Source: Candidatus Kaiserbacteria bacterium RIFCSPLOWO2_01_FULL_50_24
GTDB lineage: Bacteria; Patescibacteriota; Minisyncoccia; Phycocordibacterales; UBA2100
Reading direction: 5' to 3'
DNA length: 64,000 nucleotides
Assembly: GCA_001783335.1 (NCBI GenBank)
Contig: MFLU01000010.1
Location: 30,122-94,121 of the forward strand
The notes beneath the pieces were generated by a model. That model worked only from the letters and a program-made list of their open reading frames with translations, was not told where the DNA came from and made no database searches. Made by a program: the position numbers and the translations under genes. This document shows positions 1 through 64,000 of this stretch, one piece after another. Positions within the stretch are counted from its first letter, which is position 1; every line of letters starts with the position of its first letter.

Positions 1-551
1 AGAAATTTATAACGCAAGCGACGGAGTATGAGGGATACTTGTATCCAGATACTTATTTTTTCCTTCCCAATGTAGATGAGGCGGTGGTGATACGCACTAT
101 GCAGCAGAATTTTGATGCTCAAACCGCGACAATCGCGAGCGAAGTGGAGGCGTTCGGCGAGCCATTTTCAGACATTGTCATTATGGCGTCACTTTTGGAG
201 CGAGAGGCGAATAACACCGAGGATAGAAGAAAAATAGCGGGTGTGCTGTGGAATCGCGTGGAGCGCGACATGCCGCTTCAGGTAGACGCGGTGTTTCTCT
301 ACACGCTCGGCAGGACCACGTTTGAGCTCACCACAGAGGATCTCGCATCCGATTCTCCGTACAACACCTATCGGTATAAAGGATTTCCGCCGACGCCGAT
401 AGGAAGCCCGTCGCTTGATTCGCTCCGCGCGGCGGTAATGCCTGAAAATCACGATTATTTGTTTTATCTCGCCGACCGAAACCATGTGACGTATTACTCA
501 CGCACGTATGAGGAGCATTTGCGGAAGAAAGCGATGTACCTGGGAAGTTAA
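1..551 (+). CDS. mltG: Endolytic murein transglycosylase MltG/YceG, C-terminal part (the 5' end lies outside the window)
   Basis: The frame is open from the window edge. The translation (EGYLYPDTYFF ... GVLWNRV ... YNTYRYKGFPPTPIGSPSLDSLRAA) carries the YceG/MltG family signature. Confidence 0.8.
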   Translation, partial: KFITQATEYEGYLYPDTYFFLPNVDEAVVIRTMQQNFDAQTATIASEVEAFGEPFSDIVIMASLLEREANNTEDRRKIAGVLWNRVERDMPLQVDAVFLYTLGRTTFELTTEDLASDSPYNTYRYKGFPPTPIGSPSLDSLRAAVMPENHDYLFYLADRNHVTYYSRTYEEHLRKKAMYLGS

Positions 552-587
552 TGTAAAAATAAAATATCACGAAGAAATCCACACAGT

Positions 588-766
588 TTAAATCCAAATT
601 TCAAAGTTCAAATGTCAAATAAAATCCAAAACTTAAATATCAAATACAACCCGCGTCGCAAAGAGTGGGATGCGTTTAGTCATTTGAATTTTGGGCTTTG
701 TTTGACCTTTGGATTTTGACATTTGAAATTACTTTTAATTTCGGGCTTTGAAATTTGGATTTACTT
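588..766. repeat. Family-A MITE-like foldback element (arms built from aaatccaaat / caaagttcaaa / aaaatccaaa units)
   Basis: A second copy at 60979-61122 has a nearly identical 55-nt left arm. The right arm is an imperfect reverse complement of the left. Confidence 0.75.
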
Positions 767-963
767 AAGGATATCCACACCCCCATCTTGCGTCATCGCC
801 AACACTTGGCATATTCTTACTCTTGGTGAGGGTGGAGCACCGGAAGAATGACTCCCACGACCATCAGGCTTCGGCCTTCGGCGTGCGACCCTCCCTTCCA
901 AACATCTGCCCTCACTGCTTCTCTTCGAGCTCGCACCTCGCGGGCTCTTTTGTTTCTAAAAAA

Positions 964-989
964 CATGCCCCACGGATTTCCGTGGGGCA
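964..989 (-). terminator. Intrinsic terminator for the minus-strand repeat-protein gene (perfect palindrome atgccccacggaTTtccgtggggcat followed by a T-run on the minus strand)
   Basis: A 12-bp GC-rich stem is followed by TTTTTTAG on the minus strand, immediately 3' of the stop at 997. Confidence 0.7.
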
Positions 990-996
990 TACATGA

Positions 997-1605
997 CTAT
1001 TCGGCCTCAAGCGTTGAGAAAACGGCGAAGGGTCGAAATACTTTCCCCGGTACTTTTTGAAAAGCGAGACCGACAGAATTTATTGCCTTTTGACCAGCGT
1101 TTTGGTACGCGATGCCGAAACCCTGTGTGGCCTCCGTTCCCGCATTCTGGACCGCGATGCCGCCCATCTGCGTAACATCTGCCTCCGCATTTTGGAACGC
1201 GATGCCGAAACCATGCACGGCATCTTCCCCCGAGTTTTGGTACGCGATGCCGTAAAACTGTACGGCCCTCGTTCCCGCGTTTTGGACCGCGATGCCGAGA
1301 AACTGTCCGGCATTCGTCCCCGCGCTTTGATATCCAGCGTTCACCATAGCGAACGCGTCCCTCTCTGCACTCTGATACACGGAGAATAGCGAGTACACGC
1401 CATTTTCCGAGCGGGCGTTTCCTGCTATCGTCCAGACATTTCCGCCGATATTGAAGGGCATTACCAAGGCGGCGATGACAAGAAGGGCCCAAAGGTCGCG
1501 TTTAGTGGGGTATCTGGACCACGCATTGTCGAGCGACACCCAGAGCAAAAAACAACCAAAGCCCGAAATGACAAACAGGAATATGTTTATTATACCGATT
1601 TCCAT
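997..1605 (-). CDS. Hypothetical membrane-anchored protein with about five tandem 15-aa repeats (GIAxQNAGxxAxQxF)
   Basis: There is an N-terminal TM helix. The repeat region is encoded by a 45-bp tandem DNA repeat (cgcgatgccg recurs every 45 nt, 1090-1330). A dedicated terminator hairpin lies downstream. Other frames are also open across the repeat, so the choice of frame is supported mainly by the TM segment and the terminator. Confidence 0.55.
   Translation of the reverse strand: MEIGIINIFLFVISGFGCFLLWVSLDNAWSRYPTKRDLWALLVIAALVMPFNIGGNVWTIAGNARSENGVYSLFSVYQSAERDAFAMVNAGYQSAGTNAGQFLGIAVQNAGTRAVQFYGIAYQNSGEDAVHGFGIAFQNAEADVTQMGGIAVQNAGTEATQGFGIAYQNAGQKAINSVGLAFQKVPGKVFRPFAVFSTLEAE
1090..1330. 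repeat. 45-bp tandem repeat, about 5 copies, inside the 997..1605 gene
   Basis: The motif ttttgg(a/t)(a/c)cgcgatgccg recurs at 1109, 1154, 1199, 1244 and 1289. Confidence 0.8.
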
Positions 1606-1654
1606 TGCCAGCTCCTCTTTTTTCCACTATACTACTCCTGAAGAGATATATATC

Positions 1655-2755
1655 ATGCCTGCTATGGCAAGTCAAGCCAGCACCGTGTATGTTGGTTTAT
1701 CGGGTGGGGTTGATTCCGCTGTTTCAGCGGCGCTCCTCAAAGAGCGAGGATTTACGGTCGTCGGTGTATTCATAAAAATCTGGCAGCCGGAATTTATTGA
1801 ATGCACATGGGAGCGCGATAGGTTAGACGCAATGCGCGTGGCCGCGCATCTCAACATTCCGTTCCGTGAGATTGACCTCTCGGCAGAGTACAAACGGCAC
1901 GTGATCAATGAAATGATTGCCGGCTACACGCGAGGCGAGACGCCGAACCCCGACACACTTTGCAACGAGCGCATAAAATTCGGTTCGTTTTTCAACTGGG
2001 CGCGCACGGAGGGAGCCGACTTTGTTGCTACGGGTCACTATGCACAGATAATGCAAAAATCAAAAATCAAAAATCAAAATGACAATATAAAATCTAAAAA
2101 TCAACACCGACTCATACGCTCAAAAGACAAAGAAAAAGATCAGTCGTATTTTTTGTACGCGCTGACGCAGGAGAATCTTGCACACATTCTGTTTCCCGTG
2201 GGCGGAATGACGAAGCGCGAGGTGCGTCGCGCGGCGGAGCGTTTGCGCTTGCCGGTTGCAAAAAAGCAGGACAGCCAAGGACTTTGTTTTGTGGGCGATG
2301 TTTCCATGCGCGAATTTTTATCTCGCTATATTGCTATAGAGCGCGGCGATGTGGTTGATCTGGATGGGCGTGTGGTTGGAGAACACGAGGGCGCGGCACT
2401 TTACACGATAGGGCAAAGACACGGATTTTCACATGAGAAACAGACCGCCCTTCCGCACTATGTTGTTAGTGTTGATACTGTCCAAAACATCGTGCGCGTG
2501 TCGCCACGGCGCGAGGACGCAACGGTATCTGCTATCACCGTCGGCGATATCCATTGGATTTCCGGTAGTGACGACACGACTAGAGTAAAAGCGGTACAGA
2601 TACGCTATCGCGAAGTAGCATCGCCGTGCCGCACACTAACGCAAGAAACATGCGTTAGTGTGGAGATCATTGAGCCGCGCGTTGCGGCACCCGGCCAGGC
2701 GGCAGTATTTTTTAACGGTGAGGAATGTCTTGGTGGCGGAATCATCCACACATAA
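1655..2755 (+). CDS. mnmA: tRNA-specific 2-thiouridylase MnmA
   Basis: It has the PP-loop SGGVDS, ATGHY and KDQSYFLY motifs. The internal Met at 1655 (MPAMASQ) was chosen over the upstream start at 1451 of the ORF track. It contains a low-complexity insertion encoded by a heptamer repeat (CAAAAAT)x3 at 2054-2080. Confidence 0.9.
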   Translation: MPAMASQASTVYVGLSGGVDSAVSAALLKERGFTVVGVFIKIWQPEFIECTWERDRLDAMRVAAHLNIPFREIDLSAEYKRHVINEMIAGYTRGETPNPDTLCNERIKFGSFFNWARTEGADFVATGHYAQIMQKSKIKNQNDNIKSKNQHRLIRSKDKEKDQSYFLYALTQENLAHILFPVGGMTKREVRRAAERLRLPVAKKQDSQGLCFVGDVSMREFLSRYIAIERGDVVDLDGRVVGEHEGAALYTIGQRHGFSHEKQTALPHYVVSVDTVQNIVRVSPRREDATVSAITVGDIHWISGSDDTTRVKAVQIRYREVASPCRTLTQETCVSVEIIEPRVAAPGQAAVFFNGEECLGGGIIHT

Positions 2756-2781
2756 CGAGCGCACCGTCTCGTTGTCTCGGA

Positions 2782-3213
2782 ATGGCGCGGTACAATAAAA
2801 GGATGGGCGCCGTTTTACTTCGTCTTCTATGGATGTCGGTCATTTCAAGTGCAATCGCGTATGGCGTTTTTTTGATGGCAGGTAGCGCGATTCAAGCGAA
2901 AGCCGACGCGGAATTAAAGCGCATTGTCGCACGCGACATTATAGACCGCGGCGCACATCACATAAGCGGTATGGTGTTTGTGCCGACCGGTTGCCATGAG
3001 CTCTCTGTGCGCACGGAAGAACGTAACGACAAAGTACAACATATTGCGTTTTCAACGTGGGAAACGCCGTACGTTGAATGCGTTCGCGAGCCAGTACCGC
3101 GCGCGTTCAGTATCGTTGTGTTTGAATCAACGGCCGATGTGGAATTTATTGCGACCGTTGATGGGGAACCGGTTTCGTTTGTGGTCATTCCGGTGTCCGG
3201 AAAAAGAATTTAA
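2782..3213 (+). CDS. Hypothetical protein with an N-terminal TM anchor
   Basis: The ORF has a hydrophobic N-terminus (AVLLRLLWMSVISSAIAYGVFLMAG). Met 2782 was chosen as start so that it does not overlap mnmA. Confidence 0.45.
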   Translation: MARYNKRMGAVLLRLLWMSVISSAIAYGVFLMAGSAIQAKADAELKRIVARDIIDRGAHHISGMVFVPTGCHELSVRTEERNDKVQHIAFSTWETPYVECVREPVPRAFSIVVFESTADVEFIATVDGEPVSFVVIPVSGKRI

Positions 3214-3227
3214 AATTTCATATTGCC

Positions 3228-4061
3228 ATGTCATACATGCTTATCACCAAAGCAGACGGAGAGCAGGAGCCATTTAGCCCCGATAAACTACGCACATCAC
3301 TTCGGCGCGCGGGCGCGTCGAAAGATGCGGAACACAATATCGTGGAGCGTATTACCAATACTCTGCGTCCCCACATAACAACAGGAGACATTTATCGGCA
3401 GGCGTTTGACGAACTACGCCGTGTTGAGGAGAAACCGATTGCGGCTCGGTATTCCATAAAACGGGCGATTTTGGATCTCGGCCCCTCTGGGTTTCCGTTT
3501 GAACAATTTTTTGCAGAGGTGCTTCGCGCACATGGGTGGGTATGTCGCGTGGGAGTTGCTTTAACCGGCCGCTGTGCTCCGCACGAGGTGGATGTTGTTG
3601 CTGAGAAAAATGGAAAGCGCGTCGGCGTTGAGGCGAAATTTCATAACGACGCTGGTGGTAAGACCGACATCAAAGACGCGCTCTATGTGAAAGCCCGTTT
3701 TGACGACCTTCACAGTGCGCCGGAGAACTCTTCGCGAACAGACGAATACTGGCTAGTTACTAATACTCGCTTTACCAGAAACGCCATACGCTACGCGCAG
3801 TGCTCCAATCTGAATCTCATAGGCTGGGATTATCCGCGTTCGCGGAATTTATTGACGCTCATAGAAGAGGCGCACGTACACCCACTCACATGCCTTACCA
3901 CACTTTCAGAAGGCGAGAAAAAACGGCTACTGGATCAGCGAGTGGTACTTTGTAAAAGCGTTCAAACTCCGCATGTGTTGAAAGAACACGGCGTACAGCC
4001 AAATCGCATTCCCGAAGTGCTAGACGAAGCAAGGCGCTTGTGCGGCCCCCACACCTATTGA
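3228..4061 (+). CDS. ATP-cone domain protein fused to a restriction-endonuclease-like PD-(D/E)XK domain
   Basis: The N-terminus (MLITKADGEQEPFSPDKL...) is ATP-cone-like. The central segment FEQFFAEVLRAHGW...VDVVAEKNGKRVGVEAKF fits a D...E-x-K nuclease core of the Mrr/REase fold. Confidence 0.55.
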   Translation: MSYMLITKADGEQEPFSPDKLRTSLRRAGASKDAEHNIVERITNTLRPHITTGDIYRQAFDELRRVEEKPIAARYSIKRAILDLGPSGFPFEQFFAEVLRAHGWVCRVGVALTGRCAPHEVDVVAEKNGKRVGVEAKFHNDAGGKTDIKDALYVKARFDDLHSAPENSSRTDEYWLVTNTRFTRNAIRYAQCSNLNLIGWDYPRSRNLLTLIEEAHVHPLTCLTTLSEGEKKRLLDQRVVLCKSVQTPHVLKEHGVQPNRIPEVLDEARRLCGPHTY

Positions 4062-4183
4062 GGCATCGTGTTTTATTGCCAATCGTGGGTTAACCACTAA
4101 AACTTGTTTCAAAAGCATTGGCGGATATAGAGGTTTGGCGCACGAAAACACAGAGGGCAATTATGCCTCAATAGGTGTGGGGG
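4046..4183. repeat. Perfect 21-bp inverted repeat (cccccacacctattgaggcat / atgcctcaataggtgtggggg) enclosing 96 nt
   Basis: The arms are exact reverse complements at 4046-4066 and 4163-4183. The left arm overlaps the stop of the upstream gene. Confidence 0.85.
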
Positions 4184-4217
4184 CGTGGAACGTGATATAC
4201 TAATGGGGTACCACAAG

Positions 4218-4440
4218 TAAAAACTAAAAATGAAAAATGAAAAACGACCCCGCACCAAAAATCTCACCATTCCTCTTTATGCATTCAAACCACGTTCGCA
4301 GATTTTGGTACGGGGCATGCAATGAAAAATTAAAAGTTAGGCTCAAGGGTGCTCCCGACGGAATGTAACTTTTAACTTTTAACTTTTAACTTTTAACTTT
4401 TAACTGCAATTTTTACCTTTTCATTTTTACTTTTTAATTT
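4218..4440. repeat. Family-B-related AT-rich foldback element containing an (AACTTTT)5 tandem heptamer at 4367-4401
   Basis: The left arm aaaactaaaaatgaaaaatgaaaaacga and right arm ttttaccttttcatttttactttttaattt are inverted copies. The arm motif is shared with the repeats at 16251, 18171 and 18621. Confidence 0.7.
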
Positions 4441-4447
4441 ACATACC

Positions 4448-4918
4448 ATGGGCATTGAACAATTCAACGATCCAATGCTGATCATGTTTGGGAAGCTCTT
4501 GTTGGCCGCGTTTCTTGGCGCGCTTGTAGGAACGGAGCGTGGTGTTGTTGCGCGCCAAGCGGCGGGAACGCGCACATTCGGGCTCGTGTCGCTCGGCGCG
4601 TGTCTCCTTATTCTTACATCCTCGTATGTGGATATTACTTATATGGGATACACGCAGTTTGACCCGACGCGAGTTGCGGCGGCAATCGTGCAGGGAATAG
4701 GATTTATCGGCGCGGGCATCATGATTTTTCGAGGCTCAACGGTGCACGGCATCACTACTGCGGCGGGTCTTTGGGTAGCCGCGGCGCTCGGAATTGCCGT
4801 CGGATTTGGATTGTACGCAATCGCCATTTTTACAACAGTCATTATGCTTATCGTGTTGTTTGGCATGTGGCATGTGGAGCAACACTTTAAAAAGGAGTTT
4901 TCGGAAGTTTCGGAATGA
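4448..4918 (+). CDS. MgtC/SapB family membrane protein
   Basis: The sequence LLLAAFLGALVGTERG...AGTRTFGLVSLGA and its 4-5 TM profile are typical of MgtC-family proteins. Confidence 0.7.
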   Translation: MGIEQFNDPMLIMFGKLLLAAFLGALVGTERGVVARQAAGTRTFGLVSLGACLLILTSSYVDITYMGYTQFDPTRVAAAIVQGIGFIGAGIMIFRGSTVHGITTAAGLWVAAALGIAVGFGLYAIAIFTTVIMLIVLFGMWHVEQHFKKEFSEVSE

Positions 4919-4927
4919 AGTGCTATA

Positions 4928-5743
4928 GTGGTTGGAATGTCGTCTTACTATAAGCCGGATAGAAATCCAAATTGGAATTATGGTGGGGAGCGCTTTCGGC
5001 TCTCGCGCTCGAAAATTAGCCTCTTTTTAGATTGTCCGCGTTGTTTTTATATAGACAACAAGCTCGGCACGGCGCGCCCGCCCGGCTATCCGTTTGCCTT
5101 AAATAGCGCTGTGGACGCGCTTTTCAAAAAAGAATTTGACGCGCACCGTGCGAATGGCACAAGGCATCCTTTGATGGAGCAATATGATGTGGACGCCGTG
5201 CCGTTTGACGACCCGCGCATGGATGGGTGGCGCGATTCTCTCCGCGGCGGTGTGGTTTACAAACACAAATCCGGTTTTACCGTGTGTGGCGGTGTAGATG
5301 ACGTCTGGGTCAAGCCGAACGGCGAACTTATCGTGGTGGATTACAAAGCGACAAGCAAGGATGAGAAAATAGAGGCGCTTGATAAGGCGTGGCACGATGG
5401 CTATAAGCGGCAAATGGAAATATATCAGTGGCTCTTTCGCCAGAATGATTTTAAGGTTTCCGACACCGGCTATTTTGTGTATGCGAATGCATCTAAGGAT
5501 AGAAAAGCATTTGATGGCGTACTTGAATTTGAAGTAACGCTTGTGCCGTACAAGGGCGACGATTCGTGGGTGGAGGGTGCTATCCAAAATATTCATGTGT
5601 GTCTTGAGAGCGAAACGATCCCGACCGCATCGGAGGATTGCGACCATTGCCGATATCGCGAAGCGGCTAGGAAAAAGCTCTTGGCGCATGCAACAAAAGG
5701 CACTGAGAAGAAAAAGGACAAACAGGAAACGTTGGGGTTATGA
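4928..5743 (+). CDS. PD-(D/E)XK nuclease with Cys clusters (Cas4/RecB-nuclease-like, standalone)
   Basis: Motifs LIVVDYKAT and QMEIYQW match RecB-nuclease motifs II and III. N-terminal CPRC and C-terminal CDHC residues are positioned like the Fe-S cysteines of Cas4/AddB. Confidence 0.6.
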   Translation: MVGMSSYYKPDRNPNWNYGGERFRLSRSKISLFLDCPRCFYIDNKLGTARPPGYPFALNSAVDALFKKEFDAHRANGTRHPLMEQYDVDAVPFDDPRMDGWRDSLRGGVVYKHKSGFTVCGGVDDVWVKPNGELIVVDYKATSKDEKIEALDKAWHDGYKRQMEIYQWLFRQNDFKVSDTGYFVYANASKDRKAFDGVLEFEVTLVPYKGDDSWVEGAIQNIHVCLESETIPTASEDCDHCRYREAARKKLLAHATKGTEKKKDKQETLGL

Positions 5744-6016
5744 ACACATTTGTTGAGACAGTGTGTGGCATTGTGAGGAGAATTCCGATAGGGAAAACTA
5801 TGACCTATGGCGAGGTGGCGCGGGCCGCTGGCAAGCCCCGAGCGTGTCGAGGGGTCGGAGCTATTATGCGCGCAAATTACGACCCCGCTATTCCATGCCA
5901 TCGCGTTGTGTGTGTGTGTGGACGGAAACTTAGGCGGCTACAATCGTGGTGGCACAAAACAAAAAAGAATTTTACTTATGCGCGAAAAAATTCAGAGCCC
6001 CAACACAATGAATTGA
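5740..6016 (+). pseudogene. ogt: Methylated-DNA-protein-cysteine methyltransferase (MGMT/Ogt, single-domain form), frameshifted inside a (TG)7 tract
   Basis: Frame 1 gives ...TYGEVARAAGKPRACRGVGAIMRANYDPAIPCHRVV. The rest of the conserved domain (VDGNLGGYNRGGTKQKRILLMREKI) continues in the +1 frame after gttgtgtgtgtgtgtgg at 5906-5919. Confidence 0.6.
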
Positions 6017-6042
6017 CCACCGGAGTAAATATCGACGGTGTC

Positions 6043-6415
6043 ATGGAAAACGAGAACACAATCTACGTAAGTGACTCAAAAAATGGCAAGGGGCTTTTCT
6101 CCGGTCGGTTGATTAAGAGTGGCGAAAAAATCATTGAATTCCACGGGCCAAAAAAGAGGATGCAGGATTTGCCAAATCCATACAGCGCTGTAGATGACCA
6201 CTATGTACAAACGGGATATATTTAAAGGACAAGAAATTACCTGGGATTACTCAACCACAATGGATGAAGACGATTGGGAATTGGATTGTGTATGCGCAAA
6301 CGCGCTATGTCGCGGTAAGGTTCGGGATTTTAAATATCTGCCCAATGAATTGAAATCAAAATATACACACCTCGGTATAGTTCCGGACTATAATTTGAAG
6401 TATGCCCCACTTTAA
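6043..6415 (+). pseudogene. SET-domain protein (putative protein-lysine methyltransferase), interrupted by a frameshift at an (AT)3 run near 6216-6221
   Basis: The N-terminal SET region (GKGLFSGRLIKSGEKIIEFHGP) ends at a stop at 6225. The SET C-terminal and post-SET region (FKGQEITWDY...CVCANALCRGKV) continues in the +1 frame from 6194. No NHSC motif is detectable. Confidence 0.45.
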
Positions 6416-6418
6416 ATT

Positions 6419-7009
6419 ATGTTAAATGCATACACTGAAATGAAAAAAGTTCGCGATGAGGTATTCTCGCTTGACGGCGAATTGGCGGAATATAGAAAAA
6501 AGAATAATTATTTTGCGGTTTTGGGAGAGGGGAGCCACGATGCGAACATTATGTTTATCGGCGAGGCACCTGGTAGAAATGAGGCAAAAACCGGCCGGCC
6601 GTTTTGTGGCGCGGCCGGGCGTATCTTGGACGACCTTCTCCTTTCCATCAACGTGCCGCGCGAGGATGTGTATATTACCAACATTGTGAAAGACAGGCCG
6701 CCGGAAAATCGCGACCCGCTACCGTCTGAAATTGAACTCTATGCGCCGTTTCTAGACCGTCAAATTGATATCATCAAGCCGAAAATACTTGCAACGCTTG
6801 GCAGATTTTCCATGGAATATATCATGCGGAAGTTTGAGCTCGTGTTTGAGCTGGAATCCATCAGCGCGGCCCACGGCAAAATGTACGATGCCTTTGCCTC
6901 GTATGGCGCGATTAAAATCATTCCTCTCTACCACCCCGCCGCCGCCATCTATAATCAGTCTCTCAAAGAAACCCTCAAAAAGGACTTCCAAGAGCTTAAA
7001 ACCCCGTAA
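6419..7009 (+). CDS. Uracil-DNA glycosylase, family 4
   Basis: It carries the GEAPGRNEAKTGRPFCGAAGRILD motif and a C-terminal HPAA segment. Confidence 0.85.
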   Translation: MLNAYTEMKKVRDEVFSLDGELAEYRKKNNYFAVLGEGSHDANIMFIGEAPGRNEAKTGRPFCGAAGRILDDLLLSINVPREDVYITNIVKDRPPENRDPLPSEIELYAPFLDRQIDIIKPKILATLGRFSMEYIMRKFELVFELESISAAHGKMYDAFASYGAIKIIPLYHPAAAIYNQSLKETLKKDFQELKTP

Positions 7010-7766
7010 AACCCTAGAGGCGTCGCCTCTAGGATTTATCAGAACGAACTCTCAGTCTCCGTGTAATAGGTAGCGGCATCACGCAAGACAGATGAAAGTT
7101 TTGGAAGACCGTCTGCCAATATGTTGTATACATTGTCGTCTAATATCGCTCGTTCTACGCGTTCCAATCCGCAGTAGTCCGGCATGCTGGAAAAAGGATA
7201 ATTTAAAAGTTTGTGTTCCAGATTTTTAAAATCAGATACTTTTCCATGTTTCCAATTAGGTTCAAACTTTTCCGCCACATTCAGATGAATATATTGAAGA
7301 ACATGACGTAGGTACGTTTCGTCGTCAACATGCTTGGAACGAAACGGCTTCACAAATATATTGCCGACGCGCGAGCGTTTTTCATTAAAATACATTGCAT
7401 ATCCGGTTCCAAGTTTTTGCATGAATTTGGATATGCCTCTGTCTTCGATCTCTTGCATTAAAATATGGTAGTGGTTTGGCATGAGGGAGTATCCGCCAAT
7501 GGCGACGATATTTTGTTCACGAGGCAGTTGTAAGATATCGTGATGGGGCATATGTTGAAAATTTCCGCGAACAATTGGTTTCGTATCGTTCGACAAGTAC
7601 ATTAGCTCGACGAATCTGTTGCAGTCATCCCCGGTTTCAAAAGTGGTACGTTTGTCAATGCCACGATCAAAGCAGTGATACCACTCGTTGATGGCGAAAG
7701 GAGTGCGTCTATATCCCATACTAACCAACCATAACATAATCCTAGAGGCGTTGCCTCTAGGATTAC
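7008..7766 (-). mobile_element. REP-RAYT-REP unit: an IS200/IS605-like HUH (Y1) transposase gene flanked on both sides by the palindrome cctagaggcg(t/c)(c/t)gcctctagg
   Basis: REP copies lie at 7013-7033 and 7741-7761, a few nt outside the stop (7039) and start (7737) of the transposase ORF. A third copy is at 9657-9677. Confidence 0.65.
7039..7737 (-). CDS. REP-associated tyrosine transposase (RAYT) / IS200-like Y1 transposase
   Basis: The HUH motif LMPNHYHILM and a downstream catalytic-Tyr region (RHVLQYIHLNVAEK) match the Y1_Tnp family. The gene is flanked by REP palindromes. Confidence 0.65.
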   Translation of the reverse strand: MLWLVSMGYRRTPFAINEWYHCFDRGIDKRTTFETGDDCNRFVELMYLSNDTKPIVRGNFQHMPHHDILQLPREQNIVAIGGYSLMPNHYHILMQEIEDRGISKFMQKLGTGYAMYFNEKRSRVGNIFVKPFRSKHVDDETYLRHVLQYIHLNVAEKFEPNWKHGKVSDFKNLEHKLLNYPFSSMPDYCGLERVERAILDDNVYNILADGLPKLSSVLRDAATYYTETESSF

Positions 7767-7871
7767 AGGATTATGCTTTCAACACGCCACACGCGTGGCG
7801 TATTCGGAATCGGGGTTGTATTTTGTGTGTTTTCCTATATAGTGCCGACAGAGAAGAAAGGGAGAAACGAA

Positions 7872-9641
7872 ATGACGGTTGAGGCAACTTGGATTAAGAC
7901 CAAATGGAATCTTGGACTTCTATACGATTCGCTGACGGACCCAAGAATAGAGGAAGATATATCAAAACACGAGCGTGCGTTTGAGGACTTTGAAAGGCGG
8001 TATCGGAACGACACGGCGTATCTTGGAGATGTGGTCGCACTATGTATAGCGCTCCCGGACTACGAGTCTCTCTGGCGCGTGGGTAATTACAAACCCTTAC
8101 GCTATCTGTCGTTTGTAAACACGCTTGATAGCACAAACGCAGAGTGCAAAGCGCTCCAGCAAAAAATCACAGAACGTTTGGTGCGTGCTGGGAATCGCAT
8201 TAAATTTTTCCCGCTATCACTTGGAAAAATTTCCAAAGAAGCACAGGAGGCGTTTCTTGCAAGGGAATTACTGGCGCCGTATCGGTATTGGTTATCAAAA
8301 CTTTTTGAGGAAGCGCGACACAAACTCACAGAGCCGGAAGAGAAAATTCTTGCACTGAAAGCAAATACGTCAAGCGGAATGTGGACTTCGGGCGTGAAAA
8401 ACACCCTCAACAAGCAGGTTATCACGTTTGATGGCACAGAAATTCCTCTCAATGAAGCTGAAGGTAAAGTGTCAACGATACACGATACCGAAAAGCGCCG
8501 CGCCTTGTGGAGTGCGGTCATAGAAGGGTACCAGCGATTAGGTGATTTTGCGGAAAGCGAAATTAACGCCGTGTTCACCGACAAGAAAATCAACGATGAA
8601 TTGCGTGGGTACAAGGAACCGTACGATGCGACAATCCTCGGATACGAAAACAAAAGAGAAAGCGTGCTGGCGCTCGTAAAAACGGTAACCGAGAATTTTT
8701 CGGTAAGCCAGCGATTCTTCGAGGTCAAGTGCCGCATGCTTGCATTGCCGGAATTGACATATGCCGATCGTGGCGTGTCTCCGGGCCGTCAGATGCGTAG
8801 TTACTCATTTACCGAGTCGGTGCGGATTACTGAAAATGCCCTTGACCGCGCAGATCCAAGGTACGGAAACATATTTAGGGATTATCTTCGACACGGACAG
8901 ATAGATGTGTTTCCGCACGCGAACAGAGCTAGTGGCGGATTCTGCGCGGGCACGATAGATCTGCCGACCTTCATTTTCTTGAATCATGCGGACAACTTGC
9001 GCTCCTTGTCTACGTTGGCGCATGAGGTGGGGCACGGCATCCACTATGAACGCTCAAAGGTCCAATCGCCCATGTATCAACAATTTACGATACCGGTCGC
9101 GGAAACGGCCAGCACATTCTTTGAGGGCCTCGCGTTTAACCGAGCGATGAAAGAGATGGATGCGAGTGAGAAAGCGATAGCGCTTCACGAGCGGCTGAAT
9201 GGTGAAATTGCAACCATTTTCCGACAAATCGCCTTCTTTAACTTTGAGGAAGAATTACATCGCGCGGTGCGGGAAGACGGTTGGGTTACCAAAGAGGAAA
9301 TCGCGCGGATGCTCAACAGGCACACGGGGGCCTACATGGGCCCCACGATGAAATTGCGGGACGAAGACGGCTATTTCTTCATCACCGTGCCGCACTTCCG
9401 CTATATGTTCTACGTGTATTCATATGCGTATGGTCAATTGATAAGTCGGGCTCTCGTGCGACGGGTCCAAAATGACTCTGCGTACATCAAGCAGGTAGAT
9501 CGGTTTCTCTCTGCTGGCGGAAGTCAAAAGCCCGAGCACATATTTGCCGACATCGGCATTGAAGTAAACGAGGAGTTTTTCCGCGAGGGCATCGCGGAAA
9601 TTGAAAAAGACCTCTCGGAACTTGAGCAACTGGTTGCGTAA
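7872..9641 (+). CDS. pepF: Oligoendopeptidase F (M3B family metallopeptidase)
   Basis: It has the HEVGHGIH zinc motif and PepF-like length. The start at 7872 has a GGGAG RBS and was preferred over the upstream ORF-track start. Confidence 0.85.
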   Translation: MTVEATWIKTKWNLGLLYDSLTDPRIEEDISKHERAFEDFERRYRNDTAYLGDVVALCIALPDYESLWRVGNYKPLRYLSFVNTLDSTNAECKALQQKITERLVRAGNRIKFFPLSLGKISKEAQEAFLARELLAPYRYWLSKLFEEARHKLTEPEEKILALKANTSSGMWTSGVKNTLNKQVITFDGTEIPLNEAEGKVSTIHDTEKRRALWSAVIEGYQRLGDFAESEINAVFTDKKINDELRGYKEPYDATILGYENKRESVLALVKTVTENFSVSQRFFEVKCRMLALPELTYADRGVSPGRQMRSYSFTESVRITENALDRADPRYGNIFRDYLRHGQIDVFPHANRASGGFCAGTIDLPTFIFLNHADNLRSLSTLAHEVGHGIHYERSKVQSPMYQQFTIPVAETASTFFEGLAFNRAMKEMDASEKAIALHERLNGEIATIFRQIAFFNFEEELHRAVREDGWVTKEEIARMLNRHTGAYMGPTMKLRDEDGYFFITVPHFRYMFYVYSYAYGQLISRALVRRVQNDSAYIKQVDRFLSAGGSQKPEHIFADIGIEVNEEFFREGIAEIEKDLSELEQLVA

Positions 9642-9656
9642 CGCGCATCCAAAAAC

Positions 9657-9677
9657 CCTAGAGGCGTCGCCTCTAGG
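9657..9677. repeat. Third copy of the REP palindrome cctagaggcgtcgcctctagg, downstream of pepF
   Basis: It matches the copy at 7013-7033 exactly. Confidence 0.9.
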
Positions 9678-9751
9678 ATTATGAGTGGTTTGACCGACTA
9701 TATTCTTCACCCTCGTGGCACACGCGCCGCGGGGGTGATATTCTTTGTGTT

Positions 9752-11572
9752 GTGCAGGTAAATGAAATACGAGAAAAATATTTGGCGTTTTTCAAAGCGC
9801 GGGGGCATGTAATAGTGTCATCGGCGTCACTGGTTCCAGAGGGAGACGCAACGACGCTTTTTACGGGGAACGGCATGCAGCCGATGGTTCCGTATCTCCT
9901 CGGAGCGTCGCATCCAAGCGGTACACGAATCGCCGACGTGCAAAAGTCGTTTCGAGCGGAAGATATTGCAGAAGTGGGGGACAATCGCCACACGACATTC
10001 TTTGAAATGCTGGGCAACTGGTCGTTCGGCGACTATTGGAAAAAAGAACAGCTCACATGGTGTTTTGAATTTTTGACCAAAGAGCTCGGATTTCCGAAAG
10101 AGCGCCTATGGGTCACCTGTTTTGAAGGTGATACGGAAAAAGGAATACCGAAAGACACGGAATCGGCGGAAATCTGGAAAGAATTGGGAATTCCCGAAGA
10201 TCACATACGTTTCTATGAAGCCAAGAATTGGTGGAGTCGCGCGGGTGCTCCTTCCGAAATGCCGGAAGGTGAGCCGGGCGGGCCGGACTCGGAGGTGTTT
10301 TATGAATTTACACAAGTAGCACATGATGCAAAATTTGGCGACGAGTGCCATCCGAATTGCGACTGCGGGCGGTTTCTTGAAATATGCAACTCGGTATTTA
10401 TGCAGTACGTGAAAATTGCTGGAGGCGGGTTTCAGCCGCTCCCGAAACAAAATGTTGATTTCGGAGGCGGACTGGAACGTATCGCGGCGGCTTCGGAAAA
10501 TAATCCGGATATATTCGTAACCGACGTGTTTATTGAGCCGATACGGCTTTTGGAGCACATGAGCGGAAAACATTATGTTGATTCTCGTTACGCGCGTAGC
10601 TTTCGCATTATTGCAGACCACGCGCGGGCGGTCACTTTCATACTGGCCGACGGCGTTCGGCCGTCCAATACCGAGCGCGGCTATGTGCTTCGCCGCCTTA
10701 TTCGCCGTGCGGCGCTTCACGCTTTGAAACTTGATTTTGTGGATAAAGACAAAGAGGATTCCGCGCTCGTGCGGTGTGCCACCATATATCTTGAAAAATA
10801 CAGGCAGGCATATCCGGAACTCGCTGGCGAAGAAATGTATGCTACGGTAACGAATGGGCTGTGGGAGGAGGAAAGAAATTTTGCAAAAACACTTACACGC
10901 GGCATGCGGGAGTTTGAGAAAATTGCCGCCGATGGGCATATCTCGGGCGAGCAGGCATTTCTCCTCACCACCACCTACGGCTTTCCGTTTGAAATGATGG
11001 CAGAGTTGGCGCATGAGCGCGCAATAGAGGTGGATGAGGTTGATTTTCAGAAACTCATGAAGGAACATCAAGGAACATCGCGTGCGGGTGCAGAGAAAAA
11101 ATTCAAGGGCGGGCTCGCGGATAGCTCGGAGCAAACGACGCGCCTCCACACCGCGCACCACCTTTTGCTCAAATCACTCCAGATGGTGCTCGGACCGCAC
11201 GTAAAACAGCGTGGGAGCAACATCACGCAAGAACGTTTGCGTATTGATTTCTCGCATGGAGAGAAAATGACAAAAGAGCAAATCGCAGAAGTGGAGCGTA
11301 TCGTGAACGAGAAAATCGCGGAGGCCTTGCCAGTTGTATGCACGGAGATGGCGCGCGAGGAGGCGGAACAACTTGGCGCGGAACATGAGTTCGGTGCGAA
11401 GTATACGGAGCGCGTTTCCGTGTATTCAGTCGGCCAACCAGACAACGTATTCTCCATAGAATTTTGCGGCGGGCCGCATGTAGCGAATACCGGCGGACTC
11501 GGTACATTCAAAATTTTGAAAGAGGAGGCCGTGGCGGCCGGTATACGCCGTATCAAGGCGACACTCGCGTAA
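9752..11572 (+). CDS. alaS: Alanyl-tRNA synthetase, short form (catalytic, tRNA-binding and editing domains, no C-Ala domain)
   Basis: It begins with a GTG start. The N-terminus (VNEIREKYLAFFKARGH...) is AlaRS-like, and the editing-domain motifs HTAHHLL and CGGPHV are present. At 606 aa the protein ends right after the editing domain. Confidence 0.9.
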   Translation: MQVNEIREKYLAFFKARGHVIVSSASLVPEGDATTLFTGNGMQPMVPYLLGASHPSGTRIADVQKSFRAEDIAEVGDNRHTTFFEMLGNWSFGDYWKKEQLTWCFEFLTKELGFPKERLWVTCFEGDTEKGIPKDTESAEIWKELGIPEDHIRFYEAKNWWSRAGAPSEMPEGEPGGPDSEVFYEFTQVAHDAKFGDECHPNCDCGRFLEICNSVFMQYVKIAGGGFQPLPKQNVDFGGGLERIAAASENNPDIFVTDVFIEPIRLLEHMSGKHYVDSRYARSFRIIADHARAVTFILADGVRPSNTERGYVLRRLIRRAALHALKLDFVDKDKEDSALVRCATIYLEKYRQAYPELAGEEMYATVTNGLWEEERNFAKTLTRGMREFEKIAADGHISGEQAFLLTTTYGFPFEMMAELAHERAIEVDEVDFQKLMKEHQGTSRAGAEKKFKGGLADSSEQTTRLHTAHHLLLKSLQMVLGPHVKQRGSNITQERLRIDFSHGEKMTKEQIAEVERIVNEKIAEALPVVCTEMAREEAEQLGAEHEFGAKYTERVSVYSVGQPDNVFSIEFCGGPHVANTGGLGTFKILKEEAVAAGIRRIKATLA

Positions 11573-11587
11573 ATCTTTATAGACTTT

Positions 11588-11623
11588 TTATGCCATGGCA
11601 TAAAAAGTCTATACACAGACAAT
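11588..11623 (+). terminator. Perfect 36-bp palindrome (tatagactttttatgcc|atggcataaaaagtctata) immediately after alaS
   Basis: A 16-bp stem follows 16 nt after the alaS stop. It could act as a terminator in either direction. Confidence 0.6.
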
Positions 11624-11721
11624 GGCGATACAAAATAGCCATAAAATTATGGGGTTGTATTTGTTCACAGCATGATAGTGCGCCCCGTTTAAACACGCCG
11701 TGACGCGTTATAATTTAGACA

Positions 11722-12891
11722 ATGTTCTCCATTCCCTTTCTGCAAAAACGCGAGCGCGTTGCGATTGTTGTATATGTCGGGGGTGCCTCGGCAGGTGTAG
11801 CCTTCGGCGTATTGCGCGAAAACTCTTTTCATATTGTCGCATCAGAGACCGTGGAAGCGACGCTTGCTGATCGTACGCGCGAACACACAATCGCTGCGGT
11901 GAAGACGGCGCTCCGCGAAGCGTCCGAGAAAGCGCGCGCGGCATATGCGGCGACCCTCGTCTTCAACATGCATGGAACTCCACATATCGGATATGTCGTT
12001 TTGGAGTCGCCATGGTCAGAGACCTGTGCTGTCGGAGCGGAGAGGGAGCTTCAAGAGGAAACAAAGATAACAAACGAAATCTTAGGCGAAATTTCGCGCG
12101 AAGCTATCGCGAGCGAATGTGAGCCGCCGAGAGAGATAGTGGCACGCGATAGTACATTTGAAGCAACGACTGTGCGTGTTCTTTTAAACGGCTATCCGAC
12201 GGCAAAACCGGCGGGAAAGTATGCGGCGCATGTTGCCGTTCGCGCCATTGTCTCCAGTGCCGAACCAACCGTACTTCGTGGCGCAACCGAAGTGCTTGTA
12301 TCGTTTGGCATTGATAATCCGGTTTTACGTTCCGGCGCGCGCGCGCTTTTCTCTGCAGCGCGCAGGATGGCGGATGTGGGCGAAGAGTATGTGCTCGCGC
12401 ATCTCACCGACGGCTCCCTCTACTTTTTAATCGTGCACGAAGGGGTGCCTGTTATTTCTGCCGTTATTCCTATGGGGCTTCATGAGATATTGAAACGCGT
12501 GTCTCCCCAACAGTCGCCGGAGGAAACACTGAGCTTATTTTCCCTTACAGAAAAGGAAGCGTGCAGTCAGGAAGCATGCGCCGCGTTTCAAGAGGCATTA
12601 GGGAAATTTGAGCCGGAATTCGTGCGCGTGGCCGGAGAAAGTATGGCGGGAATGTGCGACGGAAGAAAGTTGCCGCAGCGTTTGGTGCTTCACGCGGATG
12701 CACGCATCGCGGAGTGGCTTTCCAACGTATTTTCACGCATTGACTTTGAGCAGTTTACGATAACTGTTCAGCCGTACTCGGTGCGGCTTCTCACGCTTCC
12801 TGATACGCTCGTTTCTCTCGGCGAGGGGGTGCATGTGGAACCATCGTTAAAAATTGCTTCTGCGCTCGTGCCGCTTGAGGCAAACATCTAG
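11722..12891 (+). CDS. Hypothetical protein
   Basis: This is a long ORF with coding-like composition and no motif I can name confidently. Confidence 0.5.
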   Translation: MFSIPFLQKRERVAIVVYVGGASAGVAFGVLRENSFHIVASETVEATLADRTREHTIAAVKTALREASEKARAAYAATLVFNMHGTPHIGYVVLESPWSETCAVGAERELQEETKITNEILGEISREAIASECEPPREIVARDSTFEATTVRVLLNGYPTAKPAGKYAAHVAVRAIVSSAEPTVLRGATEVLVSFGIDNPVLRSGARALFSAARRMADVGEEYVLAHLTDGSLYFLIVHEGVPVISAVIPMGLHEILKRVSPQQSPEETLSLFSLTEKEACSQEACAAFQEALGKFEPEFVRVAGESMAGMCDGRKLPQRLVLHADARIAEWLSNVFSRIDFEQFTITVQPYSVRLLTLPDTLVSLGEGVHVEPSLKIASALVPLEANI

Positions 12892-12892
12892 T

Positions 12893-13060
12893 GCATGTTC
12901 AAAAAACACAGAGCACAGATTGCACAAAGCACAAATAAACAAGGCCGCGCCGTCTATCCCCGCAGCAAGCCCTCGACACTTACTCTGGTGTTATTGCATG
13001 CGTGTTTTTGTGTTCTGGTTCCTGTGTTTTGTTTTCCTAAACAAATTCCCAGTGTCCACA
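12893..13060. repeat. Family-E element (caaaaaacacag...ctggttcctgt), paralogous to the 5' end of the M23 peptidase gene at 40197-40345
   Basis: The blocks caaaaaacacagagcacagattgcacaaag and tgtgttctggttcctgtg are shared with 40203-40235 and 40320-40340. Confidence 0.65.
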
Positions 13061-13102
13061 GCGTTCACCATTGTTCCACATAGTCGTGATATACTACACA
13101 TA

Positions 13103-14521
13103 ATGCCGAAGGATTACTTTGAAGACATCGCTCCTCCTCTCGCAAAGTCCGCCGAGAAGGCGTCTACTGCCTTGACTCCCGCGTCTGTTTCAATCAAATC
13201 CAGAGAACAAAAATCTGCTCTTCCGCGCTCCGCGCCACCTCCCCCGTCTCCCGTTGTTGGTGTGGGCGATCGTTCTATACGAAATATCGCGTCGTCGCGC
13301 TCGCGTCTTCGCCAAGCACCTCCTCCCGTTTCCCCACCGCCGAATATGTGGAATACTGGAGGTATGGCACAAGCAGTAACAAAACATTCGCGTTGGTGGC
13401 TGTGGCTTGTGGCTCTCGGCGCACTCTTACTTCTTGGAGGTGTCCTGTTGTTTGCGAATCGCGGAACGACCGTAACGGTAGTGCCACGCTCCCACACCGT
13501 AGTTTTTGACGCATCCCATCGCTATACCGGATACCCGGCGGCCAGTGCAGAAGCGGGCGCACTCGCGTACACGCTGCAAACATTTGAATTTGAGGACTCT
13601 GCGGCCGTGCCCGCCGAAGGAGTGGAGCGTGTGGAGGAAAAAGCACACGGCACCATTACAATTTTTAACGAACACTCTGCATCGTCCGTACGACTCATTA
13701 AAAATACCCGTTTCCAAACCCTGGCAGGCCTGGTATTTCGGGTTCCAGATACCGTTACCGTTCCAGGAAAGAGCGCGTCGAAAGCCGGTACTATTTCGAT
13801 TGAAGTGTACGCCGACTCTCCGGGGGAGGAGTACAATGTTGGACCCGTAGCACGCTTTACACTTCCCGGATTAAAAACGTCTCCCGACATGTACTCTGCG
13901 GTGTACGCAAAATCAGATACACCGTTTTCCGGCGGGTTCATCGGCGAGCGTCCGCGTGTGGCGCCTCAGACTCTCGAAAGTGCTCGTGCGAATGTGCGCG
14001 CGCGTTTGGAAGAAAAAGCTGTAGGAGTGCAAAGCACCGACATTGCGGGGATTTTGCTTCCGGGATTGTATCGCATCTCATTCGTGTCCGAGTCGCAGAC
14101 CACCGAAGCCGGTGGCGGAGTCCGTATTCACGAAAAGGCGGTGGTGATGTATCCCGTGTTCACGCCGGAATCATTCTCTGCTGTGGTAGCGAGTAGCATC
14201 GCGGCAGACGCAGAGAACGCGTCCGTTCGTTTTACTCCCGGCGCTGCCTTTTCTGCGATAGCTGACGCTTCCGCACTCGGAGCACTTGAATCTGGGTCGT
14301 TCCCATTCTCACTAAACGGGCAAGGCAGGATCGTTTTTAACGTTGATGCGGAGGCGCTTACAAACGCGCTCGCAGGGCGTGAGAAATCGGCATTTGAGGC
14401 GATTTCTGCGAGTTTTCCCGGCATTGAAACTGCGCGCGCTCGCGTGAGTCCGTTTTGGTCCGGCACTTTTCCAAAAGATCCTGCCGACATCAACATTGTA
14501 TTGGAATCGGCATCCGAATAA
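13103..14521 (+). CDS. Hypothetical membrane-anchored protein (Pro-rich linker, one TM, large extracytoplasmic domain)
   Basis: The TM segment is WWLWLVALGALLLLGGVLLF. The start was set at Met 13103. The upstream in-frame extension runs through the family-E repeat. Confidence 0.5.
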   Translation: MPKDYFEDIAPPLAKSAEKASTALTPASVSIKSREQKSALPRSAPPPPSPVVGVGDRSIRNIASSRSRLRQAPPPVSPPPNMWNTGGMAQAVTKHSRWWLWLVALGALLLLGGVLLFANRGTTVTVVPRSHTVVFDASHRYTGYPAASAEAGALAYTLQTFEFEDSAAVPAEGVERVEEKAHGTITIFNEHSASSVRLIKNTRFQTLAGLVFRVPDTVTVPGKSASKAGTISIEVYADSPGEEYNVGPVARFTLPGLKTSPDMYSAVYAKSDTPFSGGFIGERPRVAPQTLESARANVRARLEEKAVGVQSTDIAGILLPGLYRISFVSESQTTEAGGGVRIHEKAVVMYPVFTPESFSAVVASSIAADAENASVRFTPGAAFSAIADASALGALESGSFPFSLNGQGRIVFNVDAEALTNALAGREKSAFEAISASFPGIETARARVSPFWSGTFPKDPADINIVLESASE

Positions 14522-14569
14522 TTGATATCGTGTATTGTTTCTGTTACGCTAGAGTTATAGTTACTGCCG

Positions 14570-14779
14570 ATGACCGAACCGCAACTAAAAGAGGGAATTG
14601 TAGACGAGGCGCTGCCGAACGCTCTTTTTCGCATAAAGCTAAAAGAAGGGGGTGAACTCGTGCTTGCGTACCTCGCCGGCAAAATGCGTCTCCACAGAAT
14701 TCGCGTACTTCTTGGTGATCGCGTTGAGCTCCAAATGGACCCGTATGGCGGGCGAGCGAGAATAGTGAAGCGCCTATAG
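14570..14779 (+). CDS. infA: Translation initiation factor IF-1
   Basis: The 69-aa protein has an S1-like fold sequence and a full-length match to the IF-1 pattern. Confidence 0.95.
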
Positions 14780-14794
14780 TGGGGCGCTTCGTCG

Positions 14795-14896
14795 GCACAC
14801 CTGTTTGGGAGACCGCTCACGCCTCGCTCCAGTTTTGTCTTTCAGCAAAACTGGAGCGAGGCTCCACTACGGTTAAGTCTCCCAAACAGGTGTGCC
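14795..14896. repeat. Nested perfect palindromes between infA and rpmJ (outer 20-bp arms ggcacacctgtttgggagac, inner 17-bp arms gcctcgctccagttttg)
   Basis: The exact reverse-complement arms are 14795-14814 with 14877-14896, and 14821-14837 with 14847-14863. Confidence 0.85.
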
Positions 14897-15016
14897 TCCT
14901 CCGCTGAGGGTGGTTGGATACAGAATTGCATACGTGTCTGCGGGTGACAAAGAAACCTTGCATTTTTTGCGGTTTCAGGTTACATTCTCTCGTACCCATG
15001 TCCGATTGGGTTTATG

Positions 15017-15131
15017 CATGAAAGTTAAAGCATCGGTGAAGAAAATTTGTCAGCACTGCCGCCATGTGCGCCGGCGAGGGCGATTACGGGTTATTTGCAA
15101 GAATCCGAGGCATAAGCAGAGACAGGGGTAG
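15017..15131 (+). CDS. rpmJ: 50S ribosomal protein L36
   Basis: The translation [37 protein letters not shown] matches L36. Confidence 0.9.
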
Positions 15132-15240
15132 CTTCTAGCTTTGAGCTTCTAGCTTCTAGGAAAAACCTGGAGGTTGGAAGCTCCAAGTCAGGGGCACAAA
15201 GTAAAAACCTATAAGCTAAAAGCTAGCACCTAGAAGCTAT
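15132..15240. repeat. Family-D intergenic repeat (agcttctag units, ending ...cctagaagctattc)
   Basis: Other copies lie at 44909-45001 and as a fragment inside leuS at 50228-50269. Confidence 0.75.
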
Positions 15241-15245
15241 TCATT

Positions 15246-15626
15246 ATGCGTATCTCCGGTATTACAATCCCAGAAAATAAGCGGCTTGAGATAGGCCTCA
15301 CGGCGGTGTATGGTGTGGGGCGGCCACGCGCGCGCGCCACACTTGCGCTACTTGGTATTGACTCGGGCGCGCGCCCGAAGGATTTGTCACAAAAAGAGGA
15401 AGGCGCGCTTCGAGAGGCGGTAGAGAAAAATAAGGTGGAGGGCGAGTTGAAGCGTTTTATTTCAGCCAACATTCGGCGGCTTAAAGACATCAAGGCGTAT
15501 CGAGGAGGGCGCCATGCAAAACGACTTCCGGCTCGGGGACAGGGAACTAAAACAAACTCGCGCACCGTGCGCGGCAATGTGCGAAAGACGATGACCTCAG
15601 GCAAACGCAAATTAGAAAAGACATAA
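15246..15626 (+). CDS. rpsM: 30S ribosomal protein S13
   Basis: The N-terminus is MRISGITIPENKRLEIGLTAVYGVGR. Confidence 0.95.
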   Translation: MRISGITIPENKRLEIGLTAVYGVGRPRARATLALLGIDSGARPKDLSQKEEGALREAVEKNKVEGELKRFISANIRRLKDIKAYRGGRHAKRLPARGQGTKTNSRTVRGNVRKTMTSGKRKLEKT

Positions 15627-15639
15627 TATGTGCCAATCT

Positions 15640-15800
15640 GCAAATATATTTCAACCTGCAAATGGCTACGAATTTACAAAAAGCACCAAATTCCAAGCAC
15701 CAAATCACAATGAACAAAATACAAAATACAAAACAAAATACGTTTGAGACATTAGGATTTAGAATTTCGGTATTGTTTGGAATTTGGGATTTGTAATTTG
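15640..15800. repeat. Family-C intergenic repeat (ccaagcaccaaatcacaa ... tttggaatttg-gatttgtaatttg)
   Basis: Its ends are shared with 23305-23455 (inverted orientation) and 30271-30410, with fragments at 46903-46958 and inside leuS at 50612-50686. Confidence 0.75.
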
Positions 15801-15815
15801 TTATTTTCCTTATCT

Positions 15816-16250
15816 ATGGGTAAAAAACGCATAATTCGAAAAAGCGGCGGCTCGGTAGACCAAGGCCTTAAATCGAGGTCGTTAGCTCGTGTTGCAAAAA
15901 AGAACATGCTCGCCGGTACTCTTCATATTCAGGCAACGTACAACAACACAAAGGTACTGCTTGCCGATAAGGAGGGCAACACGGTTGCGTGGTCGTCTTC
16001 CGGAGCACTCGGATTCTCCGGCGCAAAGAAAGGAACACCGTTTGCGGCGGCGAAAGTTGGAGAGCTCATTGGTGAGAAAGCAAATATCATCGGCGTTAAA
16101 GAGGTTGATGTAGTTATTCGGGGCGTCGGTGCAGGTAGGGAATCGGCCTTGCGCGCGTTTGCGTCAAAAGGAGTTGACGTATCGCGCATAAGAGACAATA
16201 CCCCCATTCCGCACAATGGGCCGAGACCGCCGAAGCCACGCAGAGTTTAA
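15816..16250 (+). CDS. rpsK: 30S ribosomal protein S11
   Basis: The sequence MGKKRIIRKSGG...LHIQATYNNT matches S11. The start was set at the internal Met rather than the ORF-track start. Confidence 0.95.
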   Translation: MGKKRIIRKSGGSVDQGLKSRSLARVAKKNMLAGTLHIQATYNNTKVLLADKEGNTVAWSSSGALGFSGAKKGTPFAAAKVGELIGEKANIIGVKEVDVVIRGVGAGRESALRAFASKGVDVSRIRDNTPIPHNGPRPPKPRRV

Positions 16251-16378
16251 ATTAAAAACTAAAAGTGAAAAATGAAAAACGACAACTTAAAATGTAAAAC
16301 CACACACACGCTTCTCGGAAGTTTTTAACTTTTCATTGTCGTTTTTAGATTTTCATTTTAAATTTTAAACTTGTTATT
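16251..16378. repeat. Family-B intergenic foldback repeat (arms aaaaatgaaaaacgacaa / ttgtcgtttttagattttcattt, core cacacgcttctcgg)
   Basis: It is nearly identical to 18621-18748, and a truncated copy lies at 18171-18266. Confidence 0.8.
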
Positions 16379-16993
16379 ATGTTGCCCATCAAATCAAAAT
16401 ACAAAATCGCCAAGCGCCTTGGCGCGCATATCTTTCCGCAAACGCAAACGCAGAAGTTTGCGCTTTCCGAAGCGCGCACAAAAAAGCAGAAATCACACAA
16501 ACGTGCCGGTTCAGATTTTAGTAAACAGCTCTTGGAAAAACAGCGTGTTCGCTACACGTACGGTCTTTCGGAGCGCCAACTTTCAAATTATGCGGCACGC
16601 GCTATGAAAGATCCAAATCCGCCGCAGGCGCTTCATCGAGCGTTTGAGTTGCGCCTGGATAGCGTAGTATACCGCGCGGGGTTCGCGCACACGCGGCGCT
16701 CGGCGCGCCAGAGTACCTCTCACGGACACTTCACAGTGAATGGGCGACGCGTGACGACTCCCTCGTTTCAGCTGTCCTTGGACGATGTGGTCGCCGTGCG
16801 AGAGGGAAAGACGAGAGCGTCTCCGCTCTTTTCTGCCCTTACTTCAAACGAGGGAGAAGATATTCGCGCGATACCGAGCTGGCTTTCGGTAGACATATCT
16901 CTCCTCCAGACGACCGTCTCGTCTCTGCCGGAATATACTCAAACGGAGGGAGGCCTTGAGTACCCGCTTGTCTTTGAGTACTACAGCAGATAA
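16379..16993 (+). CDS. rpsD: 30S ribosomal protein S4
   Basis: It shows the S4 N-terminal pattern and S4-domain region. Confidence 0.95.
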   Translation: MLPIKSKYKIAKRLGAHIFPQTQTQKFALSEARTKKQKSHKRAGSDFSKQLLEKQRVRYTYGLSERQLSNYAARAMKDPNPPQALHRAFELRLDSVVYRAGFAHTRRSARQSTSHGHFTVNGRRVTTPSFQLSLDDVVAVREGKTRASPLFSALTSNEGEDIRAIPSWLSVDISLLQTTVSSLPEYTQTEGGLEYPLVFEYYSR

Positions 16994-17201
16994 GATTTTC
17001 TTTCGAGCGGAGTGAGTTAGAAACAACCTTACCCGGCACCTTTTCTATCCACCTATGATATCTACTACCTTGCACAACATGGGATGCTATGTTACGATGG
17101 TTTCTTAATGTGCAAACCCGCACAAAAGGTGTCGGGTGTAAGTTTTTGTAACTCATACATACTCACTTTAGTTCGTATTTATTCATAACAAAATCTAACA
17201 C

Positions 17202-18170
17202 ATGTCTGACTACCACATCGCCCTACCTAGCAAACCGCGCATTGTCTCTGAGTCAGAGACCAGCGGTTCATACGAAATAGACGGCTTGTATCCAGGATAC
17301 GGCTACACACTCGGCAATTCTTTGCGGAGGATTATTTTGTCTTCCTTACCCGGCGCCGCGATTACCCATGTAAAAATCCCTGGGATTTCGCATGAATTTT
17401 CCACCATAGAAGGAGTGCGCGAAGATGTGGTGACTTTACTTCTCAACGTACGAAAAATTCGTTTGCGTCTTGTTTCCGATGAACCGCAAACACTCACACT
17501 ATCAGTAAAGGGTCCCAAAGAGGCCACTGCGGCAGATATTACCACTCCGGGGCAAGTGGAGGTTCTGAATCCGGAACAGCACGTAGCAACCATAAGTAGC
17601 AAGACAACGCTAGAGATGGAGCTGCATGCAGAGCGCGGCTTGGGATATGTGCCTAAAGAGGTGCACCAAAAAGAGCGCGTGGATATCGGAACTATCGCGC
17701 TTGATGCAGTGTTCTCTCCTATTCGCCGCGTAAACTACGAGGTGGAGAACATGCGCGTTGGTGATAGAACGGACTTCAACAGATTGCGCATCTTTATAGA
17801 AACGGATGGAACCATTACGGCGCACGAAGCGCTCACGCGCTCTATTGAGACCATGATTCACCAATTGAAGGCGGTCGTTGGATTTAAGGAAGAAGAGGAG
17901 GTGCCGCAAGAAGTGGTTGCGGCCGGCGAGTTGCCCGCCGTGCGAGAAGATAGACTCTCTGCTGACGCCGAGCTCTTAAAAACGCGCATATCGGAGCTGA
18001 AGCTTTCGGCACGTGTTGAGGATGCGCTTAATGAAGCATCTATTCGCACAGTGGGCGGATTGGTACGGAAGCGTGAAGATGACCTTCTGGCGATAGAGGG
18101 ACTGGGGCAAAAGGGGTTGCAGGATATTAAGAGAGCACTTTCAAATTTAGGGCTCACTTTGAGGCAATAG
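17202..18170 (+). CDS. rpoA: DNA-directed RNA polymerase subunit alpha
   Basis: It has the LYPGYGYTLGNSLRRIILSSLPGAA motif and an alpha-CTD helix-hairpin-helix at the C-terminus. Confidence 0.95.
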   Translation: MSDYHIALPSKPRIVSESETSGSYEIDGLYPGYGYTLGNSLRRIILSSLPGAAITHVKIPGISHEFSTIEGVREDVVTLLLNVRKIRLRLVSDEPQTLTLSVKGPKEATAADITTPGQVEVLNPEQHVATISSKTTLEMELHAERGLGYVPKEVHQKERVDIGTIALDAVFSPIRRVNYEVENMRVGDRTDFNRLRIFIETDGTITAHEALTRSIETMIHQLKAVVGFKEEEEVPQEVVAAGELPAVREDRLSADAELLKTRISELKLSARVEDALNEASIRTVGGLVRKREDDLLAIEGLGQKGLQDIKRALSNLGLTLRQ

Positions 18171-18266
18171 AAATTAAAAATGTAAAACCGAATACACGCT
18201 TCTCGGCAGTTTTTAACTTTTCATTGCAACTTTTAGATTTTCATTTTAAATTTTTAACTTACTACC
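18171..18266. repeat. Family-B repeat, truncated copy
   Basis: It shares cacgcttctcggcagtttttaacttttcattg...tttagattttcattttaaattt. Confidence 0.75.
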
Positions 18267-18620
18267 GTGCGTCATCACAATAAAAACAGAATACTGGGTC
18301 GCACAAAAAGGCAACGTACAGCGCTTTTACGCGGCTTGGCGCGTTCACTTGTGCTTCACGGCGCCATTGTGACTACCGAGGCGAAAGCAAAAGAGCTTCG
18401 TCCGTTCATAGAGCGTGTTGTCACAGATGGTAAGAAGAAGACGCTTGCCTCACGTCGTTCCGTGACGACCAAGCTGGCTAGCTCACGTGAAGCGACTCAA
18501 AAACTTTACGAAACGTACGCGACACGTTTCATAAACCGCGCAGGCGGATATACGCGCATTGTAAAACTCGGGACACAAGGTAAGCGTGTGGGCGAAATGG
18601 CGAGGATAGAGTTTGTATAA
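18267..18620 (+). CDS. rplQ: 50S ribosomal protein L17
   Basis: The translation matches L17. Confidence 0.95.
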   Translation: MRHHNKNRILGRTKRQRTALLRGLARSLVLHGAIVTTEAKAKELRPFIERVVTDGKKKTLASRRSVTTKLASSREATQKLYETYATRFINRAGGYTRIVKLGTQGKRVGEMARIEFV

Positions 18621-18748
18621 ATTAAAAACTAAAAGTGAAAAATGAAAAACGACAATTTAAAATGTAAAACGGCACACACGCTTCTCGGCAGTTTTTAACT
18701 TTTCATTGTCGTTTTTAGATTTTCATTTTAAATTTTAAACTTGTTGTT
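18621..18748. repeat. Family-B repeat, full copy
   Basis: It is nearly identical to 16251-16378. Confidence 0.8.
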
Positions 18749-19093
18749 ATGTTTGAATACAAAATAAATGCAACAGGGAAATCTCTCGGGCGTGTTGCGT
18801 CCGAGGCCGCTAAAGCGCTCATTGGGAAAACAAGCGCCGAATATACGCCGCGCATTCCTTCTCGCGTGCGTGTTACCATAGAGCACGCCGCTAAAATCTT
18901 TATGACGGAACGGAGAAAGCGGGACATTAACACGCGTTACTCCGGTTATCCGAGTGGCTTAAAACGAGAAACTCTCGGCGCGCTTGTTGGGCGCCGCGGC
19001 ATAGAAGAAGCGCTCCGCATAGCGGTGAAGGGTATGCTCCCGCGCAACCGTCTTTTAGTGGGGAGAATGAAAAAACTTATCGTCAGTGAGTAA
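18749..19093 (+). CDS. rplM: 50S ribosomal protein L13
   Basis: The translation matches L13. Confidence 0.95.
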   Translation: MFEYKINATGKSLGRVASEAAKALIGKTSAEYTPRIPSRVRVTIEHAAKIFMTERRKRDINTRYSGYPSGLKRETLGALVGRRGIEEALRIAVKGMLPRNRLLVGRMKKLIVSE

Positions 19094-19111
19094 TCTGACA
19101 CACACACTAGT

Positions 19112-19507
19112 ATGGTGAAAGAACACACATATACGGAGGGGATTGGACGGCGGAAGACCGCGAGTGCGCGTGTGCGTATTGAAAAAGCAAAAAACGCGTC
19201 GCTAATCGTCAACAACAAGAAAGCGGATGAATACTTTCCGCTTGCCGCTATGGTAAAGACTGCCTATGCGCCCTTGAGTTCTCTCAATGCCCACTATGCA
19301 GTATCCGCGCATGTTTCCGGTGGGGGTCATAAAGCACAGGCAGAAGCCGTGCGTATGGGAATTGCGCGCGCAATCGTGAAGGTGGATGGCGAACAAAGAA
19401 AGCAGCTAAAGGTGTTGGGATTTTTGAAACGCGACCCGCGCGCCAAGGAACGCAAGAAATTCGGCCTAAAGGCGGCGCGCCGAGCTCCCCAGTGGTCTAA
19501 GCGGTAG
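19112..19507 (+). CDS. rpsI: 30S ribosomal protein S9
   Basis: The translation matches S9 and ends ...RRAPQWSKR. Confidence 0.95.
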   Translation: MVKEHTYTEGIGRRKTASARVRIEKAKNASLIVNNKKADEYFPLAAMVKTAYAPLSSLNAHYAVSAHVSGGGHKAQAEAVRMGIARAIVKVDGEQRKQLKVLGFLKRDPRAKERKKFGLKAARRAPQWSKR

Positions 19508-19575
19508 ATATGAAAATTTAGCTTCCTATTTTCGGACTATGGGTCCTACAGCGACCTAGTTCCTAGGCCGCATTT

Positions 19576-19603
19576 TTGCATCCGGCAATATCTCTGGTAT
19601 AAT
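19576..19603 (+). promoter_or_regulatory. Sigma70-like promoter for grpE (TTGCAT - 16 nt - TATAAT), predicting a near-leaderless grpE transcript
   Basis: The -35 box is at 19576-19581 and the -10 box at 19598-19603. The grpE ATG is at 19612. Confidence 0.5.
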
Positions 19604-19611
19604 GTTCTTTA

Positions 19612-20193
19612 ATGACGGAACGGCAAGATGAAGGCGAGCTGTTCTCTAGCGAGGACGGGATAACTGTTGAACCGAGCGAAGAGCTGGGAGAACTTGGCGT
19701 GCTGAAGCAAAAAATACAAAAGCTCAAGGTGGAGCTTGAAGAATGCAAGAAAGAACGCACGGAATATTTGGATGGCTGGCAGAGATGCAAGGCGGATGCT
19801 ATAAACGCGAGAAAAGACAGTGAGTCAAAAGTGGCGCGAAGCGCTGAAATTTTGCGCGAAGCGCTCGTTCACGATATTATTCCCGCACTGGATAGTTTTG
19901 ATATGGCGGCGGGGAGCGAGGTATGGACAGAAGTGAACGATGGCTGGAAAACGGGTATGGAGGCTGTGCGTGACCAGCTTATTGACGCTCTGCGGCGACA
20001 CGGTATTGAGCGATTTGGCAAGGTTGGCGACGTGTTTAATCCTGCGCTTCACGATGTTGCGGAGGAAAAAGACGATGTCGTCGGTGAGGCGGGCAGTATT
20101 GCTATCGTTTTGCGATTCGGGTACAGAGCTGGTGATAGAGTGTTGCGTCCGGCGCAGGTGGTAGTAAAATCTTTAGAAAAGCAAGGAGCGTAG
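19612..20193 (+). CDS. grpE: Nucleotide exchange factor GrpE
   Basis: It has a coiled-coil N-terminus, and the RCKADAINARKD motif resembles the GrpE signature. Confidence 0.85.
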   Translation: MTERQDEGELFSSEDGITVEPSEELGELGVLKQKIQKLKVELEECKKERTEYLDGWQRCKADAINARKDSESKVARSAEILREALVHDIIPALDSFDMAAGSEVWTEVNDGWKTGMEAVRDQLIDALRRHGIERFGKVGDVFNPALHDVAEEKDDVVGEAGSIAIVLRFGYRAGDRVLRPAQVVVKSLEKQGA

Positions 20194-20308
20194 CGACTAT
20201 GTTTTACCTAACCCCAGTGAAATGCGCCTTCGGCGCTCGCCGCTTCGCGGCGATTTCACGGGGTGTAAGAGCTTCTAAATTCATTATCATTCATTAAGAA
20301 TCTCTAAC

Positions 20309-22210
20309 ATGTCCAAAATATTAGGTATAGACCTCGGTACCACAAACTCCGCGATTGCGGTGGTAAGGTCAGGCGAGCCTGAAATTATTGAGAACGCTGA
20401 AGGGGCTCGTACGACGCCATCTGTCGTTGCGATCTCAAAAACCGGAGAGCGTTTGGTCGGACTTCTTGCGAAGCGTCAGGCAGTAACGAATCCGAAAAAT
20501 ACTGTTTATCAAATGAAGCGCTTCATCGGGCACATTTTTGACGAACCGGCGGTAGCAAAGGATAGAGAGGCGGTACCGTTTGAAACGCGCAAGTCCGCCA
20601 ACGGCGGCATTGAGATACAAATGGGCGACTCTTCGACAGGCTCAGGGCAAGCTAAGTGGTACCGTCCCGAAGAAATATCCGCAATGGTTCTGCAGAAATT
20701 GAAACACGATGCGGAGGCGCGGCTTGGAGAAACGATTACAGAGGCGATTATTACCGTACCGGCGTACTTTAACGATTCTCAACGACAAGCAACGAAAGAC
20801 GCGGGGCGTATTGCCGGTCTTGACGTGAAGCGAATAATCAATGAGCCGACCGCCGCGGCGCTCGCGTATGGTTTCAACAAAAAGAAAAACGAAAAAATAG
20901 TTGTATTTGACTTTGGTGGCGGCACGTTTGACATATCCGTTTTGGAAGTCGGGGATGATGTGATAGAGGTTCGCTCTACTGATGGCGATGCACATCTTGG
21001 CGGCAAAGACGTGGACCAGAAAATAATGCACTGGCTTGCGGATGAATTTAAAAGAGAGTCTGGAGTGGATGTGCGCAAAGACCCGCTAGCGCGCCAGCGT
21101 TTGGATGAGGCGGCGGAAAAGGCCAAAATTGAACTCTCTACGGCGCTTGAAACGGAAGTAAATATTCCGTTTATTACCTCTACTGATGCCGGCCCCCAAC
21201 ACCTTCTTATCAAATGTACGCGAGCGAAACTGGAGGAACTCACGGAAGAGTTTATTGAACGAGCCGTTCTTATAACGAAACGCGCGATGGACGCATCGCC
21301 ATTCAAGGTTGGCGATATACACGAGGTGATACTTGTGGGTGGGCAAACACGCATGCCGGCTATCCAAAAGGCGGTTGAGGGGATTTTCGGAAAAAAACCG
21401 CACATGGGTGTGAATCCGGATGAGGTGGTGGCAATTGGCGCCGCGATACAGGGCGGCATCATGCAGGGGGATGTAAAAGACGTTTTACTTTTGGATGTCA
21501 TTCCGCTCTCACTCGGCATTGAAACGCTTGGCGGCGTGGCGACAAAACTCATTGAGCGCAACACGACTATCCCCACGTCGCGTTCGCAGGTGTTTTCAAC
21601 CGCCTCAGATAACCAGCCGTCGGTGGAAATTCACGTGGTGCAGGGCGAGCGGCCCATGGTCACAGATAATAAATCACTCGGGAGGTTTAATTTAGACGGC
21701 ATTCCGCCGGCGCCTCGCGGAACACCGCAAGTTGAAGTGTCCTTTGATATTGATGCGAACGGTATATTGAGCGTAAAAGCACGCGACAAAACAAGCGGCA
21801 AGGAGCAGTCCATCCGCATTGAAGCATCCTCGGGACTTTCCGAAGCGGATATTAAAAAAATGAGGCAGGATGCCGACGCGCATGCCGACGAGGATAAAAA
21901 GAAACGCGAACTTATTGAAGAGCAAAACGCCGCTGACCAGATTGTATATGCCGCCGAAAAAGCGCTCAAAGAACACGGCGACAAGGTGGGCGATGACATT
22001 AAGAAAAACGTGCAGGAAAAAATAGACGCCGCTAAAGCGGCACGCGGCGGCACAGATACGGCCAGCATAAAATCCGCTGCCGAGGCGCTCTCGCAGGCGA
22101 TGAGCGCAATCGGCCAAGCGATGAGTCAACAGCAAAATCAACCGCCGAAAGAAGGAGGTGAACAATCGTCTTCGAACGGGGATCAGCCGCCGTCCGCAGA
22201 ATCTAAATAA
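20309..22210 (+). CDS. dnaK: Chaperone DnaK (Hsp70)
   Basis: It carries [16 protein letters not shown] and the other Hsp70 signatures. Confidence 0.97.
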
Positions 22211-22218
22211 CATCGCGC

Positions 22219-23292
22219 ATGAAGAAGGACTATTACGACATACTCGGCGTCCATAAAGGAGCGAGCGAGGAGGAAATAAAAAGTGCATTTCGCAAGCTCG
22301 CGCATCAGCATCATCCTGATAAAAAGGGGGGCGACGAGAGTCGTTTCAAGGAAGCATCCGAAGCGTATGCGGTTTTGGGTGACAAAAAACGCCGTGCGGA
22401 ATACGATACGTATGGCCGAACATTCGCGGGCGGCGCTGGCGCGGGCGCAAGCGGATTTTCCGGATTTGATTTTTCGCAGTTTACACAAGATTTTGGCGGA
22501 GGTGGAGGCGTGGAGTTTGACTTCGGCGATGTGTTCTCGGAATTTTTCGGCGGTTCACACCGAGCAGAGTCGAGGGGCCGAGACATCTCCATAGACATTG
22601 AACTTTCATTCCGCGAGAGCGTTTTCGGTACCGAACGTCGCGTTCTAATAGCAAAAGTGGGAGTGTGTGACGTATGCAAGGGAAGTGGCGCTGCTGCCGA
22701 CTCTAAAAAGCACACTTGCAAGGCCTGTAACGGTAAGGGTGAAGTGCGCGAAACACGCTCTACCTTCTTCGGACAATTCACGTCGCGCAGAGTTTGTGCC
22801 GAATGTCGTGGAAAAGGCGAGATGCCGGATGCGCTGTGTGCGGTATGCCGCGGTGCGGGAGTCTTGAAACGCGAAGAAGAAATCCGTATAACCGTACCCC
22901 ACGGTGTTTCAGACGGCGAAATGATACGCATGCCGAAGATGGGCGAAGCGATAAGCGGGGGAGAAACGGGTGATTTGTATGTAAAACTGCACGTGACGCC
23001 AGATCGGGCGTTCTCGCGCGAGGGCAATAATATCCTCATGTCGCTTTCCATTAAACTCACCGATGCGCTCCTTGGCACGGAGTATAAAATTCAAACGCTT
23101 GACGGCGAAGAAAAAGTGCATATTCCGAAAGGGGTGGCTCACGGGGAACTTATTCGCATCAAAGAGCTTGGCGTACCTTATGGACGAGGAAGTCGCGGCG
23201 ATTTATTGGTGCGTATTTCAATAGGACTCCCTAAAAAACTGTCGCGTGAGGCACAAGAGTTGATTGAACAACTTAAAAGAGAAGGATTATAA
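22219..23292 (+). CDS. dnaJ: Chaperone DnaJ
   Basis: It has a J-domain with HPD, a G/F region and four CxxCxGxG zinc-finger repeats. Confidence 0.95.
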   Translation: MKKDYYDILGVHKGASEEEIKSAFRKLAHQHHPDKKGGDESRFKEASEAYAVLGDKKRRAEYDTYGRTFAGGAGAGASGFSGFDFSQFTQDFGGGGGVEFDFGDVFSEFFGGSHRAESRGRDISIDIELSFRESVFGTERRVLIAKVGVCDVCKGSGAAADSKKHTCKACNGKGEVRETRSTFFGQFTSRRVCAECRGKGEMPDALCAVCRGAGVLKREEEIRITVPHGVSDGEMIRMPKMGEAISGGETGDLYVKLHVTPDRAFSREGNNILMSLSIKLTDALLGTEYKIQTLDGEEKVHIPKGVAHGELIRIKELGVPYGRGSRGDLLVRISIGLPKKLSREAQELIEQLKREGL

Positions 23293-23304
23293 TACCACTG
23301 ACGT

Positions 23305-23455
23305 AATAAATAACAAATTACAAACCTCAAATTCCAAACAAATTCAAATAACCGAAATCACAAATTCAAAACTGGTACGTCGTGTTTTGTATTTAGTAAT
23401 TAGAATTTAGATATTTTGATATTTTTTGTGATTCGGTACTTGGAATTTGGTGCTT
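23305..23455. repeat. Family-C intergenic repeat (inverted relative to the copy at 30271)
   Basis: It contains ggtacgtcgtgttttgtatttagtaattagaattt, the reverse complement of the segment at 30310-30345. Confidence 0.75.
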
Positions 23456-23530
23456 TTTAGAAATTTGTAACCACTTGTAGTATTCGTATCATTTGCAGAT
23501 CGGCCATAATTTTCGTAGTAGTATATTGCC

Positions 23531-24013
23531 ATGGACTCCCTACCCATCAGCGAATGGCTTCCTTTTGTCACCATGGATTGGTTAATCCTCGGCGGCCTTG
23601 TGGCACTCGTTGGCATTGATTCACTTCGGAGCGGCTCGCGCCGCGCTGCGGCGCTTGCTCTCGCATTTCCAATCGCCGCGCTGCTTCACATCTCCATCGG
23701 AAGTGCGCGGGGTGTCGGAGAGCTTGTGGTGTCTCTTGGCGCAACGGGACAGACGATTGCCTTTCTAGTACTCGCTCTTGTGCTATTCTTTTCTTTCACA
23801 CGATTTACCGACTCTTACGATGGAGGAGGCTTTCTTCACGCGGCTCTCGTAGGGGTAGCAACTACAGTCGTTGTCATAGTCTCGTGGCTTAGCGTCCCGC
23901 CACTTTTAGAATTCTGGCAGCCGAATGCCGTAATTATAGCTCTATTTGGCGAAACATACCGCTTCTGGTGGCTTTTTGCCGGACTCGTCACCCTGTCTTT
24001 TGTACGTAAGTAG
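23531..24013 (+). CDS. CvpA-family (colicin V production-like) membrane protein
   Basis: It has four TM helices, and the N-terminal pattern DWLILGGLVALVGIDSLRSG is typical of CvpA. Confidence 0.45.
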   Translation: MDSLPISEWLPFVTMDWLILGGLVALVGIDSLRSGSRRAAALALAFPIAALLHISIGSARGVGELVVSLGATGQTIAFLVLALVLFFSFTRFTDSYDGGGFLHAALVGVATTVVVIVSWLSVPPLLEFWQPNAVIIALFGETYRFWWLFAGLVTLSFVRK

Positions 24014-24044
24014 CCAATTGCTCCAGAGCTGATCCTATACAAAC

Positions 24045-24073
24045 TTGTATTTTCAGTTAAGTAGTGTTATAAT
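24045..24073 (+). promoter_or_regulatory. Sigma70-like promoter (TTGTAT - 17 nt - TATAAT) directly upstream of the PaaK-like gene
   Basis: The -10 box ends 2 nt before the ATG at 24076, so the real start may be the in-frame ATG at 24082 and the mRNA may be leaderless. Confidence 0.45.
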
Positions 24074-24075
24074 AT

Positions 24076-25554
24076 ATGCACATGGTACTAAAAGAATTGC
24101 GTACGCACACATCTGATATGTGGTCTAAGATTCAAACTAAGTACATGTGCACTTTGTTCACACGAGCTGCGAAACGTGTTCCCGCATACGCGCGTTTTCT
24201 AAGAAACAGTAAAGCGCATCAACGAACTCCAACGGCACAAACATTTCTTGCAATCCCGCCAATCACAAAAGACAATTATCTTCGAAAATCTTTATTCCCC
24301 GATTTATTTTGGGATGGGGTAATCAGTTCGCCCCACATGCTTACAGCGACTTCTGGCTCGACGGGGAAACCTGTGTACTTCGCACGCTCTCACTCGGTAA
24401 ACGATCAGTCATCCGCCATCCATGAACTGTTCTTTACTTCGTGCTCGCTTTCCTCAAAGAAATCAACACTCGTTATTGTGTGTTTTGGGATGGGTGTATG
24501 GATAGGTGGTTTCATTACGAGCGAGGCGTTTGAACTTATGGGCCGGCGCGGCTATCCGGTTGCCGTAATAACTCCGGGACTTAACAAGCAAGAAATTTTT
24601 AAGGCGCTAAAGCAGTTGGCGCCGCAGTACGAACAGCTTATTATTGCCGGCTATCCGCCATTTGTTAAAGACGTGCTCGATGAGGCCGAAGAAAATGGTA
24701 TCTCTATACGAAAACACAAAACAGCACTCGTGTTTGCAGCCGAAGCATTCACGGAATCATTTCGTGAATACGTTGCAAAAAAAGCGAATGTGCGAAATGT
24801 TTTGACAGACACAATGAACATTTACGGGAGTGCAGATTTGGGGACCATGGCGTTTGAGACGCCCGTGTCCATACTTATCCGACGACTTGCATGTAAACAT
24901 CCCGATCTTTTCCGAGCCCTATTTGGTGGAACAGATAAAACACCGACGCTTGCGCAGTACATCCCACACTTCACATCCTTTGAGGCATTGAAAGGCGAGT
25001 TATTGGTAACCGGAGACAGCGCGACGCCACTCATACGATATGCGATAGGAGATCGCGGCGGCGTGTACACCTATGATGAAATTTCAAGCATATGCAAAAT
25101 GCACGGCGTACATCTTACAAAAGAACTTGCCCGCGCGGGTATCGCGACAAAAACCGCTAAGCTACCGTTTGTGTTTGTCTACGAACGTCTTGACCTCTCC
25201 ACAACACTATACGGCTTGCAGATATATCCGGAGATTATTCGCGAGACATTGCTCCAGAGTGGATTTGTACAACGTCTAACGGGACGCTTAACGCTTGTAA
25301 CAAAATTTGATGATCGTCAAAATCAATATCTGGAAATAAACGTTGAACAACGGCGTGGGGCAGAAGTTGAAAAAGCGCTTGCCGCAAAGTTAAAAGCGGA
25401 GATCGTAAAAAACTTAAAACTAAAAAGTGCAGAATTTTACGAGCTCTCCTTGCATCTCGGCGAACGTACAGAGCCGCGACTCATATTCTGGCCGCATGAA
25501 GACCCTACATACTTTCGGCCGGATACGAAACAGAAATGGGTCGTGAAGTCTTAA
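24076..25554 (+). CDS. PaaK/F390-synthetase-family adenylate-forming enzyme (phenylacetate-CoA ligase-like)
   Basis: It has the AMP-binding motif TSGSTGKP and PaaK-like length and layout. Confidence 0.7.
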   Translation: MHMVLKELRTHTSDMWSKIQTKYMCTLFTRAAKRVPAYARFLRNSKAHQRTPTAQTFLAIPPITKDNYLRKSLFPDLFWDGVISSPHMLTATSGSTGKPVYFARSHSVNDQSSAIHELFFTSCSLSSKKSTLVIVCFGMGVWIGGFITSEAFELMGRRGYPVAVITPGLNKQEIFKALKQLAPQYEQLIIAGYPPFVKDVLDEAEENGISIRKHKTALVFAAEAFTESFREYVAKKANVRNVLTDTMNIYGSADLGTMAFETPVSILIRRLACKHPDLFRALFGGTDKTPTLAQYIPHFTSFEALKGELLVTGDSATPLIRYAIGDRGGVYTYDEISSICKMHGVHLTKELARAGIATKTAKLPFVFVYERLDLSTTLYGLQIYPEIIRETLLQSGFVQRLTGRLTLVTKFDDRQNQYLEINVEQRRGAEVEKALAAKLKAEIVKNLKLKSAEFYELSLHLGERTEPRLIFWPHEDPTYFRPDTKQKWVVKS

Positions 25555-25564
25555 AATCCACGCT

Positions 25565-26599
25565 ATGCCAGAAAAATTCAGTGCAGAGACGTATAAAAAA
25601 GATTTTGAGAGTAAAGATTCGTGTAACGCTCGCATTAAGCATATTTTGTCGTATGCTATCCGTGCGCCGTCTACGCACAACAGTCAGCCGTGGAAGTTTA
25701 TCCTCACGGGAAATCGACTATCTATTATCAACGACGAGTCGATACGGTTGCCGAAAAGTGACGCACTCGGACGCTATCGGCACATTAGCTTTGGATATCT
25801 TATTCATCATATCGTGTTGCTTGCGGCGTACAGTGGCACGCAAACGATGACGCGACTTGGGCGAGCGCCGGTTATTGCAGAAATAGAGTTCCACACACAG
25901 CATGGAGTTTTTGACGTTACCATCGCTCCGTTAATAAACGCCTTGTGCTCCAGGCGGAATCGCCGCGGTATATTTGAGCGCGACAGTGCGATACCACACA
26001 ATACGCTTGAGGCGGCGTCTGCACGTTCTCCACTTTTTCCCGCCGCACTAGCAAAGCCGGAATGCGCCATCGCGAGTGGGAGAACAGTTGCATGTATTGC
26101 ATCATGCACGGCCGAGGGCATGCGGCGAGCGTATCGCTCAAATGCGTTCCGTCGAGAAATGGCCTCATGGATTACACCAACAGGCTCATGGAGAAAAACA
26201 GGTATTCCCGGCTATTCGCTGAACCAGCCCGCGATACTTTCGTGGCTTTTGCCGAACATTATTCGTTTTATAGACATTGGAAGATTTCTCTCAAAGTTAA
26301 ACGTCACGTCTATTTCTTCCGCACCATGTGTATTTGGATTCGCCGGAGACGACACGGTTTCTTCATGGATTGGAGTTGGTTTTCAGGCATCACATACGGC
26401 ACTTACGCTCACTGCCGCAAGATTTGACGTTTCTGTATATGTAGCGGCCATGGAGTATGACGATACGCGCCGAGAGGCGGGACGCGCATTCGGATTTTCC
26501 CATCCGCTCCAATTTTTATTTGCAACCGGCGCACTTAAGGGCAATGTGTCGTGGTGCACTCCTCGTGTCCCCGTATCGCAAAAACTCACCGAGCGTTAA
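25565..26599 (+). CDS. Tandem nitroreductase-fold protein (Acg-family-like)
   Basis: The N-terminal motif AIRAPSTHNSQPWKF is the nitroreductase signature. At 344 aa it is about twice the single-domain size, as in Acg-type proteins. Confidence 0.6.
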   Translation: MPEKFSAETYKKDFESKDSCNARIKHILSYAIRAPSTHNSQPWKFILTGNRLSIINDESIRLPKSDALGRYRHISFGYLIHHIVLLAAYSGTQTMTRLGRAPVIAEIEFHTQHGVFDVTIAPLINALCSRRNRRGIFERDSAIPHNTLEAASARSPLFPAALAKPECAIASGRTVACIASCTAEGMRRAYRSNAFRREMASWITPTGSWRKTGIPGYSLNQPAILSWLLPNIIRFIDIGRFLSKLNVTSISSAPCVFGFAGDDTVSSWIGVGFQASHTALTLTAARFDVSVYVAAMEYDDTRREAGRAFGFSHPLQFLFATGALKGNVSWCTPRVPVSQKLTER

Positions 26600-26624
26600 T
26601 ACGGTCGTACGGTACAATAGTGAA

Positions 26625-27668
26625 ATGGGAAAGGCATCGCTTATTACCATACGTTCGTTTGGCGGTGAGCCCGAACGAGATGCATACGTACGTTCTCTGA
26701 AAGAGCGCCAGATTTCGTACCATGATCTCTACGATATGCAGTGTGCGGAACTTGCGGAAATTCGCGACCCCCGCTCATTCGGAAAAAAGCCGCTTCCCCT
26801 TACGTCTCTGCCCGACGATAGGATAGTTGAGTATCCGTGGCGTAACACGGCAATTCGCACAGTTGAACTACACGCTTTTTCAGAATTGCGCACCGCAAGA
26901 AACCACAACCTTATTACTCCAGAGGAGCAGTCTATTTTTGCGACTTCGCATATTGCATTTGCAGGTCTAAACGTTGGCAATCCGGGAGCCGTGTGCGTGG
27001 CGCTTGAAGGTGGCGCGCGCTCCATGTCGCTTGCGGACCCGGACATTCTTTTAACGGCGAATCTCAACAGATTTCGTGCGGGATTGCCGGATGTCGGTCT
27101 GAACAAGGCGGAACTCACGACACGACAAATACTTGAAATAGACCCCTACTACACCCTCTCCGTCTCAGCCGAAGGATTGACGTCCGGTTCGCTCATGCAA
27201 TTTCTCTCTGAACCGAAAGCGCGAGTGCTTGTAGAAGAAATGGACGCTCTGCCGCTGAAACTTTTTATCCGGGACGAGGCGCGAAAGCTTGGGGTACCGG
27301 TTGTTATGGTGACGGGTATCGGAGATGGCGTGCTTCTTGATGTTGAGAGGTATGACCTTGACCGTAATACGCCGCTTCTCAACGGCTTACTTGACCGAGC
27401 GGTTGAGGACGCTATTCGTTCCGCCGAGTCAATGTCGCCGGAAAAAAAGATAAAACTTGCCCATGATTTCATCGGAACTTCATATCTCGAACCGCGCCTG
27501 AATGATTCGTTTGCAGAGATAGGAAACACTCTCGTGGGCATTCCGCAAATAGCCGAGTCGTCGTTTATGCGTGGCGCCGCCATCGCGCGAGCGGTGCGGA
27601 CCATTGTGTGCGGTGGGAACATGCCCTCCGGACGTTACTCGTTTTCTCTATCTCCATGCCTGAAGTAG
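26625..27668 (+). CDS. ThiF/MoeB/E1-like adenylyltransferase-family protein
   Basis: The Rossmann and E1 signature HIAFAGLNVGNPGAVCVALEGG...ANLNRF matches VxGxGxxG...SNLNRQ. Confidence 0.6.
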   Translation: MGKASLITIRSFGGEPERDAYVRSLKERQISYHDLYDMQCAELAEIRDPRSFGKKPLPLTSLPDDRIVEYPWRNTAIRTVELHAFSELRTARNHNLITPEEQSIFATSHIAFAGLNVGNPGAVCVALEGGARSMSLADPDILLTANLNRFRAGLPDVGLNKAELTTRQILEIDPYYTLSVSAEGLTSGSLMQFLSEPKARVLVEEMDALPLKLFIRDEARKLGVPVVMVTGIGDGVLLDVERYDLDRNTPLLNGLLDRAVEDAIRSAESMSPEKKIKLAHDFIGTSYLEPRLNDSFAEIGNTLVGIPQIAESSFMRGAAIARAVRTIVCGGNMPSGRYSFSLSPCLK

Positions 27669-29251
27669 TAAATATAGACCTTATGCTCGTTGGTGCCGCT
27701 GTGGCGGGTGCCGCAATGCTTGCGCTTGTGGTATACGTATCCAACTCGCGCTCCGCCACAGCACAAGCGCTTCTTTTATACTCCGCGGTAACGATTGGCT
27801 GGAGCTTGGCAAATTTCATCAGCTACCGCCTAACCGATGAAGTGCATATCCTTTGGGCAATACGCCTCGTCCTTTTCTTTGCTTCGTGGCACGCATATGC
27901 ATTTTTGCTTCTAGCTCTAGAATTTCCGAACAAGGTGAACAAAACAAAAGGATGGGCTCTTGCGGCGCTTGCGGGATGGACTGGTCTTGTTTCTGCGCTC
28001 GTTATGACTCCGTTTGTATACGAACGGGTGATCTTCATCGGTCCATCCTCCATAGAAACCTCGGTGGGATGGGGAATTATTGTGTTCGGCTCGACAGTGC
28101 TCGTATATGTCTCGGCAGGCGTCGTATTTCTTGCACAGAAACTACTACGAACGAGCGGGGTAGAGCGGCGGCAGTACGAATTTGTGTTCGCGGGAGTTGC
28201 AATCACCTTTTTCTTTATTCTTACGTTCAACTTTATTCTTCCAGCCTTTTTTAATATTGCCGACCTTATTCCGTTTGGCGGATTATTCCAACTTCCGCTT
28301 ATAGCACTTACTGCATATGCGATTCTCCGACACCATCTCTTTAATGTGAAAATAGCCGCTACCGCGCTACTCATATTTATTCTTTCTGTAATCAGTGTTT
28401 CCGAGATTATTGTCGCCGAGGACACCGCAATCATGGTGTTTCGTATCGTGATTTTCCTTCTCATTTTGCTTTCCGGCGCGCTCCTTATACGCGGTGTATA
28501 TAAAGAAATATCACAGCGTGAACTCATAGAAGCGCAAGAGAAGGAGCTAGAGCTGGTGAATCGTGAGCAGGAGGCGCTTTTGCACTTTTTGAGTCATGAG
28601 GTGAAGGGGTATTTGGCAAAAGGCGAAGCGGGGTTTGCGGCTATTATAGACGGCGCCTATGGCCGCGTCTCGGAAGGTCTTGAAACAATGGCGAAACTCG
28701 CACTCCAAGAGATGCGCGCCGGGGTAGGGGTAGTGATGGGTATTTTAGATGCGTCAAATTTGAAAAAAGGCACGGTGTCGTATAAAAAAGAACCTTTTGA
28801 TTTTAAAAAGATTGTGGAAGCGATCGTGGGTGAAATGCGCACATCGGCAGAAAAGAAAGGCCTTCAGCTCTCGCTCACCGCGCCCGAAGGCGTGTATACC
28901 GTGATGGGGGACGATGAGAAACTCCGTCAGCATGTCGTTAGAAATCTTATCGGTAACTCCATTACCTACACACCATCCGGAAGCGTGTCGGTATTTCTCG
29001 GCGGCAAAGGGGGAAGGGTGCGTATGGTGGTTGAAGATACCGGCGTCGGCATTTCACCGGAGGATATGGAGAAACTTTTCACCGAAGGCGGACATGGTCA
29101 GGATTCCATCAAAGTAAACGTGCATTCCACGGGCTTTGGTCTTTACATCGCAAAGCAAATCGTGGAAGCACATGGCGGCAAAATCTGGGCGGAGTCCGAG
29201 GGCGTAGGAAAGGGCTCGCGGTTCGTGATTGACTTGCCAACTGCGGCGTGA
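27656..29251 (+). CDS. Sensor histidine kinase with a multi-TM (about 7 helices) N-terminal sensor domain; no cognate response regulator nearby
   Basis: It has a HisKA H-box (FLSHEVKGYL) and an HATPase region (GTGFGLYIAKQIVEAHGGKIWAESEGVGKGSRF). The ATG at 27656 overlaps the upstream stop by 13 nt. Confidence 0.8.
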   Translation: MPEVVNIDLMLVGAAVAGAAMLALVVYVSNSRSATAQALLLYSAVTIGWSLANFISYRLTDEVHILWAIRLVLFFASWHAYAFLLLALEFPNKVNKTKGWALAALAGWTGLVSALVMTPFVYERVIFIGPSSIETSVGWGIIVFGSTVLVYVSAGVVFLAQKLLRTSGVERRQYEFVFAGVAITFFFILTFNFILPAFFNIADLIPFGGLFQLPLIALTAYAILRHHLFNVKIAATALLIFILSVISVSEIIVAEDTAIMVFRIVIFLLILLSGALLIRGVYKEISQRELIEAQEKELELVNREQEALLHFLSHEVKGYLAKGEAGFAAIIDGAYGRVSEGLETMAKLALQEMRAGVGVVMGILDASNLKKGTVSYKKEPFDFKKIVEAIVGEMRTSAEKKGLQLSLTAPEGVYTVMGDDEKLRQHVVRNLIGNSITYTPSGSVSVFLGGKGGRVRMVVEDTGVGISPEDMEKLFTEGGHGQDSIKVNVHSTGFGLYIAKQIVEAHGGKIWAESEGVGKGSRFVIDLPTAA

Positions 29252-29328
29252 CACCCTGTTTCTCGAAAGTTAAGGAGAAAAATTTCGGCCAAGTACAAGA
29301 TGTGCTTGGCCGCTTCGTTTGCTATAAT

Positions 29329-30270
29329 CTACCAATGCAACGACTCTTGACCGGACTTCAGCCCTCGGGCGCGCTTCACATCGGGAATTATTTTGGAGCG
29401 TTGAAACCGTTCGTTGATTTGTATGGCGACTACGAGAGCTCTCTTTTGGTGGTGGATTACCACGCTCTGACGACGCTCAAAAACCCAGAGGAACTTCGGC
29501 AGAACATTGTGAACGTGGTGAAGGATTATCTCGCAGTTGGTGTGGACCCGAAGAGGGCGACCATTTTTAAGCAATCGGACGTACCGGAGCATACGGAACT
29601 TGCGTGGATTTTTGAGACGCTCGTTACCGTGCCGTTTTTGATGCAGGCGCACGCATATAAAGACAAGGTGGCGAAAGGGCTTGAAGCGAATGCCGGACTT
29701 TTCAACTACCCAATGCTCATGGCGGCAGACATTCTTTTATACGACATTGACGTAGTGCCGGTCGGCGCCGATCAGCGTCAGCACATTGAATATGCGCGCG
29801 AAGCGGCGGCGAAGTTTAACGAAACATTCGGAGAAACATTCAAAGAGCCGAAAGAGCGCATTTTGGAATCAGTTGCGACCGTTCCGGGCACGGACGGGCA
29901 AAAAATGAGCAAGAGTTATGGCAACACCATTCCTCTTTTCGGAACAAAAGATGAAATCGCGAAAGCGGTGATGAGTATTGTTACCGACTCGTCCGGCGAG
30001 AGCCCAGAGCACGTATACAACATTCACTCGCTTTTCAAAGAGAGGGGAGAGCTTGGGGCGCTATACAAGGCAAATAAGGGAAACTACAAGGCGAGCAAAG
30101 AGGCGCTCGTTGAGGACATTGAAGCGACGGTTGCTCCTATGCGCGAACGCCGTGAATCAATTTCAGACGACGAGGTGCGCACCGTACTTGCCGAGGGGGC
30201 AGAGAAAGCGCGCGAGCGCGCGAGTAAAAAAATGACCGAGGTGCGGAAGAAGATTGGTGTTATGATTTAA
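29329..30270 (+). CDS. trpS: Tryptophanyl-tRNA synthetase
   Basis: It has the HIGH-class motif GALHIGNY and KMSKS. Confidence 0.9.
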   Translation, partial: LPMQRLLTGLQPSGALHIGNYFGALKPFVDLYGDYESSLLVVDYHALTTLKNPEELRQNIVNVVKDYLAVGVDPKRATIFKQSDVPEHTELAWIFETLVTVPFLMQAHAYKDKVAKGLEANAGLFNYPMLMAADILLYDIDVVPVGADQRQHIEYAREAAAKFNETFGETFKEPKERILESVATVPGTDGQKMSKSYGNTIPLFGTKDEIAKAVMSIVTDSSGESPEHVYNIHSLFKERGELGALYKANKGNYKASKEALVEDIEATVAPMRERRESISDDEVRTVLAEGAEKARERASKKMTEVRKKIGVMI

Positions 30271-30410
30271 AATCCCAAGCACCAAGCACCAAATCACAAA
30301 CAATATCTAAATTCCAATTACTAAATACTAAACACGACGTACCCATTTTGAATTTGTTATTTCGGTGATTTGAATTTGTTTGGAATTTGTTATTTGTAAT
30401 TTGGAATTTA
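30271..30410. repeat. Family-C intergenic repeat
   Basis: See the entry at 15640. Confidence 0.75.
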
Positions 30411-30412
30411 TT

Positions 30413-31750
30413 ATGTCAAGTATGGAACGTACTCTCATAAAAAATCTCTCGGAAAATATCGGGAAAGCCGTCTCGGTAAGCGGCTGGGTATCGGTACGGC
30501 GCGACCAGGGAAAACTCGTATTTTTTGAGATTCGCGACCGTTCTGGAAGCGTACAGGGGGTGGTGTTGCCAAAGTCCGATGCCATTGAGGCGGCAAAGGG
30601 GGTGCGCCCGGAGTATGTCGTTTCCATATCAGGCCAAGTGAATAAACGACCGGAAAAAAATGTGAACCCGAATGTACAAAATGGCGATATTGAGCTTGAG
30701 ATACAAGAAATTGAGATACTTTCTAAAGCGGAGACACCGTTTGAGCTTGGTGCCGAGCTCAACCTTGATACCTATTTAGACCATCTGCCATACACCGTAC
30801 GCTCGCCACGGGCGCGAGATATTTTTGCCCTGCAGGCGACCATCATAGAGGCGTTTCGCGACTCGCTCCGTAAACGCGATTTCGTTGAATTTCAGGCACC
30901 GGCAATCGTAGGAGGCGATGCCGAGGGTGGCGCCGCCGCGTTTAAGGTTGATTACTACTACGACCAAAAGGCGTACCTTGCCACAAGTCCCCAGCTCTAT
31001 AAGCAGATCATGGTTGGCGCGTTTGAGAGAGTATTCACAACACCGAAGATTTGGCGGGCGGAAAAACACGCTACCCCCCGCCATCTTTCCGAGCTCACAC
31101 AAATGGATTTTGAGATGGGATTCATCAAAGACCATTTTGATGTGATGGATGCGCTTGAAACCACCATGCGTGATGTGGTAGCGGTCGTGCGCCACAAGCA
31201 CGCCGACGCACTTCAGCGTTTCAATGTTGAATTGCCCAAGCTTCCTAATGAGAAGTTTCCGATACTCAAACTGAAAGAGGCGCAAGAGTTGCTCGGCGTA
31301 CCGCATGAGCCAGATCTTGAACCCGAGCAGGAACGACTGCTTCACGAGTGGGCGCTTAAAGAGCACGACTCAGATTTTGTTTTTGTAACACATTTTCCTA
31401 CATCCAAGCGTCCGTTCTATACATATGAAGACCCGGAAGATTCCGGCCATACACGTTATTTTGACCTGCTTTTCCGCGGGCTCGAAATAAACTCCGGTGG
31501 TCAGCGCGTGCATGAGCACGATGTGCTTGTGGAACGCATTAGACAAAAGGGGTTAGACCCGGAAAAATTCGCTTTTTATTTGCAAACATTCAAAGTGGGC
31601 ATGCCACCTCACGGCGGGTGCTCCACTGGCCTAGAGCGCTTAACTGCGCGCATGTTGGGACTTGCAAACATTCGTGAAGCCACTCTCTTCCCGCGCGATA
31701 TGACCCGTATTGACGCTCGCTTATCGGAAAATACGGAAGAAGAAACATGA
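30413..31750 (+). CDS. aspS: Aspartyl-tRNA synthetase, archaeal/short class IIb type (an AsnRS assignment cannot be excluded)
   Basis: It has an OB-fold N-terminus, class II motifs (FRAEDxxxxRH-like, GGCSTGLERL), and a length of about 445 aa. Confidence 0.85.
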   Translation: MSSMERTLIKNLSENIGKAVSVSGWVSVRRDQGKLVFFEIRDRSGSVQGVVLPKSDAIEAAKGVRPEYVVSISGQVNKRPEKNVNPNVQNGDIELEIQEIEILSKAETPFELGAELNLDTYLDHLPYTVRSPRARDIFALQATIIEAFRDSLRKRDFVEFQAPAIVGGDAEGGAAAFKVDYYYDQKAYLATSPQLYKQIMVGAFERVFTTPKIWRAEKHATPRHLSELTQMDFEMGFIKDHFDVMDALETTMRDVVAVVRHKHADALQRFNVELPKLPNEKFPILKLKEAQELLGVPHEPDLEPEQERLLHEWALKEHDSDFVFVTHFPTSKRPFYTYEDPEDSGHTRYFDLLFRGLEINSGGQRVHEHDVLVERIRQKGLDPEKFAFYLQTFKVGMPPHGGCSTGLERLTARMLGLANIREATLFPRDMTRIDARLSENTEEET

Positions 31751-32472
31751 ATGCGGCATTTACCGTGAGCACGCGCGCGTTCGCGGGATCCCTTGAGGTT
31801 TTGCTTGACTTGATAGAGGCACGGAAGCTTCCCATATCAGAAGTGTCGCTTTCGGAGGTAGCTGACGCATATCTTGCGCATGTTGAAAAACTGCCTGCAT
31901 ATCCTCTCGCGGAAGCATCGCAATTCGTGCTTGTTGCTTCCACACTTCTCCTCATCAAATCGCGCGCACTTCTGCCGTTTCTAACGCTTTCTGAAGAGGA
32001 AAAGGAGAGTGTGGATGAATTGGAACGGCGGCTTAAGCGTCTGCGTCTCGTCCGTAGAGGCGCAAAACTTTTACGGAGTGAGTGGGGGAGGGCACCGCTC
32101 ATATTTCCAAAACGCGCGCCGCTTCGAGAAGTAAGGTTTGCGCCCGGAGAAGTGAGCGTGGAAACGCTCGGAAATGCAATTCGGCGACTCATCGCCTTGC
32201 TCCCCGTGGCGGAAAAAATGGTAAAGGCCGTTGTCGCACCAGTTCTTGCGCTTGAAGATGTCATAAAACGCCTTCACGAACGCCTACGGAGTGCCATGAA
32301 AACACGCTTCAGCGAGCTTACAAAAAAAGCAGATAAACACGAAGTAATCGTATATTTTCTCGCCGCGCTTGAGCTCGTCCGCTCCGGCTCTATTTCCGCA
32401 ACGCAAGAGAAACTCTTCAGCGACATTACCCTTGAAGCTGAGTCTCTCGCAACCCCAAAATATGGAGCGTAG
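31747..32472 (+). CDS. scpA: Segregation and condensation protein A (kleisin)
   Basis: The N-terminus is LEVLLDLIEARKLPISEVSLSEVADAYL, and the start overlaps the aspS stop. Confidence 0.8.
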   Translation: MNAAFTVSTRAFAGSLEVLLDLIEARKLPISEVSLSEVADAYLAHVEKLPAYPLAEASQFVLVASTLLLIKSRALLPFLTLSEEEKESVDELERRLKRLRLVRRGAKLLRSEWGRAPLIFPKRAPLREVRFAPGEVSVETLGNAIRRLIALLPVAEKMVKAVVAPVLALEDVIKRLHERLRSAMKTRFSELTKKADKHEVIVYFLAALELVRSGSISATQEKLFSDITLEAESLATPKYGA

Positions 32473-32682
32473 AACACCGCCGTAGTATAAACGGTAGTCC
32501 CAAACACACATATTGAGAATTAACCCTTGTTATTTTTGCGTAGAGCGGAATCCAGCATCAAAATCAGCGCGTGTACGGTGGTTCATAAACACACAAGAGC
32601 GTACTCACTACATGCGTTTTTTCTCACAAAACTCCTCGTGATATTTTTGGTGCTCGGACGGCGCAGAACATATTTCCTATTT

Positions 32683-32715
32683 GTTAATTCAATTGAATTA
32701 GCAAATAGGACGCGA
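32683..32715. promoter_or_regulatory. Long palindrome cctatttgttaattc-aattg-gaattagcaaatagg (family G, operator-like)
   Basis: It is a near-perfect 14-bp inverted repeat. A second copy (tatttgctaatt-tgcttg-aattagcaaata) lies at 37268-37298. Confidence 0.5.
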
Positions 32716-32799
32716 GACATACCTTTAATTATCGTCACCTATGACAGGTTATCATGTTTCATGATAGGGTATTAATTAGTTGCAGAGGAGAAACCAGAG

Positions 32800-33153
32800 A
32801 TGGAAGAATTCGACATGGTGTGCCCGTACAGCGAGCTGGATTTGATGATTGCTCGTTTAGGTATGGATTTTGGTCAAGAAAAGTATTCTGAAGAAAAATT
32901 TGAGAAAGTGAATAAGGAGATCCACGCAGTGTTTCCGATGCCCAATGATACTGCGACGGTAAACAAACATATCGCTGCGGAAAATGGGATTAGCGTGGAG
33001 GCGCTTCTTAATAGCCCAAATTATTCCATTCTCGTTTCAGATCTGAAGAAAAGGATTGTGCTCGCGACCATCCAAAAGCTTAGGGATGAGTTTGAGCTTG
33101 ACGACAAAGAGGCGTGGGCTCTCCTCTTAACGATTAGCAAACAACTCGGCTGA
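32800..33153 (+). CDS. Hypothetical protein
   Basis: The ORF has coding-like composition and two terminator-like hairpins downstream. Confidence 0.4.
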   Translation: MEEFDMVCPYSELDLMIARLGMDFGQEKYSEEKFEKVNKEIHAVFPMPNDTATVNKHIAAENGISVEALLNSPNYSILVSDLKKRIVLATIQKLRDEFELDDKEAWALLLTISKQLG

Positions 33154-33175
33154 TTCGTACGAGAAGATTCTCTCA

Positions 33176-33203
33176 AACCGCATGGCAACATGCGGTTTTT
33201 TGT
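33176..33203 (+). terminator. Intrinsic terminator (ccgcatg-gcaac-catgcgg + TTTTTTG)
   Basis: It has a canonical stem-loop and T-run. A perfect 38-bp palindrome follows at 33209-33246 (cccagcactaatcccgcc|tgggcgggattagtgctggg). Confidence 0.7.
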
Positions 33204-33274
33204 TGTCAACCCAGCACTAATCCCGCCTGGGCGGGATTAGTGCTGGGTAAAAATTGCGATACAATTACATCTAT

Positions 33275-33883
33275 ATGCCACATGCCGACCACTCAAAACC
33301 CACGCTTTCTACCCGCATTGAGGCCCGGCTGTTTAGCGAGGGCGCGTCGATAACGCTTTCAAGGATGGAAAAGATGCTAGATGTTTCTCGCACTGAACTT
33401 GATGAGGGTTTGGCGGCTCTCGGCGACCGCCTTGCGGGAAGCGGAATGGTGCTCGTGCGCACGGAAACAGAAGCGGCGCTTGCGGTATCCGCCTCATGCT
33501 CGCGTGAGCTTGAAGAGTCGTATGCGGCAGAACTTGAGCGCGACATCGGCGATGCGGGGCTTGAGGTGCTTTCCATCGTGCTCTATCGCGGTCCCTCAAC
33601 GCGCACAGAAATTGACTACATCCGCGGCGTCAATTCTTCGTCTACCATGCGCACTCTTCTTCAGCGCGGCCTCATAGAACGCACAAACAACCCTAAAGAC
33701 GCGCGGGAATATCTCTACCGCCCAACCACTGACCTTCTCGCGCACCTCGGCGCTACGCGAGCAGAAAATCTACCGGAGCATGCTACAATAGTCGCCGAAC
33801 TCGCCGCGTTTGAGAGAGAAAACAGCGCGTTCACTCATAATAAGCATGATGGAAATTCAGGAGAACAATCAGAGCCGGTCTAA
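33275..33883 (+). CDS. scpB: Segregation and condensation protein B
   Basis: It has winged-helix repeats (LEVLSIVLYRGPSTRTEIDYIRGV). Confidence 0.8.
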   Translation: MPHADHSKPTLSTRIEARLFSEGASITLSRMEKMLDVSRTELDEGLAALGDRLAGSGMVLVRTETEAALAVSASCSRELEESYAAELERDIGDAGLEVLSIVLYRGPSTRTEIDYIRGVNSSSTMRTLLQRGLIERTNNPKDAREYLYRPTTDLLAHLGATRAENLPEHATIVAELAAFERENSAFTHNKHDGNSGEQSEPV

Positions 33884-34823
33884 CGAGCCAAAATCGGCCG
33901 TTTCAACTCCGCAACTTGCCATTGCGGCGCTGATCCTTTCCTCACTTACGGGAGCAATTTTTTTCACTGACGTATCGTTCCCCAAGACCCCTGCCGCTGT
34001 TGCGGCGGCGGATTTCGCGACAGAAGATGTACCCGACCCATTTTTCGGAATGATGTTGGAGGCAAGAAGTGCCATAGCAGTTGATCTGCGGAGTGGAGAA
34101 GTTTTATACGAACGAAATCCCGATGTGCAACTTCCGCTTGCTTCAATTGCAAAGATTGCTCTGATTCTCTCCATCGCTCCGGTAATGGACCCTGAAGAGT
34201 ACATTCTGCTCGCGAACGGGGCATATTCAGTTGGTAGCTCGGACCATCTGGAAGCGGGAGAGCGGTGGCTTGTGAAAGACGTGATTGACTACACTCTGCT
34301 CGGCTCCTCCAACGGCGGTAGTATCGCTCTCGCGGCGGCGGCCGACGCCTCACTCCGCGTGTTGTATCCGGATGCGAAAAGTAACGAGGCGACGCTGTAC
34401 GCTATGAACGTGCTTGTCGATGAATTAGGTCTTGAACATACCTACTTTTTGAATACGAGTGGCTTAGATGAAGACGGCATCGTGTCGGGCGCGTATGGTT
34501 CGGCACGAGACGTAGCAAAACTTCTCGCACGCGCTCTTGCATCTCCAAAACTTTTTTCAAGTACCGCGCAAGAAAAACTGGTGGTTTGGGAGGCGAGAGG
34601 CGGAAAAGCTGCGGTCGCGTTTAATACCAACGAGGCCCTGCCGGTCATCCCCGGGCTTATCCTTGGCAAAACCGGCCTTACTGACCTTGCCGGCGGGAAT
34701 CTTGCGATTGTGTTTGAACCGGAACCCGCGCACGCGATAGCGGTTGTGGTACTCGGGAGTACGCAAGAAGGTAGATTTCACGACATGGAAGAACTCGTGC
34801 GCCGCATCCGCGATTCCTTATAG
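33846..34823 (+). CDS. D-alanyl-D-alanine carboxypeptidase (S11, PBP5-like)
   Basis: It has the SxxK motif ASIAK, SxN-like and KTG motifs, and an N-terminal signal/TM segment. Confidence 0.75.
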   Translation: MMEIQENNQSRSNEPKSAVSTPQLAIAALILSSLTGAIFFTDVSFPKTPAAVAAADFATEDVPDPFFGMMLEARSAIAVDLRSGEVLYERNPDVQLPLASIAKIALILSIAPVMDPEEYILLANGAYSVGSSDHLEAGERWLVKDVIDYTLLGSSNGGSIALAAAADASLRVLYPDAKSNEATLYAMNVLVDELGLEHTYFLNTSGLDEDGIVSGAYGSARDVAKLLARALASPKLFSSTAQEKLVVWEARGGKAAVAFNTNEALPVIPGLILGKTGLTDLAGGNLAIVFEPEPAHAIAVVVLGSTQEGRFHDMEELVRRIRDSL

Positions 34824-35010
34824 AGTATGTTTGAAACCTGTTTACAGAAAGCGAGCGCACATATTGCCCGAGAGAACATCGCGCAGGAAACTCTCAAGCT
34901 ATTGCCACATCTCGCAGTAGTGATACAGAATCCTTTGTTCCCCACGTCCTGTTCGGGTCGGGCAATATGCAGCGAGCGGAAGTTTTCAAACATGCTTTAA
35001 ATACGCACCT

Positions 35011-36069
35011 ATGATATCAATTGAAATATTCGAACTTGTGCGCGTCCTGGTGCCGGCGGCGGCGGCGTTTTGTGTCGGTATGTTTGGCGCGCGGATCCTC
35101 ACCCACTACCTCTACAAATATAAGGCGTGGAAAAAGACCCCGGGAAAAATTGCTCTGGACGGCTCTTCCGCTTCTGAATTTAATCGCCTTCATGAAAAGC
35201 ACGAGGTGCGCGCGCCACGCATGGGCGGCATCGTTGTCTGGGGGAGTGTTGTTCTCGTGGCGCTCGGTATCGCGCTTCTTGAAATTACCGAGTTGAATTT
35301 TGTAACGAGAAGTCAGACATGGATACCGCTTGCGACTCTTCTCATCGGCTCGCTTGTCGGCCTCGCAGACGACCTGGCGGTTATCCGTTTAAATGGAAAC
35401 GGCAGAGGCGTGCCGCTCTGGCTCCGTCTGTGTGTCGTCGTTCTACTATCCACTTTTATCGGCTGGTGGTTTTACGACAAACTGGATGTCGTTGCCATAA
35501 ATATTCCTTTTTCCTCTCCATTTGAAATAGGAATTTTTATCGTGCCGCTTTTTGTGTTCGTGTCTTTAGCGCTCTACGCCTCGGGTGTTATTGACGGCAT
35601 AGACGGACTTTCGGGCGGAGTCTTTGCTTCGGTGTTTGCGTCGTACGCACTTATCGCATTTTCGCAACAGCAAATAGACCTTGCCGCATTTTGCGCGACT
35701 GTCGTTGGGGGAATTCTCGCTTTCTTATGGTACAACATTCCGCCGGCGCGTTTTTACATGACCGACACGGGCACCATGGGGCTCACGCTCACCATAGCGG
35801 TTGTCGCGTTTATGACCGATAACCTTGGCGGGGGAGTGGGTATCAGTGTTCTGCCCATTGTCGGCGCGCTACTCGTCGCCACCGTTGCTTCAGACGTTCT
35901 GCAAGTTGTCTGGAAAAAATTCTTCGGGCGGAAACTTTTTCTTATCGCCCCTCTCCATCATCATTTTGAAGCGCTCGGCTGGCCCGGCTATAAAGTTACC
36001 ATGCGCTATTGGGTGCTCTCTATGGTCTTTGCATTTCTCGGTGTCATTTTCGCCCTCGTTGCAGTTTAG
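35011..36069 (+). CDS. mraY: Phospho-N-acetylmuramoyl-pentapeptide transferase
   Basis: It has the DD-x-x-D motif (GLADDLAVI), GVIDGIDGLSGG and PLHHHFE. Confidence 0.95.
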   Translation: MISIEIFELVRVLVPAAAAFCVGMFGARILTHYLYKYKAWKKTPGKIALDGSSASEFNRLHEKHEVRAPRMGGIVVWGSVVLVALGIALLEITELNFVTRSQTWIPLATLLIGSLVGLADDLAVIRLNGNGRGVPLWLRLCVVVLLSTFIGWWFYDKLDVVAINIPFSSPFEIGIFIVPLFVFVSLALYASGVIDGIDGLSGGVFASVFASYALIAFSQQQIDLAAFCATVVGGILAFLWYNIPPARFYMTDTGTMGLTLTIAVVAFMTDNLGGGVGISVLPIVGALLVATVASDVLQVVWKKFFGRKLFLIAPLHHHFEALGWPGYKVTMRYWVLSMVFAFLGVIFALVAV

Positions 36070-36129
36070 CAAAATGGAAGTCTCTCATGTGCGAGGGGCT
36101 AGAGTGTGGCATAGATATATACTGTATAT

Positions 36130-37239
36130 ATGAGCGCTGTTAGAAGACACGCGGATCGCTGGCTACTTCTCCTCGTTGGTACTCTTGTTACTTTTGGCAC
36201 GCTGATCTTTGCGTCCGGCGCGTTCGGTCTCCTTGCGCGAGGTGAGACGCATATAACATCTGTGGTTTTTAATCACGTGGTACTCGGCATCGGCATCGGT
36301 CTCGTTGTCCTCATCGCGACGTCCGTAATTGACCACCGTGCATGGCGGCACTGGGCGCTTCCTCTCTATCTCTTTTCTCTAGGAATAACCGCGCTTGTGT
36401 TCGTTCCCTCACTCGGCATTGAACATGCGGGCGGAACGCGCTGGCTTGATTTTCGCTTCTTTTCTTTTCAGCCGGCAGAGATGATAAAAATAGGCGCTAT
36501 CATTCTCGCGGCTGCATATTTCTCTGTCAATCAAAAACGTATAACAACGATGCGCTATGGGCTCGGTGGATTCCTCGCCATTCTTGTGCTTCCAGTCATT
36601 ATTCTTCTTTTACAGCCAGACGTCGGTACGCTCGGTATCGTTATAGTCGCCGTGGGAGCCGTATACATTGCTGCTGGCGCGCGTATACGCCACCTGGTGC
36701 TTGTGGCGCTCATTGGAGCATTACTTATAGGAGCACTTGCTTTCGCCAGGCCCTACGTTAAGGACCGCATCGTAACGTTTTTTGATCCTGCGCAAAACCC
36801 CCAAGCGGAAGGATATCAAATTCGCCAGTCGCTCATCGCCATCGGTTCCGGTGGTTTTTCGGGAAGAGGATTCGGGCAGGGCGTGCAGAAATTCACCTAC
36901 CTGCCCGAGCCGATGGGGGATTCGGTGTTTGCCGTTGCCGCGGAAGAGTTCGGCTTCGTGGGCAGTGTGTCTATTATTGTGCTCTTTCTCCTTCTGGCAC
37001 TCCGAGGGTTTGCGGTATCTGTGCGAGCGAGCGATTCGTTCGGCATGCTTCTCGGAATAGGCATAGCAAGCTACCTCTCCGCAGAGGCGTTCATAAACAT
37101 TGCCGCGATGCTCGGACTCATTCCCCTCACGGGTATTCCACTCACTTTTTTCAGCCAAGGCGGCACAGCGATGCTCGTATCGCTCGGAAGCGTTGGCATT
37201 CTTTTATCCATCTCAAAACGAGCTACCGCTCGAATGTAG
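36130..37239 (+). CDS. ftsW: SEDS-family peptidoglycan glycosyltransferase FtsW/RodA
   Basis: It has 10 TM helices and SEDS conserved segments. Confidence 0.9.
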   Translation: MSAVRRHADRWLLLLVGTLVTFGTLIFASGAFGLLARGETHITSVVFNHVVLGIGIGLVVLIATSVIDHRAWRHWALPLYLFSLGITALVFVPSLGIEHAGGTRWLDFRFFSFQPAEMIKIGAIILAAAYFSVNQKRITTMRYGLGGFLAILVLPVIILLLQPDVGTLGIVIVAVGAVYIAAGARIRHLVLVALIGALLIGALAFARPYVKDRIVTFFDPAQNPQAEGYQIRQSLIAIGSGGFSGRGFGQGVQKFTYLPEPMGDSVFAVAAEEFGFVGSVSIIVLFLLLALRGFAVSVRASDSFGMLLGIGIASYLSAEAFINIAAMLGLIPLTGIPLTFFSQGGTAMLVSLGSVGILLSISKRATARM

Positions 37240-37267
37240 ACCACGTTACCGCTACGCTCACGGTTTT

Positions 37268-37298
37268 TCTTATTTGCTAATTTGCTTGAATTAGCAAA
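37268..37298. promoter_or_regulatory. Family-G palindrome, second copy, between ftsW and murG
   Basis: See the entry at 32683. Confidence 0.5.
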
Positions 37299-37716
37299 TA
37301 AAGGCAATAACCTTTTTTGCGGCGTCGCCCCGCCTGCCATCGCCTAATGCGCTGTGCGTGGTTATATAAATGATACTGTGTATAGGCACCAGGACTATAA
37401 TATCAACTTCTATCGCTCTGGCATTGGCGGGCAGGTCGGACTAGTCGCGCGCGTTGAATTGGAAAAAGAAAAAGCCGAGGGGTGTCCTCGGCTTACAATT
37501 ACGCGTAGAGCATGTCAGGAACTCAGGATGTTTTCTTGGCGACTATTTCCAAAGAGCGTGGCAGATGTCTTCAGTACTCGCCAGCAGTTTTCTCATTTGT
37601 TTCTCCTCTTCTTGTCGTGAACGGGCGTTCACTACCCATCCCCTTTATACCACACCCCCCTCGGCAATTGCAAGTGTTTTGCGGAGCCGACGGCTGACTC
37701 GTGGTACAATATCAAA

Positions 37717-38856
37717 ATGAAAATCGTTCTCGTCGGAGGAGGAACAGGTGGACATTTTTACCCGCTTATTGCCGTTGCTGAAGCAATTGAGGAAATTGTG
37801 GAAGAGCGCGTTCTGATAGAGCCGGAAATCACCTATATCGGCCCCGCGCCGTTTGATGAAGTTGCGCTTCTTGAGCACAACATCACCTACGTCCACTCTT
37901 CGGCGGGAAAGATGCCGCGTGATTCAAAAATACCGAATCCATTCTTAATGCTCAAAATCGTATTCGGTACTGTCCACTCACTTATCCGTCTATTCCGACT
38001 CTATCCAGATGTGATTTTTTCTACCGGTGGCTATGCCGCATTTCCCACACTGTATGCGGCTCGTATCCTGAATATTCCAGTCATCATATACGATGCCGAT
38101 GCAACGCCCGGACGCGTATCATTGTGGTCTGCAAAATTTGCGCGCTGGATTGCGGTAGCACACCCAGAAGCGACGGAACATTTTCCGAAGTCGTTATACG
38201 AAAGAATAGCGAATACGGGGCATCCAATACGAAGAGCGATAGAGCATCCGGCGCCAGAGGGCGGACATGAGTTTTTAAAGATTGATCCTTCGGTTCCCTC
38301 TGTTTTTGTGCTCGGTGGTTCGCAGGGTGCGCAGGCAATCAACAGCGTTGTCTTGGATGCGCTCCCCACACTCTTGGAGCGCTATAATGTCGTACATCAG
38401 GCAGGCTCCGCGAATGTTGAGGAAATAAATGAACTCATATCCGTTATACTTAAGGACTCACCGCACCGAAATCGCTACCGCATATTCGGCCTTTTGAACA
38501 CACTTGCACTCCGCATGACCGCCGGCATCACCTCGCTTATTGTGTCGCGTGCGGGAAGCGGAGCCATTTTTGAGATTGCTTCATGGCGCATTCCTTCCAT
38601 AATTGTGCCGATTCCGACTGAAATATCACATGACCAAACAGAAAACGCTTTTTCATACGCGCGAGCTGGCGCCGCAGTAGTCATTGAACAGAGAAATCTG
38701 ACTCCACACCTCCTCACTGCAGAAATCGCGCGCATACTGGATAATGCGGAATTGCAGAATAAAATGCGGGAAGCAGCCGCGTCGTTCGCGCGGCCCGACG
38801 CCGCAAAAAAAATCGCTAAAATTCTCATTGAGACAGCTTTGGAACATGAAAATTAG
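37717..38856 (+). CDS. murG: Undecaprenyldiphospho-muramoylpentapeptide beta-N-acetylglucosaminyltransferase
   Basis: It starts with the N-terminal GGGTGGH motif and has a GT-B layout. Confidence 0.9.
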   Translation: MKIVLVGGGTGGHFYPLIAVAEAIEEIVEERVLIEPEITYIGPAPFDEVALLEHNITYVHSSAGKMPRDSKIPNPFLMLKIVFGTVHSLIRLFRLYPDVIFSTGGYAAFPTLYAARILNIPVIIYDADATPGRVSLWSAKFARWIAVAHPEATEHFPKSLYERIANTGHPIRRAIEHPAPEGGHEFLKIDPSVPSVFVLGGSQGAQAINSVVLDALPTLLERYNVVHQAGSANVEEINELISVILKDSPHRNRYRIFGLLNTLALRMTAGITSLIVSRAGSGAIFEIASWRIPSIIVPIPTEISHDQTENAFSYARAGAAVVIEQRNLTPHLLTAEIARILDNAELQNKMREAAASFARPDAAKKIAKILIETALEHEN

Positions 38857-38894
38857 TAAGTAGAGAGTGGTTAATAGAAAGTGACCAATTATTT

Positions 38895-40196
38895 ATGCAT
38901 GTCATTACTCGCTTTCCGCCATCGCCGACCGGTTTTTTTCACATCGGGAGCGCACGCACGGCACTTTTCAATTATCTTTTTGCCAAAAAACACGGCAGTA
39001 CAATGCATCTGCGGTTTGAGGATACAGATAGGGATCGTAGCAAAACCGAATACGAAGATGATATTATTAGTGGACTCGCATGGCTCGGCATATCGTATGC
39101 GCCGGAAGTTACGCGGCAATCGGAACGGCTGGAAAAATACCGCCCGTACATCGCGAAACTTTTAGAATCGGGTGCGGCATACGAGGCCGAACCCTCGGAA
39201 GGCGACCCGGCAAAGAAGGCGGTGCGGTTCAAAAATCCGAACACGACGATTACGTTTTCCGACGCCATTCGCGGCGATGTGTCGTTTGATACAACCGAGC
39301 TCAAGGATTTTGTAATCGCAAAGAGTGTCGAAGAGCCGCTCTACCATCTCGCGGTCGTTATAGACGATCACGACATGGAAATTACTCATGTCATCCGTGG
39401 CGAAGATCATCTATCAAATACGCAGCGCCAAATACTTATAATGGAAGCGCTTGGTTTTGCACGCCCGGTATATGCGCACATGCCGCTTATACTTGGGTCG
39501 GATCGTTCAAAGCTGTCAAAGCGGAACTTTGCGGCTTCCGTAAACGATTATCGAATTTTGGGTTACAAACCAGAAGCGTTTCTGAACTACCTCGCCCTCC
39601 TTGGTTGGACCCCGCCTTCCGGAAAAGAGAAATTGTCGCTCGACGAAATGGTTGCGGAATTTGAACTCTCCGATATTCACAAGAGCGGCGCCATGTTTGA
39701 TATGGAGAAACTGAAATGGCTAAACCGTGAGTATTTACTTGAGATGCCAGAGCCGCTTTTTGAAGATGAGGTGCGCCAACGCACCAGTACGCTAGATTGG
39801 GAAATGACAAAAAAACTTACCCCTTTCGTGAGAGAGCGTATCCACACATGGTCCGACCTCAAAAATCTGGCTGGGGAATATGGATACTGCTATGCACCTC
39901 CGACTCTTGACCCTAAGGAAATTTCCGGAAAAAACACGGACGCGGAAGGCGCCGCGCGGCATCTTGAAGAACTCGGCCACATGTTAAAAACAGCATCTTT
40001 CGAAAATGCTGATTCAGTGAAAACGGCTGTTTGGGACTACGCAACAAAAGAGGGTAGGGGGGCGGTCTTGTGGCCTCTGCGCTACGCGCTTTCCGGCCGC
40101 ACTCGCTCACTTGATCCGTTTGCTATTGCGACAATACTCGGCAAAGAGAAAACACTTAAACGCATAGACGTGGCGCTTGATATACTGAAAGAATGA
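38895..40196 (+). CDS. gltX: Glutamyl-tRNA synthetase (short form)
   Basis: It has the HIGH motif (FHIGSARTALFNY) and KLSKR. The stop overlaps the next gene's start (ATGA). Confidence 0.9.
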   Translation: MHVITRFPPSPTGFFHIGSARTALFNYLFAKKHGSTMHLRFEDTDRDRSKTEYEDDIISGLAWLGISYAPEVTRQSERLEKYRPYIAKLLESGAAYEAEPSEGDPAKKAVRFKNPNTTITFSDAIRGDVSFDTTELKDFVIAKSVEEPLYHLAVVIDDHDMEITHVIRGEDHLSNTQRQILIMEALGFARPVYAHMPLILGSDRSKLSKRNFAASVNDYRILGYKPEAFLNYLALLGWTPPSGKEKLSLDEMVAEFELSDIHKSGAMFDMEKLKWLNREYLLEMPEPLFEDEVRQRTSTLDWEMTKKLTPFVRERIHTWSDLKNLAGEYGYCYAPPTLDPKEISGKNTDAEGAARHLEELGHMLKTASFENADSVKTAVWDYATKEGRGAVLWPLRYALSGRTRSLDPFAIATILGKEKTLKRIDVALDILKE

Positions 40197-41569
40197 CGCC
40201 AAAGTACAAAAAACACAGATTGCACAAAGTACGAACAAAATACAGAGCACAGGAACCGAAAACGCAAACGAATACAAGCAGTTTGTGCTTTGTGTTTTTA
40301 ATCGTTTGTGTTTTGTTTGTGTCCTGGTTCCTGTACTTTTTGCTTTTCGCCACAGTTTCAGCGCAAACGCGGGAAGAACTTGAGAGCGACATTGCTAAAT
40401 ACAACAAGCAGATAGAAGAACTGGATAAAGAAATCGCCCAGTACGAGCGTGAGCTCACAGAGATAGGCACACAAAAGCAAACGCTTCAGAGCATCGTTGA
40501 CGGACTGGATCTTCAGAGAAGACAGCTCCAAGTAAAAATACGCTCCACGAGAAGTAAAATAGGTACATTAGAACTTGAAATAGAACGACTGGACGAAAAC
40601 ATCGGAAACAAAGAGGTTCTTATAGGACACGGCATGGAAGCGCTCGGAGAGACCATACGCTCCATAGACCGCGCTGATCGTCAGAGTTTTGTGGAAACGG
40701 TGCTTGGCGGAGGCACTGTAACGTCGTTGTGGGACGCCGTGGAGACCGTGCAGAAAGTCCAGCTTGCCGTGCGGGAGAATATCACCGCGCTAATGCGCGC
40801 CAAAGAATCTCTGGCCGAAAACCGCACCGTCTCCGAAAAGAAACACTCCGAACTTTCTGCAGAAAGAAGAACGCTTTCCTCGCAAGAGCAGTCATTGGCC
40901 ATCACCGCACGAGAGCAGAAGAATCTCCTGGATGACACGAAGTCGCAGGAGTCCGCGTATCAGGCCACCGTGGAGCAGAAACAAGCGGAAAAAGTGGCGT
41001 TTGAAGCCGCGCTTTTTGAACTCGCATCCGCACTTGAATACACATTTGACCCAAGCCGTATTCCACCGCCAGGCAAGGGAATTCTACGCTGGCCTCTGGA
41101 CAACGTTTTCGTCACACAAGAATTCGGAAAAACATCTTCTTCTGGACGTCTTTACGTTTCGGGCACTCATGACGGTGTGGACTTTCGCACAAAGACGTCC
41201 TCTAATCCTTCTGGGATAGGAACGCCAATAAAGGCCGCACTTTCTGGAATCGTTCTGGAGGTAAATCACGGCGCGGTGCCTTATTGTCAGTATGGAAAAT
41301 GGATACTTATACGCCACAGTAACAATTTAACAACTCTTTACGCACATCTTTCAGACATCGCCGTAAAAAAAGATAGCACTGTCGCAACAGGTGAAATCAT
41401 AGGATACTCAGGTAATAGTGGCTATGCGACCGGTCCGCATCTCCACTTCACCGTGTACGCATCAGATGCGCTATCTTTCAGGGACCACAAATGTAACAGT
41501 GGCAAAACCGTCGCCATCCCCATCGCCGCGCCGACAGGATACCTGAATCCGTTAGATTATTTGAATTAA
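40193..41569 (+). CDS. M23-family metallopeptidase with an N-terminal coiled-coil (EnvC/NlpD-like murein endopeptidase)
   Basis: The C-terminal LytM domain has HxxxD and HLHF motifs. A basic N-region plus hydrophobic segment (signal/anchor) is encoded by the family-E repeat. Confidence 0.8.
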   Translation: MTPKYKKHRLHKVRTKYRAQEPKTQTNTSSLCFVFLIVCVLFVSWFLYFLLFATVSAQTREELESDIAKYNKQIEELDKEIAQYERELTEIGTQKQTLQSIVDGLDLQRRQLQVKIRSTRSKIGTLELEIERLDENIGNKEVLIGHGMEALGETIRSIDRADRQSFVETVLGGGTVTSLWDAVETVQKVQLAVRENITALMRAKESLAENRTVSEKKHSELSAERRTLSSQEQSLAITAREQKNLLDDTKSQESAYQATVEQKQAEKVAFEAALFELASALEYTFDPSRIPPPGKGILRWPLDNVFVTQEFGKTSSSGRLYVSGTHDGVDFRTKTSSNPSGIGTPIKAALSGIVLEVNHGAVPYCQYGKWILIRHSNNLTTLYAHLSDIAVKKDSTVATGEIIGYSGNSGYATGPHLHFTVYASDALSFRDHKCNSGKTVAIPIAAPTGYLNPLDYLN

Positions 41570-41672
41570 AATATCGTGCAGACAAGATTTATATTTCACT
41601 CGTTCCGCTTCGCCGGTAAACAAACTTACGTCTTGTTTTCCGGCTCCTCGGCTCGGAAATATAAAAGCTTTT

Positions 41673-42341
41673 TTATATTTCACTCGCCCTACGTCGCCGG
41701 TAGCGCGAGGTGCGAACGCGCCAATCAACGAGGCCCATTGCGCGCCGCTCGGTATAGGACACCGGTCGCAAACAAATATTTTTGGCAGGGGAAGGGAAGT
41801 GGGGCGCGTTGTCCAACGCTTCTGCAAGCCAGTTCAGATCTTCCTCCGTCGTAACCCACGAAGCAATGTCAAAGCGCAAGATACTAAACGGTTTTGAAAA
41901 ACATGTGAGTGTCTTTTTTCCTCTGTCCGGCAAAAAGTACTCATTGAAGTAGGACATGCCGAGCTCGTGCGGCGTTTTATATATTGGATCACGGTAGCGC
42001 AAAAACGCGCGATTCGTTTTGCTGACTGCGCCCCATTTGCCTCGCTCGCGGAAAAGAGTAACCACGTGATCGTAGTCATCAAGAGTCGCTTGAAAGTCCA
42101 TCAGGTAGGGGACTCGGCCGTGGTAAAGAAAGGCAGCGGCCGCCAAAAATGCGCCCTCTATACAATGTGCTGTCTTTTTACGCATCACAAGACGTGGCGA
42201 CATGCATGTCTCGCGCGCATATTCAAAGTTGATTGGTAACGTATCTAAATAATCCTGAATCCTCTGTGAGGAGGAGAGGGGAGAGAGGACATGATGTTCT
42301 TGCGGTGTCAAGAGAGCATGTATGCGCTCGCGGTAGGTCAT
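41673..42341 (-). CDS. Hypothetical protein, possibly with a transglutaminase/papain-like Cys-His-Asp core
   Basis: The segment AHCIEGAFLAAAAFLYHGRVP weakly resembles the G-x-C-x-x-x-A...GIP core. The Arg-rich C-terminal tail is encoded by a duplicated 35-bp segment. Confidence 0.4.
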   Translation of the reverse strand: MTYRERIHALLTPQEHHVLSPLSSSQRIQDYLDTLPINFEYARETCMSPRLVMRKKTAHCIEGAFLAAAAFLYHGRVPYLMDFQATLDDYDHVVTLFRERGKWGAVSKTNRAFLRYRDPIYKTPHELGMSYFNEYFLPDRGKKTLTCFSKPFSILRFDIASWVTTEEDLNWLAEALDNAPHFPSPAKNICLRPVSYTERRAMGLVDWRVRTSRYRRRRASEI

Positions 42342-42508
42342 AGTTCCCAGTATAACGTAGCTTCATGGTGATATCGCGTAGCCGAGATTGAAATACTTGA
42401 CATGTGTGTTGTAATAATAAGCCAAAAGTTCGTACCTGTGGATAACTTTTTGAGGAGGGGCGGGGGGTTCCTCTCAATAAGGATTCTGTATGCTATACTG
42501 GTTTTTGT

Positions 42509-42736
42509 ATGAGAAGTGGGACATTCGATCTGGTATTCTATACCGTCGCCATTATCGTTGCTAACATACTCTACATCCAATACGGTGCTCTCTCTTGGAA
42601 GGCTGCACTCTTCGGCATGGTCACGTATGTAGTTTTGGCCGTTGCGTATGAAATCTTGGCCTACTTAAAGCACTGGAAGCACCTGCCCACAGGTCGCGCC
42701 GTTGAAAGCATTATCGTCCTCCTACTGCCGCACTAG
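42509..42736 (+). CDS. Small hypothetical membrane protein (2 TM helices)
   Basis: An extended -10 promoter (TGcTATACT) lies upstream at 42485-42494. Confidence 0.35.
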   Translation: MRSGTFDLVFYTVAIIVANILYIQYGALSWKAALFGMVTYVVLAVAYEILAYLKHWKHLPTGRAVESIIVLLLPH

Positions 42737-42821
42737 CCGAGTCATCGCATGTCAGGCGCTATCTTTAGTGACCCCTGCTTTATGGGTCAGAAAAGATATA
42801 TTGTGCGACGTTAAATATATT

Positions 42822-43361
42822 CTATTCGCGCTTCTCCCCCGCCTCTAAATATACGGCCCCTAGTGCATTTTTAAGAACATCTAAAGATGTATATAATCGC
42901 TTTGATGCGCGTGTTTCGGGACCTCCAGAGAGCTCTATAGCCTCCTCTTGTGACACGAAGCGACATTCTTCTATTTCATCCTCACCGCATTTGACCTTGC
43001 GCTGCTCTTCTGGCATCACTTCCCCACCAAAAAATGTAAATTGAATGCGGTCACCAAACGAATCGTCTTTCGGCACGTAGTGAACACACAGTAACGACAG
43101 TTTTTTAAGCGTTAAGCCAGCCTCTTCCAATACCTCGCGTTTGCATGCGTCGTGTGGCGATTCGTCTGCATCAACCAAGCCGCCGGGCAAAGACCAATGC
43201 TTCTTATAGTGTGCTTTTACGAGTAGGAGCTTTCCATGCTCGTCAAAAATTATTGCGCCTGAGGAAATCGGCTTTTTGGGCAGCGTCTTGTAAAATTCAT
43301 TCGGCGGTAGAAATACACCCATCAGTGCATTGTACTCTTTAAAAAAAGAACGACCACCCAC
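42822..43361 (-). CDS. NUDIX hydrolase
   Basis: It has the Nudix box GGLVDADESPHDACKREVLEEAGL. Confidence 0.8.
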   Translation of the reverse strand: MGGRSFFKEYNALMGVFLPPNEFYKTLPKKPISSGAIIFDEHGKLLLVKAHYKKHWSLPGGLVDADESPHDACKREVLEEAGLTLKKLSLLCVHYVPKDDSFGDRIQFTFFGGEVMPEEQRKVKCGEDEIEECRFVSQEEAIELSGGPETRASKRLYTSLDVLKNALGAVYLEAGEKRE

Positions 43362-43391
43362 GGTTTACCGAGATGATCGCTACGATTTTTC

Positions 43392-43667
43392 TTAAGGGCC
43401 ATATCCCCCGAGGTCGAGGGAGTGGAAATTGTCAAGAGCGCGCAAATGCCGCCCTTTTTCTTTTTCAGGCAACTCGGGCTCCCGCCCCTTCAATTCTTGC
43501 GCATGTTCTCTGAGAAACTGTGCTGCAGCGACCGGACTATCAGTGTCTAAAAGTGCTTCCAGCGCCTTAGACCAGTTCTCCCCTCCGACACCACACACTT
43601 TGTCACGCAGTTTGTAAAACAGATCGTACGCGTGATGCGGAATACCACCGAGCTTGAATTTGCTCAT
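43392..43667 (-). CDS. Hypothetical protein
   Basis: The ORF lies between two Nudix genes on the same strand. Confidence 0.4.
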   Translation of the reverse strand: MSKFKLGGIPHHAYDLFYKLRDKVCGVGGENWSKALEALLDTDSPVAAAQFLREHAQELKGREPELPEKEKGRHLRALDNFHSLDLGGYGP

Positions 43668-43756
43668 CCCGTCTTCTCCTATCCTAAGTTCCCTACCCCA
43701 CAGATTACATTAACATGTTCTATGTTGGTGTCAATCACGGTAACGTCACAGTAACG

Positions 43757-44263
43757 TCACCATCGCCCGCGCTCATTTCGCACACCTGCGCAGTATGCCT
43801 CTATTCTTCTACGATTCGCTGGAGACGTCGTATCCGGCAAGTTATCAAAAGCAAAAATGCCGCGCTGCATAATCTCCCCGTTAGGGACAAATTTTATACT
43901 TCCGTCGTAGTCATTCGTAAACAGCACTTGAACGATGTCGTGCTTTCCGAGCGCTCCCTCATACACACCCAGCTCACCGGTAAAGTTGTTTACTATATAA
44001 CCGGTTTCTTCGCGCACCTCACGCTTTCCAGCGGCTTCCGGTGACTCGCCCGCGTCAACCGCGCCACCGGGGAGAGTCCACACTCCAGGAGCAAACCAGT
44101 GCCGCACAAGCACAACTCTCCCATCTCGCTCCAAAATCACACGCACGCCGTGTATTTGTTCTTGCCCACCGAACCAGCGTAGAAGCACGTAACGCCCAGC
44201 GTGCGCAATAAACAAAATCGTTTGCGATATGAGTGCGCCAAGGCGCCTAAGTAGCCGCCGCAT
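43757..44263 (-). CDS. NUDIX hydrolase (second, divergent copy)
   Basis: It has the Nudix box GGAVDAGESPEAAGKREVREETGY. Confidence 0.75.
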   Translation of the reverse strand: MRRLLRRLGALISQTILFIAHAGRYVLLRWFGGQEQIHGVRVILERDGRVVLVRHWFAPGVWTLPGGAVDAGESPEAAGKREVREETGYIVNNFTGELGVYEGALGKHDIVQVLFTNDYDGSIKFVPNGEIMQRGIFAFDNLPDTTSPANRRRIEAYCAGVRNERGRW

Positions 44264-44314
44264 AAAGTCATCAGTAGTTATTGGCGTGAGCGAGTAGTGA
44301 TGTCCAACTACGTC

Positions 44315-44908
44315 TTATTTTCTCCAAGGAATTTCGTACTGTGTAAACTCCGGCAGTAATTTTCTACTGTACAGAAGGCGCGAGATGACTTCCGCGTGCG
44401 AAAGCGCGCCCGTCTGCGCATTGTGCGGCGTGGGTTCCATTGGAATACCACAATACACAAGGATGGCGTCCAGGTCCAGCGCCGAGCGGCGATGCGCGGT
44501 TGGCGGCTGAAGCCCTCTTTGGATCATATGCGTGTAGCAAAGCGTGTGAGCGTCAATCGTTCTAAATGCAAACGGCCACTCGGTATGCCCCGCGCGCTCT
44601 GCCGCCGCACTCAAGAAATCTCGATCAAAAGAAACGTTTTGCCCGGCGAGTGTTCGCTCTTCCAATTTTTCCGACCACTGTAAAAATGCATGAATGGTAT
44701 CCGCCTCGCTCGGCTTCGCGCTATCAATAATCTGTTCACGCGTAAAGCCGTTCACATCAAGCGACTCTGAAGATATGTGTGCACCGTCCCACACGCGGCA
44801 CTCTTCGTAAAATCTATTGTCCGGGTGTGCGAAATCCAAAGCGCCAACACTCACAATGGAGTCGGTTTTCGGGTCCAGCCCGGAGGCCTCAACGTCTACG
44901 ACAAGCAT
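44315..44908 (-). CDS. DEDDh 3'-5' exonuclease (DnaQ/RNase T-like)
   Basis: Exo motifs are present: VVDVEASGLDP (motif I), GQNVSFDRDFL (motif II), and HNAQTGALSHAEV with H-x4-D (motif III). Confidence 0.8.
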   Translation of the reverse strand: MLVVDVEASGLDPKTDSIVSVGALDFAHPDNRFYEECRVWDGAHISSESLDVNGFTREQIIDSAKPSEADTIHAFLQWSEKLEERTLAGQNVSFDRDFLSAAAERAGHTEWPFAFRTIDAHTLCYTHMIQRGLQPPTAHRRSALDLDAILVYCGIPMEPTPHNAQTGALSHAEVISRLLYSRKLLPEFTQYEIPWRK

Positions 44909-45001
44909 AGCTTTTAGGTTTCAGTTATTAGCTTAATAGAAAACCATACATGTTATTTTCCCACACCTAGAAGCTAGAAGCTAGTACCTAGAAGCTATTC
45001 C
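44909..45001. repeat. Family-D intergenic repeat
   Basis: It ends with cctagaagctattc, like the copy at 15132-15240. Confidence 0.75.
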
Positions 45002-45360
45002 AGACCCTTACAATTCTTCGCCGGCCGATATCCCGCTTTTTGCGCCTCTTCCTCACTTTTGAACCACCGTTTATTCTGCTCCGTTATTTGTTTTGCGCCC
45101 GCGCACCACGGAAAATGATACGTGCTTCCATTCCGCGAACCAACCAAAAGTCCGCCCATGTTCATTGGTGGAAGCGCTTCCGCCGCTGTGGCATGTTGAA
45201 GTGACACCTGTGGACGCATTTCTTCTATCATGGAGAATCGCCCTAATCCGAACGACGCAAGCCCGACCAAAAGCACTACGAGCGGCACGCCCCATGTTCC
45301 AAGTATGTCATTCAAACGACTGGCGAATGAGGGAAACATTGCGATACTATATACCAACAT
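44995..45360 (-). CDS. Hypothetical membrane-anchored protein with a C-terminal Cys motif (YHFPWCAGAKQI...GYRPAKNC)
   Basis: It has an N-terminal TM segment and a short C-terminal domain with the conserved-looking Y-x-x-P-x-C ... GYRP-x-K-x-C pattern. Confidence 0.45.
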   Translation of the reverse strand: MLVYSIAMFPSFASRLNDILGTWGVPLVVLLVGLASFGLGRFSMIEEMRPQVSLQHATAAEALPPMNMGGLLVGSRNGSTYHFPWCAGAKQITEQNKRWFKSEEEAQKAGYRPAKNCKGLE

Positions 45361-45461
45361 TATACCTGCGTCACATACACTAATTATTCACGACTGTGAA
45401 TAATTAGTGTATGAGAAAAGTGACAAAAAGACCCCGCTAATAACGCGGGGCCGACAAGATG

Positions 45462-45749
45462 TCAACAACGAGACGAGAGGGTTTTGCGATGCGTAACAAC
45501 ACCGTTGCGGTCAAGTACTTCTATAGCAACAACTTCACTCTCCAAAAAATCCCTCTGCTCGTCCGATATCTCCAGCATCTGGCATGCTATGGCTGAAATT
45601 TCGTAAATAATTGTCCCATCGTTCAAATGAACATTAACCAATTGGTACCCCATACCACTCTCTGGCATATCGGCTAACGCGCGTACGAGCACCCCGTCCA
45701 TCCTCAATTGCCTGATTCTAAAAGAAGCTGCCGATTTCCTATCGTGCAT
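45462..45749 (-). CDS. Hypothetical protein
   Basis: Support comes from the ORF only. Confidence 0.35.
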   Translation of the reverse strand: MHDRKSAASFRIRQLRMDGVLVRALADMPESGMGYQLVNVHLNDGTIIYEISAIACQMLEISDEQRDFLESEVVAIEVLDRNGVVTHRKTLSSRC

Positions 45750-46084
45750 GCAATTCCTCTCTTATTTTTTACCTGCCCGAGTGTACCTTGTATTTCAACC
45801 AAAAACAATCCGCCACAATGCGTTTTGCATTCCACGCCCCGAGCGGAGACGCCTGTTGCCCGAGAAAACATCGCGCACTAAGTATTTAAACGTGAAGACG
45901 TTGCCGCAGTAGTGATGTGCTCCCACGCCACCACAAAATACGATATTCGGCGCGGATAACAGACGCCGGAGCGCTCCCCTTGCAATTCAAGACGTTCTTG
46001 TGTATCTTTGTTATAACTTCGGCGACAGAGCTTTTTATCTTCTCTAGAAGTTAAAAGCTGACCGCAAGAAGTCATTCAACCAAT

Positions 46085-46357
46085 ATGGCAACAACAAAAG
46101 CTGGAGGAACAGCGAAGAATTTGCGCGATTCAAATCCGAAGTACCTGGGCGTTAAACGCGCTGACGGGCAAGAGGTTTACATAGGAGAAGTGATTGTGCG
46201 TCAACGCGGCACAAAAATCCTTCCGGGGAAGCACATCGGGGTCGGAAAAGACCATACTCTTTTTGCGCGAAAGTCCGGTGTCGTTAAATTTTCTACAGTG
46301 CGCAAAACAAACTTTGATGGTAATAGTGCTCGCCGAAAAATGGTGAGTATTGACTAG
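46085..46357 (+). CDS. rpmA: 50S ribosomal protein L27
   Basis: The translation is L27-like. There is no rplU immediately upstream, only about 330 nt of non-coding sequence. Confidence 0.95.
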
Positions 46358-46368
46358 AGAGAAAAACG

Positions 46369-46394
46369 AAAACCGCCTTGTGAGGGCGGTTTTT
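46369..46394 (+). terminator. Intrinsic terminator after rpmA (aaaccgccttgtgagggcggttttt)
   Basis: It has a stem-loop plus T-run. Confidence 0.75.
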
Positions 46395-46449
46395 GGTATG
46401 GGAATGAGTCAGATCATTCCATCCAGACCTTGATTTCTGCTGTTCGTTG

Positions 46450-46902
46450 TCAAGTGCTAGTGCCGCCCTTTACCCGAATCTTGAGCTCGGCGCTGGATTT
46501 TCCAAGCCGCACGTGCACGGTTGATTCCCCCACTTTTCGCAAGGGTTCTGTAAAGGATATCGCGTCTGGCGGTATGGTGATGTCGAGTTCTTTTTTAATC
46601 TGTCCCGTTATCGCTTCTGGTGTCACGTGCTGATATAATTTTCCGAGTTTGTTCGCCGCTATTAAAATTGTTACCCTGGAACCGTCTAGCTGTGTTCTGA
46701 TCGCCGCCACCTCCTGCTCTCGTTTCTTCCGCGATTCTTCCACCGCTTTTTTCCACGCTTCATGCTCTGCAATTTTTTTCGGTGTCGCATGTTCGGCAAG
46801 ACCGCGTGGGATAAGAAAGTTAAGCGCATAACCATCCATAACATTCTTTATTACTCCTCTCTGCCCTACCCCACTTACGTCTTTCAATAAAATCACTTGC
46901 AT
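46450..46902 (-). CDS. rplI: 50S ribosomal protein L9
   Basis: The N-terminus is MQVILLKDV...GYALNFLIP. Confidence 0.9.
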
Positions 46903-46954
46903 AGTTTTGGTATTTGATATTGTTATTTATTTGGAATTTGTGTTTTGTAATTTG

Positions 46955-48235
46955 TTATTTGCCAGTGAGTAGCAACTCAATGGCCGCCTCCATCTGCGGA
47001 TCGCGCTTCGCTTCCCTGTCTTCGTCAGAAATTTCCACCTCAACATCCGGCACGATGCCATCTTGCGGGATTTGCGCCCCATCGGGTCCGAGCCAACGCG
47101 CCACGGTAATCTTCAGTGCCGTTTCTGGAGTAATGTCCACCAATTCCTGCACTGAGCCCTTGCCAAAGGTGCTTTCTCCGACAAGTGTTGCTTTACCGTA
47201 ATGCTGGAGCGCCACGGCAAAAATTTCTGAAGCGGAGGCAGAGCCTTGGTCTATAAGAACAACCACTTTCAAATTGTTATTAAAAATATCGTACCCGCGA
47301 CTTCTGTGAACAATATTCCCTACATTTCCCCCGTAATCTTCTTCCACAACGATCTTTCCGGATGGCAAAAACCAACTCGCCATTTCCACCGCCGCCTCAA
47401 GATAGCCACCCGGATTGCCACGCAGATCAATGATAAGATTTTGTGAACCGGATTCTACGAATTCACGCAAGGCACTCCTGAAAAGCCCCGCAGAATTTGC
47501 CGAAAAATTCATAAGTTCAATAACAAACACGTCTTGTTTTGCTTCCTTGGAATCCCCGCTTTCCGTACTGATGGTTTGCTTTATGCGCTCCGTACTGATA
47601 GTGGGGATGTCAATGGTGTCGCGCGTAACGCTAATGTCGCGCGGCTCGCTCCATCCTTCGCGCACGACCGTAAGCACAACCACCGTCCCTTTCGGGCCAC
47701 GAATGCGGCGCACTGCTCCGCTAATGTCTAGGCCGCGTGTCTCGAGATGATCTATATGCGTAATTCTGTCGCCACTTTTTAACCCGGCACGTTCCGCAGG
47801 CGTCCCCTTAAGCGGTGACACCACTGTAAGCACCTGGTTGCGTACGGCAATTTCCATACCTACGCCCTCGAAACTTCCGTTCATGTCTTCGCCAAAAATT
47901 TGATTTTCAACGGGCGGCAAAAAGAAGGTATAGGGATCATCAAGCGAGTTCGCAAGGCCTTGTATCATTCCCCATACGCGAATCTCTTCAACACTTGCAG
48001 TGGTTGTCGGGGTTGAGGTAGAAACGGCAGCGGGAACAAAACGCTCGTCAATAATACGCCACGCCTTCCAGACTGGCGAAAAATTGACTCCTTCCGGCGG
48101 TGTCTCCGCTAACATCGCAAGAGAAACATCCGTGCGCGCACCCATTACCAAACCGATAGAGAAGCTGACCGCAGTAAGGCCCACCACACCAAGCACGAGA
48201 AGCGCGCGTCTATTGTGTTGTGATGTTTCTGGCAT
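46955..48235 (-). CDS. ctpA: Carboxyl-terminal processing protease (S41) with a PDZ domain
   Basis: It has the GNPGGYL motif, the LIDQGSASASEIFA motif and a PDZ segment. Confidence 0.9.
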   Translation of the reverse strand: MPETSQHNRRALLVLGVVGLTAVSFSIGLVMGARTDVSLAMLAETPPEGVNFSPVWKAWRIIDERFVPAAVSTSTPTTTASVEEIRVWGMIQGLANSLDDPYTFFLPPVENQIFGEDMNGSFEGVGMEIAVRNQVLTVVSPLKGTPAERAGLKSGDRITHIDHLETRGLDISGAVRRIRGPKGTVVVLTVVREGWSEPRDISVTRDTIDIPTISTERIKQTISTESGDSKEAKQDVFVIELMNFSANSAGLFRSALREFVESGSQNLIIDLRGNPGGYLEAAVEMASWFLPSGKIVVEEDYGGNVGNIVHRSRGYDIFNNNLKVVVLIDQGSASASEIFAVALQHYGKATLVGESTFGKGSVQELVDITPETALKITVARWLGPDGAQIPQDGIVPDVEVEISDEDREAKRDPQMEAAIELLLTGK

Positions 48236-48336
48236 TCGAAGATTATATCAACGAATAACCGAGCATGGTAGGATTAATGCATCATATGCGATGGTTCAAG
48301 GATTTTTTTGATTCAAGGAAGGTGCCGGTAGTCCCT

Positions 48337-49755
48337 TTGCGGCTTCACAACACTCTCGGGAATGCGCTTCAGGAGTTCACACCGCCGCGATACGGACCGG
48401 TTAAAATGTATAATTGCGGACCCACCGTATACGACGTACAGCATATCGGAAATCTTTCAATGTTCGTTTTTGCCGACACCTTGCGTCGGACACTTGAATA
48501 CAACGGCCTTAATGTGCAGCAGGTAATAAATATTACGGACTTCGGTCACCTCACCTCTGACACCGATGAAGGGGAGGACAAAATGTCAAAAGGTCTCCGG
48601 CGTGAGGGTTTGGAATTGACACTTGAAAATATGCATGCGCTTGCAGAGCGCTATACTGCCCTATTTCTTGATGATCTTCGCAAGCTCAATATTCCCGTGG
48701 ACACAATCGAATTTCCGCGCGCGTCTGATTACATCCCTGCGCAAATTGCGATGGTCAAGACGCTTGAAGAAAAGGAGTACGCGTACCGCGGAAAGGGCGG
48801 CGTGTATTTTGATACCACGCGTTTTTCTCGCTACGGCGAACTGGGAAATATTGATATATCAAAACAAAAAGAGGGCGCTCGTATCGCGACACGCGCAGAA
48901 AAGAAAAATTCCGCTGATTTTTTGCTCTGGAAATCTGACAAAAAACTCGGCTGGGAGAGTCCCTGGGGCAAGGGATTCCCGGGCTGGCACATTGAATGCT
49001 CCGCGATGATACGCTCCATTCTCGGTGAAAAAATAGACATCCACACGGGCGGTCCGGAACACATCGCGGTGCATCACAATAATGAGATCGCGCAATCAGA
49101 GGCGGTAACCGGAAAACGCCCGTTTGCGCGTTTTTGGCTGCATCGTGCGTGGATTCAACTCGAAAACGCAAAGATTGCAAAATCCGAAGGAAGTGTAATC
49201 TACCTTTCCGATATTGTCTCGCGAGGTTTAGATCCGTTAGTATATCGCTACTGGCTTTTGACCGCACACTACCGCACACCTGCGAATTTCACCTGGGAAG
49301 CGCTTGAAGCCGCACAGAATGCACTTCAACATCTTGTACGCGCTCTTAAAACACAAAAAACGGATACACATGGCGCGCCGCCCGTCGCATATACAAAACG
49401 CTTCCATGAGCGCATCAACGACGATTTGGACACACCTGGTGCCCTCGCCGTGATGTGGGAAATGGTGAAAGATACGACGCTCAAAGTGGAGGACGTTCTC
49501 GCCGGGCTTTACGATATGGACAGAGTACTAGGTCTTGGGCTTAAGAATGCCGACAAGACGTTTGCAAGTTCTATGCTTGCAGAAGAAATAACACTCACTG
49601 AATTGCCGGAGAATGTGCGAAAACTTGTTGCCGAGCGCGAAGGCGCGCGTGCGATAAAAAACTGGCAAAAAGCCGATGACTTGCGCGCGCAGATAGAAGC
49701 CGCCGGCTACTCAATAAAAGATACCGATACCAGCCCACAGATATTTAAGAAATAG
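48337..49755 (+). CDS. cysS: Cysteinyl-tRNA synthetase
   Basis: It has CGPTVYD, HIGN and KMSKGL. A TTG start at 48337 gives an N-terminus (RLHNTLGNALQEF) that aligns to the canonical CysRS N-terminus. The ORF track begins at 48265, only 29 nt from the divergent ctpA. Confidence 0.85.
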   Translation: MRLHNTLGNALQEFTPPRYGPVKMYNCGPTVYDVQHIGNLSMFVFADTLRRTLEYNGLNVQQVINITDFGHLTSDTDEGEDKMSKGLRREGLELTLENMHALAERYTALFLDDLRKLNIPVDTIEFPRASDYIPAQIAMVKTLEEKEYAYRGKGGVYFDTTRFSRYGELGNIDISKQKEGARIATRAEKKNSADFLLWKSDKKLGWESPWGKGFPGWHIECSAMIRSILGEKIDIHTGGPEHIAVHHNNEIAQSEAVTGKRPFARFWLHRAWIQLENAKIAKSEGSVIYLSDIVSRGLDPLVYRYWLLTAHYRTPANFTWEALEAAQNALQHLVRALKTQKTDTHGAPPVAYTKRFHERINDDLDTPGALAVMWEMVKDTTLKVEDVLAGLYDMDRVLGLGLKNADKTFASSMLAEEITLTELPENVRKLVAEREGARAIKNWQKADDLRAQIEAAGYSIKDTDTSPQIFKK

Positions 49756-49768
49756 AGATTTTGGTCAG

Positions 49769-52645
49769 CTAAGTTCTTAAAACAAAGTTTACAAGGCGAT
49801 TTGGAACGACGATTACTTTTACCACTTCCCTGCCCTGTAGTCGCGTGGCCACCACTTCACGAGCGGCGCGTTCGTGCTCGACTTTGTCTGCCCTCGTAGC
49901 GATGGTCACCTCGCCGCGCACCTTGCCATCTATCTGCACGGCAATGGTTACCGTTTCGTCTTTCAGAAACTTTTCATCATATTCCGGCCACTTTTGGAGA
50001 TGAATGGACCCTTTTCCGCCACATTGAGACCATAGCTCCTCCGCGACATGCGGCACAAATGGAGCAAGGAGTTTCAAGAATATTTCCCACTGTTTTTTTC
50101 CTATCGTTTTTTCTTTCTCTGCGGCATTCATAAAAATCATCAATTGACTTATTGCCGTATTGAATTTGAACGCCGCAATATCTTCCGTAATTTTCTTTAT
50201 TGTTCGGTGTAAAGATGTTTGCAGATTTGGATTTTCTGGAAGCTTAAAGCTAGAAGCTGGAAGCTGACCCCGTCGCCATATACGCTCCAAAAAACGGCGC
50301 ACGCCTATCAGACTCTCGGTTTTCCATGCAATCGTATTCTCAAATGGCCCCATGAACATTTCGTAAAGGCGTAGAGTATCAGCTCCGTAAAGCTTCACCA
50401 CGTCGTCGGGATCAATGGTGTTTTTGAAGCGCTTACTCATTTTTCGGCCGTCTTCGGCAAGCACAAGCCCGACAGTATGAAGCTGTATGAATGGTTCCAT
50501 CGTTGAGACGATGCCTATGTCGTGCAGAAATTTGTGCCAGAAACGGGCATATATGAGGTGTCTCGTTGCATGTTCCACGCCGCCCACATACACGTCAACC
50601 GGCAACCATTTTTGTATTTTGTTTTGAAGTTTGGTACTTAGAGATTGTTTGGAATTTGGTACTTGTGATTTGAGATTTTCGCTTATGCAATAAGCGATGT
50701 GGTACCAGCTTGAGCCCGCCCACTGCGGCATCGTATTCGTTTCGCGCCTCCCTTTCCCGCCGCACGTCGGACACTTCGTATTCACCCACTTCGTGATATT
50801 GGCAAGCGGTGATTCACCGGTGCCGGACGGCGCATACGATTTCACTTCCGGCAATATAACTGGCAGATATTTTTCCGACACCGGCACCACGCCGCATTTT
50901 TCGCAATGAATCATGGGGATCGGCTCACCCCAGTATCGCTGGCGCGAAAAAATCCAATCACGCAATTTGTAGGTAGTTTTTGGTGTGCCGAAACGCGCAG
51001 TTATTTTTTTTCTCGCCTCCGCACTATCCGTACCGCTAAACTCGCCCGAATCAATGAGAATACCCTCGCCCATATATGCATCCATGCCAGAAAATATGCG
51101 TTCAGTAATGATCTGTGCTTCAGAATGTTGAAACCGTGTTTTAGTGAGGTCACGGGCGGGTATCCACACCACCTCATGCTTCTCCGCTTCTTTTGGATCA
51201 ATCTTCTCGCGTGCATCGCTTGCAAGCTCAAAAAGCAATAGAGAATTACGTGCAACGCGATTGACCCCCTTGTGCGCCGCATAGAATTCCGCCTGCGCAT
51301 CGCCACCAAGTTTGCGCACAAATCGCACATCGGTGTATCCGGTTTCCTCGGCTATCTCGCGCCGCGCCGACTCGACAACGTCTTCCCCATTCTCCACGCC
51401 GCCCGTAACATACGTGATCCACGGTTGTTTTTTCCAGCGGAGCGTCAGATAGCGATCGGTTTTCGGATCGTACACAATGTTGATCGTTGCACGCCGATGC
51501 ACCACTTCCTTGTTCGGTTGATGCGGATTGGTCGGATCCGGCAGATGCGGCATGATAACGTCGCGTATGGAAATATTGTATTTTTTAGCAAACTCAAAAT
51601 CGCGCTCGTCGTGCGCCGGAACCGCCATAATGGCACCTGTTCCTACACCCGCCAGCACATAGTCTGCGACAAATATCGGTATTTCTTCTTTCGTCGCCGG
51701 ATTAACTGCCCTTATTCCTTCAAGTAGAACTCCCGTCTTTTCCTTATGTTCCTGCCGTTCCAGATCAGACTTTTTTGCTGCAGCTTTTATATAATCCTCC
51801 ACCTCATCTGAATTTACGCAAGTCTGACTTGCGTAAATAGACTGTACGAGCGTATGCTCCGGTGCGAGTGTAAGATATGTCGCTCCAAACAGTGTGTCGG
51901 GTCTCGTTGTAAAAACCTCTATTTGAAATTTGGATTTTAAAATTTGAAATTTTATCAGTGCGCCCTCGGATTTTCCGATCCAATTTCTCTGCAGTTCTTT
52001 TATGTACTCCGGCCACGGCAGAGTGTCGAGGTCGGCAAGCAGTCGGTCGGCGTAGTCGGTAATGCGTAGAACCCATTGCGGCAAGCGTTTTTGCTCCACA
52101 ACCGTGCCGCAGCGCTCGCACGCATTTCCTTCCAGATCTTCATTTGCAAGCCCCGTCTTGCACGACGGACACCAGTTGATCGGCTCATCAGACTGATACG
52201 CGAGGCCTTTTTTAAAAAGCTGGAGAAAGATCCACTGCGTCCACTTGTAGTATTCCGGGTCGGTAGTGTTTATTTCGCGGTCCCAATCGTAGTCAAAACC
52301 TATATGCGAGAGCTGTTCCTTAAAGCGCGCGATGTTTTTCTTCACCGCCACGCGCGGATGCACTTTATTTTGGAGCGCATAGTTCTCCGCCGGAAGACCG
52401 AATGCATCCCACCCCATTGGGTGTAGCACCGATCTTCCGCGCATACGCTGAAATCGCGAGTAAATATCGCTCGCGATGTAGCCCTTGGGATGCCCCACGT
52501 GGAGCCCCTCTCCCGAGGGATACGGAAACATATCAAGTACATAGCACTTCTTTTTTCCTTTTTTTTCAGTGGAGCGGTATACTTTTTTCTTCGCCCATTG
52601 CAGTTGCCATTTTCGCTCAATAGATTTGTGATCGTATCGCTTCAT
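49769..52645 (-). CDS. leuS: Leucyl-tRNA synthetase carrying an inserted Nudix domain (about aa 365-520) and two repeat-derived low-complexity inserts
   Basis: It has HVGH (HIGH), KMSKR, the editing-domain motif TTRPDT and a LeuRS C-terminus. The insertion after the editing domain contains a perfect Nudix box GGVENGEDVVESARREIAEETGY. Confidence 0.95.
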   Translation of the reverse strand: MKRYDHKSIERKWQLQWAKKKVYRSTEKKGKKKCYVLDMFPYPSGEGLHVGHPKGYIASDIYSRFQRMRGRSVLHPMGWDAFGLPAENYALQNKVHPRVAVKKNIARFKEQLSHIGFDYDWDREINTTDPEYYKWTQWIFLQLFKKGLAYQSDEPINWCPSCKTGLANEDLEGNACERCGTVVEQKRLPQWVLRITDYADRLLADLDTLPWPEYIKELQRNWIGKSEGALIKFQILKSKFQIEVFTTRPDTLFGATYLTLAPEHTLVQSIYASQTCVNSDEVEDYIKAAAKKSDLERQEHKEKTGVLLEGIRAVNPATKEEIPIFVADYVLAGVGTGAIMAVPAHDERDFEFAKKYNISIRDVIMPHLPDPTNPHQPNKEVVHRRATINIVYDPKTDRYLTLRWKKQPWITYVTGGVENGEDVVESARREIAEETGYTDVRFVRKLGGDAQAEFYAAHKGVNRVARNSLLLFELASDAREKIDPKEAEKHEVVWIPARDLTKTRFQHSEAQIITERIFSGMDAYMGEGILIDSGEFSGTDSAEARKKITARFGTPKTTYKLRDWIFSRQRYWGEPIPMIHCEKCGVVPVSEKYLPVILPEVKSYAPSGTGESPLANITKWVNTKCPTCGGKGRRETNTMPQWAGSSWYHIAYCISENLKSQVPNSKQSLSTKLQNKIQKWLPVDVYVGGVEHATRHLIYARFWHKFLHDIGIVSTMEPFIQLHTVGLVLAEDGRKMSKRFKNTIDPDDVVKLYGADTLRLYEMFMGPFENTIAWKTESLIGVRRFLERIWRRGQLPASSFKLPENPNLQTSLHRTIKKITEDIAAFKFNTAISQLMIFMNAAEKEKTIGKKQWEIFLKLLAPFVPHVAEELWSQCGGKGSIHLQKWPEYDEKFLKDETVTIAVQIDGKVRGEVTIATRADKVEHERAAREVVATRLQGREVVKVIVVPNRLVNFVLRT

Positions 52646-52702
52646 TGCTTAAAACGATACCACGGCTAGAGTTTCCCTTCCAGATACTTTGTCGCGATCC
52701 TA

Positions 52703-53644
52703 TTAGCGTAGCAACGCCTTTTCAAACGGGGGGTATCGCTCCGGATCAATGGTGCGTGAGAAGCAGACCTTGCCGACGTCGCGGAGCCAATTATCGTTCT
52801 CGACTCCATCTACATACGGAGTGAGAGGCACATTCGGAACGCGAGATGAGGAACGACTATTCGTGTTGAACGTCGCGCACAACTCGAACGAAAGCGGCCC
52901 CATGACAGTATACCCATACCGCTCGCCCGTTTGTGAGTCCACCGGGATGTAATTGCCGCCAATCGGATCAATAAGCTCGTCGAGTGTCGCCGGCAACATC
53001 TTTTTCTGCTGCCAAAAATTCACGACCTGCCACTGGATGTTCTGAAGGTCACTCACCTTTTGGTCGTCAAAGCGATGCAAGCGCACCTCACCCGGCGTTC
53101 CCATAATGAAAAAACCGGCAATTATAACGGCGAGCATCAGGATACCCACCGCTAGTCCCACCGTCTTTGCGCGCGCTGGATTTGTGTTCCAATAGCCGCG
53201 AAGATCGGCAAGAAAGTGGAGAAAGACCCCGCCCGCTACAAAGAGCACAACGAGAATCTTGAGAATAAATCGCGTTGTGAGATCGCCGCCCAAGAATGTG
53301 TTGATGAGTGCGATAAGATCGCCCACTACCATGGCGCCTGCGATGAAAACGGTGAAAACCAACGCCCAACGGCGCACCCAGAGCTCGGCTTTTTCCGCCG
53401 CGCGCGCAATATCATTTCGAATAAAGCGCATCAGAACGATCGTTACCGGCACAAGCACAATCAAGGACGCCATCGCAAACCGAATGCCGCCGGAGTAGGG
53501 GTCTACATAGTGTTCAAGCGAGTCGGGGTAGGTGCGATCAATGTATTCAAACAAGAGCGCGATAAGTGCGATAACGCTTCCGTAGAGCGCAACCATCGCA
53601 CCCGCCCAGAGAAAGAAATCTTTCGGTGTTACTTTTTTGTCCAT
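52703..53644 (-). CDS. Hypothetical integral membrane protein (about 5 TM helices plus a C-terminal soluble domain)
   Basis: Support is the hydrophobicity profile. This is a generic topology and is not proof of homology. Confidence 0.5.
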   Translation of the reverse strand: MDKKVTPKDFFLWAGAMVALYGSVIALIALLFEYIDRTYPDSLEHYVDPYSGGIRFAMASLIVLVPVTIVLMRFIRNDIARAAEKAELWVRRWALVFTVFIAGAMVVGDLIALINTFLGGDLTTRFILKILVVLFVAGGVFLHFLADLRGYWNTNPARAKTVGLAVGILMLAVIIAGFFIMGTPGEVRLHRFDDQKVSDLQNIQWQVVNFWQQKKMLPATLDELIDPIGGNYIPVDSQTGERYGYTVMGPLSFELCATFNTNSRSSSRVPNVPLTPYVDGVENDNWLRDVGKVCFSRTIDPERYPPFEKALLR

Positions 53645-53652
53645 ACTTATTT

Positions 53653-53931
53653 TTATTTAAATGCTAAATGTTTCTCAATTCGCAAAATTGGTTTTTCATG
53701 ATTGACGGTCGTTATGGCATCTTTATCCACCGCCCTTGCCATAGGACGTATTTCAGCCATTAGTTCATCTTTTGCGTCATCGACAGCTTTATCTACTATC
53801 GCCCGCACATCCTCTTTCGTGGCGAACGCTTTCAAGTCATCTTTGGTCGCCATGATGGCGCGTATATTGTCTGATTCCTCCTTTATCAACCGTGCAAGCT
53901 TTTCAAGCCCCGATTCTTTTTTCTTTTCCAT
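53653..53931 (-). CDS. Small hypothetical protein (93 aa, coiled-coil-like)
   Basis: The start was set at the internal Met (MEKKKESGLEK...). The longer ORF-track version overlaps ychF. Confidence 0.35.
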   Translation of the reverse strand: MEKKKESGLEKLARLIKEESDNIRAIMATKDDLKAFATKEDVRAIVDKAVDDAKDELMAEIRPMARAVDKDAITTVNHEKPILRIEKHLAFK

Positions 53932-53962
53932 AAGATACAGTATATACCACAATCGTGGCCAA

Positions 53963-55063
53963 TCAACTGTGAAGAAACTCCATAACATCGCCATCCTGTA
54001 CGATATATCCCTTACCCTCCGTGCGCAAAAGTCCCTGTTCGCGCGCCTTTGCATGGGAACCTGAGGCAAGGAGTTTATCCCACTGAATAACTTCCGCTCG
54101 TATGAATTTGTCGCGGAAATCGCTGTGAATGGCGGCACCCGCCTCTGGCGCGGTACTCCCGCGCCGCACGGTCCACGCACGGCTTTCTTTCTCGCCGGTC
54201 GTGAAAAATGAAATTAGGTTGAGTGTTTCGTACCCCTTTTTGATAAGCGCGTCCAAGCCGTCTTCCGAAACGCCAAGCTCACGCCGGAAATCCGCGCGCT
54301 CCGAATCCACCACGTCCGAAAGTTCGTGTTCCACTCCCGCGTCTACAACAACAAATGGCGCATTTTGTTCTGCAAGAAAATTTTTCAGGACACGAAATCG
54401 TTCCCCCTCTTCCGCGTCCACATTCACCGCGCCACTCTTGCGATTCAACACATATAAAATCGGCTTCATGGTGAGCAGATGAAACTGTTTGATGAGTTCT
54501 CGCTCCATGTCGTTCAACTCCAGAGAATGCGCCATTTTGCCACTTTCCAAAACCGGTGCGAGCTTCGCTAGCAAATCACGCTCTGCAATTTTTTCCTTGT
54601 CACCGCTTTTTGCCTCGCGCTCCACGCGCTCCAACTGTTTGGAAACACTTTGCCAATCGGCAAGTATCAATTCTAAATTAATCACTTCAATGTCGTTGAG
54701 GGGATCAACGGAGCCATGCACATGCGTTATATCAGGGTCATCAAACATGCGAACCACTTCGGCAATAGCGTCCACTTCGCGAATGTGCGAGAGAAACTGA
54801 TTGCCGAGACCCTCGCCTTCAGAAGCGCCCTTCACCAAACCTGCAATATCTACAAACTCCACCGCCGCAGGAATCGTCTTCGCCGAATGCGACATTTCAC
54901 TCAAGCGCGTCAGCCGCGGGTCCGGCACTGCAACAACCCCCACCGATGGGTCAATGGTACAAAACGGATAGTTCTCTGCCGGCACGCCCTTTTTTGTGAG
55001 CGCATTAAAGAGCGTTGACTTACCGACGTTGGGGAGGCCTACAATTCCTATTGACAGAGACAT
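53963..55063 (-). CDS. ychF: Ribosome-binding ATPase YchF
   Basis: It has the G1 motif GLPNVGKST, YchF-like length and a C-terminal TGS domain. Confidence 0.9.
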
Positions 55064-55119
55064 GAAAATAAATTATATTGTAACCGGTTGAAAGTGCAAG
55101 GAAAAAGAGGGAGTAAGAC

Positions 55120-55641
55120 GTGGGAGCATTTCGCCGTTTGCTCATGTACGTGTTCGTGTGCGTCTCGGCATCAATAGTATTAGCACTCCTTATTGATCCA
55201 AGCACTGATCCAATAAGAGTGCGACAGTTTTTCTTCTATTATGTAAAAGAAGACCCGATCCGTGCCGCATTCGGTGGTTGGTTTTCGTCATGCGGGAACC
55301 CCTGTGTCGTAACATACAATAAAGGCGGTCCTATAGCGATATTCGAAGAGGCGGCACATGCTATCCGTAATTCGGATACATTACTCATCATCGACGGTGC
55401 TTGCAAGTCGGCCTGCGCTATAGCAGCAGACCAAGCGCGCGACCACGTCTGTATCACCAAAAAGGCAGCGTTCTCTTTTCATAAAGCGTACATTGTGGGA
55501 AGAATTCGATTTGATCCGACACAGTCACCAGACATAGATACGTGGGTGAAGGATCGTGGCGGTTATCCGACGGGGAGCTTCCTCACCATGCTTTACGAGG
55601 ACGCAAAGCGGTTTTGGAAGACGTGCCCGCCTCAACTTTAA
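55120..55641 (+). CDS. Hypothetical Cys-rich secreted/anchored protein
   Basis: It has an N-terminal hydrophobic segment. A terminator follows at 55644-55672. Confidence 0.45.
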   Translation: MGAFRRLLMYVFVCVSASIVLALLIDPSTDPIRVRQFFFYYVKEDPIRAAFGGWFSSCGNPCVVTYNKGGPIAIFEEAAHAIRNSDTLLIIDGACKSACAIAADQARDHVCITKKAAFSFHKAYIVGRIRFDPTQSPDIDTWVKDRGGYPTGSFLTMLYEDAKRFWKTCPPQL

Positions 55642-55643
55642 TA

Positions 55644-55672
55644 ACCACTCTAGCAGGTGGTTATTTTTTTGT
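55644..55672 (+). terminator. Intrinsic terminator (accac-tctagcag-gtggt + TTATTTTTTT)
   Basis: It has a stem-loop plus T-run. Confidence 0.65.
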
Positions 55673-55795
55673 AGTATTCGGGAACAGGCATGCTCCGTAG
55701 AAAACACCCCCCGATTGGCTGACAATCGGGGGCGAAGTGTGACAAGGCACGGCCTTGCCGAAGTTGCTGTAATTGGGACAAACTCTAAATTTCAA

Positions 55796-57115
55796 TTACG
55801 TATGTATGATATTGACCGCCAGCTCTTCCACTTTCCCGCGCAGGTGCGCGTAGATCCGCGGATTACGAGCAGAAAGAATCTGCAGAGCGGCGAGAGCGGC
55901 ATTTGCCGGCTCAAGCACGGTCATGACCGGCACATTGCTCGGCACGTGAAGCGAAGACCATACGTCATCGGGAAAATTCTTGACGCTTGCCGGTACCGTA
56001 ATGACCGGAATAGTCGACAAAGCGGAAAGGACCGGGCCCGCGCCGTTGCTTCTGCCGATGTAGGCGATGACTACCGAATCCGGTACTTCCTGCACCAAAC
56101 GATACAGAATCGACGCGGCGGCCACCGGCTCTTTGTGAACGGAGCAGATAATAACCGGGATATTCTCATTCGGAAAGTGCGGCGATAGCAAGTCGACCAT
56201 CTCTTCGACATTGTCACTTTCGGACCCGCGCCAGAGAATAATCCTCTGCCGCGGTAGCTTAAAGAGAGCAGTGATATCAGCCACATGACGATACTTCGCC
56301 GCAACATCGTCAAGCGCGCCGCCGTCGCGATAGGCCTGCTTGTCGATGTAGATGCCGTCTTCGACGACACGCCACGAGTCATTGTCAATGACATCTGTGA
56401 GAAGAAGACGGCCTTTCGAATCAATGCCTAATTCAACTTTGAAGTCAACCAACCTCCGACCCGCAAGCTGCCACGCCTTCTCAAGAACGAGGAACGCCTG
56501 CGAAGCGATACGACGCATCTCCGGAAAAATCTTCCACTCCTCCTGATATCCGAAGACTTGCATCTCCGGAAGGGTAAGGAACGGCTTTTGCCCGTGAATT
56601 GGCTCTGTGGGGTTGTAGAGAGCAATCTCACCCGCGCCCTCGGCATAGAACATGAGCGGGTCATCGCAGACGAGCTCGTGTGCTTTCCACCGCCTATCCT
56701 TCGTCTTGAGGAAAAACTCGATAAGAAGCTTCGGAAACAAGTGCCCCTTTTCTATGTGCGGGTTTCGCTTAAGATAGGACCCGTGCGCCTCGCGCCTCAC
56801 CACCACCTCGTAGGGAAGCATGAGACACTTCGGTGCAGTAAATGAATTCGCGCTCACCTGTTGCTTGAAAGCGACGGGCACCCCGCATGCTTGGAGAAGT
56901 CGGAAAACATTGCAGGTCGTCTCATTGGCAAGACGACCCTTGTCAGGAATCACATCGTGCTTCGCTCCATCACCTGCGGTAATGTCGTCCTTAGACGTGA
57001 GAACCACCAAACGATCATCACCCTTAACTTGATGAATCGTCTTGGTCTTTCCTTCGGCTATCAACATGCCGAGGGGATACTTGGTTGAAAGCCGTTCAAC
57101 CGTTTGAGCGCCCAT
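55796..57115 (-). CDS. purCE: Bifunctional SAICAR synthetase (PurC, N-terminal) and PurE-type AIR carboxylase/N5-CAIR mutase (C-terminal), a PAICS-like fusion
   Basis: The PurC N-terminus is LIAEGKTKTIHQV...DDITAGDG. The C-terminal half carries PurE signatures GSESD, SVHKEP and IGRSNGAGPV. The start at 57115 has an AAGGAAAGGA RBS. Confidence 0.8.
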   Translation of the reverse strand: MGAQTVERLSTKYPLGMLIAEGKTKTIHQVKGDDRLVVLTSKDDITAGDGAKHDVIPDKGRLANETTCNVFRLLQACGVPVAFKQQVSANSFTAPKCLMLPYEVVVRREAHGSYLKRNPHIEKGHLFPKLLIEFFLKTKDRRWKAHELVCDDPLMFYAEGAGEIALYNPTEPIHGQKPFLTLPEMQVFGYQEEWKIFPEMRRIASQAFLVLEKAWQLAGRRLVDFKVELGIDSKGRLLLTDVIDNDSWRVVEDGIYIDKQAYRDGGALDDVAAKYRHVADITALFKLPRQRIILWRGSESDNVEEMVDLLSPHFPNENIPVIICSVHKEPVAAASILYRLVQEVPDSVVIAYIGRSNGAGPVLSALSTIPVITVPASVKNFPDDVWSSLHVPSNVPVMTVLEPANAALAALQILSARNPRIYAHLRGKVEELAVNIIHT

Positions 57116-57255
57116 GGCCTGTCCTATCCTTTCCTTGGTTTGGATTACGTAAAAGACCAGACTCTGCCGATATCTTACTCTAGAGTCCCAGAATAGCAAA
57201 AATTTTCATATCAATATCTGCTTCCGCATCTTTGTGATATATGATATAAGATTGT

Positions 57256-58698
57256 ATGCCAAAAGAGCTTGCGCTGACTCGCTTTGATACGCCTCACGTA
57301 CCGCGGCCACATGTAAATGCCATCGTTCGTCCACATCACTTCTTCTCACCCGAAGATCGCCGAAGGGCCGCTCTCATCGCTGGCTGGAACGTATTCCAGT
57401 TTCCGTCTGAAATGCTTCAGGGTGGTGATTTACTTTCGGATTCCGGTACAACGACACTAACCCTTGAGCAACTTTCAGCCATGGTTTTAGGTGACGAGGC
57501 ATATGGAAGCAATTGGGGGTATTTCCAGTTACTTGAAACATTTGAAAAAACATTCGGCATTTCACAGAAAACTTGGAACATATATCTTTTTCATCAAGGT
57601 CGTGCGGCCGAACATGCTCTCTACTCGCACATTGGCAAGAGCGGTCTTGTGATACCTTCAAACGGATTTTTTGATACCACACGTGCAAACGCTGAAGCAA
57701 ATGGCATTAGAGCGCTTGATATACCAAGAGTACGCTATACAAAAAATGAGATTTTTGGAGGAGATATAGACCTCGTCGAACTTGAACGTACGCTGAAAAC
57801 GCATACCGCATCAGTGCCATTTGTACTTCTTACCATCACAAACAACACCGGTGGCGGCCAGCCGGTCTCTATGGAGAACATACAAGAGGTGCGGACATTG
57901 TGTAAACGCTATAAAACGTCACTATTTCTAGACGCATGCCGATTTGCTGAAAACGCGTGGTTTATCAAGCGGCACGAAGCGGGCCATGCACAAAAATCAA
58001 TCTCAAAGATTGTGCATGACATGTTCTCACTATGTGACGGATTTACTATCTCACTCAAAAAAGACGGTCTCTCGCACATGGGGGGTGCGTTGGTGATTCG
58101 TAACTCCGCTCCCCTCCTCAAACATAAACCGCAACTTGCGGAGGAGTTGCGCGATCACCAAATACTTACCGAAGGACATCCAACGTACGGCGGTATGACG
58201 GGTCGAGACATTATGTCTGCTGTGGAGGGGTTACGGCATGTTGTGGACGAGCATTACCTTGAGGGGCGTATTGGGCTTGTGCATGATTTTGGGTCATACC
58301 TTGCAAAACTTGGAATTCCGATTGTGAAGCCCGTGGGAGGACATGCGGTGTATATAGATGTAGACCGTTTTTTTGCCGGAACCAAGATGAAGCGCGAAGA
58401 TTTTGGCGGCATATCACTTACGGCGCTGTTACTTCTTAAGGGTGTGCGCTTATGCGAGTTGGGTGCATTTGCATTTGGAACATATGATTCAAAAGCAAAA
58501 AAGGATGTGCTTCCTCCAAAAAATTATGTGCGCGCCGCGGTGCCGAGAAATAAGTACGAACAGAACGATTTATATTATGTTGCCGATTGCATAAAGGGGC
58601 TTTTTGAAAATCGGGAGAAACTGCCCAGAGCAGTCCCAACGTATGGAAGAGATAAAACCCTGCGACATTTTAAAGCGCGATTTAGACTCGAGTGGTAG
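57256..58698 (+). CDS. Beta-eliminating lyase (tryptophanase / tyrosine phenol-lyase family)
   Basis: It has the PLP-lysine region KKDGLSHMGG, plus SGTT and GDEAYGSN motifs and about 470 aa. Confidence 0.8.
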   Translation: MPKELALTRFDTPHVPRPHVNAIVRPHHFFSPEDRRRAALIAGWNVFQFPSEMLQGGDLLSDSGTTTLTLEQLSAMVLGDEAYGSNWGYFQLLETFEKTFGISQKTWNIYLFHQGRAAEHALYSHIGKSGLVIPSNGFFDTTRANAEANGIRALDIPRVRYTKNEIFGGDIDLVELERTLKTHTASVPFVLLTITNNTGGGQPVSMENIQEVRTLCKRYKTSLFLDACRFAENAWFIKRHEAGHAQKSISKIVHDMFSLCDGFTISLKKDGLSHMGGALVIRNSAPLLKHKPQLAEELRDHQILTEGHPTYGGMTGRDIMSAVEGLRHVVDEHYLEGRIGLVHDFGSYLAKLGIPIVKPVGGHAVYIDVDRFFAGTKMKREDFGGISLTALLLLKGVRLCELGAFAFGTYDSKAKKDVLPPKNYVRAAVPRNKYEQNDLYYVADCIKGLFENREKLPRAVPTYGRDKTLRHFKARFRLEW

Positions 58699-58741
58699 AA
58701 AAAGTCGCCATCCCAAATAATTGATATGGCGACTGGAATAT

Positions 58742-59260
58742 CTACTCTGGAGGGGGCTTGGCGCCGTGGCCGGTGCCGCGAACGTGCACGGGATCGGTGA
58801 GCTCACGAGACATGCGGTATGCACGTCCAAAGCCCTCCACGTAAAATGCCTCGAGCGGTTCAAGACAAAACAGAACAAAATCGGGAAGCGGCCGTATGCG
58901 CGCAAACGCCTCGCCAAACGTGTTCTCAAATTGCCCAATCGCCTCATTCCATTCGGGTGTCTGGCGCGGTATCTCGAGCACGAAACATGAAAATGTAATG
59001 CGCCTGCGCGCAAACAGATTCTCGGCGCTCGCCTCGTTCTCTATTACGAGTATGCTTGCGTCTCCCGTCATGCGAAGGTCTGCCGTGTGGCGCGAAAGTT
59101 CGCTTGTGTAAACGTAAAAATCTTTACCTTTTCGCACAAACGGCGCATAACTTGCCGTTGGCGTGCCTCCTACAGTGGACGTGGCAAGCTGAAGCGTCTT
59201 TTTTGACGCAAGCAGTTTTTGCGCCCGCGCCTCTATCTGACTCTTGATGTCGTCTTGCAT
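58742..59260 (-). CDS. Pyridoxamine 5'-phosphate oxidase-like FMN-binding split-barrel protein
   Basis: The N-terminal split-barrel pattern is TLQLATSTVGGTPTASYAPFV...FYVYTS. Confidence 0.55.
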   Translation of the reverse strand: MQDDIKSQIEARAQKLLASKKTLQLATSTVGGTPTASYAPFVRKGKDFYVYTSELSRHTADLRMTGDASILVIENEASAENLFARRRITFSCFVLEIPRQTPEWNEAIGQFENTFGEAFARIRPLPDFVLFCLEPLEAFYVEGFGRAYRMSRELTDPVHVRGTGHGAKPPPE

Positions 59261-59342
59261 TAATGCCTCCTTCTTGCTCCGAAAAGTACAATATCACAAA
59301 AGAATAGAGGTGCACAGTACTTAAACATAAGACAACTTAGAG

Positions 59343-59382
59343 AAACACACTCTCAATATCTTAAGATATTGAGAGTGTGTTT
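59343..59382. promoter_or_regulatory. Perfect 40-bp palindrome (aaacacactctcaatatc-ttaa-gatattgagagtgtgttt), about 85 nt upstream of the PNPOx-like gene
   Basis: It has 18-bp exact arms around a TTAA centre, which could be an operator-like site or a bidirectional hairpin. Confidence 0.6.
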
Positions 59383-59873
59383 ACTGGCGACATAGAGCGA
59401 GTGAAATGAAAATGTACTCATTTGCATTTCCGAGCCGAGCCCACACACTTACTTTTGGTTTTCGCTTTGCGCGTTCTGGCAAGCCAAAACAAACCGAAAG
59501 TAAGTGTGTGGGCCGCGGAGGGAGACAACCGGTGTTTAACGCCCCGTGGTCTCGCAATGCGCCGGTTTACGCGTCATTTTTTCTGCCACCACTACACCAT
59601 AATATAACGACACTACACATCTGAGCCGGTCGGCCCAGATGTGTAGTGTGTGGTTCGGTGACTATGCAGGCAAAGGAATTGACGAGTAGACAGATATGCA
59701 CGGCCTATACTGACAGCCTATACCAGAACAACTCACTTTCGAAATCGTCGCGTGTTATTCTTGTGAAAGAGAAAGATAATGGATTGTTGTGGTTGTAATC
59801 ACCGGGTTGATCGTGGGGATATTCATTGTGAACTGAAAGAGCGTACCGGCACTGCAGTGCCGGTCTTTTTTTG

Positions 59874-60470
59874 TCAGATGCCTTTTCTTCCGAGTGCGCG
59901 GACTTTTAGAAGCCAACGTTTTCTTTTTTCTTCCGGCACGTATTCCGCAGAACCGAACCACGTTAAGCGCGTGGCAAAACCGGCAAACCACAAAATCCCC
60001 CATCGCAGTTGCGTGTTCGCGCCCCCCGGTAAAAGTCGCACGATAAGCTGTGGCGTGCCGCTTGTCACGATGATACGTGCGGTTTTTCCGCGGTAGAGTC
60101 GGTGCCAAAAAATAGTGCTTGCGCCGTGCTTTGTTTTTATGTAGCGAAATGACGAGCCGGGAAGCCACGCGCGATCAAATAATCCTTTTGCCTTTGCGGG
60201 AAGACCATACCACCAAATAGGGTGCACGATAACGAAATGGTCGCACTCGCCAACATATTTCTGAAATTTCACCAAATCCGATTCCAGGTCTTGGACTGCC
60301 CGGTATCCTTGCTCGAGGTTCGCGTCAAACTGCATATCGCTGACATTCATTCTGTTCACCGTGTGCCCCGCTTCGTGAGCCGCCGATTCATACGCATCAG
60401 CGAGTTCGCAACACATGCCGTTTTTGTCGGGATGCGCGAGTAGAATAAAAATGTTTTTAACTGCGGCCAT
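59874..60470 (-). CDS. Flavodoxin-like fold NAD(P)H dehydrogenase (quinone) family protein
   Basis: The sequence ILLAHPDKNGMCCELADAY...HPIWWYGLPA is the Flavodoxin_2/NQO-like pattern. Confidence 0.7.
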   Translation of the reverse strand: MAAVKNIFILLAHPDKNGMCCELADAYESAAHEAGHTVNRMNVSDMQFDANLEQGYRAVQDLESDLVKFQKYVGECDHFVIVHPIWWYGLPAKAKGLFDRAWLPGSSFRYIKTKHGASTIFWHRLYRGKTARIIVTSGTPQLIVRLLPGGANTQLRWGILWFAGFATRLTWFGSAEYVPEEKRKRWLLKVRALGRKGI

Positions 60471-60671
60471 TGTGTTCTATTGTACCTGCGATACCAGAAA
60501 ACACAACCCGCACACTTACTCTGGCATTGCTTTTAATTCTGCCGACCGAACCATGTTGGTAGAGCGATTTTTATGAGATAACACAAGGTCAAGCACTGAA
60601 TATGTTGAAAAAGCAGAATAATGCCAAAGTAAGTGTGCGGGAAAGACACCAAGCGCAAGTAAGTGTGCGGG

Positions 60672-60986
60672 CTACGCGCGACAGGAAGCAAGAAAGCAGA
60701 GCGCCTGCACGTTGTCCTCACTCATTTGACGCGTTGGGCGCTTCGCGCCACATGTTGTGCATCGGTGAATAATGCGGTAGGTTGGACTCGAGCCCTCCAC
60801 GCGCGTTGGTTCCATCAAACCACCGCACTTGTTTGCCCTATCGCCGGGTTCGTTGTCCACATGTTTACTCCATAAACAACGCGGACAGTGATTGGTATAG
60901 CCGTTCCCCTTTACATCAAGACCACACCTATCACACGCGAAATCTTCAACTTGTTTTATGAAAACCATAGGTATAAGCAAATCCAA
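60672..60986 (-). CDS. RNHCP-domain zinc-ribbon protein
   Basis: It has CDRCG...TNHCPRCLWSKHVD...YRIIHRCTTCG. Confidence 0.6.
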   Translation of the reverse strand: MDLLIPMVFIKQVEDFACDRCGLDVKGNGYTNHCPRCLWSKHVDNEPGDRANKCGGLMEPTRVEGSSPTYRIIHRCTTCGAKRPTRQMSEDNVQALCFLASCRA

Positions 60987-61122
60987 ATTTCAAAGCTCAA
61001 ATGTCAAATAAAATCCAAAACTTAAATATCAAAAAGCCTGCGGTACAAAGAATTGTATGTGTTTAGTCATTTGGATTTTGGGCTTGGTTTGAACTTTGGA
61101 TTTTGTCATTTGGATTTAAACT
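60979..61122. repeat. Family-A MITE-like foldback element, second copy
   Basis: It matches 54 of 55 positions of 591-645. Confidence 0.75.
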
Positions 61123-61144
61123 ATTTGAACTTCTTGGTATGCAT

Positions 61145-62938
61145 TCACCGCACAATGACACTTGTCTCTTTTGTAACCATTTCCCCTCCTGCAACTTTAC
61201 ACCGAAATACAAACGTATGCTCTCCGGGAGCGAGGTCAGAGGTCTGAATTACCTTGTTAGAGCTCTCCTTGCTCTCGGAGATGCGCGCAATACCTTCGTC
61301 CGGTTTTTTGTGACCAACCTCGCATGTCACGTTGGGAAACGCCGTGCCAACACTTGTCCATGACACAAGTATCGGATCTCCTTTGTCCAATTCCTCTGAT
61401 TGCGTGATTATCAAAAGTATCGGCTTAAACTGTTGAGGAGTAGCGGGCAGCGCTATGTCGCCACTTTTCGGCACAACGCCAGGCACCGACCACAGAATGG
61501 GACCCACGCTTCGGCTTTGGGGCGGAGCATATTGTGGCTGTTGCGGCGACGCGTTACTGCTGCCGTATGGGTTTCCGATAGCAAAAGGACTTTGTGGAAC
61601 TGGGGGAGATGTGTATGTGTAACCATTGCTCGTATCTGGAATCGGACTCTGTACGTATTTATTGTACGAGCCAGAAGGCGATACCGTACCTTTGAAAAGT
61701 GCAGAAAACCTTGCTTCATATCCATTTACCCCTGTGCCAAGCTGATCACCCGGGCACCGCTTATACACACAACCCGGCCCCGCAAACCACGCGCGTGCCG
61801 CTCCACTCGGTCCATACTGAGCCATGTATTCGCCAAATTGATGCTCAAATACACGCTCTTGCATTTCTGGACTGTCTACAAATTGCTGGGGTGTCATACA
61901 TTGACCAACTTCGCACGTCCATTGGCGAACGTTTACTCCCATAACTTGGTACTTCCCATACGCCCTATCGCCCGTTCTCGTTATGGACCCGAGCTTGTAA
62001 TAATTGCAACCGCTTTCGGGAAAACAGATCGCATATTTTGCACGGTCCATATCCGAGAGTTCGCTTTGAGTAATGCTTGCGGGAGCATTCTGGTTGAACC
62101 CCGTGGCGCTCGGCACGCCGACATATGGAGTGTTTGGATCGCCGGAGGCGGCAACTGTGGAGTCTTGTTTTATTTCATCACTGATTCTCCCCACGTTCGA
62201 AATCACCTCATCGTTGAGCTTTAGTTCCCGCGCGATACTTTCCGCTCCAGTCTTGTTTCCTTCTGCCATCGCACGAAGCATATCTGATGCTCGATTGGGA
62301 TTGGATGCGATAACCTCGTTGGCATTCGCGACCCCCATAGTGCGCAATTGCTCGGCAAGTTGTTGCCTTCCCGCATCGGTGGAGGGATCGGCCGGAAGTG
62401 TTAGGGCGTTGAAGAGGCCGCGCGTTGAAGGGCCCTCTGCGATTACTTGCGCAAGACTCGGCGCTTGCTCCCGCGCAAGCGCTTCCAGTGACGATACGCT
62501 TTCTGAATCAATGGAGGCGCGGAATGCTTGATTTAATTTATTCTTGTCGCATTTTGATACAGTGATTTTCTTGGAGTCGGAAGAGTTTTTCAAAATAATG
62601 ACCACGCGCGGTGGGATTTGTCCCTTCGCACAACCATATTTTTCCTTGTCCGCTTCGGTACGGCATTCGCGTGTCGTCTGTATGCTCAAAGTAGAACTCA
62701 GCACTCTTTGGGTCAAAGTTATCTCTTCATCTGAACAAAGATCTGCACAGCTTACTTGCCTTTCGGCCTGTCCCTTTACGGCATCTTTTGATGTCAGCGT
62801 AACAGTTTGGCCTGATTTAAGGCATTGCGGTTCGGCGGCATATACAAATACAAAGGGTGCGCCAACACCAATAACGAACAAAGCCATCAACGCGCCCGAA
62901 AGTCGCATAGCTACCATTGTAGCAAGAATATGCTGCAT
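61145..62938 (-). CDS. Large secreted hypothetical protein (signal peptide; Cys-rich central domain, possibly lysozyme/SLT-like; C-terminal beta-rich domain)
   Basis: It has an N-terminal signal sequence. Only a weak family assignment is possible. Confidence 0.5.
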   Translation of the reverse strand: MQHILATMVAMRLSGALMALFVIGVGAPFVFVYAAEPQCLKSGQTVTLTSKDAVKGQAERQVSCADLCSDEEITLTQRVLSSTLSIQTTRECRTEADKEKYGCAKGQIPPRVVIILKNSSDSKKITVSKCDKNKLNQAFRASIDSESVSSLEALAREQAPSLAQVIAEGPSTRGLFNALTLPADPSTDAGRQQLAEQLRTMGVANANEVIASNPNRASDMLRAMAEGNKTGAESIARELKLNDEVISNVGRISDEIKQDSTVAASGDPNTPYVGVPSATGFNQNAPASITQSELSDMDRAKYAICFPESGCNYYKLGSITRTGDRAYGKYQVMGVNVRQWTCEVGQCMTPQQFVDSPEMQERVFEHQFGEYMAQYGPSGAARAWFAGPGCVYKRCPGDQLGTGVNGYEARFSALFKGTVSPSGSYNKYVQSPIPDTSNGYTYTSPPVPQSPFAIGNPYGSSNASPQQPQYAPPQSRSVGPILWSVPGVVPKSGDIALPATPQQFKPILLIITQSEELDKGDPILVSWTSVGTAFPNVTCEVGHKKPDEGIARISESKESSNKVIQTSDLAPGEHTFVFRCKVAGGEMVTKETSVIVR

Positions 62939-63186
62939 TAAAGCAATACTGTGGCTGTATTTCCGGAAAACTCCAGGACGCCAGAGCGTACTGGAAATTC
63001 CCGCGGCTCTTCGGACTGTGTGCGCACAGTGATAGTGCCGCCATTAAGCGTCGTTACGAGTGGCTCGTGGTGAGGAAGTACGGTTAACTCCCCATCTGAC
63101 CCGGGAAAAGTTGCGGAGAGCGCCACGCCGTCAAAGAGCGTCTCTCCGACGGAGGCGATAATTATGTGAAAAGTGTTCGCGCTCAT
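62938..63186 (-). CDS. atpC: F0F1 ATP synthase subunit epsilon (short form lacking the C-terminal helices)
   Basis: It has a beta-sandwich N-terminal domain pattern (VVSPEKTLFDGEV...LPHHEPL-like) and lies directly downstream of atpD. Confidence 0.8.
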   Translation of the reverse strand: MSANTFHIIIASVGETLFDGVALSATFPGSDGELTVLPHHEPLVTTLNGGTITVRTQSEEPREFPVRSGVLEFSGNTATVLL

Positions 63187-63268
63187 AGATTCACGATTTA
63201 GGACATATGATTAAAGAATTTTTATTCATAAATCTTAAATCGTACCTCTTGAATCTCCACCAACGAGT

Positions 63269-64000
<732 letters not shown>

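Follow-up and report, generated by a model that had tools for sequence, protein, structure and literature searches.

A conserved four-gene cassette of CPR bacteria whose enzymes most likely produce an oxazolone-type small molecule

Genes and features of the locus

We analyzed a 64-kb stretch of DNA (hereafter the window) from a CPR (Patescibacteria) bacterium, in which the genes of a PaaK-like ligase, an Acg-type flavin oxidase (FDO) and a ThiF-like protein lie head-to-tail on the + strand and are followed by that of a 7-TM histidine kinase (Table 1). Profile and fold searches confirmed the three folds that an earlier note on this DNA had read as a PaaK-like, nitroreductase-like and ThiF/E1-like trio. 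The tight same-strand spacing described there holds for the strand and for the 25-nt gap between the FDO and ThiF-like genes, but ORF analysis places 10 nt, and not 11, between the ligase and FDO genes. The kinase gene probably starts at the ATG at 27656 rather than at the GTG at 27608, a choice that we based on alignment with orthologues, and from this start it overlaps the ThiF-like gene by 13 nt. Its product carries HisKA_7TM (PF16927, E 5.7e-12) and HATPase_c (PF02518, E 3.5e-25) domains and the H-box SHEVKGYL. In agreement with its earlier description as an overlapping multi-TM kinase lacking a response regulator, tblastn searches with CheY, PhoB and NarL found no receiver domain in the window.

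Table 1. Features of the cassette in the window
Feature	Position	Strand	Evidence
PaaK-fold adenylate-forming ligase (ANL superfamily), 492 aa	24076..25554	+	NCBIfam, AlphaFold/Foldseek, conserved motifs
Single-chain double-length nitroreductase-superfamily FDO, Acg type, 344 aa	25565..26599	+	NF047509, PRK07877, PDB 2YMV
Stand-alone ThiF-like ATP-dependent cyclase, Rv1355c/TrzS type, 347 aa	26625..27668	+	PRK07877, motifs
Polytopic 7-TM sensor histidine kinase	27656..29251	+	PF16927, PF02518, H-box
12-bp-stem hairpin shortly after kinase stop codon	29286..29312	+	Terminator-like site prediction

The hairpin probably falls in an intergenic gap, because TrpRS orthologues align only from around residue 21-33 of the nominal ORF onward; it may, on weak evidence, mark where the transcription unit ends. 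Shuffled sequence contains promoter-like and terminator-like sites at least as often as this region does, and the promoter-like site proposed upstream is not supported. The assignment of the upstream gene to the CvpA family is unverified because neither Pfam nor NCBIfam gives a match at E <= 0.1 for its product, a membrane protein of 160 aa (23531-24013). This gene is not conserved beside the cassette in related genomes.

Conservation of the four-gene unit

The four genes occur together in 52 of the 56 informative genome loci retrieved with the ThiF-like protein. Within this set, the ligase gene is linked with the ThiF-like gene in 54 loci, and the kinase adjoins the cassette in 54. When the kinase sensor domain was the sole query, the full cassette was recovered in 39 out of 47 informative metagenome loci. 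Such linkage is far beyond chance. Synteny persists through four different gene orders, and the cassette is widespread in CPR bacteria. These data bear out the idea of a conserved activation/oxidation module, as well as the proposed tie with the sensor kinase, which appears in both search directions: the kinase truly belongs to the unit. We found no description of the four-gene cassette in the literature searched.

The dnaK operon often precedes the cassette in related loci. Downstream, the window and several of these loci encode TrpRS and AspRS. This neighborhood partly reflects macro-synteny, which inflates the apparent linkage somewhat. The permuted gene orders speak against macro-synteny as a full explanation. 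The aminoacyl-tRNA synthetase neighbors are lost in many loci that retain the four-gene unit.

Subsets of loci contain additional genes of the tailoring type, including an ELFV dehydrogenase, SAM methyltransferases, a dipeptidase and a hydrolase, as expected for a metabolite gene cluster. Among the 160 related loci examined, around 45 have a gene for a ScyB-like dehydrogenase of the Trp/Phe/Leu type that abuts the ligase gene. We also detected, elsewhere among CPR genomes, rare sister cassettes (L055, L058 and L078) that have an AHL-synthase/FeeM-fold protein instead of the ligase, and a Gordonia locus with PaaK-like and ThiF-like genes and no FDO. No small ORF, Gly-Gly-ended or otherwise, is conserved in the ThiF-seeded genome loci, and the window has none that ends in Gly-Gly.

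Three enzymes and the chemistry that they suggest

The PaaK-like ligase contains LTATSGSTGKPVYF, and its P-loop, TSGSTGKP, is common to PaaK-family ligases. The profile search returned no Pfam matches and only a weak one to the N-terminal half of NCBIfam PaaK (E 6.5e-9), far under the cutoff of this equivalog (35 bits compared with 700). The AlphaFold (AF2) model (pLDDT 81.5) retrieved PaaK2, BT_0428, NatL2 and AjiA1 with Foldseek (E ~1e-14 to 1e-12), and further matches were ClxA, HCL and McbA. Positions S93, G94, S95, G97 and P99 of the P-loop, together with Y250, G251, Y322, D326 and K485, are conserved in at least 90% of 67 orthologues. The protein shares the two-domain PaaK fold of PaaK1/2 and of NatL2, AjiA1 and ClxA from benzoxazole pathways, but is just 14-18% identical to them, around 60 residues longer, and encoded in neither a paa catabolic nor a benzoxazole context. 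NatL2, AjiA1, ClxA and the amide-bond synthetase McbA need no CoA to join acyl-adenylates to O or N nucleophiles. No PaaK-family enzyme is known to form N-acyl amino acids for an oxazolone-type pathway.

The FDO carries RAPSTHNSQPW and matches NF047509, the Acg family FMN oxidoreductase model, over positions 2-317 of 319 (E 4e-40), with a score of 138 bits that is under the curated cutoff of 199. Because the match spans nearly the full model, we assign the protein to the double-length single-chain type, as had been suggested, and not to single-domain NfsA/NfsB. It also resembles Acg itself (PDB 2YMV, E 2e-6) and, weakly, the C-terminal half of PRK07877, the Rv1355c family (positions 363-563, E 1.5e-9, 36.7 bits). 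At least 90% of 58 orthologues conserve A34-P35-S36-T37-H38-N39-x-Q41-P42-W43, R130 and R134. These low scores count against an oxazolone role, as the enzyme could belong to the uncharacterized Acg-like FDO-B branch and not to the oxazolone-associated FDO-A branch.

The ThiF-like protein, counted from its MGKAS start, contains IAFAGLNVGNPGAV and ANLNRFRAG, and matches PF00899 (E 1.7e-6). Its similarity to the N-terminal half of PRK07877 (positions 24-335) reaches E 6e-73, compared with 1e-12 for the next-best model and equal or weaker values for every other ThiF model. No orthologue departs from the Rossmann loop AGLNVGNPGA, from N146-L-N148-R149-F-R151, from K161 or from E204-E205-x-D207; these motifs align with the ATP-site motifs of TcdA, D207 being the adenylation Asp.

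TOMM synthetases have an E1-like protein as their C component and a nitroreductase-fold protein as their B component, and the earlier note had drawn an analogy with azole RiPP machinery. In such a TOMM-like or other RiPP system, the E1-like protein would dock a precursor, the nitroreductase-like protein would oxidize azolines and the PaaK-like enzyme would activate a peptide carboxylate. Despite this parallel and the tight gene coupling, we consider it very improbable and largely refuted. The note itself had seen no YcaO and no obvious precursor peptide. In our analysis the cassette has no YcaO and no precursor peptide, the recurrent extra genes clustered in ThiF-seeded loci include no YcaO, and neither a small ORF nor a Cys/Ser/Thr-rich peptide is conserved. 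The FDO is of the Acg single-chain type, with no SagB-type model among its NCBIfam matches, and the adenylation motifs, lost in TOMM docking proteins, are still present in the ThiF-like protein.

Also highly unlikely is an E1-type role, in which the protein would activate a ubiquitin-like protein or a ThiS/MoaD-like sulfur carrier, or a role as a TcdA-like tRNA ct6A dehydratase that acts with the neighboring synthetases. The ThiF fold, the TrpRS and AspRS genes and the position of TcdA as closest solved structure by sequence (2e-15, family profile) are in line with it. Against it, the equivalog models for ThiF, MoeB and TcdA reach only 16-36 bits, with cutoffs of 159-450, and PADLOC returns only weak Rossmann-level E1 matches. 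The protein is not a canonical MoeB/ThiF beside moaD/thiS, and the suggested ThiS-like carrier finds no Gly-Gly-ended small ORF to match it. Moreover, the four-gene unit outlives its synthetase neighbors in many loci. TcdA, the tRNA t6A cyclodehydratase, catalyzes a reaction of the same type, in which the carboxylate of an N-acylated amino acid undergoes ATP-dependent cyclodehydration. However, the TcdA model gives 27 bits for the window protein (cutoff 304), which has extra N-terminal (~90 residues) and C-terminal (~110 residues) regions shared with the Rv1355c family, and the cassette has no tRNA-modification partners.

Rv1355c is TrzS, a ThiF-cyclase/FDO fusion reported in 2025 that in vitro uses ATP and O2 to turn N-acyl-Trp into N-acyl tryptazolone (PMC12856293). 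The closest family is therefore a characterized small-molecule oxazolone synthetase, in favor of the metabolite that had been listed among candidate substrates. We consider it likely that the ThiF-like protein and the FDO work together on an N-acylated amino acid, as a cyclase and a desaturase. In the pathway that we propose, the ligase would adenylate a carboxylic acid and then transfer the acyl group to an amino acid, at its amino group, to give an N-acyl amino acid. The transfer would be either direct, from the acyl-adenylate and with no CoA involved, or via a CoA thioester. Since a ScyB-like gene abuts that of the ligase in around 45 related loci, the acid may be a 2-oxo or aryl acid derived from an amino acid. 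By homology to a characterized enzyme, the ThiF-like protein would then act as an ATP-dependent cyclase, and the FDO, again by homology, as the proposed C-alpha/C-beta desaturase, yielding a conjugated oxazolone. On balance, these three steps probably form an oxazolone-type (azlactone) pathway with the chemistry of OxzAB, TyzACB and TrzAS. Two points count against it: the N-acyltransferase that defines the known systems is missing from the window, and the FDOs known so far depend on O2 although an anaerobic life is common among CPR bacteria.

It is rather unlikely, although less so than the readings above, that the product is another heterocycle or activated small molecule instead of a classical N-acyl oxazolone. 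For example, the ligase and the dehydrogenase could build an alpha-ketoacyl or aryl conjugate, the ThiF-like enzyme would form another ring or a reactive saturated azlactone acyl donor, and the FDO would perform another redox step. The acyl-supplying enzyme unlike that of every characterized system, the ~45 loci with the ScyB-like gene, the Gordonia locus without FDO and the weak similarity of the CPR FDO to the TrzS FDO half all fit this possibility. The strong TrzS-likeness of the ThiF-like protein argues against it, as do the FeeM/AHL-synthase-fold sister cassettes, which mirror the canonical three-enzyme oxazolone architecture.

The sensor kinase and comparison with known systems

The near-universal companionship of the kinase suggests that the product is a signal. 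On the basis of linkage, the kinase may sense the lipophilic product or control its production; that it is the receptor of the pathway product is a tentative proposal. If true, the cassette would be a synthase-plus-receptor unit, and a pair of signal synthase and receptor is plausible. The linkage itself reports co-inheritance and not ligand identity.

An equally tentative alternative is that the kinase is a mere neighbor, or regulates transcription in response to some unrelated cue such as envelope or proteotoxic stress, and that the product is a protective or antimicrobial lipid. Published work has linked the M. tuberculosis oxazolone loci to stress phenotypes and reported antibiotic induction of oxazolones in proteobacteria; in addition, the cassette often follows the dnaK-dnaJ-grpE neighborhood, and response regulators come after the kinase in some related loci. 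Linkage, however, outlasts four gene orders and the loss of dnaK and synthetase neighbors, and is also found starting from the kinase sensor domain. This alternative is compatible with the three enzymatic steps and departs only in the role of the kinase.

The gene pairs luxM-luxN and cqsA-cqsS of Vibrio encode autoinducer synthases and polytopic sensor kinases. As proposed for the window, the gene of a lipophilic small-molecule synthase lies beside that of a multi-pass membrane kinase that has no extracytoplasmic domain; the likeness is one of gene arrangement. The chemistry differs, and a signaling role here derives from linkage. The oxazolone papers themselves point out the likeness of N-acyl oxazolones to AHLs.

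The first enzyme of the TrzS kind was OxzB, from the OxzAB pair that makes tyrazolones in Pseudoalteromonas rubra (bioRxiv 10.1101/2020.06.11.147165). TrzAS (Rv1356c/Rv1355c) occurs in M. tuberculosis, M. smegmatis and Rhodococcus (PMC12856293). In TyzACB (Rv2336-Rv2338c), also a tyrazolone pathway, TyzB/TyzC is a split version of the ThiF/FDO pair (PMC10404671). A neighboring kinase is not mentioned in the accessible text of the OxzAB preprint (bioRxiv 10.1101/2020.06.11.147165), the TrzAS paper (PMC12856293) and the Tyz paper (PMC10404671).

As proposed for the window pair, TrzAS combines a ThiF-like ATP-dependent cyclase and an Acg-like flavin oxidase on one small molecule, and the adenylation Asp is conserved between the ThiF-like protein and TrzS. 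While TrzS is one fusion, the window encodes separate proteins in the order FDO then ThiF, within a unit that includes a 7-TM histidine kinase and in a CPR bacterium, not an actinomycete. TyzB (split ThiF) and TyzC (single-chain FDO) are encoded side by side, as in the window. The cassette lacks the TrzA acyltransferase and any of the TyzA/OxzA type; the FeeM-like N-acyltransferase usual in known systems is replaced by the PaaK-like ligase, and the acyl donor is probably not acyl-CoA from beta-oxidation. The FeeM/AHL-synthase-fold protein of the sister cassettes resembles TyzA/OxzA. Three adjacent CPR genes thus most likely yield a small molecule of the oxazolone type, with the PaaK-like ligase most likely a new way to start the type of pathway recently found in the tuberculosis bacterium.

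Gene layout in and around the cassette

Nearly all close relatives of the window proteins come from Paceibacteria/Parcubacteria-type metagenome bins, and the window is a fragment of a Patescibacteria (CPR) genome. The cassette consists of only four genes, encoding a PaaK-like ligase, a nitroreductase-like flavin-dependent oxidase (FDO), a ThiF-like protein and a 7-TM histidine kinase. The three motifs that the earlier note quoted from the enzymes were all found in the window proteins. It had placed the enzyme genes 11 and 25 nt apart; the second distance is correct, the first is actually 10 nt, and a 13-nt overlap joins the ThiF-like and kinase genes.

Positions in the window of the cassette, its neighbours and nearby sequence elements
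Feature	Position	Strand	Remark
grpE	19612-20193	+	
dnaK	20309-22210	+	
dnaJ	22219-23292	+	
Inverted repeat, first arm	23299-23448		dnaJ/membrane-protein intergenic region
Membrane protein gene	23531-24013	+	160 aa
PaaK-like gene	24076-25554	+	492 aa
Nitroreductase-like (FDO) gene	25565-26599	+	344 aa
ThiF-like gene	26625-27668	+	347 aa
Multi-TM histidine kinase gene	27608-29251	+	nominal; probable start 27656
TrpRS gene	29248-30270	+	true start probably later
Hairpin	29286-29312		3' of the kinase gene
Inverted repeat, second arm	30269-30418		TrpRS/AspRS intergenic region
AspRS gene	30380-31750	+	true start probably later

The small membrane protein encoded upstream had been labelled CvpA. Neither Pfam nor NCBIfam gave a match for it, and it is not a conserved neighbour of the cassette in sister loci; we therefore excluded it from the system. 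Promoter and terminator sites in a scan of the region showed no excess over shuffled sequence. For this reason we claim only a weak hairpin as operon boundary: it may mark the end of the transcription unit, but sites of this kind are no commoner than chance.

The nominal GTG/TTG starts of TrpRS (29248-29335) and AspRS (30380-30420) are probably too far 5', with orthologue alignments starting at about residues 21-33 and 9-17, respectively. Later starts leave genuine intergenic gaps, which hold the hairpin and the second arm of an inverted repeat. The arms of this 150-nt repeat are 81-86% identical and flank 6.8 kb containing the membrane protein gene, the cassette with its kinase and the TrpRS gene. 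Its 33-nt core occurs at only two sites in 64 kb (none expected by chance), and no counterpart of the repeat was present in the sister loci. It could delimit a segment that inverts or has recombined, or represent a common regulatory element.

Conservation of the cassette and its kinase

We compared the cassette with related loci retrieved through two different genes. Among 56 genome loci seeded with the ThiF-like protein and flanked on either side by 4.5 kb or more, 52 contain ligase, FDO, ThiF and kinase, and 54 do so once an acyltransferase variant is counted; the FDO accompanies ThiF in 54 of these 56 informative loci. When a five-sequence alignment of the kinase sensor domain was the sole seed of a metagenome scan, all four genes were present in 39 of the 47 loci whose upstream sequence spans 4.5 kb or more. 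The cassette is thus a syntenic unit, and the 7-TM kinase belongs to it. At least four gene orders occur (ligase-FDO-ThiF-kinase, FDO-ThiF-ligase-kinase, ligase-ThiF-FDO-kinase and ThiF-ligase-FDO-kinase), so that the linkage is more than frozen macro-synteny with the dnaK operon. The cassette is conserved over many Patescibacteria lineages with genomes well under 1 Mb, such as complete genomes of 680 kb (L070) and 984 kb (L079). Genomes of this size are expected to hold almost no specialised metabolism, and the CPR bacteria that carry the cassette are mostly uncultured episymbionts.

Genes for SAM methyltransferases, another kinase paralogue, an M19 dipeptidase or an alpha/beta hydrolase occasionally join the cassette, a pattern typical of metabolite gene clusters. 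Those recurrent extra genes of the ThiF-seeded genome loci that we clustered and annotated were a dehydrogenase, methyltransferases, kinase paralogues, a dipeptidase and a hydrolase. Several close relatives also carry 3-6 kb of unrelated genes between ligase and FDO or between ThiF and kinase (L001 2980-4592, L002 3244-4817, L009 585-2169, L030 4196-5023, L049 8974-9768), including paralogous minus-strand proteins of about 250-280 aa (N-terminal helix-turn-helix-like, TrmB-like by eye) and a protein of about 600 aa. These inserted genes indicate that the cassette tolerates insertions.

The fourth gene is predicted from its domains to encode a sensor histidine kinase with a membrane sensor region (PF02518 HATPase_c, 3.5e-25; PF16927 HisKA_7TM, 5.7e-12; His box SHEVKGYL). 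In keeping with its description as an orphan, it has no response-regulator receiver domain encoded anywhere in the 64-kb window. Receivers flank the kinase or ThiF gene in some sister loci (L024, L028, L033, L055, L067, L070 and L078).

A rare variant of the cassette in CPR lacks the ligase and has the order response regulator, ThiF, FeeM/AHL-synthase-fold protein, FDO and 7-TM kinase. The ThiF of this variant is TrzS-like and has an AGLSVGSA loop. The protein between ThiF and FDO (326-430 aa) has no family assignment and represents a previously unannotated family with only 14 database relatives. Variant cassettes lie at L055 7408-13797, L058 7809-12546 and L078 7431-10584, and on the contig carrying P0248. 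In L055 the FDO is fused with a methyltransferase-like domain of about 300 aa, and one variant contig has an AMP-binding acyl-CoA synthetase gene 3' of the kinase.

Predicted functions of the three enzymes

The ThiF-like protein matches the NCBIfam model PRK07877 ('Rv1355c family') at positions 24-335 (E 6e-73, 246 bits), while the remaining ThiF, MoeB and TcdA models reach 1e-12 or weaker. The full-protein cutoff of PRK07877 (476 bits) is not reached because the window protein covers only half of the fusion that the model describes. Across 16 and 72 aligned orthologues, little or no variation is seen in the Rossmann loop AGLNVGNPGA, N-L-N-R-F-R, G-x-N-K and E-E-x-D207, and G114, G118, N146, N148, R149, K161 and D207 are invariant or at least 90% conserved. 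Since these motifs line up with those of the TcdA nucleotide site, we predict that the protein is an active adenylating enzyme rather than a degenerate docking scaffold. D207 would be the equivalent of TrzS D217, a correspondence that goes through the shared ThiF motif and not through a direct alignment with TrzS.

An adenylating enzyme of this fold could serve a ThiS-like carrier, as the earlier note had proposed. ThiF/MoeB equivalog models score only 16-36 bits against cutoffs of 152-633, and the window has no in-frame small gene ending in Gly-Gly for a ThiS/MoaD-type carrier, nor is one conserved among the 80 ThiF-seeded genome loci. Scans of window positions 23000-29400 and of the cassettes of these 80 loci for small ORFs and Gly-Gly carriers returned nothing but out-of-frame noise. 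The analogy with TOMM (azoline/azole) RiPP synthetases drawn in the same note fares no better, as the window cassette and the clustered extra genes include no YcaO and no precursor peptide, and no conserved small ORF was found; we replace it with the oxazolone synthetase reading. We also rejected anti-phage defence of the E1-E2/CBASS-like kind, for which PADLOC gives only weak, Rossmann-level matches.

The FDO is assigned by sequence similarity to the nitroreductase superfamily, FDO subgroup, and is predicted to be a single-chain flavin-dependent oxidase. It matches the Acg family model NF047509 at positions 2-317 of 319 (E 4e-40, 138 bits, cutoff 199), and its best PDB sequence match is Acg (2YMV). 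The match to the FDO half of Rv1355c (PRK07877 positions 363-563) is weak (1.5e-9, 36.7 bits), and the FDO scores lie below curated cutoffs. The protein may belong either to the oxazolone-associated FDO-A subclusters or to the Acg-type FDO-B. No SagB-type model, expected of a SagB/McbC-type dehydrogenase, was found at E <= 0.1, and the NCBIfam matches are to the Acg and Rv1355c families. Characterised FDOs require O2, while many CPR organisms are anaerobes.

The PaaK-like protein was placed by structure prediction alone, because it has no Pfam match (including AMP-binding), no PDB sequence match and only 34.9 bits against NCBIfam PaaK (cutoff 700). Its AlphaFold model (pLDDT 81.5) is that of a PaaK-type two-domain ANL enzyme, and the nearest structures in Foldseek are BT_0428, PaaK2 (2y4o, E 9e-15), NatL2, AjiA1, ClxA, 2-hydroxyisobutyryl-CoA ligase and the amide-bond synthetase McbA. 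The protein carries the P-loop TSGSTGKP, and its C-terminal K485, at least 90% conserved among orthologues, is a candidate catalytic Lys by position rather than by structural superposition. The modelled fold is thus a two-domain PaaK ANL fold with P-loop and C-terminal Lys. The protein does not reach the equivalog cutoff of PaaK phenylacetate-CoA ligase, and its neighbours are FDO, ThiF and kinase rather than paa genes. NatL2-type PaaK relatives and McbA couple acyl-adenylates directly to other nucleophiles; we know of no N-acyl amino acid synthase in the PaaK family.

In an HMM census of 160 related loci, about 45 have a Glu/Leu/Phe/Val-family dehydrogenase gene directly upstream of that for the ligase (for example L022 8986-10026, L018 4169-5230 and L080 5255-6388), independent of the order of the remaining genes. 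Among named proteins, the tryptophan dehydrogenase ScyB comes closest to it (1e-78, below cutoff); no such dehydrogenase is present in the window or its lineage. This adjacency hints at an amino-acid-derived acid as the ligase substrate.

Outside CPR, Gordonia oryzae (L057, NZ_RKMH01000004.1, 6512-8963) has a PaaK-like gene and, immediately 3' of it, a TrzS-like ThiF gene that stands alone. A frameshift appears to divide the PaaK-like gene (6512-7429 and 7345-7932), and the ThiF is 40% identical to that of the window. Next come genes for LuxR-type regulators and an AMP-binding ligase, and no FDO was found within 8 kb. The ligase-ThiF pair may therefore possess a chemistry of its own.

A possible signalling role and comparison with oxazolone systems

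The cyclase/oxidase chemistry is already known from work of 2020-2025. OxzB was the first such enzyme found, together with the acyltransferase OxzA (de Rond et al., bioRxiv 10.1101/2020.06.11.147165). TrzS (Rv1355c) converts N-acyl-tryptophan, produced by the acyltransferase TrzA (Rv1356c), to N-acyl tryptazolone by ATP-dependent cyclisation and then O2-dependent desaturation (Kleetz et al., PMC12856293). Grigg et al. 2023 (PMC10404671) showed a split system of TyzB (ThiF-like), TyzC (FDO) and TyzA (acyltransferase), with FeeM and CoA-dependent AHL synthase as structural neighbours of TyzA. The physiological role of oxazolone natural products, found in 2020-2025, has been termed 'a major unresolved question' (PMC12856293).

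Since the window ThiF and FDO match the two halves of Rv1355c/TrzS, we predict that they form an oxazolone synthetase encoded as separate proteins. The PaaK-like ligase would make an N-acyl amino acid, either directly from the acyl-adenylate or via CoA. By homology to the characterised enzymes, the ThiF-like protein would then adenylate and cyclise its carboxylate, and the FDO would desaturate the cyclised product; in the known oxazolone systems the end product is an N-acyl 4-alkylidene/arylidene-oxazol-5-one. From its linkage, the polytopic kinase may sense the lipophilic product or regulate its synthesis. A possible, albeit doubtful, reading of the whole is a chemical-communication system of CPR, in which an oxazolone-type autoinducer made by ligase, ThiF and FDO is sensed by the co-inherited kinase, between cells or between symbiont and host.

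If true, this would be the first defined physiological role of oxazolones and the first widespread CPR signalling molecule, and the PaaK-family enzyme would synthesise N-acyl amino acids independently of CoA; a conserved signal/receptor pair would also bear on how episymbionts find or contact their hosts. The near-obligatory coupling to a polytopic sensor kinase is a novelty that makes the idea of oxazolones as signals directly testable by experiment. The chief value lies in a putative synthase-receptor pair, conserved in bacteria whose genomes are among the smallest, through which the purpose of oxazolones can be approached experimentally. We found no prior description in the searchable literature of the ligase-based pathway entry, the frequent dehydrogenase partner, the near-obligatory kinase or the wide spread in Patescibacteria, and the TrzAS supplement contains no CPR terms.

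The window cassette resembles OxzAB, TyzACB and TrzAS in its ThiF-like cyclase of the Rv1355c/TyzB/OxzB clade, in the intact adenylation site of this protein (Asp, Rossmann loop, and Arg and Lys of the ThiF motif) and in a single-chain FDO encoded beside it. The predicted cyclase/oxidase pair thus extends beyond proteobacteria and actinomycetes into Patescibacteria. The difference lies in the entry to the pathway: the three known systems use an acyltransferase, whereas no FeeM/AHL-synthase-like N-acyltransferase of the OxzA/TyzA/TrzA type adjoins the window cassette, which has a PaaK-fold ligase in its place. Because the ligase-less sister cassettes carry a FeeM/AHL-synthase-fold protein, the ligase is probably a functional replacement of the acyltransferase. 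That a PaaK-fold ligase, often with a ScyB-like dehydrogenase, substitutes for an acyl-CoA-dependent N-acyltransferase is a testable novelty. CPR therefore hold the canonical architecture alongside a ligase-based one, and a kinase of the same type accompanies each.

Follow-up and report, generated by a model that had tools for sequence, protein, structure and literature searches.

Few enzymes have been studied as well as the aminoacyl-tRNA synthetases, and their added catalytic domains have been discussed mostly for eukaryotes. The leucyl-tRNA synthetases (LeuRS) of Thermus thermophilus (Tth; 1H3N, 2BTE) and Escherichia coli (4AQ7, 4ARC) have a catalytic core, a Zn-binding module, a CP1 domain with threonine-rich and AHD motifs, and anticodon-binding and C-terminal domains, all of which are shared by the LeuRS encoded in the window, that is, the whole 64 kb stretch of DNA analysed here. 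Unlike both of these enzymes, the window LeuRS carries a Nudix domain of ~160 residues in a CP1 loop (Tth 366/376) and has a short linker instead of the leucine-specific domain. The latter domain is also absent from the LeuRS of Mycoplasma mobile and Bacillus subtilis, the linker replacing it containing AEDG in the window protein and GKDG in M. mobile (PMC3643597); the M. mobile enzyme also lacks CP1, which in the window protein is present and enlarged.

Unrelated small-molecule enzymes are likewise embedded in other class Ia synthetases, as in the NCBIfam family NF040702 ('isoleucine--tRNA ligase, N-acetyltransferase domain-containing') and in an IleRS-like gene with an inserted His_Phos_1 domain (L001), which differ from the window LeuRS in host, inserted fold and site, and neither of which contains a Nudix domain. 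A review of the Nudix clan leaves synthetase fusions unmentioned (PMC5389931), and no description of a LeuRS-Nudix architecture was found in the literature on Nudix with LeuRS or other aminoacyl-tRNA synthetases in the candidate phyla radiation (CPR), Patescibacteria or Parcubacteria.

Regarding Nudix proteins outside synthetases, free-standing Patescibacteria proteins of ~161 aa (P0001-P0011) belong to the same subfamily as the insert and share its box and the signature residues R, K..NR, E and W, with 38-43% identity over the full length and 40-48% in the best local alignment; they differ from it in being separate genes and in forming a sequence group of their own (identity 0.49 within the group and 0.35 to the embedded copies). 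One of these proteins bears the name 'NUDIX hydrolase [Patescibacteria group bacterium]'. The Enterococcus faecalis MutT/nudix family protein (PDB 2AZW) is 15-17% identical to the insert, and since its title names no function it is uninformative on the substrate. The asymmetric ApnA hydrolases and RppH resemble the insert in fold, Nudix box and an aromatic X-loop residue, but with 14-21% identity and family HMM scores far below cut-off, and the X-loop residue of the inserted subfamily is F or Y instead of a fixed Y.

The leuS gene and its product

The window gene is best explained as encoding a bacterial LeuRS which, with its HIGH and KMSKS motifs and CP1 editing site all intact, is probably a working enzyme (Table 1). 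The protein is a member of the equivalog family TIGR00396 (leuS_bact), scoring 1006.7 bits against a trusted cut-off of 548.4, matches Tth LeuRS with E=4e-220 in phmmer and gives a model with target-normalised TM of 0.79-0.83 to LeuRS structures. It is 100% identical to the LeuRS of Candidatus Kaiserbacteria bacterium RIFCSPHIGHO2_01_FULL_50_13 (P0015), and the identical protein is encoded on 13 contigs of several sources. The CP1 domain is matched by PF13603 (202.6 bits) in two stretches, the first spanning model positions 1-146 of 185; in its threonine-rich motif T246 and T247 are invariant among orthologues, and R248, D250 and T251 are conserved in at least 90%. The neighbours of leuS in the window encode CysRS, a DUF5671 membrane protein, YchF, an S41 peptidase and L9; no functional link between leuS and these neighbours is apparent from gene context, and no Rfam match or tRNA was found in the 64 kb.

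Table 1. Features of the window leuS gene and of the Nudix domain embedded in its product
Feature	Position in window	Strand	Residues	Remarks
leuS open reading frame	49769..52645	minus		958 aa; bacterial-type leucyl-tRNA synthetase; uninterrupted frame
HIGH motif (HVGH), synthetic site	52490..52501	minus	49-52	H49, V50, G51 and H52 invariant in 85 orthologues
CP1 editing domain	50966..51976	minus	~224-560	Split by the Nudix insert
Threonine-rich editing-site motif TTRPDT	51893..51910	minus	246-251	
AHD editing-site motif with conserved Asp	51608..51616	minus	344-346	H345 and D346 invariant
Whole inserted segment	51065..51553	minus	365-527	~160 residues; linker, Nudix domain, linker
Nudix fold proper	51089..51505	minus	381-519	Predicted alpha/beta/alpha sandwich
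Subfamily-specific residue R384	51494..51496	minus	384	84/85 orthologues; invariant in the 37-sequence alignment A1
Nudix box GGVENGEDVVESARREIAEETGY	51335..51403	minus	415-437	Metal-binding catalytic motif
Subfamily signature FYAAHKGVNR	51257..51286	minus	454-463	X-loop region; aromatic pair
Conserved subfamily residues E486 to W494	51164..51190	minus	486-494	E486 in 80/85 and W494 in 85/85 orthologues
Linker LAEDGR	50444..50461	minus	729-734	Site of the leucine-specific domain in most LeuRS; query 730/735 = Tth 579/637
KMSKS motif (KMSKR)	50429..50443	minus	735-739	Conserved in orthologues

Position and fold of the insert

An earlier note on this DNA had described a complete, in-frame Nudix domain with a textbook box, and both descriptions hold. 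The Pfam model NUDIX (PF00293, gathering score 21.1) matches residues 383-513 of the continuous 958-aa frame with 50.2 bits (E=3.4e-13) and the excised segment (window 51088-51553) with 55 bits, and the box is an exact fit to GX5EX7REUXEEXGU. That excised interval, which the note had given for the insert, does cover residues 365-519, but the full insert reaches to residue ~527 (window 51065).

In the alignment to Tth LeuRS residues 1-367 correspond to Tth 1-366 and residues 523-730 to Tth 376-579, so that ~155 residues stand in for ~9 at the insertion point; in other LeuRS the loop concerned has 6-9 residues. The note had placed the insert past the editing domain, ahead of the catalytic core, and here it has to be corrected: the insertion point lies inside CP1, in a surface loop ~20 residues past the catalytic Asp. 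With the Nudix domain removed in silico, CP1 aligns unbroken to Tth 223-433, and also to isolated editing-domain crystal constructs, which extend ~40 residues beyond the insertion point. Structure prediction gives the insert a Nudix fold with the alpha/beta/alpha sandwich (pLDDT 94.4), the top fold matches of the modelled segment are all Nudix, and the full-length model is confident over both junctions. The CP1 loop appears to bear a complete Nudix pyrophosphohydrolase as an extra lobe, which is probably catalytically competent.

Conservation of the insert

Among 86 orthologues, G415, G416, E430 and E434 of the box are conserved in all, E433 in 83, R429 in 77 and E421 in 76. In the signature of the X-loop region K459 is invariant and N462 and R463 are near-invariant, while the aromatic pair 17-18 residues past the box, F454-Y455 in the window copy, varies between F (54) and Y (31) at position 454 and between F (55), Y (28) and C (2) at position 455. 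Insert length ranges from 154 to 172 aa across orthologues. Selection was gauged by region-wise identity in place of dN/dS, which is unsuitable because synonymous sites are saturated at ~60% amino-acid identity; the mean pairwise identity of the insert (0.40) is similar to that of the C-terminal region (0.45).

Distribution in Patescibacteria and beyond

A LeuRS with an embedded Nudix domain is standard in Patescibacteria (CPR): the domain is present in 119 of the 120 nearest LeuRS relatives and at 75 of 80 loci in a one-genome-per-species collection; the genome scan used an alignment of 9 sequences. The suggestion that the architecture may be unusual is therefore right in comparison with model organisms and wrong for Patescibacteria, where it is the norm. 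The proteins that carry it are labelled simply 'leucine--tRNA ligase'. The insert belongs to a Nudix subfamily that is small and sharply delimited, occurs mainly in Patescibacteria and for the most part sits within LeuRS; 112 of the best 150 cluster representatives are LeuRS with this Nudix domain.

The LeuRS of relatives contain up to three Nudix domains (one or two extra), and the subfamily occupies at least three sites within class I LeuRS. Variant boxes (E to Q; R to A, M, T or S) occur in ~10% of the copies at site B and in most second copies at site A and form a lineage of their own; the three metal-binding glutamates hardly vary at all, even in these copies. Other domains inserted in the LeuRS of relatives are Ham1/ITPase (203.6 bits), HAD, serine hydrolase, ASCH and DUF559, which use five other sites on the LeuRS surface. 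Members of the same Nudix subfamily also occur as inserts in a small number of class II ProRS, where they lie between the anticodon-binding domain and the C-terminal one, the hosts being archaeal (DPANN) or bacterial, both of which are compatible with the gene context; a tRNA_bind protein is encoded directly upstream of one of them. One free-standing copy lies between the genes of ArgRS and IleRS, and free-standing homologues and a Nudix-bearing ProRS adjoin genes for other Nudix proteins, dUTPase, thymidylate kinase, HAD and MazG.

A syntenic orthologue (L084/P0082), otherwise the closest relative of the window protein, has a 6-residue loop in place of the Nudix domain. LeuRS can therefore do without the domain, which is dispensable for the LeuRS fold, and together with the invariant editing and synthetic motifs this orthologue allows the Nudix domain to be read as an accessory one.

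Possible functions of the Nudix domain

None of the specific family models compared with the insert assigns a substrate: the MutT 8-oxo-dGTPase equivalog NF008044 gave 13.2 bits (cut-off 148), the RppH RNA pyrophosphohydrolase models (NF001938 and related) 23.6 bits (cut-off 116), and the best NCBIfam Nudix match, NudB dihydroneopterin triphosphate diphosphatase NF006961, 37 bits (cut-off 103). The insert was no more similar, in sequence or fold, to the asymmetric Ap4A hydrolase class than to the remaining Nudix classes, and neither fold nor HMM comparisons singled out a substrate class, both fold rankings mixing all of them.

The explanation that we favour, and to which we give about an even chance, is that LeuRS carries an active accessory nucleotide pyrophosphohydrolase with a nucleotide-pool role parallel to leucylation and editing. 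The Nudix domain would hydrolyse a free nucleotide-type substrate, be it a (d)NTP that is non-canonical or surplus or some other compound of the nucleoside-diphosphate-X type, with non-canonical NTPs and ApnN as candidates, and so may serve nucleotide-pool hygiene or salvage. LeuRS would be its essential, constitutively expressed carrier, and the domain would run beside leucylation and editing, forming part of neither reaction. This house-cleaning and carrier logic is suggested by the Ham1/ITPase, HAD and other domains hosted by the LeuRS of relatives and by the neighbouring genes for nucleotide enzymes.

The other readings tie the domain more closely to its host or deny it an activity. The earlier note had proposed hydrolysis in cis of an aminoacyl-adenylate by-product or signalling nucleotide; aminoacyl-adenylate is an acyl-phosphate rather than a nucleoside diphosphate-X and is therefore not a canonical Nudix substrate. 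Generalised, the proposal is that the domain clears the Ap4A, Ap3A or Ap4N made from aminoacyl-AMP and ATP or other nucleotides, acting beside the producing enzyme, recycling the products to AMP and ATP and limiting the build-up of alarmones or Np4 caps. It is a tentative possibility, rather unlikely in our judgement, although the subfamily's presence in class I LeuRS, in class II ProRS and beside the ArgRS and IleRS genes suits it, the chemistry common to these enzymes being adenylate formation and tRNA charging. Lupin Ap4A hydrolase is the best PDB profile match (E=7e-8), the fold matches include the ApnA-active Nudix enzymes Rv2985, Ndx1, DR1025, aq_158, CT771 and RppH, and the invariant aromatic pair stands where a Tyr ~16-18 residues past the box marks ApnA hydrolases (Dunn et al., 1999, summarised in PMC5389931), although F is as frequent as Y at that position and no ApnA-hydrolase family model exceeds its threshold. 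Ap4A is indeed made by aminoacyl-tRNA synthetases and degraded by Nudix enzymes, but LeuRS belongs to the low-producing group and the high producers PheRS, LysRS and HisRS (PMC10148737) were not found as Nudix hosts. The mixed fold rankings, the close orthologue that lacks the domain, and the Ham1, HAD and other LeuRS inserts with no evident link to Ap4A also speak against this reading. A broader version, which we regard as unlikely, is that of a dedicated synthetase-associated Nudix family, independently recruited to LeuRS and ProRS, with an activity linked to aminoacylation and so far unrecognised, be it the clearance in cis of ApnN or adenylate by-products or the removal of pyrophosphate- or nucleotide-type lesions or toxin-installed modifications from the tRNA acceptor end.

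As tRNA is the other substrate common to LeuRS and ProRS, the domain might act on RNA or tRNA ends, removing 5' triphosphate, NAD or Np4 caps as RppH or Dcp2 do, or taking a 3'-pyrophosphate or nucleotide adduct off the tRNA CCA end with CP1 as the acceptor-end dock. The better matches in sequence and fold include RppH, Dcp2 and the decapping effector AvrM14, whose alignment spans nearly the whole domain; sites A and B both lie on or adjoin CP1, the receiver of the tRNA 3' end; ASCH domains, which are RNA-associated, are inserted in the LeuRS of some relatives; and there is the tRNA_bind gene upstream of one Nudix-ProRS. Such an activity is nonetheless quite improbable: the RppH models score far under cut-off, mature tRNA already bears a 5' monophosphate, the ProRS insertion is away from the editing site, and a basic RNA-binding extension is not evident in the insert. 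We consider it equally improbable that the domain is a non-catalytic module comparable to NrtR or the MutY C-terminal domain, one that would modulate the movement of CP1 by bracing the structure, sensing a ligand or offering an interaction surface to a protein or to tRNA. The variant boxes with their separate lineage would fit such a role, the Nudix clan does have non-enzymatic members (PMC5389931) and CP1 rotations are functionally important (PMC3643597), but the near-invariant metal-binding glutamates and the perfect box of the window copy form a pattern typical of active enzymes, and the domain can be missing with the rest of LeuRS unchanged. Since the window belongs to a metagenome-assembled genome, an assembly chimera or mis-joined contig with a Nudix gene fused into leuS was also weighed, and its probability is negligible: no point in its favour was found, and it is excluded by the continuous frame, the even GC content over both junctions, the 13 contigs and more than 100 independent, divergent sequences with identical insert junctions. 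An active accessory nucleotide hydrolase carried by LeuRS is our preferred reading.

Significance

A whole phylum of bacteria whose genomes are very small has incorporated one to three Nudix hydrolases in its LeuRS, and in some lineages the enzyme also holds an ITPase, HAD phosphatase, serine hydrolase, ASCH or endonuclease-like domain. The functional hypothesis is directly testable because a natural deletion control (L084) and free-standing versions exist. If the domain is a piggy-backed house-cleaning enzyme, it would be a clear case of reduced genomes packing accessory enzymes into essential genes. If instead its target is tRNA or a by-product of the synthetase, it would represent a new form of quality control or of signalling linked to translation, and should there be a dedicated synthetase-associated family, the LeuRS of Patescibacteria, with its Ham1, HAD, esterase-like and ASCH inserts, would be a multi-enzyme quality-control platform.

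Position of the Nudix domain in LeuRS

The leuS gene of the window encodes a leucyl-tRNA synthetase (LeuRS) with a Nudix domain in one uninterrupted reading frame, as the earlier note had described. The protein scored 1006.7 bits on TIGR00396 (cut-off 548), which identifies it as a bacterial-type LeuRS, and phmmer matched it to Thermus thermophilus (Tth) LeuRS at E = 4e-220. A short AEDG-containing linker replaces the leucine-specific domain, which is likewise absent from the LeuRS of M. mobile and B. subtilis (PMC3643597), the M. mobile linker having GKDG instead. The full-length AlphaFold2 model (mean pLDDT 87.1, pTM 0.79) gave target-normalised TM values of 0.79–0.83 against the LeuRS-tRNA complexes of E. 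coli and Thermus.

Regarding the insert, the Pfam NUDIX model (PF00293, gathering score 21.1) matched residues 383–513 with 50 bits (E = 3.4e-13), the segment originally singled out reached 55 bits by itself, and the textbook Nudix box recognized there, GGVENGEDVVESARREIAEETGY, fits GX5EX7REUXEEXGU exactly. Query residues 1–367 and 523–730 align with Tth LeuRS, with just Tth residues 367–375 between the blocks, and after removal of the Nudix in silico the editing domain (CP1) gave one continuous alignment to Tth 223–433 and gap-free junctions with the editing-domain constructs of M. tuberculosis (5AGR, chain positions 28–222 of 232) and E. coli (2AJG, 10–182 of 196). Because the Nudix-deleted CP1 aligns unbroken and the Pfam editing-domain model is split by the insert at model position 146 of 185, the Nudix lies inside CP1, in a surface loop about 20 residues past the catalytic Asp and about 40 before the domain end, and not between the editing domain and the core as first proposed. 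On all testable criteria the protein belongs to bacterial LeuRS and to the Nudix superfamily; it is an intact LeuRS bearing on CP1 a well-folded extra Nudix lobe, in which the residues typical of active Nudix enzymes are present.

Distribution and loss

The architecture, suspected in the earlier note of being unusual, is no one-genome oddity. In a search of 5.8 billion clustered proteins the Nudix was present in 119 of the 120 best LeuRS relatives, whose named sources were Parcubacteria, Minisyncoccota, Kaiserbacteria or similar, and a GTDB scan with one genome per species gave at least 167 confirmed relatives of the Nudix, the best 80 loci having it within the LeuRS ORF (75) or free-standing (5). 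In the scanned loci, whose organism labels include many Patescibacteria lineages, the copy at the window's site (site B) starts about 28 residues past the AHD motif. This recurrence, the unbroken ORF, the lack of a GC shift over the junctions and the identical protein on 13 contigs from several sources exclude an artefact; a protein annotated as 'leucine--tRNA ligase' in Candidatus Kaiserbacteria bacterium RIFCSPHIGHO2_01_FULL_50_13 is 100% identical to it. Some MAGs with a Patescibacteria-type Nudix-LeuRS are labelled Gammaproteobacteria, Bacilli, Ruminococcus, Burkholderiales, Bdellovibrionales or Woesearchaeota (loci L029, L032, L036, L037, L038, L047, L049, L054, L057, L062, L067, L069, L072, L074, L079 and L083), which probably reflects binning or labelling errors, or may alternatively reflect lateral transfer.

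The Nudix subfamily is small and sharply bounded: when 1.84 billion cluster representatives were searched exhaustively with a profile, 159 clusters matched at E<=1e-30 versus 6617 at E<=1e-3. The best 150 included 112 of LeuRS or LeuRS fragments and 27 of short proteins without LeuRS sequence.

The relative closest of all in the core (P0082; 77% and 68% identity in two aligned blocks) is a full-length LeuRS with 6 residues at the junction (...VRHVV-ESTESS-ILSNSG...) versus about 160 in the window. Its locus (L084, ENA ERZ4903137 k141_1857067, LeuRS ORF 129–2495) is syntenic, with LeuRS, convergent CysRS, S41 peptidase and L9 in the same order; the protein was called from an internal Met, the ORF being open from nt 129 with a normal N-terminus included. 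Since the domain is present in nearly all other relatives, we infer that its absence is a secondary loss. P0082 is a natural deletion control, and the Nudix is dispensable for LeuRS.

Conservation of the Nudix domain

Among 86 standard-length orthologues, G415, G416, E430 and E434 of the box were invariant (86/86) and E433 was kept in 83, while E421 was retained in 76 (replaced by Q in 9) and R429 in 77. Outside the box, R384, the aromatic pair 454/455, K459, N462, R463, E486 and W494 are conserved as residues specific to the subfamily, and they recur in the free-standing homologues. The insert is 154–172 residues long among orthologues, with a mean pairwise identity of 0.40, compared with 0.45 in the anticodon-binding/C-terminal region, 0.62 in the first part of CP1 and 0.74–0.76 in the catalytic core. 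This conservation suggests that selection maintains the Nudix domain as an enzyme. In a variant box that recurs among the copies, GG.E.GQT.E.AA..E..EE, the E421/R429 pair is lost and the three glutamates are kept; copies with this box form a separate paralogue lineage irrespective of insertion site.

Further inserts in LeuRS

At least six distinct insertion sites were detected in the LeuRS family (see table), and the LeuRS of relatives has one, two or three Nudix copies, with two or three in many Patescibacteria (P0016, P0018, P0021, P0022, P0025, P0031, P0047, P0052, P0055, P0080 and P0110 with three, 13 others with two). Copies at the site before CP1 (site A) occur besides or in place of the site-B copy, and the second tandem copy, a member of the separate lineage, usually has a box of the variant type, with Q in place of E and A, M, T or S in place of R. 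The inserts were assigned from representative members only, to PF06821 and PF00561 (serine or alpha/beta hydrolase), PF13419 (HAD), PF04480 (DUF559, a Vsr-like endonuclease domain) and PF04266 (ASCH). The inserts of about 127–130 aa (L014 ORF residues ~252–381; P0115 residues ~778–904) had no Pfam match, that of P0115 resembling the ASCH insert by eye (VDGVKTVETR). Further LeuRS with non-Nudix inserts are P0076, L078 and L052.

Features of the window and insertion sites of the LeuRS family, in query residues
Feature	Query residues	Window position	Strand	Remarks
leuS ORF, 958 aa		49769–52645	minus	single, unbroken reading frame
HVGH	49–52			(near-)invariant among 85 orthologues
Editing-site TTRPDT	246–251			(near-)invariant among 85 orthologues
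Editing-site AHD	344–346			(near-)invariant among 85 orthologues
Nudix box	415–437	51335–51403		
AEDG-containing linker	729–734	50444–50461		
KMSKR	735–739			(near-)invariant among 85 orthologues
Nudix, one or two copies	~207–209			site A
Serine or alpha/beta hydrolase, DUF559, Nudix, ASCH, or ~130-aa insert	~235–242			first CP1 hairpin; P0025, P0047, P0051, P0062 and others, L038, L064
Window's Nudix	365–527			site B
Serine hydrolase, or ~127-aa insert	~584–594			L011, L047
HAD phosphatase	~616–628			L013, P0031, P0052
Ham1/ITPase (PF01725)	~790–808			anticodon-binding region; 203.6 bits in scanned L050 segment; complete in L050 (ORF residues ~856–1065) and L082 (~832–1065)
Free-standing Nudix gene		42822–43361	minus	other subfamily
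Free-standing Nudix gene		43757–44263	minus	other subfamily
RNase T-like exonuclease gene		44315–44908		adjoins the Nudix pair
Small protein with Ada Zn-binding domain		44995–45360		near the Nudix pair

Nudix in ProRS and gene neighbourhoods

Class II ProRS also hosts the same subfamily, as a clean insertion between the anticodon-binding and C-terminal domains in five clusters of 641–674 aa (P0262, P0285–P0288; loci L085 5593–7524, L086 3720–5744). The ProRS most closely related to them have a length of about 485 aa and no Nudix, the named ones being Nanoarchaeota or Woesearchaeota (DPANN archaea). The Nudix would thus have been recruited into ProRS independently, perhaps even from one domain of life to another.

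The free-standing homologue P0008 (L001, Patescibacteria MAG GCA_040384045.1) lies between an ArgRS gene and an IleRS-like gene with a His_Phos_1 insert, surrounded by four more Nudix genes, a dUTPase, a thymidylate kinase and a HAD gene, and one of the Nudix-ProRS genes has a Nudix gene, an AAA_18 kinase and MazG as its neighbours. The L001 cluster also has a metallo-beta-lactamase-fold protein, and its IleRS-like class I synthetase (6969–10466, 1165 aa) has the histidine phosphatase within the catalytic domain. The two free-standing Nudix genes of the window scored 76 and 69 bits on PF00293 and just 24–34 bits on the LeuRS-type HMM. Neither Rfam families at gathering score nor, with ARAGORN, tRNA or tmRNA genes were found in the whole 64 kb window.

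Possible function

Synthetases with added domains are already known, NCBIfam, for example, modelling IleRS with an N-acetyltransferase domain. The literature searched, including a comprehensive review of the Nudix clan (PMC5389931) and with thin coverage of subscription journals, describes neither LeuRS nor ProRS with an embedded Nudix, and the architecture may have been described elsewhere. Public sequences of Nudix-LeuRS are annotated merely as LeuRS.

An aminoacyl-adenylate itself is, by established Nudix chemistry, an acyl-phosphate and no canonical Nudix substrate. Generalized, the earlier note's idea of hydrolysis in cis is the main rival, namely that the Nudix clears dinucleoside polyphosphates (ApnN, such as Ap4A) from adenylate side reactions. 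It would agree with ProRS, likewise a synthetase, being the sole other host found, and with a weak Ap4A-hydrolase similarity and an aromatic X-loop residue, F or Y in the subfamily, at a place where Tyr marks ApnA hydrolases (PMC5389931); however, LeuRS ranks among the synthetases that make little Ap4A (PMC10148737) and neither HMMs nor folds point to a substrate class, and we consider this explanation rather unlikely. On family-level tests the window Nudix fell outside MutT, NudB and RppH. An activity directed at RNA or tRNA ends seems improbable, and equally little weight is given to a non-catalytic role.

Because the Nudix is dispensable (P0082) while the LeuRS sites are intact, because house-cleaning domains (Ham1, HAD) occupy unrelated LeuRS sites, and because of the nucleotide-hygiene gene neighbourhoods, we favour with moderate confidence an accessory pyrophosphohydrolase that would act on a free nucleotide-type substrate. 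LeuRS would be its essential, constitutively expressed carrier, and the Nudix activity would be separate from leucylation and editing, forming a step in neither.

Follow-up and report, generated by a model that had tools for sequence, protein, structure and literature searches.

Candidate heptanucleotide repeat arms in the reading frame of leuS in a Kaiserbacteria genome

Introduction

How does a gene for an essential enzyme come to carry, in its reading frame, sequences that resemble the repeats lying between other genes of the same genome? The question is raised by leuS, the leucyl-tRNA synthetase (LeuRS) gene of a Candidatus Kaiserbacteria genome. The initial annotation of the locus had described two such segments as mobile or recombinogenic intergenic repeats exapted as loop insertions or, conversely, as the source of the intergenic copies, an interpretation that is partly supported by the analysis presented here. 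It had missed the heptanucleotide nature of the repeats, a third segment in the same gene, and the widespread occurrence of in-frame arrays at LeuRS positions.

Heptanucleotide long simple sequence repeats (SSRs) are represented by the STRR of heterocystous cyanobacteria, by GGGNATC and GGGGA(C/T)T of Xanthomonas and Nostoc, and by TAACTGA of Beggiatoaceae (Rehm 2015 PMC4692102; MacGregor 2015 PMC4679880). Rickettsia palindromic elements (RPE), which have both intergenic and in-frame intragenic copies, extend housekeeping enzymes by peptides at positions that the fold can accommodate (PMC10969869).

Results

The sequence examined comprises the window, that is, the whole stretch of 64,000 nucleotides that was analysed, and 8.9 kb to its right, 73 kb in total. 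The window contains 17 tandem arrays with a period of 7, as compared with 0.2 expected in shuffles, and none of the other periods from 5 to 12 was comparably enriched in the same scan, in which periods 8–12 gave no arrays. Most of the 17 arrays are arms of long intergenic hairpins that group into four families, A to D (Table 1), and most are situated in the spacers of ribosomal-protein and ATP synthase operons. Family D occupies at least six loci in the 73 kb; for each of families A, B and C there are two to four. The TAG stop codon of rpmJ is itself the first unit of the family D array in the rpmJ–rpsM spacer, and further arrays of this family occur in the ATP synthase spacers immediately to the right of the window (L121). 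The rpsK–rpsD spacer element of family B and its copy after rplQ are nearly identical over 128 bp, from stop codon to next start codon; this one spacer alignment revealed neither target duplications nor terminal inverted repeats at the family B boundaries. The repeats have at least three tandem 7-nt units, show an excess of period 7, recur with the same unit at multiple loci, and are mostly intergenic inverted pairs between co-oriented genes, as is characteristic of heptanucleotide SSRs of the STRR type. No Rfam family was matched anywhere in the window at the gathering threshold.

Table 1. Positions of leuS, its repeat segments and related elements in the window
Feature	Position	Strand	Remarks
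leuS, leucine--tRNA ligase	49769..52645	minus	958 aa; ORF and Pfam
Site D of leuS, single in-frame arm of family D	50225..50271	minus	Array AGCTTCN x4 + AG at 50236-50265; collinear flanks
Site C of leuS, in-frame antisense copy of family C right arm	50607..50686	minus	Collinear core 50644-50686
Third site of leuS, TTTCAAA-type array	51920..51952	minus	4.6 units; encodes KFQILKSKFQI, aa 232-242
Family A intergenic hairpin	585..790		TTTCAAA-type arms
Family A intergenic hairpin, second copy	60975..61135		
Family B spacer element, rpsK-rpsD spacer	16251..16378	plus	Folding z -2.8
Family B spacer element, second copy	18621..18748	plus	After rplQ
Family B partial copy	18171-18266		
Element related to family B	4212-4447		
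Family B left arm, in frame inside mnmA (1655-2755)	2046..2102	plus	Encodes MQKSKIKNQNDNIKSKNQH
Family C hairpin, rpsM-rpsK spacer	15665..15813	plus	Folding z -2.7; right arm 15771-15813
Family C intergenic hairpin	23293..23470		Copy cited in the initial annotation
Family C intergenic hairpin	30271..30425		
Family C arm, short spacer	46903..46965		
Family D hairpin, rpmJ-rpsM spacer	15123..15245	plus	dG -53.5 kcal/mol, z -5.8
Family D, second intergenic element	44909..45000		
Complete hairpin inside M23 peptidase ORF start	40197..40345	plus	dG -42 kcal/mol, z -3.3

Arms of these families also occur in genes. The family B arm in mnmA constitutes a 27-aa insertion relative to two orthologues, and matches 18623–18669 at 37/46 positions (z 4.8), with an agreement that includes GACAATnTAAAATnTAAAA. 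The complete hairpin at the start of the M23 peptidase ORF encodes a basic N-terminus with its A-rich arm and a membrane helix with its T-rich arm. The units of family A, family C and the mnmA arm are stop-free in the orientation present in genes. A 3-unit array in a paaK-like gene (25408–25428) was insignificant (z = 1.5). An IS200-like Y1 transposase gene (Y1_Tnp, E = 3e-6), located ~10 kb to the right of the window, is flanked by a GC-rich hairpin, GCGGCAAGGCCGGGCCTTGCCGC, that is unrelated to the heptamer families; it was the only transposase seen, and none with ends matching the heptamer hairpins was found in the 73 kb.

The LeuRS of this genome has a NUDIX domain inserted within the CP1 editing domain (Pfam), and is 100% identical to that of Candidatus Kaiserbacteria RIFCSPHIGHO2_01_FULL_50_13. 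The same protein is present in three NCBI MAG records and 13 contigs, which excludes an assembly artefact. The nearest other LeuRS is only ~63% identical. Three single repeat arms lie in frame within the gene, one of family D (site D), one of family C (site C) and one that is family A-like (the third site), and a k-mer scan across the window ranks them first among coding matches; control leuS segments gave z ~0 in local alignments to the intergenic repeat set. Identity between the genic and intergenic copies is only 75–84%. No inverted partner of the segments was found in a search within leuS, the ORF contains single arms and no whole palindromic element of about 100–150 bp, and the segments display no excess folding (z 0.06 and -1.1). 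As judged from the sequence, the leuS segments are translated single-arm members of the heptamer families of this genome.

At the protein level, the three sites do not vary across the 13 contigs and 4 cluster members, which are very close strains; these LeuRS variants show no empty site, length polymorphism or insertion polymorphism, and no variation in copy number. All being identical at the three sites, no donor–recipient event was caught among them.

The two repeats that had been proposed at 50228–50269 and 50612–50686 are present where the initial annotation placed them, far beyond chance as measured with shuffles (z 8.7 and 9.3), and the frame is kept through both, with the translations GQLPASSFKLPEN and ISENLKSQVPNSKQSLSTKLQNKIQK that it had given. 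The minus strand of site D, from 50265 to 50236, reads AGCTTCC AGCTTCT AGCTTTA AGCTTCC AG, which corresponds to 4.4 tandem copies at 50236–50266 by both TRF and our own scan. A 23-mer of the site, AGCTTCTAGCTTTAAGCTTCCAG, is identical to 15130–15152 at 21/23 positions, with 2 mismatches (0 such matches expected from 100 dinucleotide shuffles), and it is the best local alignment of the site to the intergenic repeat set that has z = 8.7. Site D and the intergenic copy have the same number of units and share the array exit G(G/A)AAAA; by eye, the flanks agree, the array being preceded by GGGGT and followed by G(G/A)AAAA. The peptide GQLPASSFKLPEN spans aa 793–805, and the arm encodes GQLPASSFKLPENPN (aa 793–807) in a linker that connects helices 776–793 and 806–824 in the AlphaFold model and is of variable length in the orthologues. 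A canonical (TAGCTTC)n array in the leuS frame reads *LLASSF*LLAS, and the intergenic D copy *LLALSF*LLGK; site D reads QLPASSFKLPEN, in which the two canonical in-frame TAG codons have become CAG and AAG. Because these codons are replaced, the genic copy looks derived. A CAGCTTA array occupies site D, in the same frame, in the LeuRS of L131, and site D may, given this array, be older than the Kaiserbacteria lineage, or recurrent.

Site C encodes the peptide ISENLKSQVPNSKQSLSTKLQNKIQK at aa 654–679, which includes a unique 10-residue insertion (+10 aa with respect to all 23 aligned orthologues and to Thermus thermophilus LeuRS). Its plus strand at 50644–50686 is collinear with 15771–15813, with 36/43 identical positions (z = 9.3). 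This is its best match, in place of the copy at 23435 that had been cited, although that likeness is real as well and comprises the common sequences GGTACTTG and GGAATTTGGT. Four family C hairpins have right arms to which the site can likewise be aligned, and the homology of the site to the intergenic copy takes in the non-periodic ends ATTG and TTTTC(G)CTTAT. In the AlphaFold model it falls inside a 48-residue low-confidence stretch (aa 642–689, pLDDT <50).

The third site contains 4.6 tandem copies at 51921–51952 (TRF and our own scan), and is identical to the family A arm near 700–730 at 26/30 positions (z = 7.2), a likeness that may reflect merely the TTTCAAA unit common to both. In the model it forms the tip of the β-hairpin that precedes TTRPDT, with no change in length relative to orthologues. 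The segment is common to orthologues as the peptide KFQISNFKFQIEV and, in the distant L142 and L159, as DNA too, which shows it to be old and not lineage-specific; orthologous arrays are found at this position in L142, L159, L126, L146 and L154. Eight of the 13 array-like hairpins at the site keep the modal length of 15 aa, which fits overwriting better than insertion. The sequence K-F-[QEK]-I at the hairpin is by itself a proto-repeat of 1.7 units.

The sites were placed by alignment with the 23 orthologues and T. thermophilus LeuRS, and by the AlphaFold model. This evidence supports the prediction that all three occupy permissive positions, namely a low-confidence stretch (C), a variable linker between two helices (D) and a hairpin tip, in agreement with the loop placement proposed earlier. 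Arms of 32, ~45 and ~80 nt go with net length changes of 0, about +4 and +10 aa, respectively. Sites C and D are absent from the 23 closest orthologues (57–64% identical), so that orthologues with the same peptides, which would have spoken against the initial reading, were not encountered for these two sites; the third segment is shared.

Heptamer arrays at fixed LeuRS positions are widespread in other bacteria. Of 83 leuS genes taken from varied bacteria, 21 have them, at the same set of four or five positions, and 62 are free of them; occurrence in a quarter of the genes is unexpected for an essential enzyme. Strict arrays inside the 83 genes numbered 18 with period 7, seven with period 5, two each with periods 6 and 8, and none with period 9. 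In leuS, arrays are as dense as in non-coding DNA, with 7.6 times the density seen in other long ORFs (p = 6e-10). At the same LeuRS positions the units differ widely between genomes (GGGGACT, CAGCTTA, GATGTCA), and arrays are also present in topA, obg, tatD and mnmA. The LeuRS of Treponema has a 128-aa insertion flanked by inverted GGGGACT arrays. The orthologous arrays are composed of GGGGACT/AGTCCCC in L138 and of GGGGAGT/ACTCCCC in L207, a change that affects every unit in both arms and also a second site; the switch of all units together indicates concerted evolution, and the complementarity of the arms survives it. Arrays of AGCTTNN are intergenic in several other CPR genomes. A search for AGCTTNNAGCTTNNAGCTTNNAGC in genome contigs other than those of the source genome gave at least 120 loci; 48 of the 120 listed lie inside stop-to-stop ORFs of at least 150 aa, many of which are perhaps not genes, and none of these 48 ORFs is a LeuRS. 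Programmed frameshifting at AAATTTC slippery units, considered as a candidate explanation, was rejected as a general one, as GGGGACT, CAGCTTA and GATGTCA occupy the same positions.

Discussion

Known heptanucleotide long SSRs consist of tandem 7-nt units, typically in ~4 copies, with genome-specific units at many loci; they are transcribed, lie mostly between co-oriented ORFs, often as tandemly inverted pairs, and have few copies inside ORFs, in the stop-free orientation (PMC4692102, PMC4679880). The Kaiserbacterium repeats are alike in these respects, but comprise several unit families (A to D) instead of one dominant unit, have degenerate arms embedded in longer conserved spacer elements, and reside in a CPR bacterium. 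Their genic copies cluster in a single essential gene, whereas such repeats are described as under-represented in coding regions (Rehm 2015 PMC4692102). Our literature search turned up no description of heptamer arrays, either in LeuRS or in CPR genomes. The families share with RPE the coexistence of intergenic and in-frame genic copies, and an insert position that is compatible with the fold according to the alignment and the AlphaFold model. RPE, however, measure ~150 bp, are inserted whole and each encode a conserved peptide, whereas the leuS segments are single heptamer arms of 30–80 nt that sometimes replace sequence in a length-neutral manner and have no evident conserved element peptide. 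REP/BIME and REPIN sequences, mobilised by RAYT/Y1, are likewise dispersed families of short intergenic palindromes within operons, and Kaiserbacterium has a Y1 gene too; its heptamer hairpins exceed these palindromes by far in length and have an internal period, and the hairpin flanking the Y1 gene belongs to no heptamer family. The RNase P RNA gene of heterocyst-forming cyanobacteria reportedly contains STRR arrays (Vioque, 1997), which would be a parallel case of heptamer arrays tolerated in an essential functional gene, albeit an RNA gene with no reading-frame constraint.

The explanation we lean towards, with little more than even confidence, is that the leuS and mnmA segments are STRR-like heptanucleotide arms that reached permissive loops through templated exchange of short patches. 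Some 30–45 nt would be copied from another array by ectopic gene conversion or template switching, and would enter or overwrite leuS loops. The exchange could be seeded by microhomology such as AAATTyvAAATT, encoded by the peptide K-F-[QEK]-I. Selection would then retain only versions whose total length preserves the frame, whose sense strand is stop-free (the A-rich orientation coding K, N, Q, S and I), and whose array sits in a loop that can structurally accommodate it. The peptides that result are, most probably, neutral passengers. Tolerance and templated copying together leave the excess of arrays in leuS over other long ORFs unexplained.

Transposition of whole palindromic elements into leuS loops, in the manner of MITEs or RPE and with later loss of one arm, appears distinctly unlikely, although the families are dispersed, some copies such as the family B spacers are nearly identical, complete inverted-array elements are found in frame elsewhere (the M23 peptidase N-terminus and the Treponema LeuRS insertion), and a Y1 transposase gene is nearby. 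The leuS copies are single arms that lack a partner or excess structure, the one spacer alignment inspected has neither target duplications nor terminal inverted repeats, the net length changes are small with respect to the arms, and the hairpins flanking the Y1 gene are of another kind. Moreover, a whole element in the orientation of site D would introduce stop codons into an essential gene. As leuS has single arms that form no hairpin within it and shows no insertion polymorphism, the mobility proposed for the repeats was not borne out, and neither was their exaptation, the analysis having given no sign of a role for the peptides or the RNA segments. An origin in situ, by slippage or transient misalignment of coding proto-repeats, with the family likeness stemming from the units favoured by the genome, seems to us about as unlikely. 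Heptanucleotide SSRs are reported to outnumber the other classes of long SSRs in many prokaryotes, with slippage as a proposed cause (MacGregor 2015 PMC4679880; Rehm 2015 PMC4692102); hairpin-site arrays are usually length-neutral, K-F-[QEK]-I offers a proto-repeat, and units at the same site differ between genomes. Against it, the collinear similarity of site C and of the mnmA arm reaches into non-periodic flanks, the site D array equals the intergenic copy in unit count and flanks, and slippage by a single unit would put an essential gene out of frame.

A putative role of the arrays as selected cis-elements in leuS DNA or mRNA would explain the enrichment in leuS, and could consist of binding a factor shared with the intergenic hairpins, pairing in trans with the complementary arms of ribosomal-protein and ATP synthase transcripts, or slowing translation. 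Taken jointly, such roles strike us as improbable to a further degree: the high density of arrays in leuS, the recurrence of the sites in diverse lineages and the arm complementarity kept in Treponema speak for them, but the units vary widely between genomes, the leuS segments of the window have no predicted structure, three-quarters of LeuRS genes (62/83) are array-free, and arrays are not confined to leuS. That leuS gave rise to the intergenic copies, the alternative raised by the initial annotation, is highly improbable and found no backing here, as three families would each need an origin in one gene, each is represented between genes by several two-armed copies, the D copy in the gene departs from the family consensus by changes that remove stop codons, and several other CPR genomes have AGCTTNN arrays between their genes. 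We give practically no credence to a chance likeness due to the A-rich codons of low-complexity loops; site C and the third segment are indeed rich in A and code for K, N, Q and S, but composition-preserving shuffles, with z values of 7 to 9 for the segments and ~0 for control leuS segments, refute it.

A broader proposition, which we hold to be unlikely yet worth keeping in view, is that arrays are preferentially placed or kept at four or five fixed positions of LeuRS across phyla (Parcubacteria, Treponema), and are matched to the current unit of each genome by a trans-acting homogenising process that preserves arm complementarity. If true, it would imply a targeted repeat-writing or gene-conversion mechanism, or a cis-regulatory role acting on leuS.

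Repeat-derived peptides in housekeeping enzymes, best known from Rickettsia, would by these data extend to reduced CPR genomes and to a different class of repeat, the heptanucleotide array. The concerted switch of units in both arms of in-gene arrays provides a clean natural experiment on how heptamers spread and remain uniform, and the concentration of arrays in leuS offers one conserved locus at which their birth, turnover and loss can be followed across lineages. Repeat segments of this type also affect LeuRS alignments, phylogenies and structure prediction.

Heptamer repeats within leuS

The leuS gene of the window encodes a leucyl-tRNA synthetase (LeuRS) of 958 aa and contains three in-frame, single-arm heptamer repeats, sites D and C and a third segment, an arm being one array of an inverted pair. 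Site D reads in the mRNA sense as AGCTTCC, AGCTTCT, AGCTTTA and AGCTTCC followed by AG, and is identical at 21 of 23 positions to 15130–15152, with no such match expected by chance (z = 8.7). The plus-strand sequence of site C matches 15771–15813 at 36 of 43 positions without rearrangement (z = 9.3), and can also be aligned to the right arm of each of the four family C elements, non-periodic ends included. The initial annotation had recognized intergenic repeats at sites C and D, and its matches, translations and reading frame are borne out; it did not list the third segment, which is identical to a family A arm at 26 of 30 positions (z = 7.2). Control stretches elsewhere in leuS gave z values near 0, and in a k-mer scan the three segments were the strongest coding matches in the 64-kb window.

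The LeuRS is 100% identical to that of Candidatus Kaiserbacteria bacterium RIFCSPHIGHO2_01_FULL_50_13. Because the identical protein occurs under three NCBI accessions and on 13 contigs, and its 90% cluster, of four members, is uniform at every repeat site discussed, the segments are not assembly artefacts. The nearest LeuRS after these records is about 63% identical.

Repeat families and their coordinates

Many period-7 arrays were detected in the window with Tandem Repeats Finder. Our own scan found 17, against 0.2 in dinucleotide shuffles, with no comparable enrichment at other periods from 5 to 12. Most arrays are intergenic, and most form inverted pairs that constitute the arms of long imperfect hairpins, which were assigned to families A–D by repeat unit and flanking sequence. 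Source-genome coverage was 73 kb (window and right-hand continuation), and the 9 kb adjoining the window on its right add at least three further family D arrays, in ATP synthase spacers. A family D element has a folding energy of −53.5 kcal/mol (z = −5.8), and family B and C elements have folding z values of about −2.8. Two family B spacers are near-identical over their whole length between the stop codon of the preceding gene and the start codon of the following one, and the rpmJ stop codon is the first TAG of a spacer family D array. No Rfam match was found anywhere in the window.

Features of the window and positions of heptamer arrays in LeuRS (window aa numbering)
Feature	Position (nt)	LeuRS (aa)	Remarks
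leuS	49769–52645		minus strand; ORF
Site D	50225–50271 (array 50236–50265)	793–807
Site C	50607–50686 (family C match 50644–50686)	654–679
Third segment	51920–51952	232–242
Family A	585–790; 60975–61135		TTTCAAA type
Family B	4212–4447; 16251–16378; 18171–18266; 18621–18748		AAAAATG/AAAAACT
Family C	15665–15813; 23293–23470; 30271–30425; 46903–46965		CACCAAA/TTCCAAG
Family D	15123–15245; 44909–45000		TAGCTTC
mnmA	1655–2755
Family B left arm in mnmA	2046–2102		in-frame
M23 peptidase ORF	40193–41569
Hairpin in M23 peptidase ORF	40197–40345		complete, 149 nt; 5' end
Arrays in retrieved leuS, third segment		226–241	14 loci
Arrays in retrieved leuS		264–267	5 loci; no counterpart in window
Arrays in retrieved leuS, site C		about 653	4 loci
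Arrays in retrieved leuS, site D		791–795	4 loci
Arrays in retrieved leuS		about 844	2 loci; no counterpart in window
Isolated arrays in retrieved leuS		about 169, 365, 516	one each

Placement in the protein

The window LeuRS was aligned with its 23 closest orthologues and Thermus thermophilus LeuRS (1H3N), and an AlphaFold model was built on 24 sequences. The proposal that the inserts occupy loops agrees with this comparison. Site D lies in a length-variable linker between two helices, immediately N-terminal of the conserved LHxTIKK, and the third segment forms the tip of a β-hairpin ahead of TTRPDT (the hairpin site), with the same length as in orthologues. Around site C, where the sequence YLRFMDPxN...KEKYW conserved elsewhere is replaced, pLDDT is below 50 across aa 642–689. 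Lineage specificity, also proposed, holds for a 10-residue insertion within site C that is unique among the aligned proteins, and fails for the third segment: its peptide is common to the window and two retrieved loci, L142 and L159, and it is therefore old. In L142 it is encoded as KFQISNFKFQIEV, with four perfect TTTCAAA units.

A NUDIX hydrolase domain (aa 383–513) is inserted within the CP1 editing domain. PF00293 is present in all of the best 120 homologues, some of which add alpha/beta-hydrolase or HAD domains and reach up to 1558 aa.

Arrays in leuS of other bacteria

The comparison set comprised 84 leuS-containing loci with mechanically called ORFs and 82 leuS genes. At least one stringent period-7 array is present in 20 of these (21 of 83 with the window gene); pairwise identity among the carriers, which are diverse, has a median of 56%. 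The 32 arrays within leuS of the retrieved loci cluster by position; inheritance accounts for part of those at the hairpin site, and the counts there are not all independent events. Under a strict criterion, leuS holds 18 segments of period 7, against 7, 2, 2 and 0 of periods 5, 6, 8 and 9. Units differ from genome to genome (TTTCAAA, AAATTCG, GATGTCA, AAAGTCA, CAGCTTA, GGGGACT, CCCCACT). The modal 15-aa length is kept in 8 of 13 array-like hairpin-site sequences, and the arrays seem often to replace existing sequence.

Heptameric SSRs are reported to be over-represented in many prokaryotes, where they are mostly intergenic, often of about four units, at times tandemly inverted, and under-represented in coding regions (PMC4692102; PMC4679880). 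By contrast, array density in leuS (0.155 per kb) is close to that of non-ORF DNA (0.149 per kb), compared with 0.020 per kb in other ORFs of at least 300 aa (binomial p = 6e-10, leuS versus other long ORFs). Other small-genome bacteria have occasional in-frame arrays in topA, obg and tatD (L130 11016–11053, L159 6173–6210, L178 5956–5998). Among the matches listed, AGCTTNN-type arrays occur in Nomura-, Zambryski-, Ames-, Jorgensen-, Kuenen- and Saccharibacteria contigs; the contigs carrying them (L021, L038, L039, L047, L058, L093, L096) also hold heptamer arrays of other units, with seven arrays within 5.8 kb in L058. For housekeeping genes, the best-known case of repeats inserted in frame is that of the Rickettsia palindromic elements (PMC10969869). 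Our literature search yielded no description of heptamer arrays, whether for LeuRS or for CPR genomes.

Direction of transfer and origin

The leuS segments are interpreted as in-frame members of an STRR-type heptanucleotide repeat system; STRR arrays reportedly occur inside the cyanobacterial RNase P RNA gene. In the leuS frame, canonical (TAGCTTC)n translates to stop-LLASSF-stop-LLAS, and the intergenic family D copy at 15129 to stop-LLALSF-stop-LLGK. Site D reads QLPASSFKLPEN, with exactly the two in-frame TAG codons now being CAG and AAG. In the orientation in which genes carry them, the family A and C units contain no stop codon, nor does the unit of the mnmA array. In the spacers, every family is represented by several two-armed copies; leuS has single arms only, no inverted partner of the segments was found within the gene, and RNA structure there shows no excess. 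Together, the TAG replacement, the stop-free orientations and the two-armed spacer copies beside single arms in leuS make transfer from spacer to gene likely, opposite to one of the two alternatives in the initial annotation, that the gene could be the source.

We somewhat favour acquisition by short-patch templated copying, which would bring array sequence into permissive LeuRS loops, where selection would then act for frame, absence of stop codons and hydrophilic coding. Transposition of a whole element with subsequent loss of one arm at leuS is possible, but less likely. Purely local slippage would be compatible with the hairpin site, but does not account for the non-periodic flanks shared at site C and in mnmA.

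The strongest indication of templated copying between arrays comes from Treponema. The LeuRS of a termite-gut Treponema (L138) has 977 aa, against about 820 typically, and was compared with L171 (82% identical). At the hairpin site it carries a GGGGACT array, which adds 12 aa; it further has an inverted array pair at site D and a 128-aa low-complexity insertion (L138 3575–4013) bounded by inverted GGGGACT (G-rich) and AGTCCCC (C-rich) arrays, at the CP1 position occupied by the NUDIX domain in Parcubacteria. The insertion is common to relatives of 72–79% identity; L207, L208 and L209 were examined beside L138. The orthologous arrays of L207 have GGGGAGT or ACTCCCC as every unit of both arms, and likewise at site D. 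One and the same base substitution has thus reached 11 or more units, in either orientation and without loss of complementarity, which is concerted evolution of separate arrays.

Other repeats in and near the window

The family B arm in mnmA is identical to 18623–18669 at 37 of 46 positions, non-periodic sequence included (z = 4.8). The peptide it encodes, MQKSKIKNQNDNIKSKNQH, belongs to an insertion of 27 aa that two Parcubacteria orthologues lack. In the M23 peptidase hairpin, the A-rich arm encodes a basic, lysine-rich N-terminus and the T-rich arm a membrane helix.

Outside the heptamer families there are two perfect inverted repeats, one of 20 nt at 14794–14896 (after infA) and one of 22 nt at 4045–4184 (end of gene 3228–4061). 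A 45-nt tandem repeat (1097–1329; 5.2 copies, 68% match) coincides with ORFs overlapping on both strands, and a GC-rich dispersed repeat, AAGTAAGTGTGCGGG, has direct and inverted copies at 59439–59513 and 60507–60671. A gene for an IS200-like Y1 transposase (E = 3e-6) is located about 10 kb beyond the right edge of the window (463–1173 of L121, the right-hand contig continuation); the hairpin GCGGCAAGGCCGGGCCTTGCCGC stands on either side of it, as does a duplicate of about 45 nt from the neighbouring gene. Gene orientations converge at about 41.6 kb, and cumulative GC skew has its maximum at about 34–38 kb; this may be the replication terminus.
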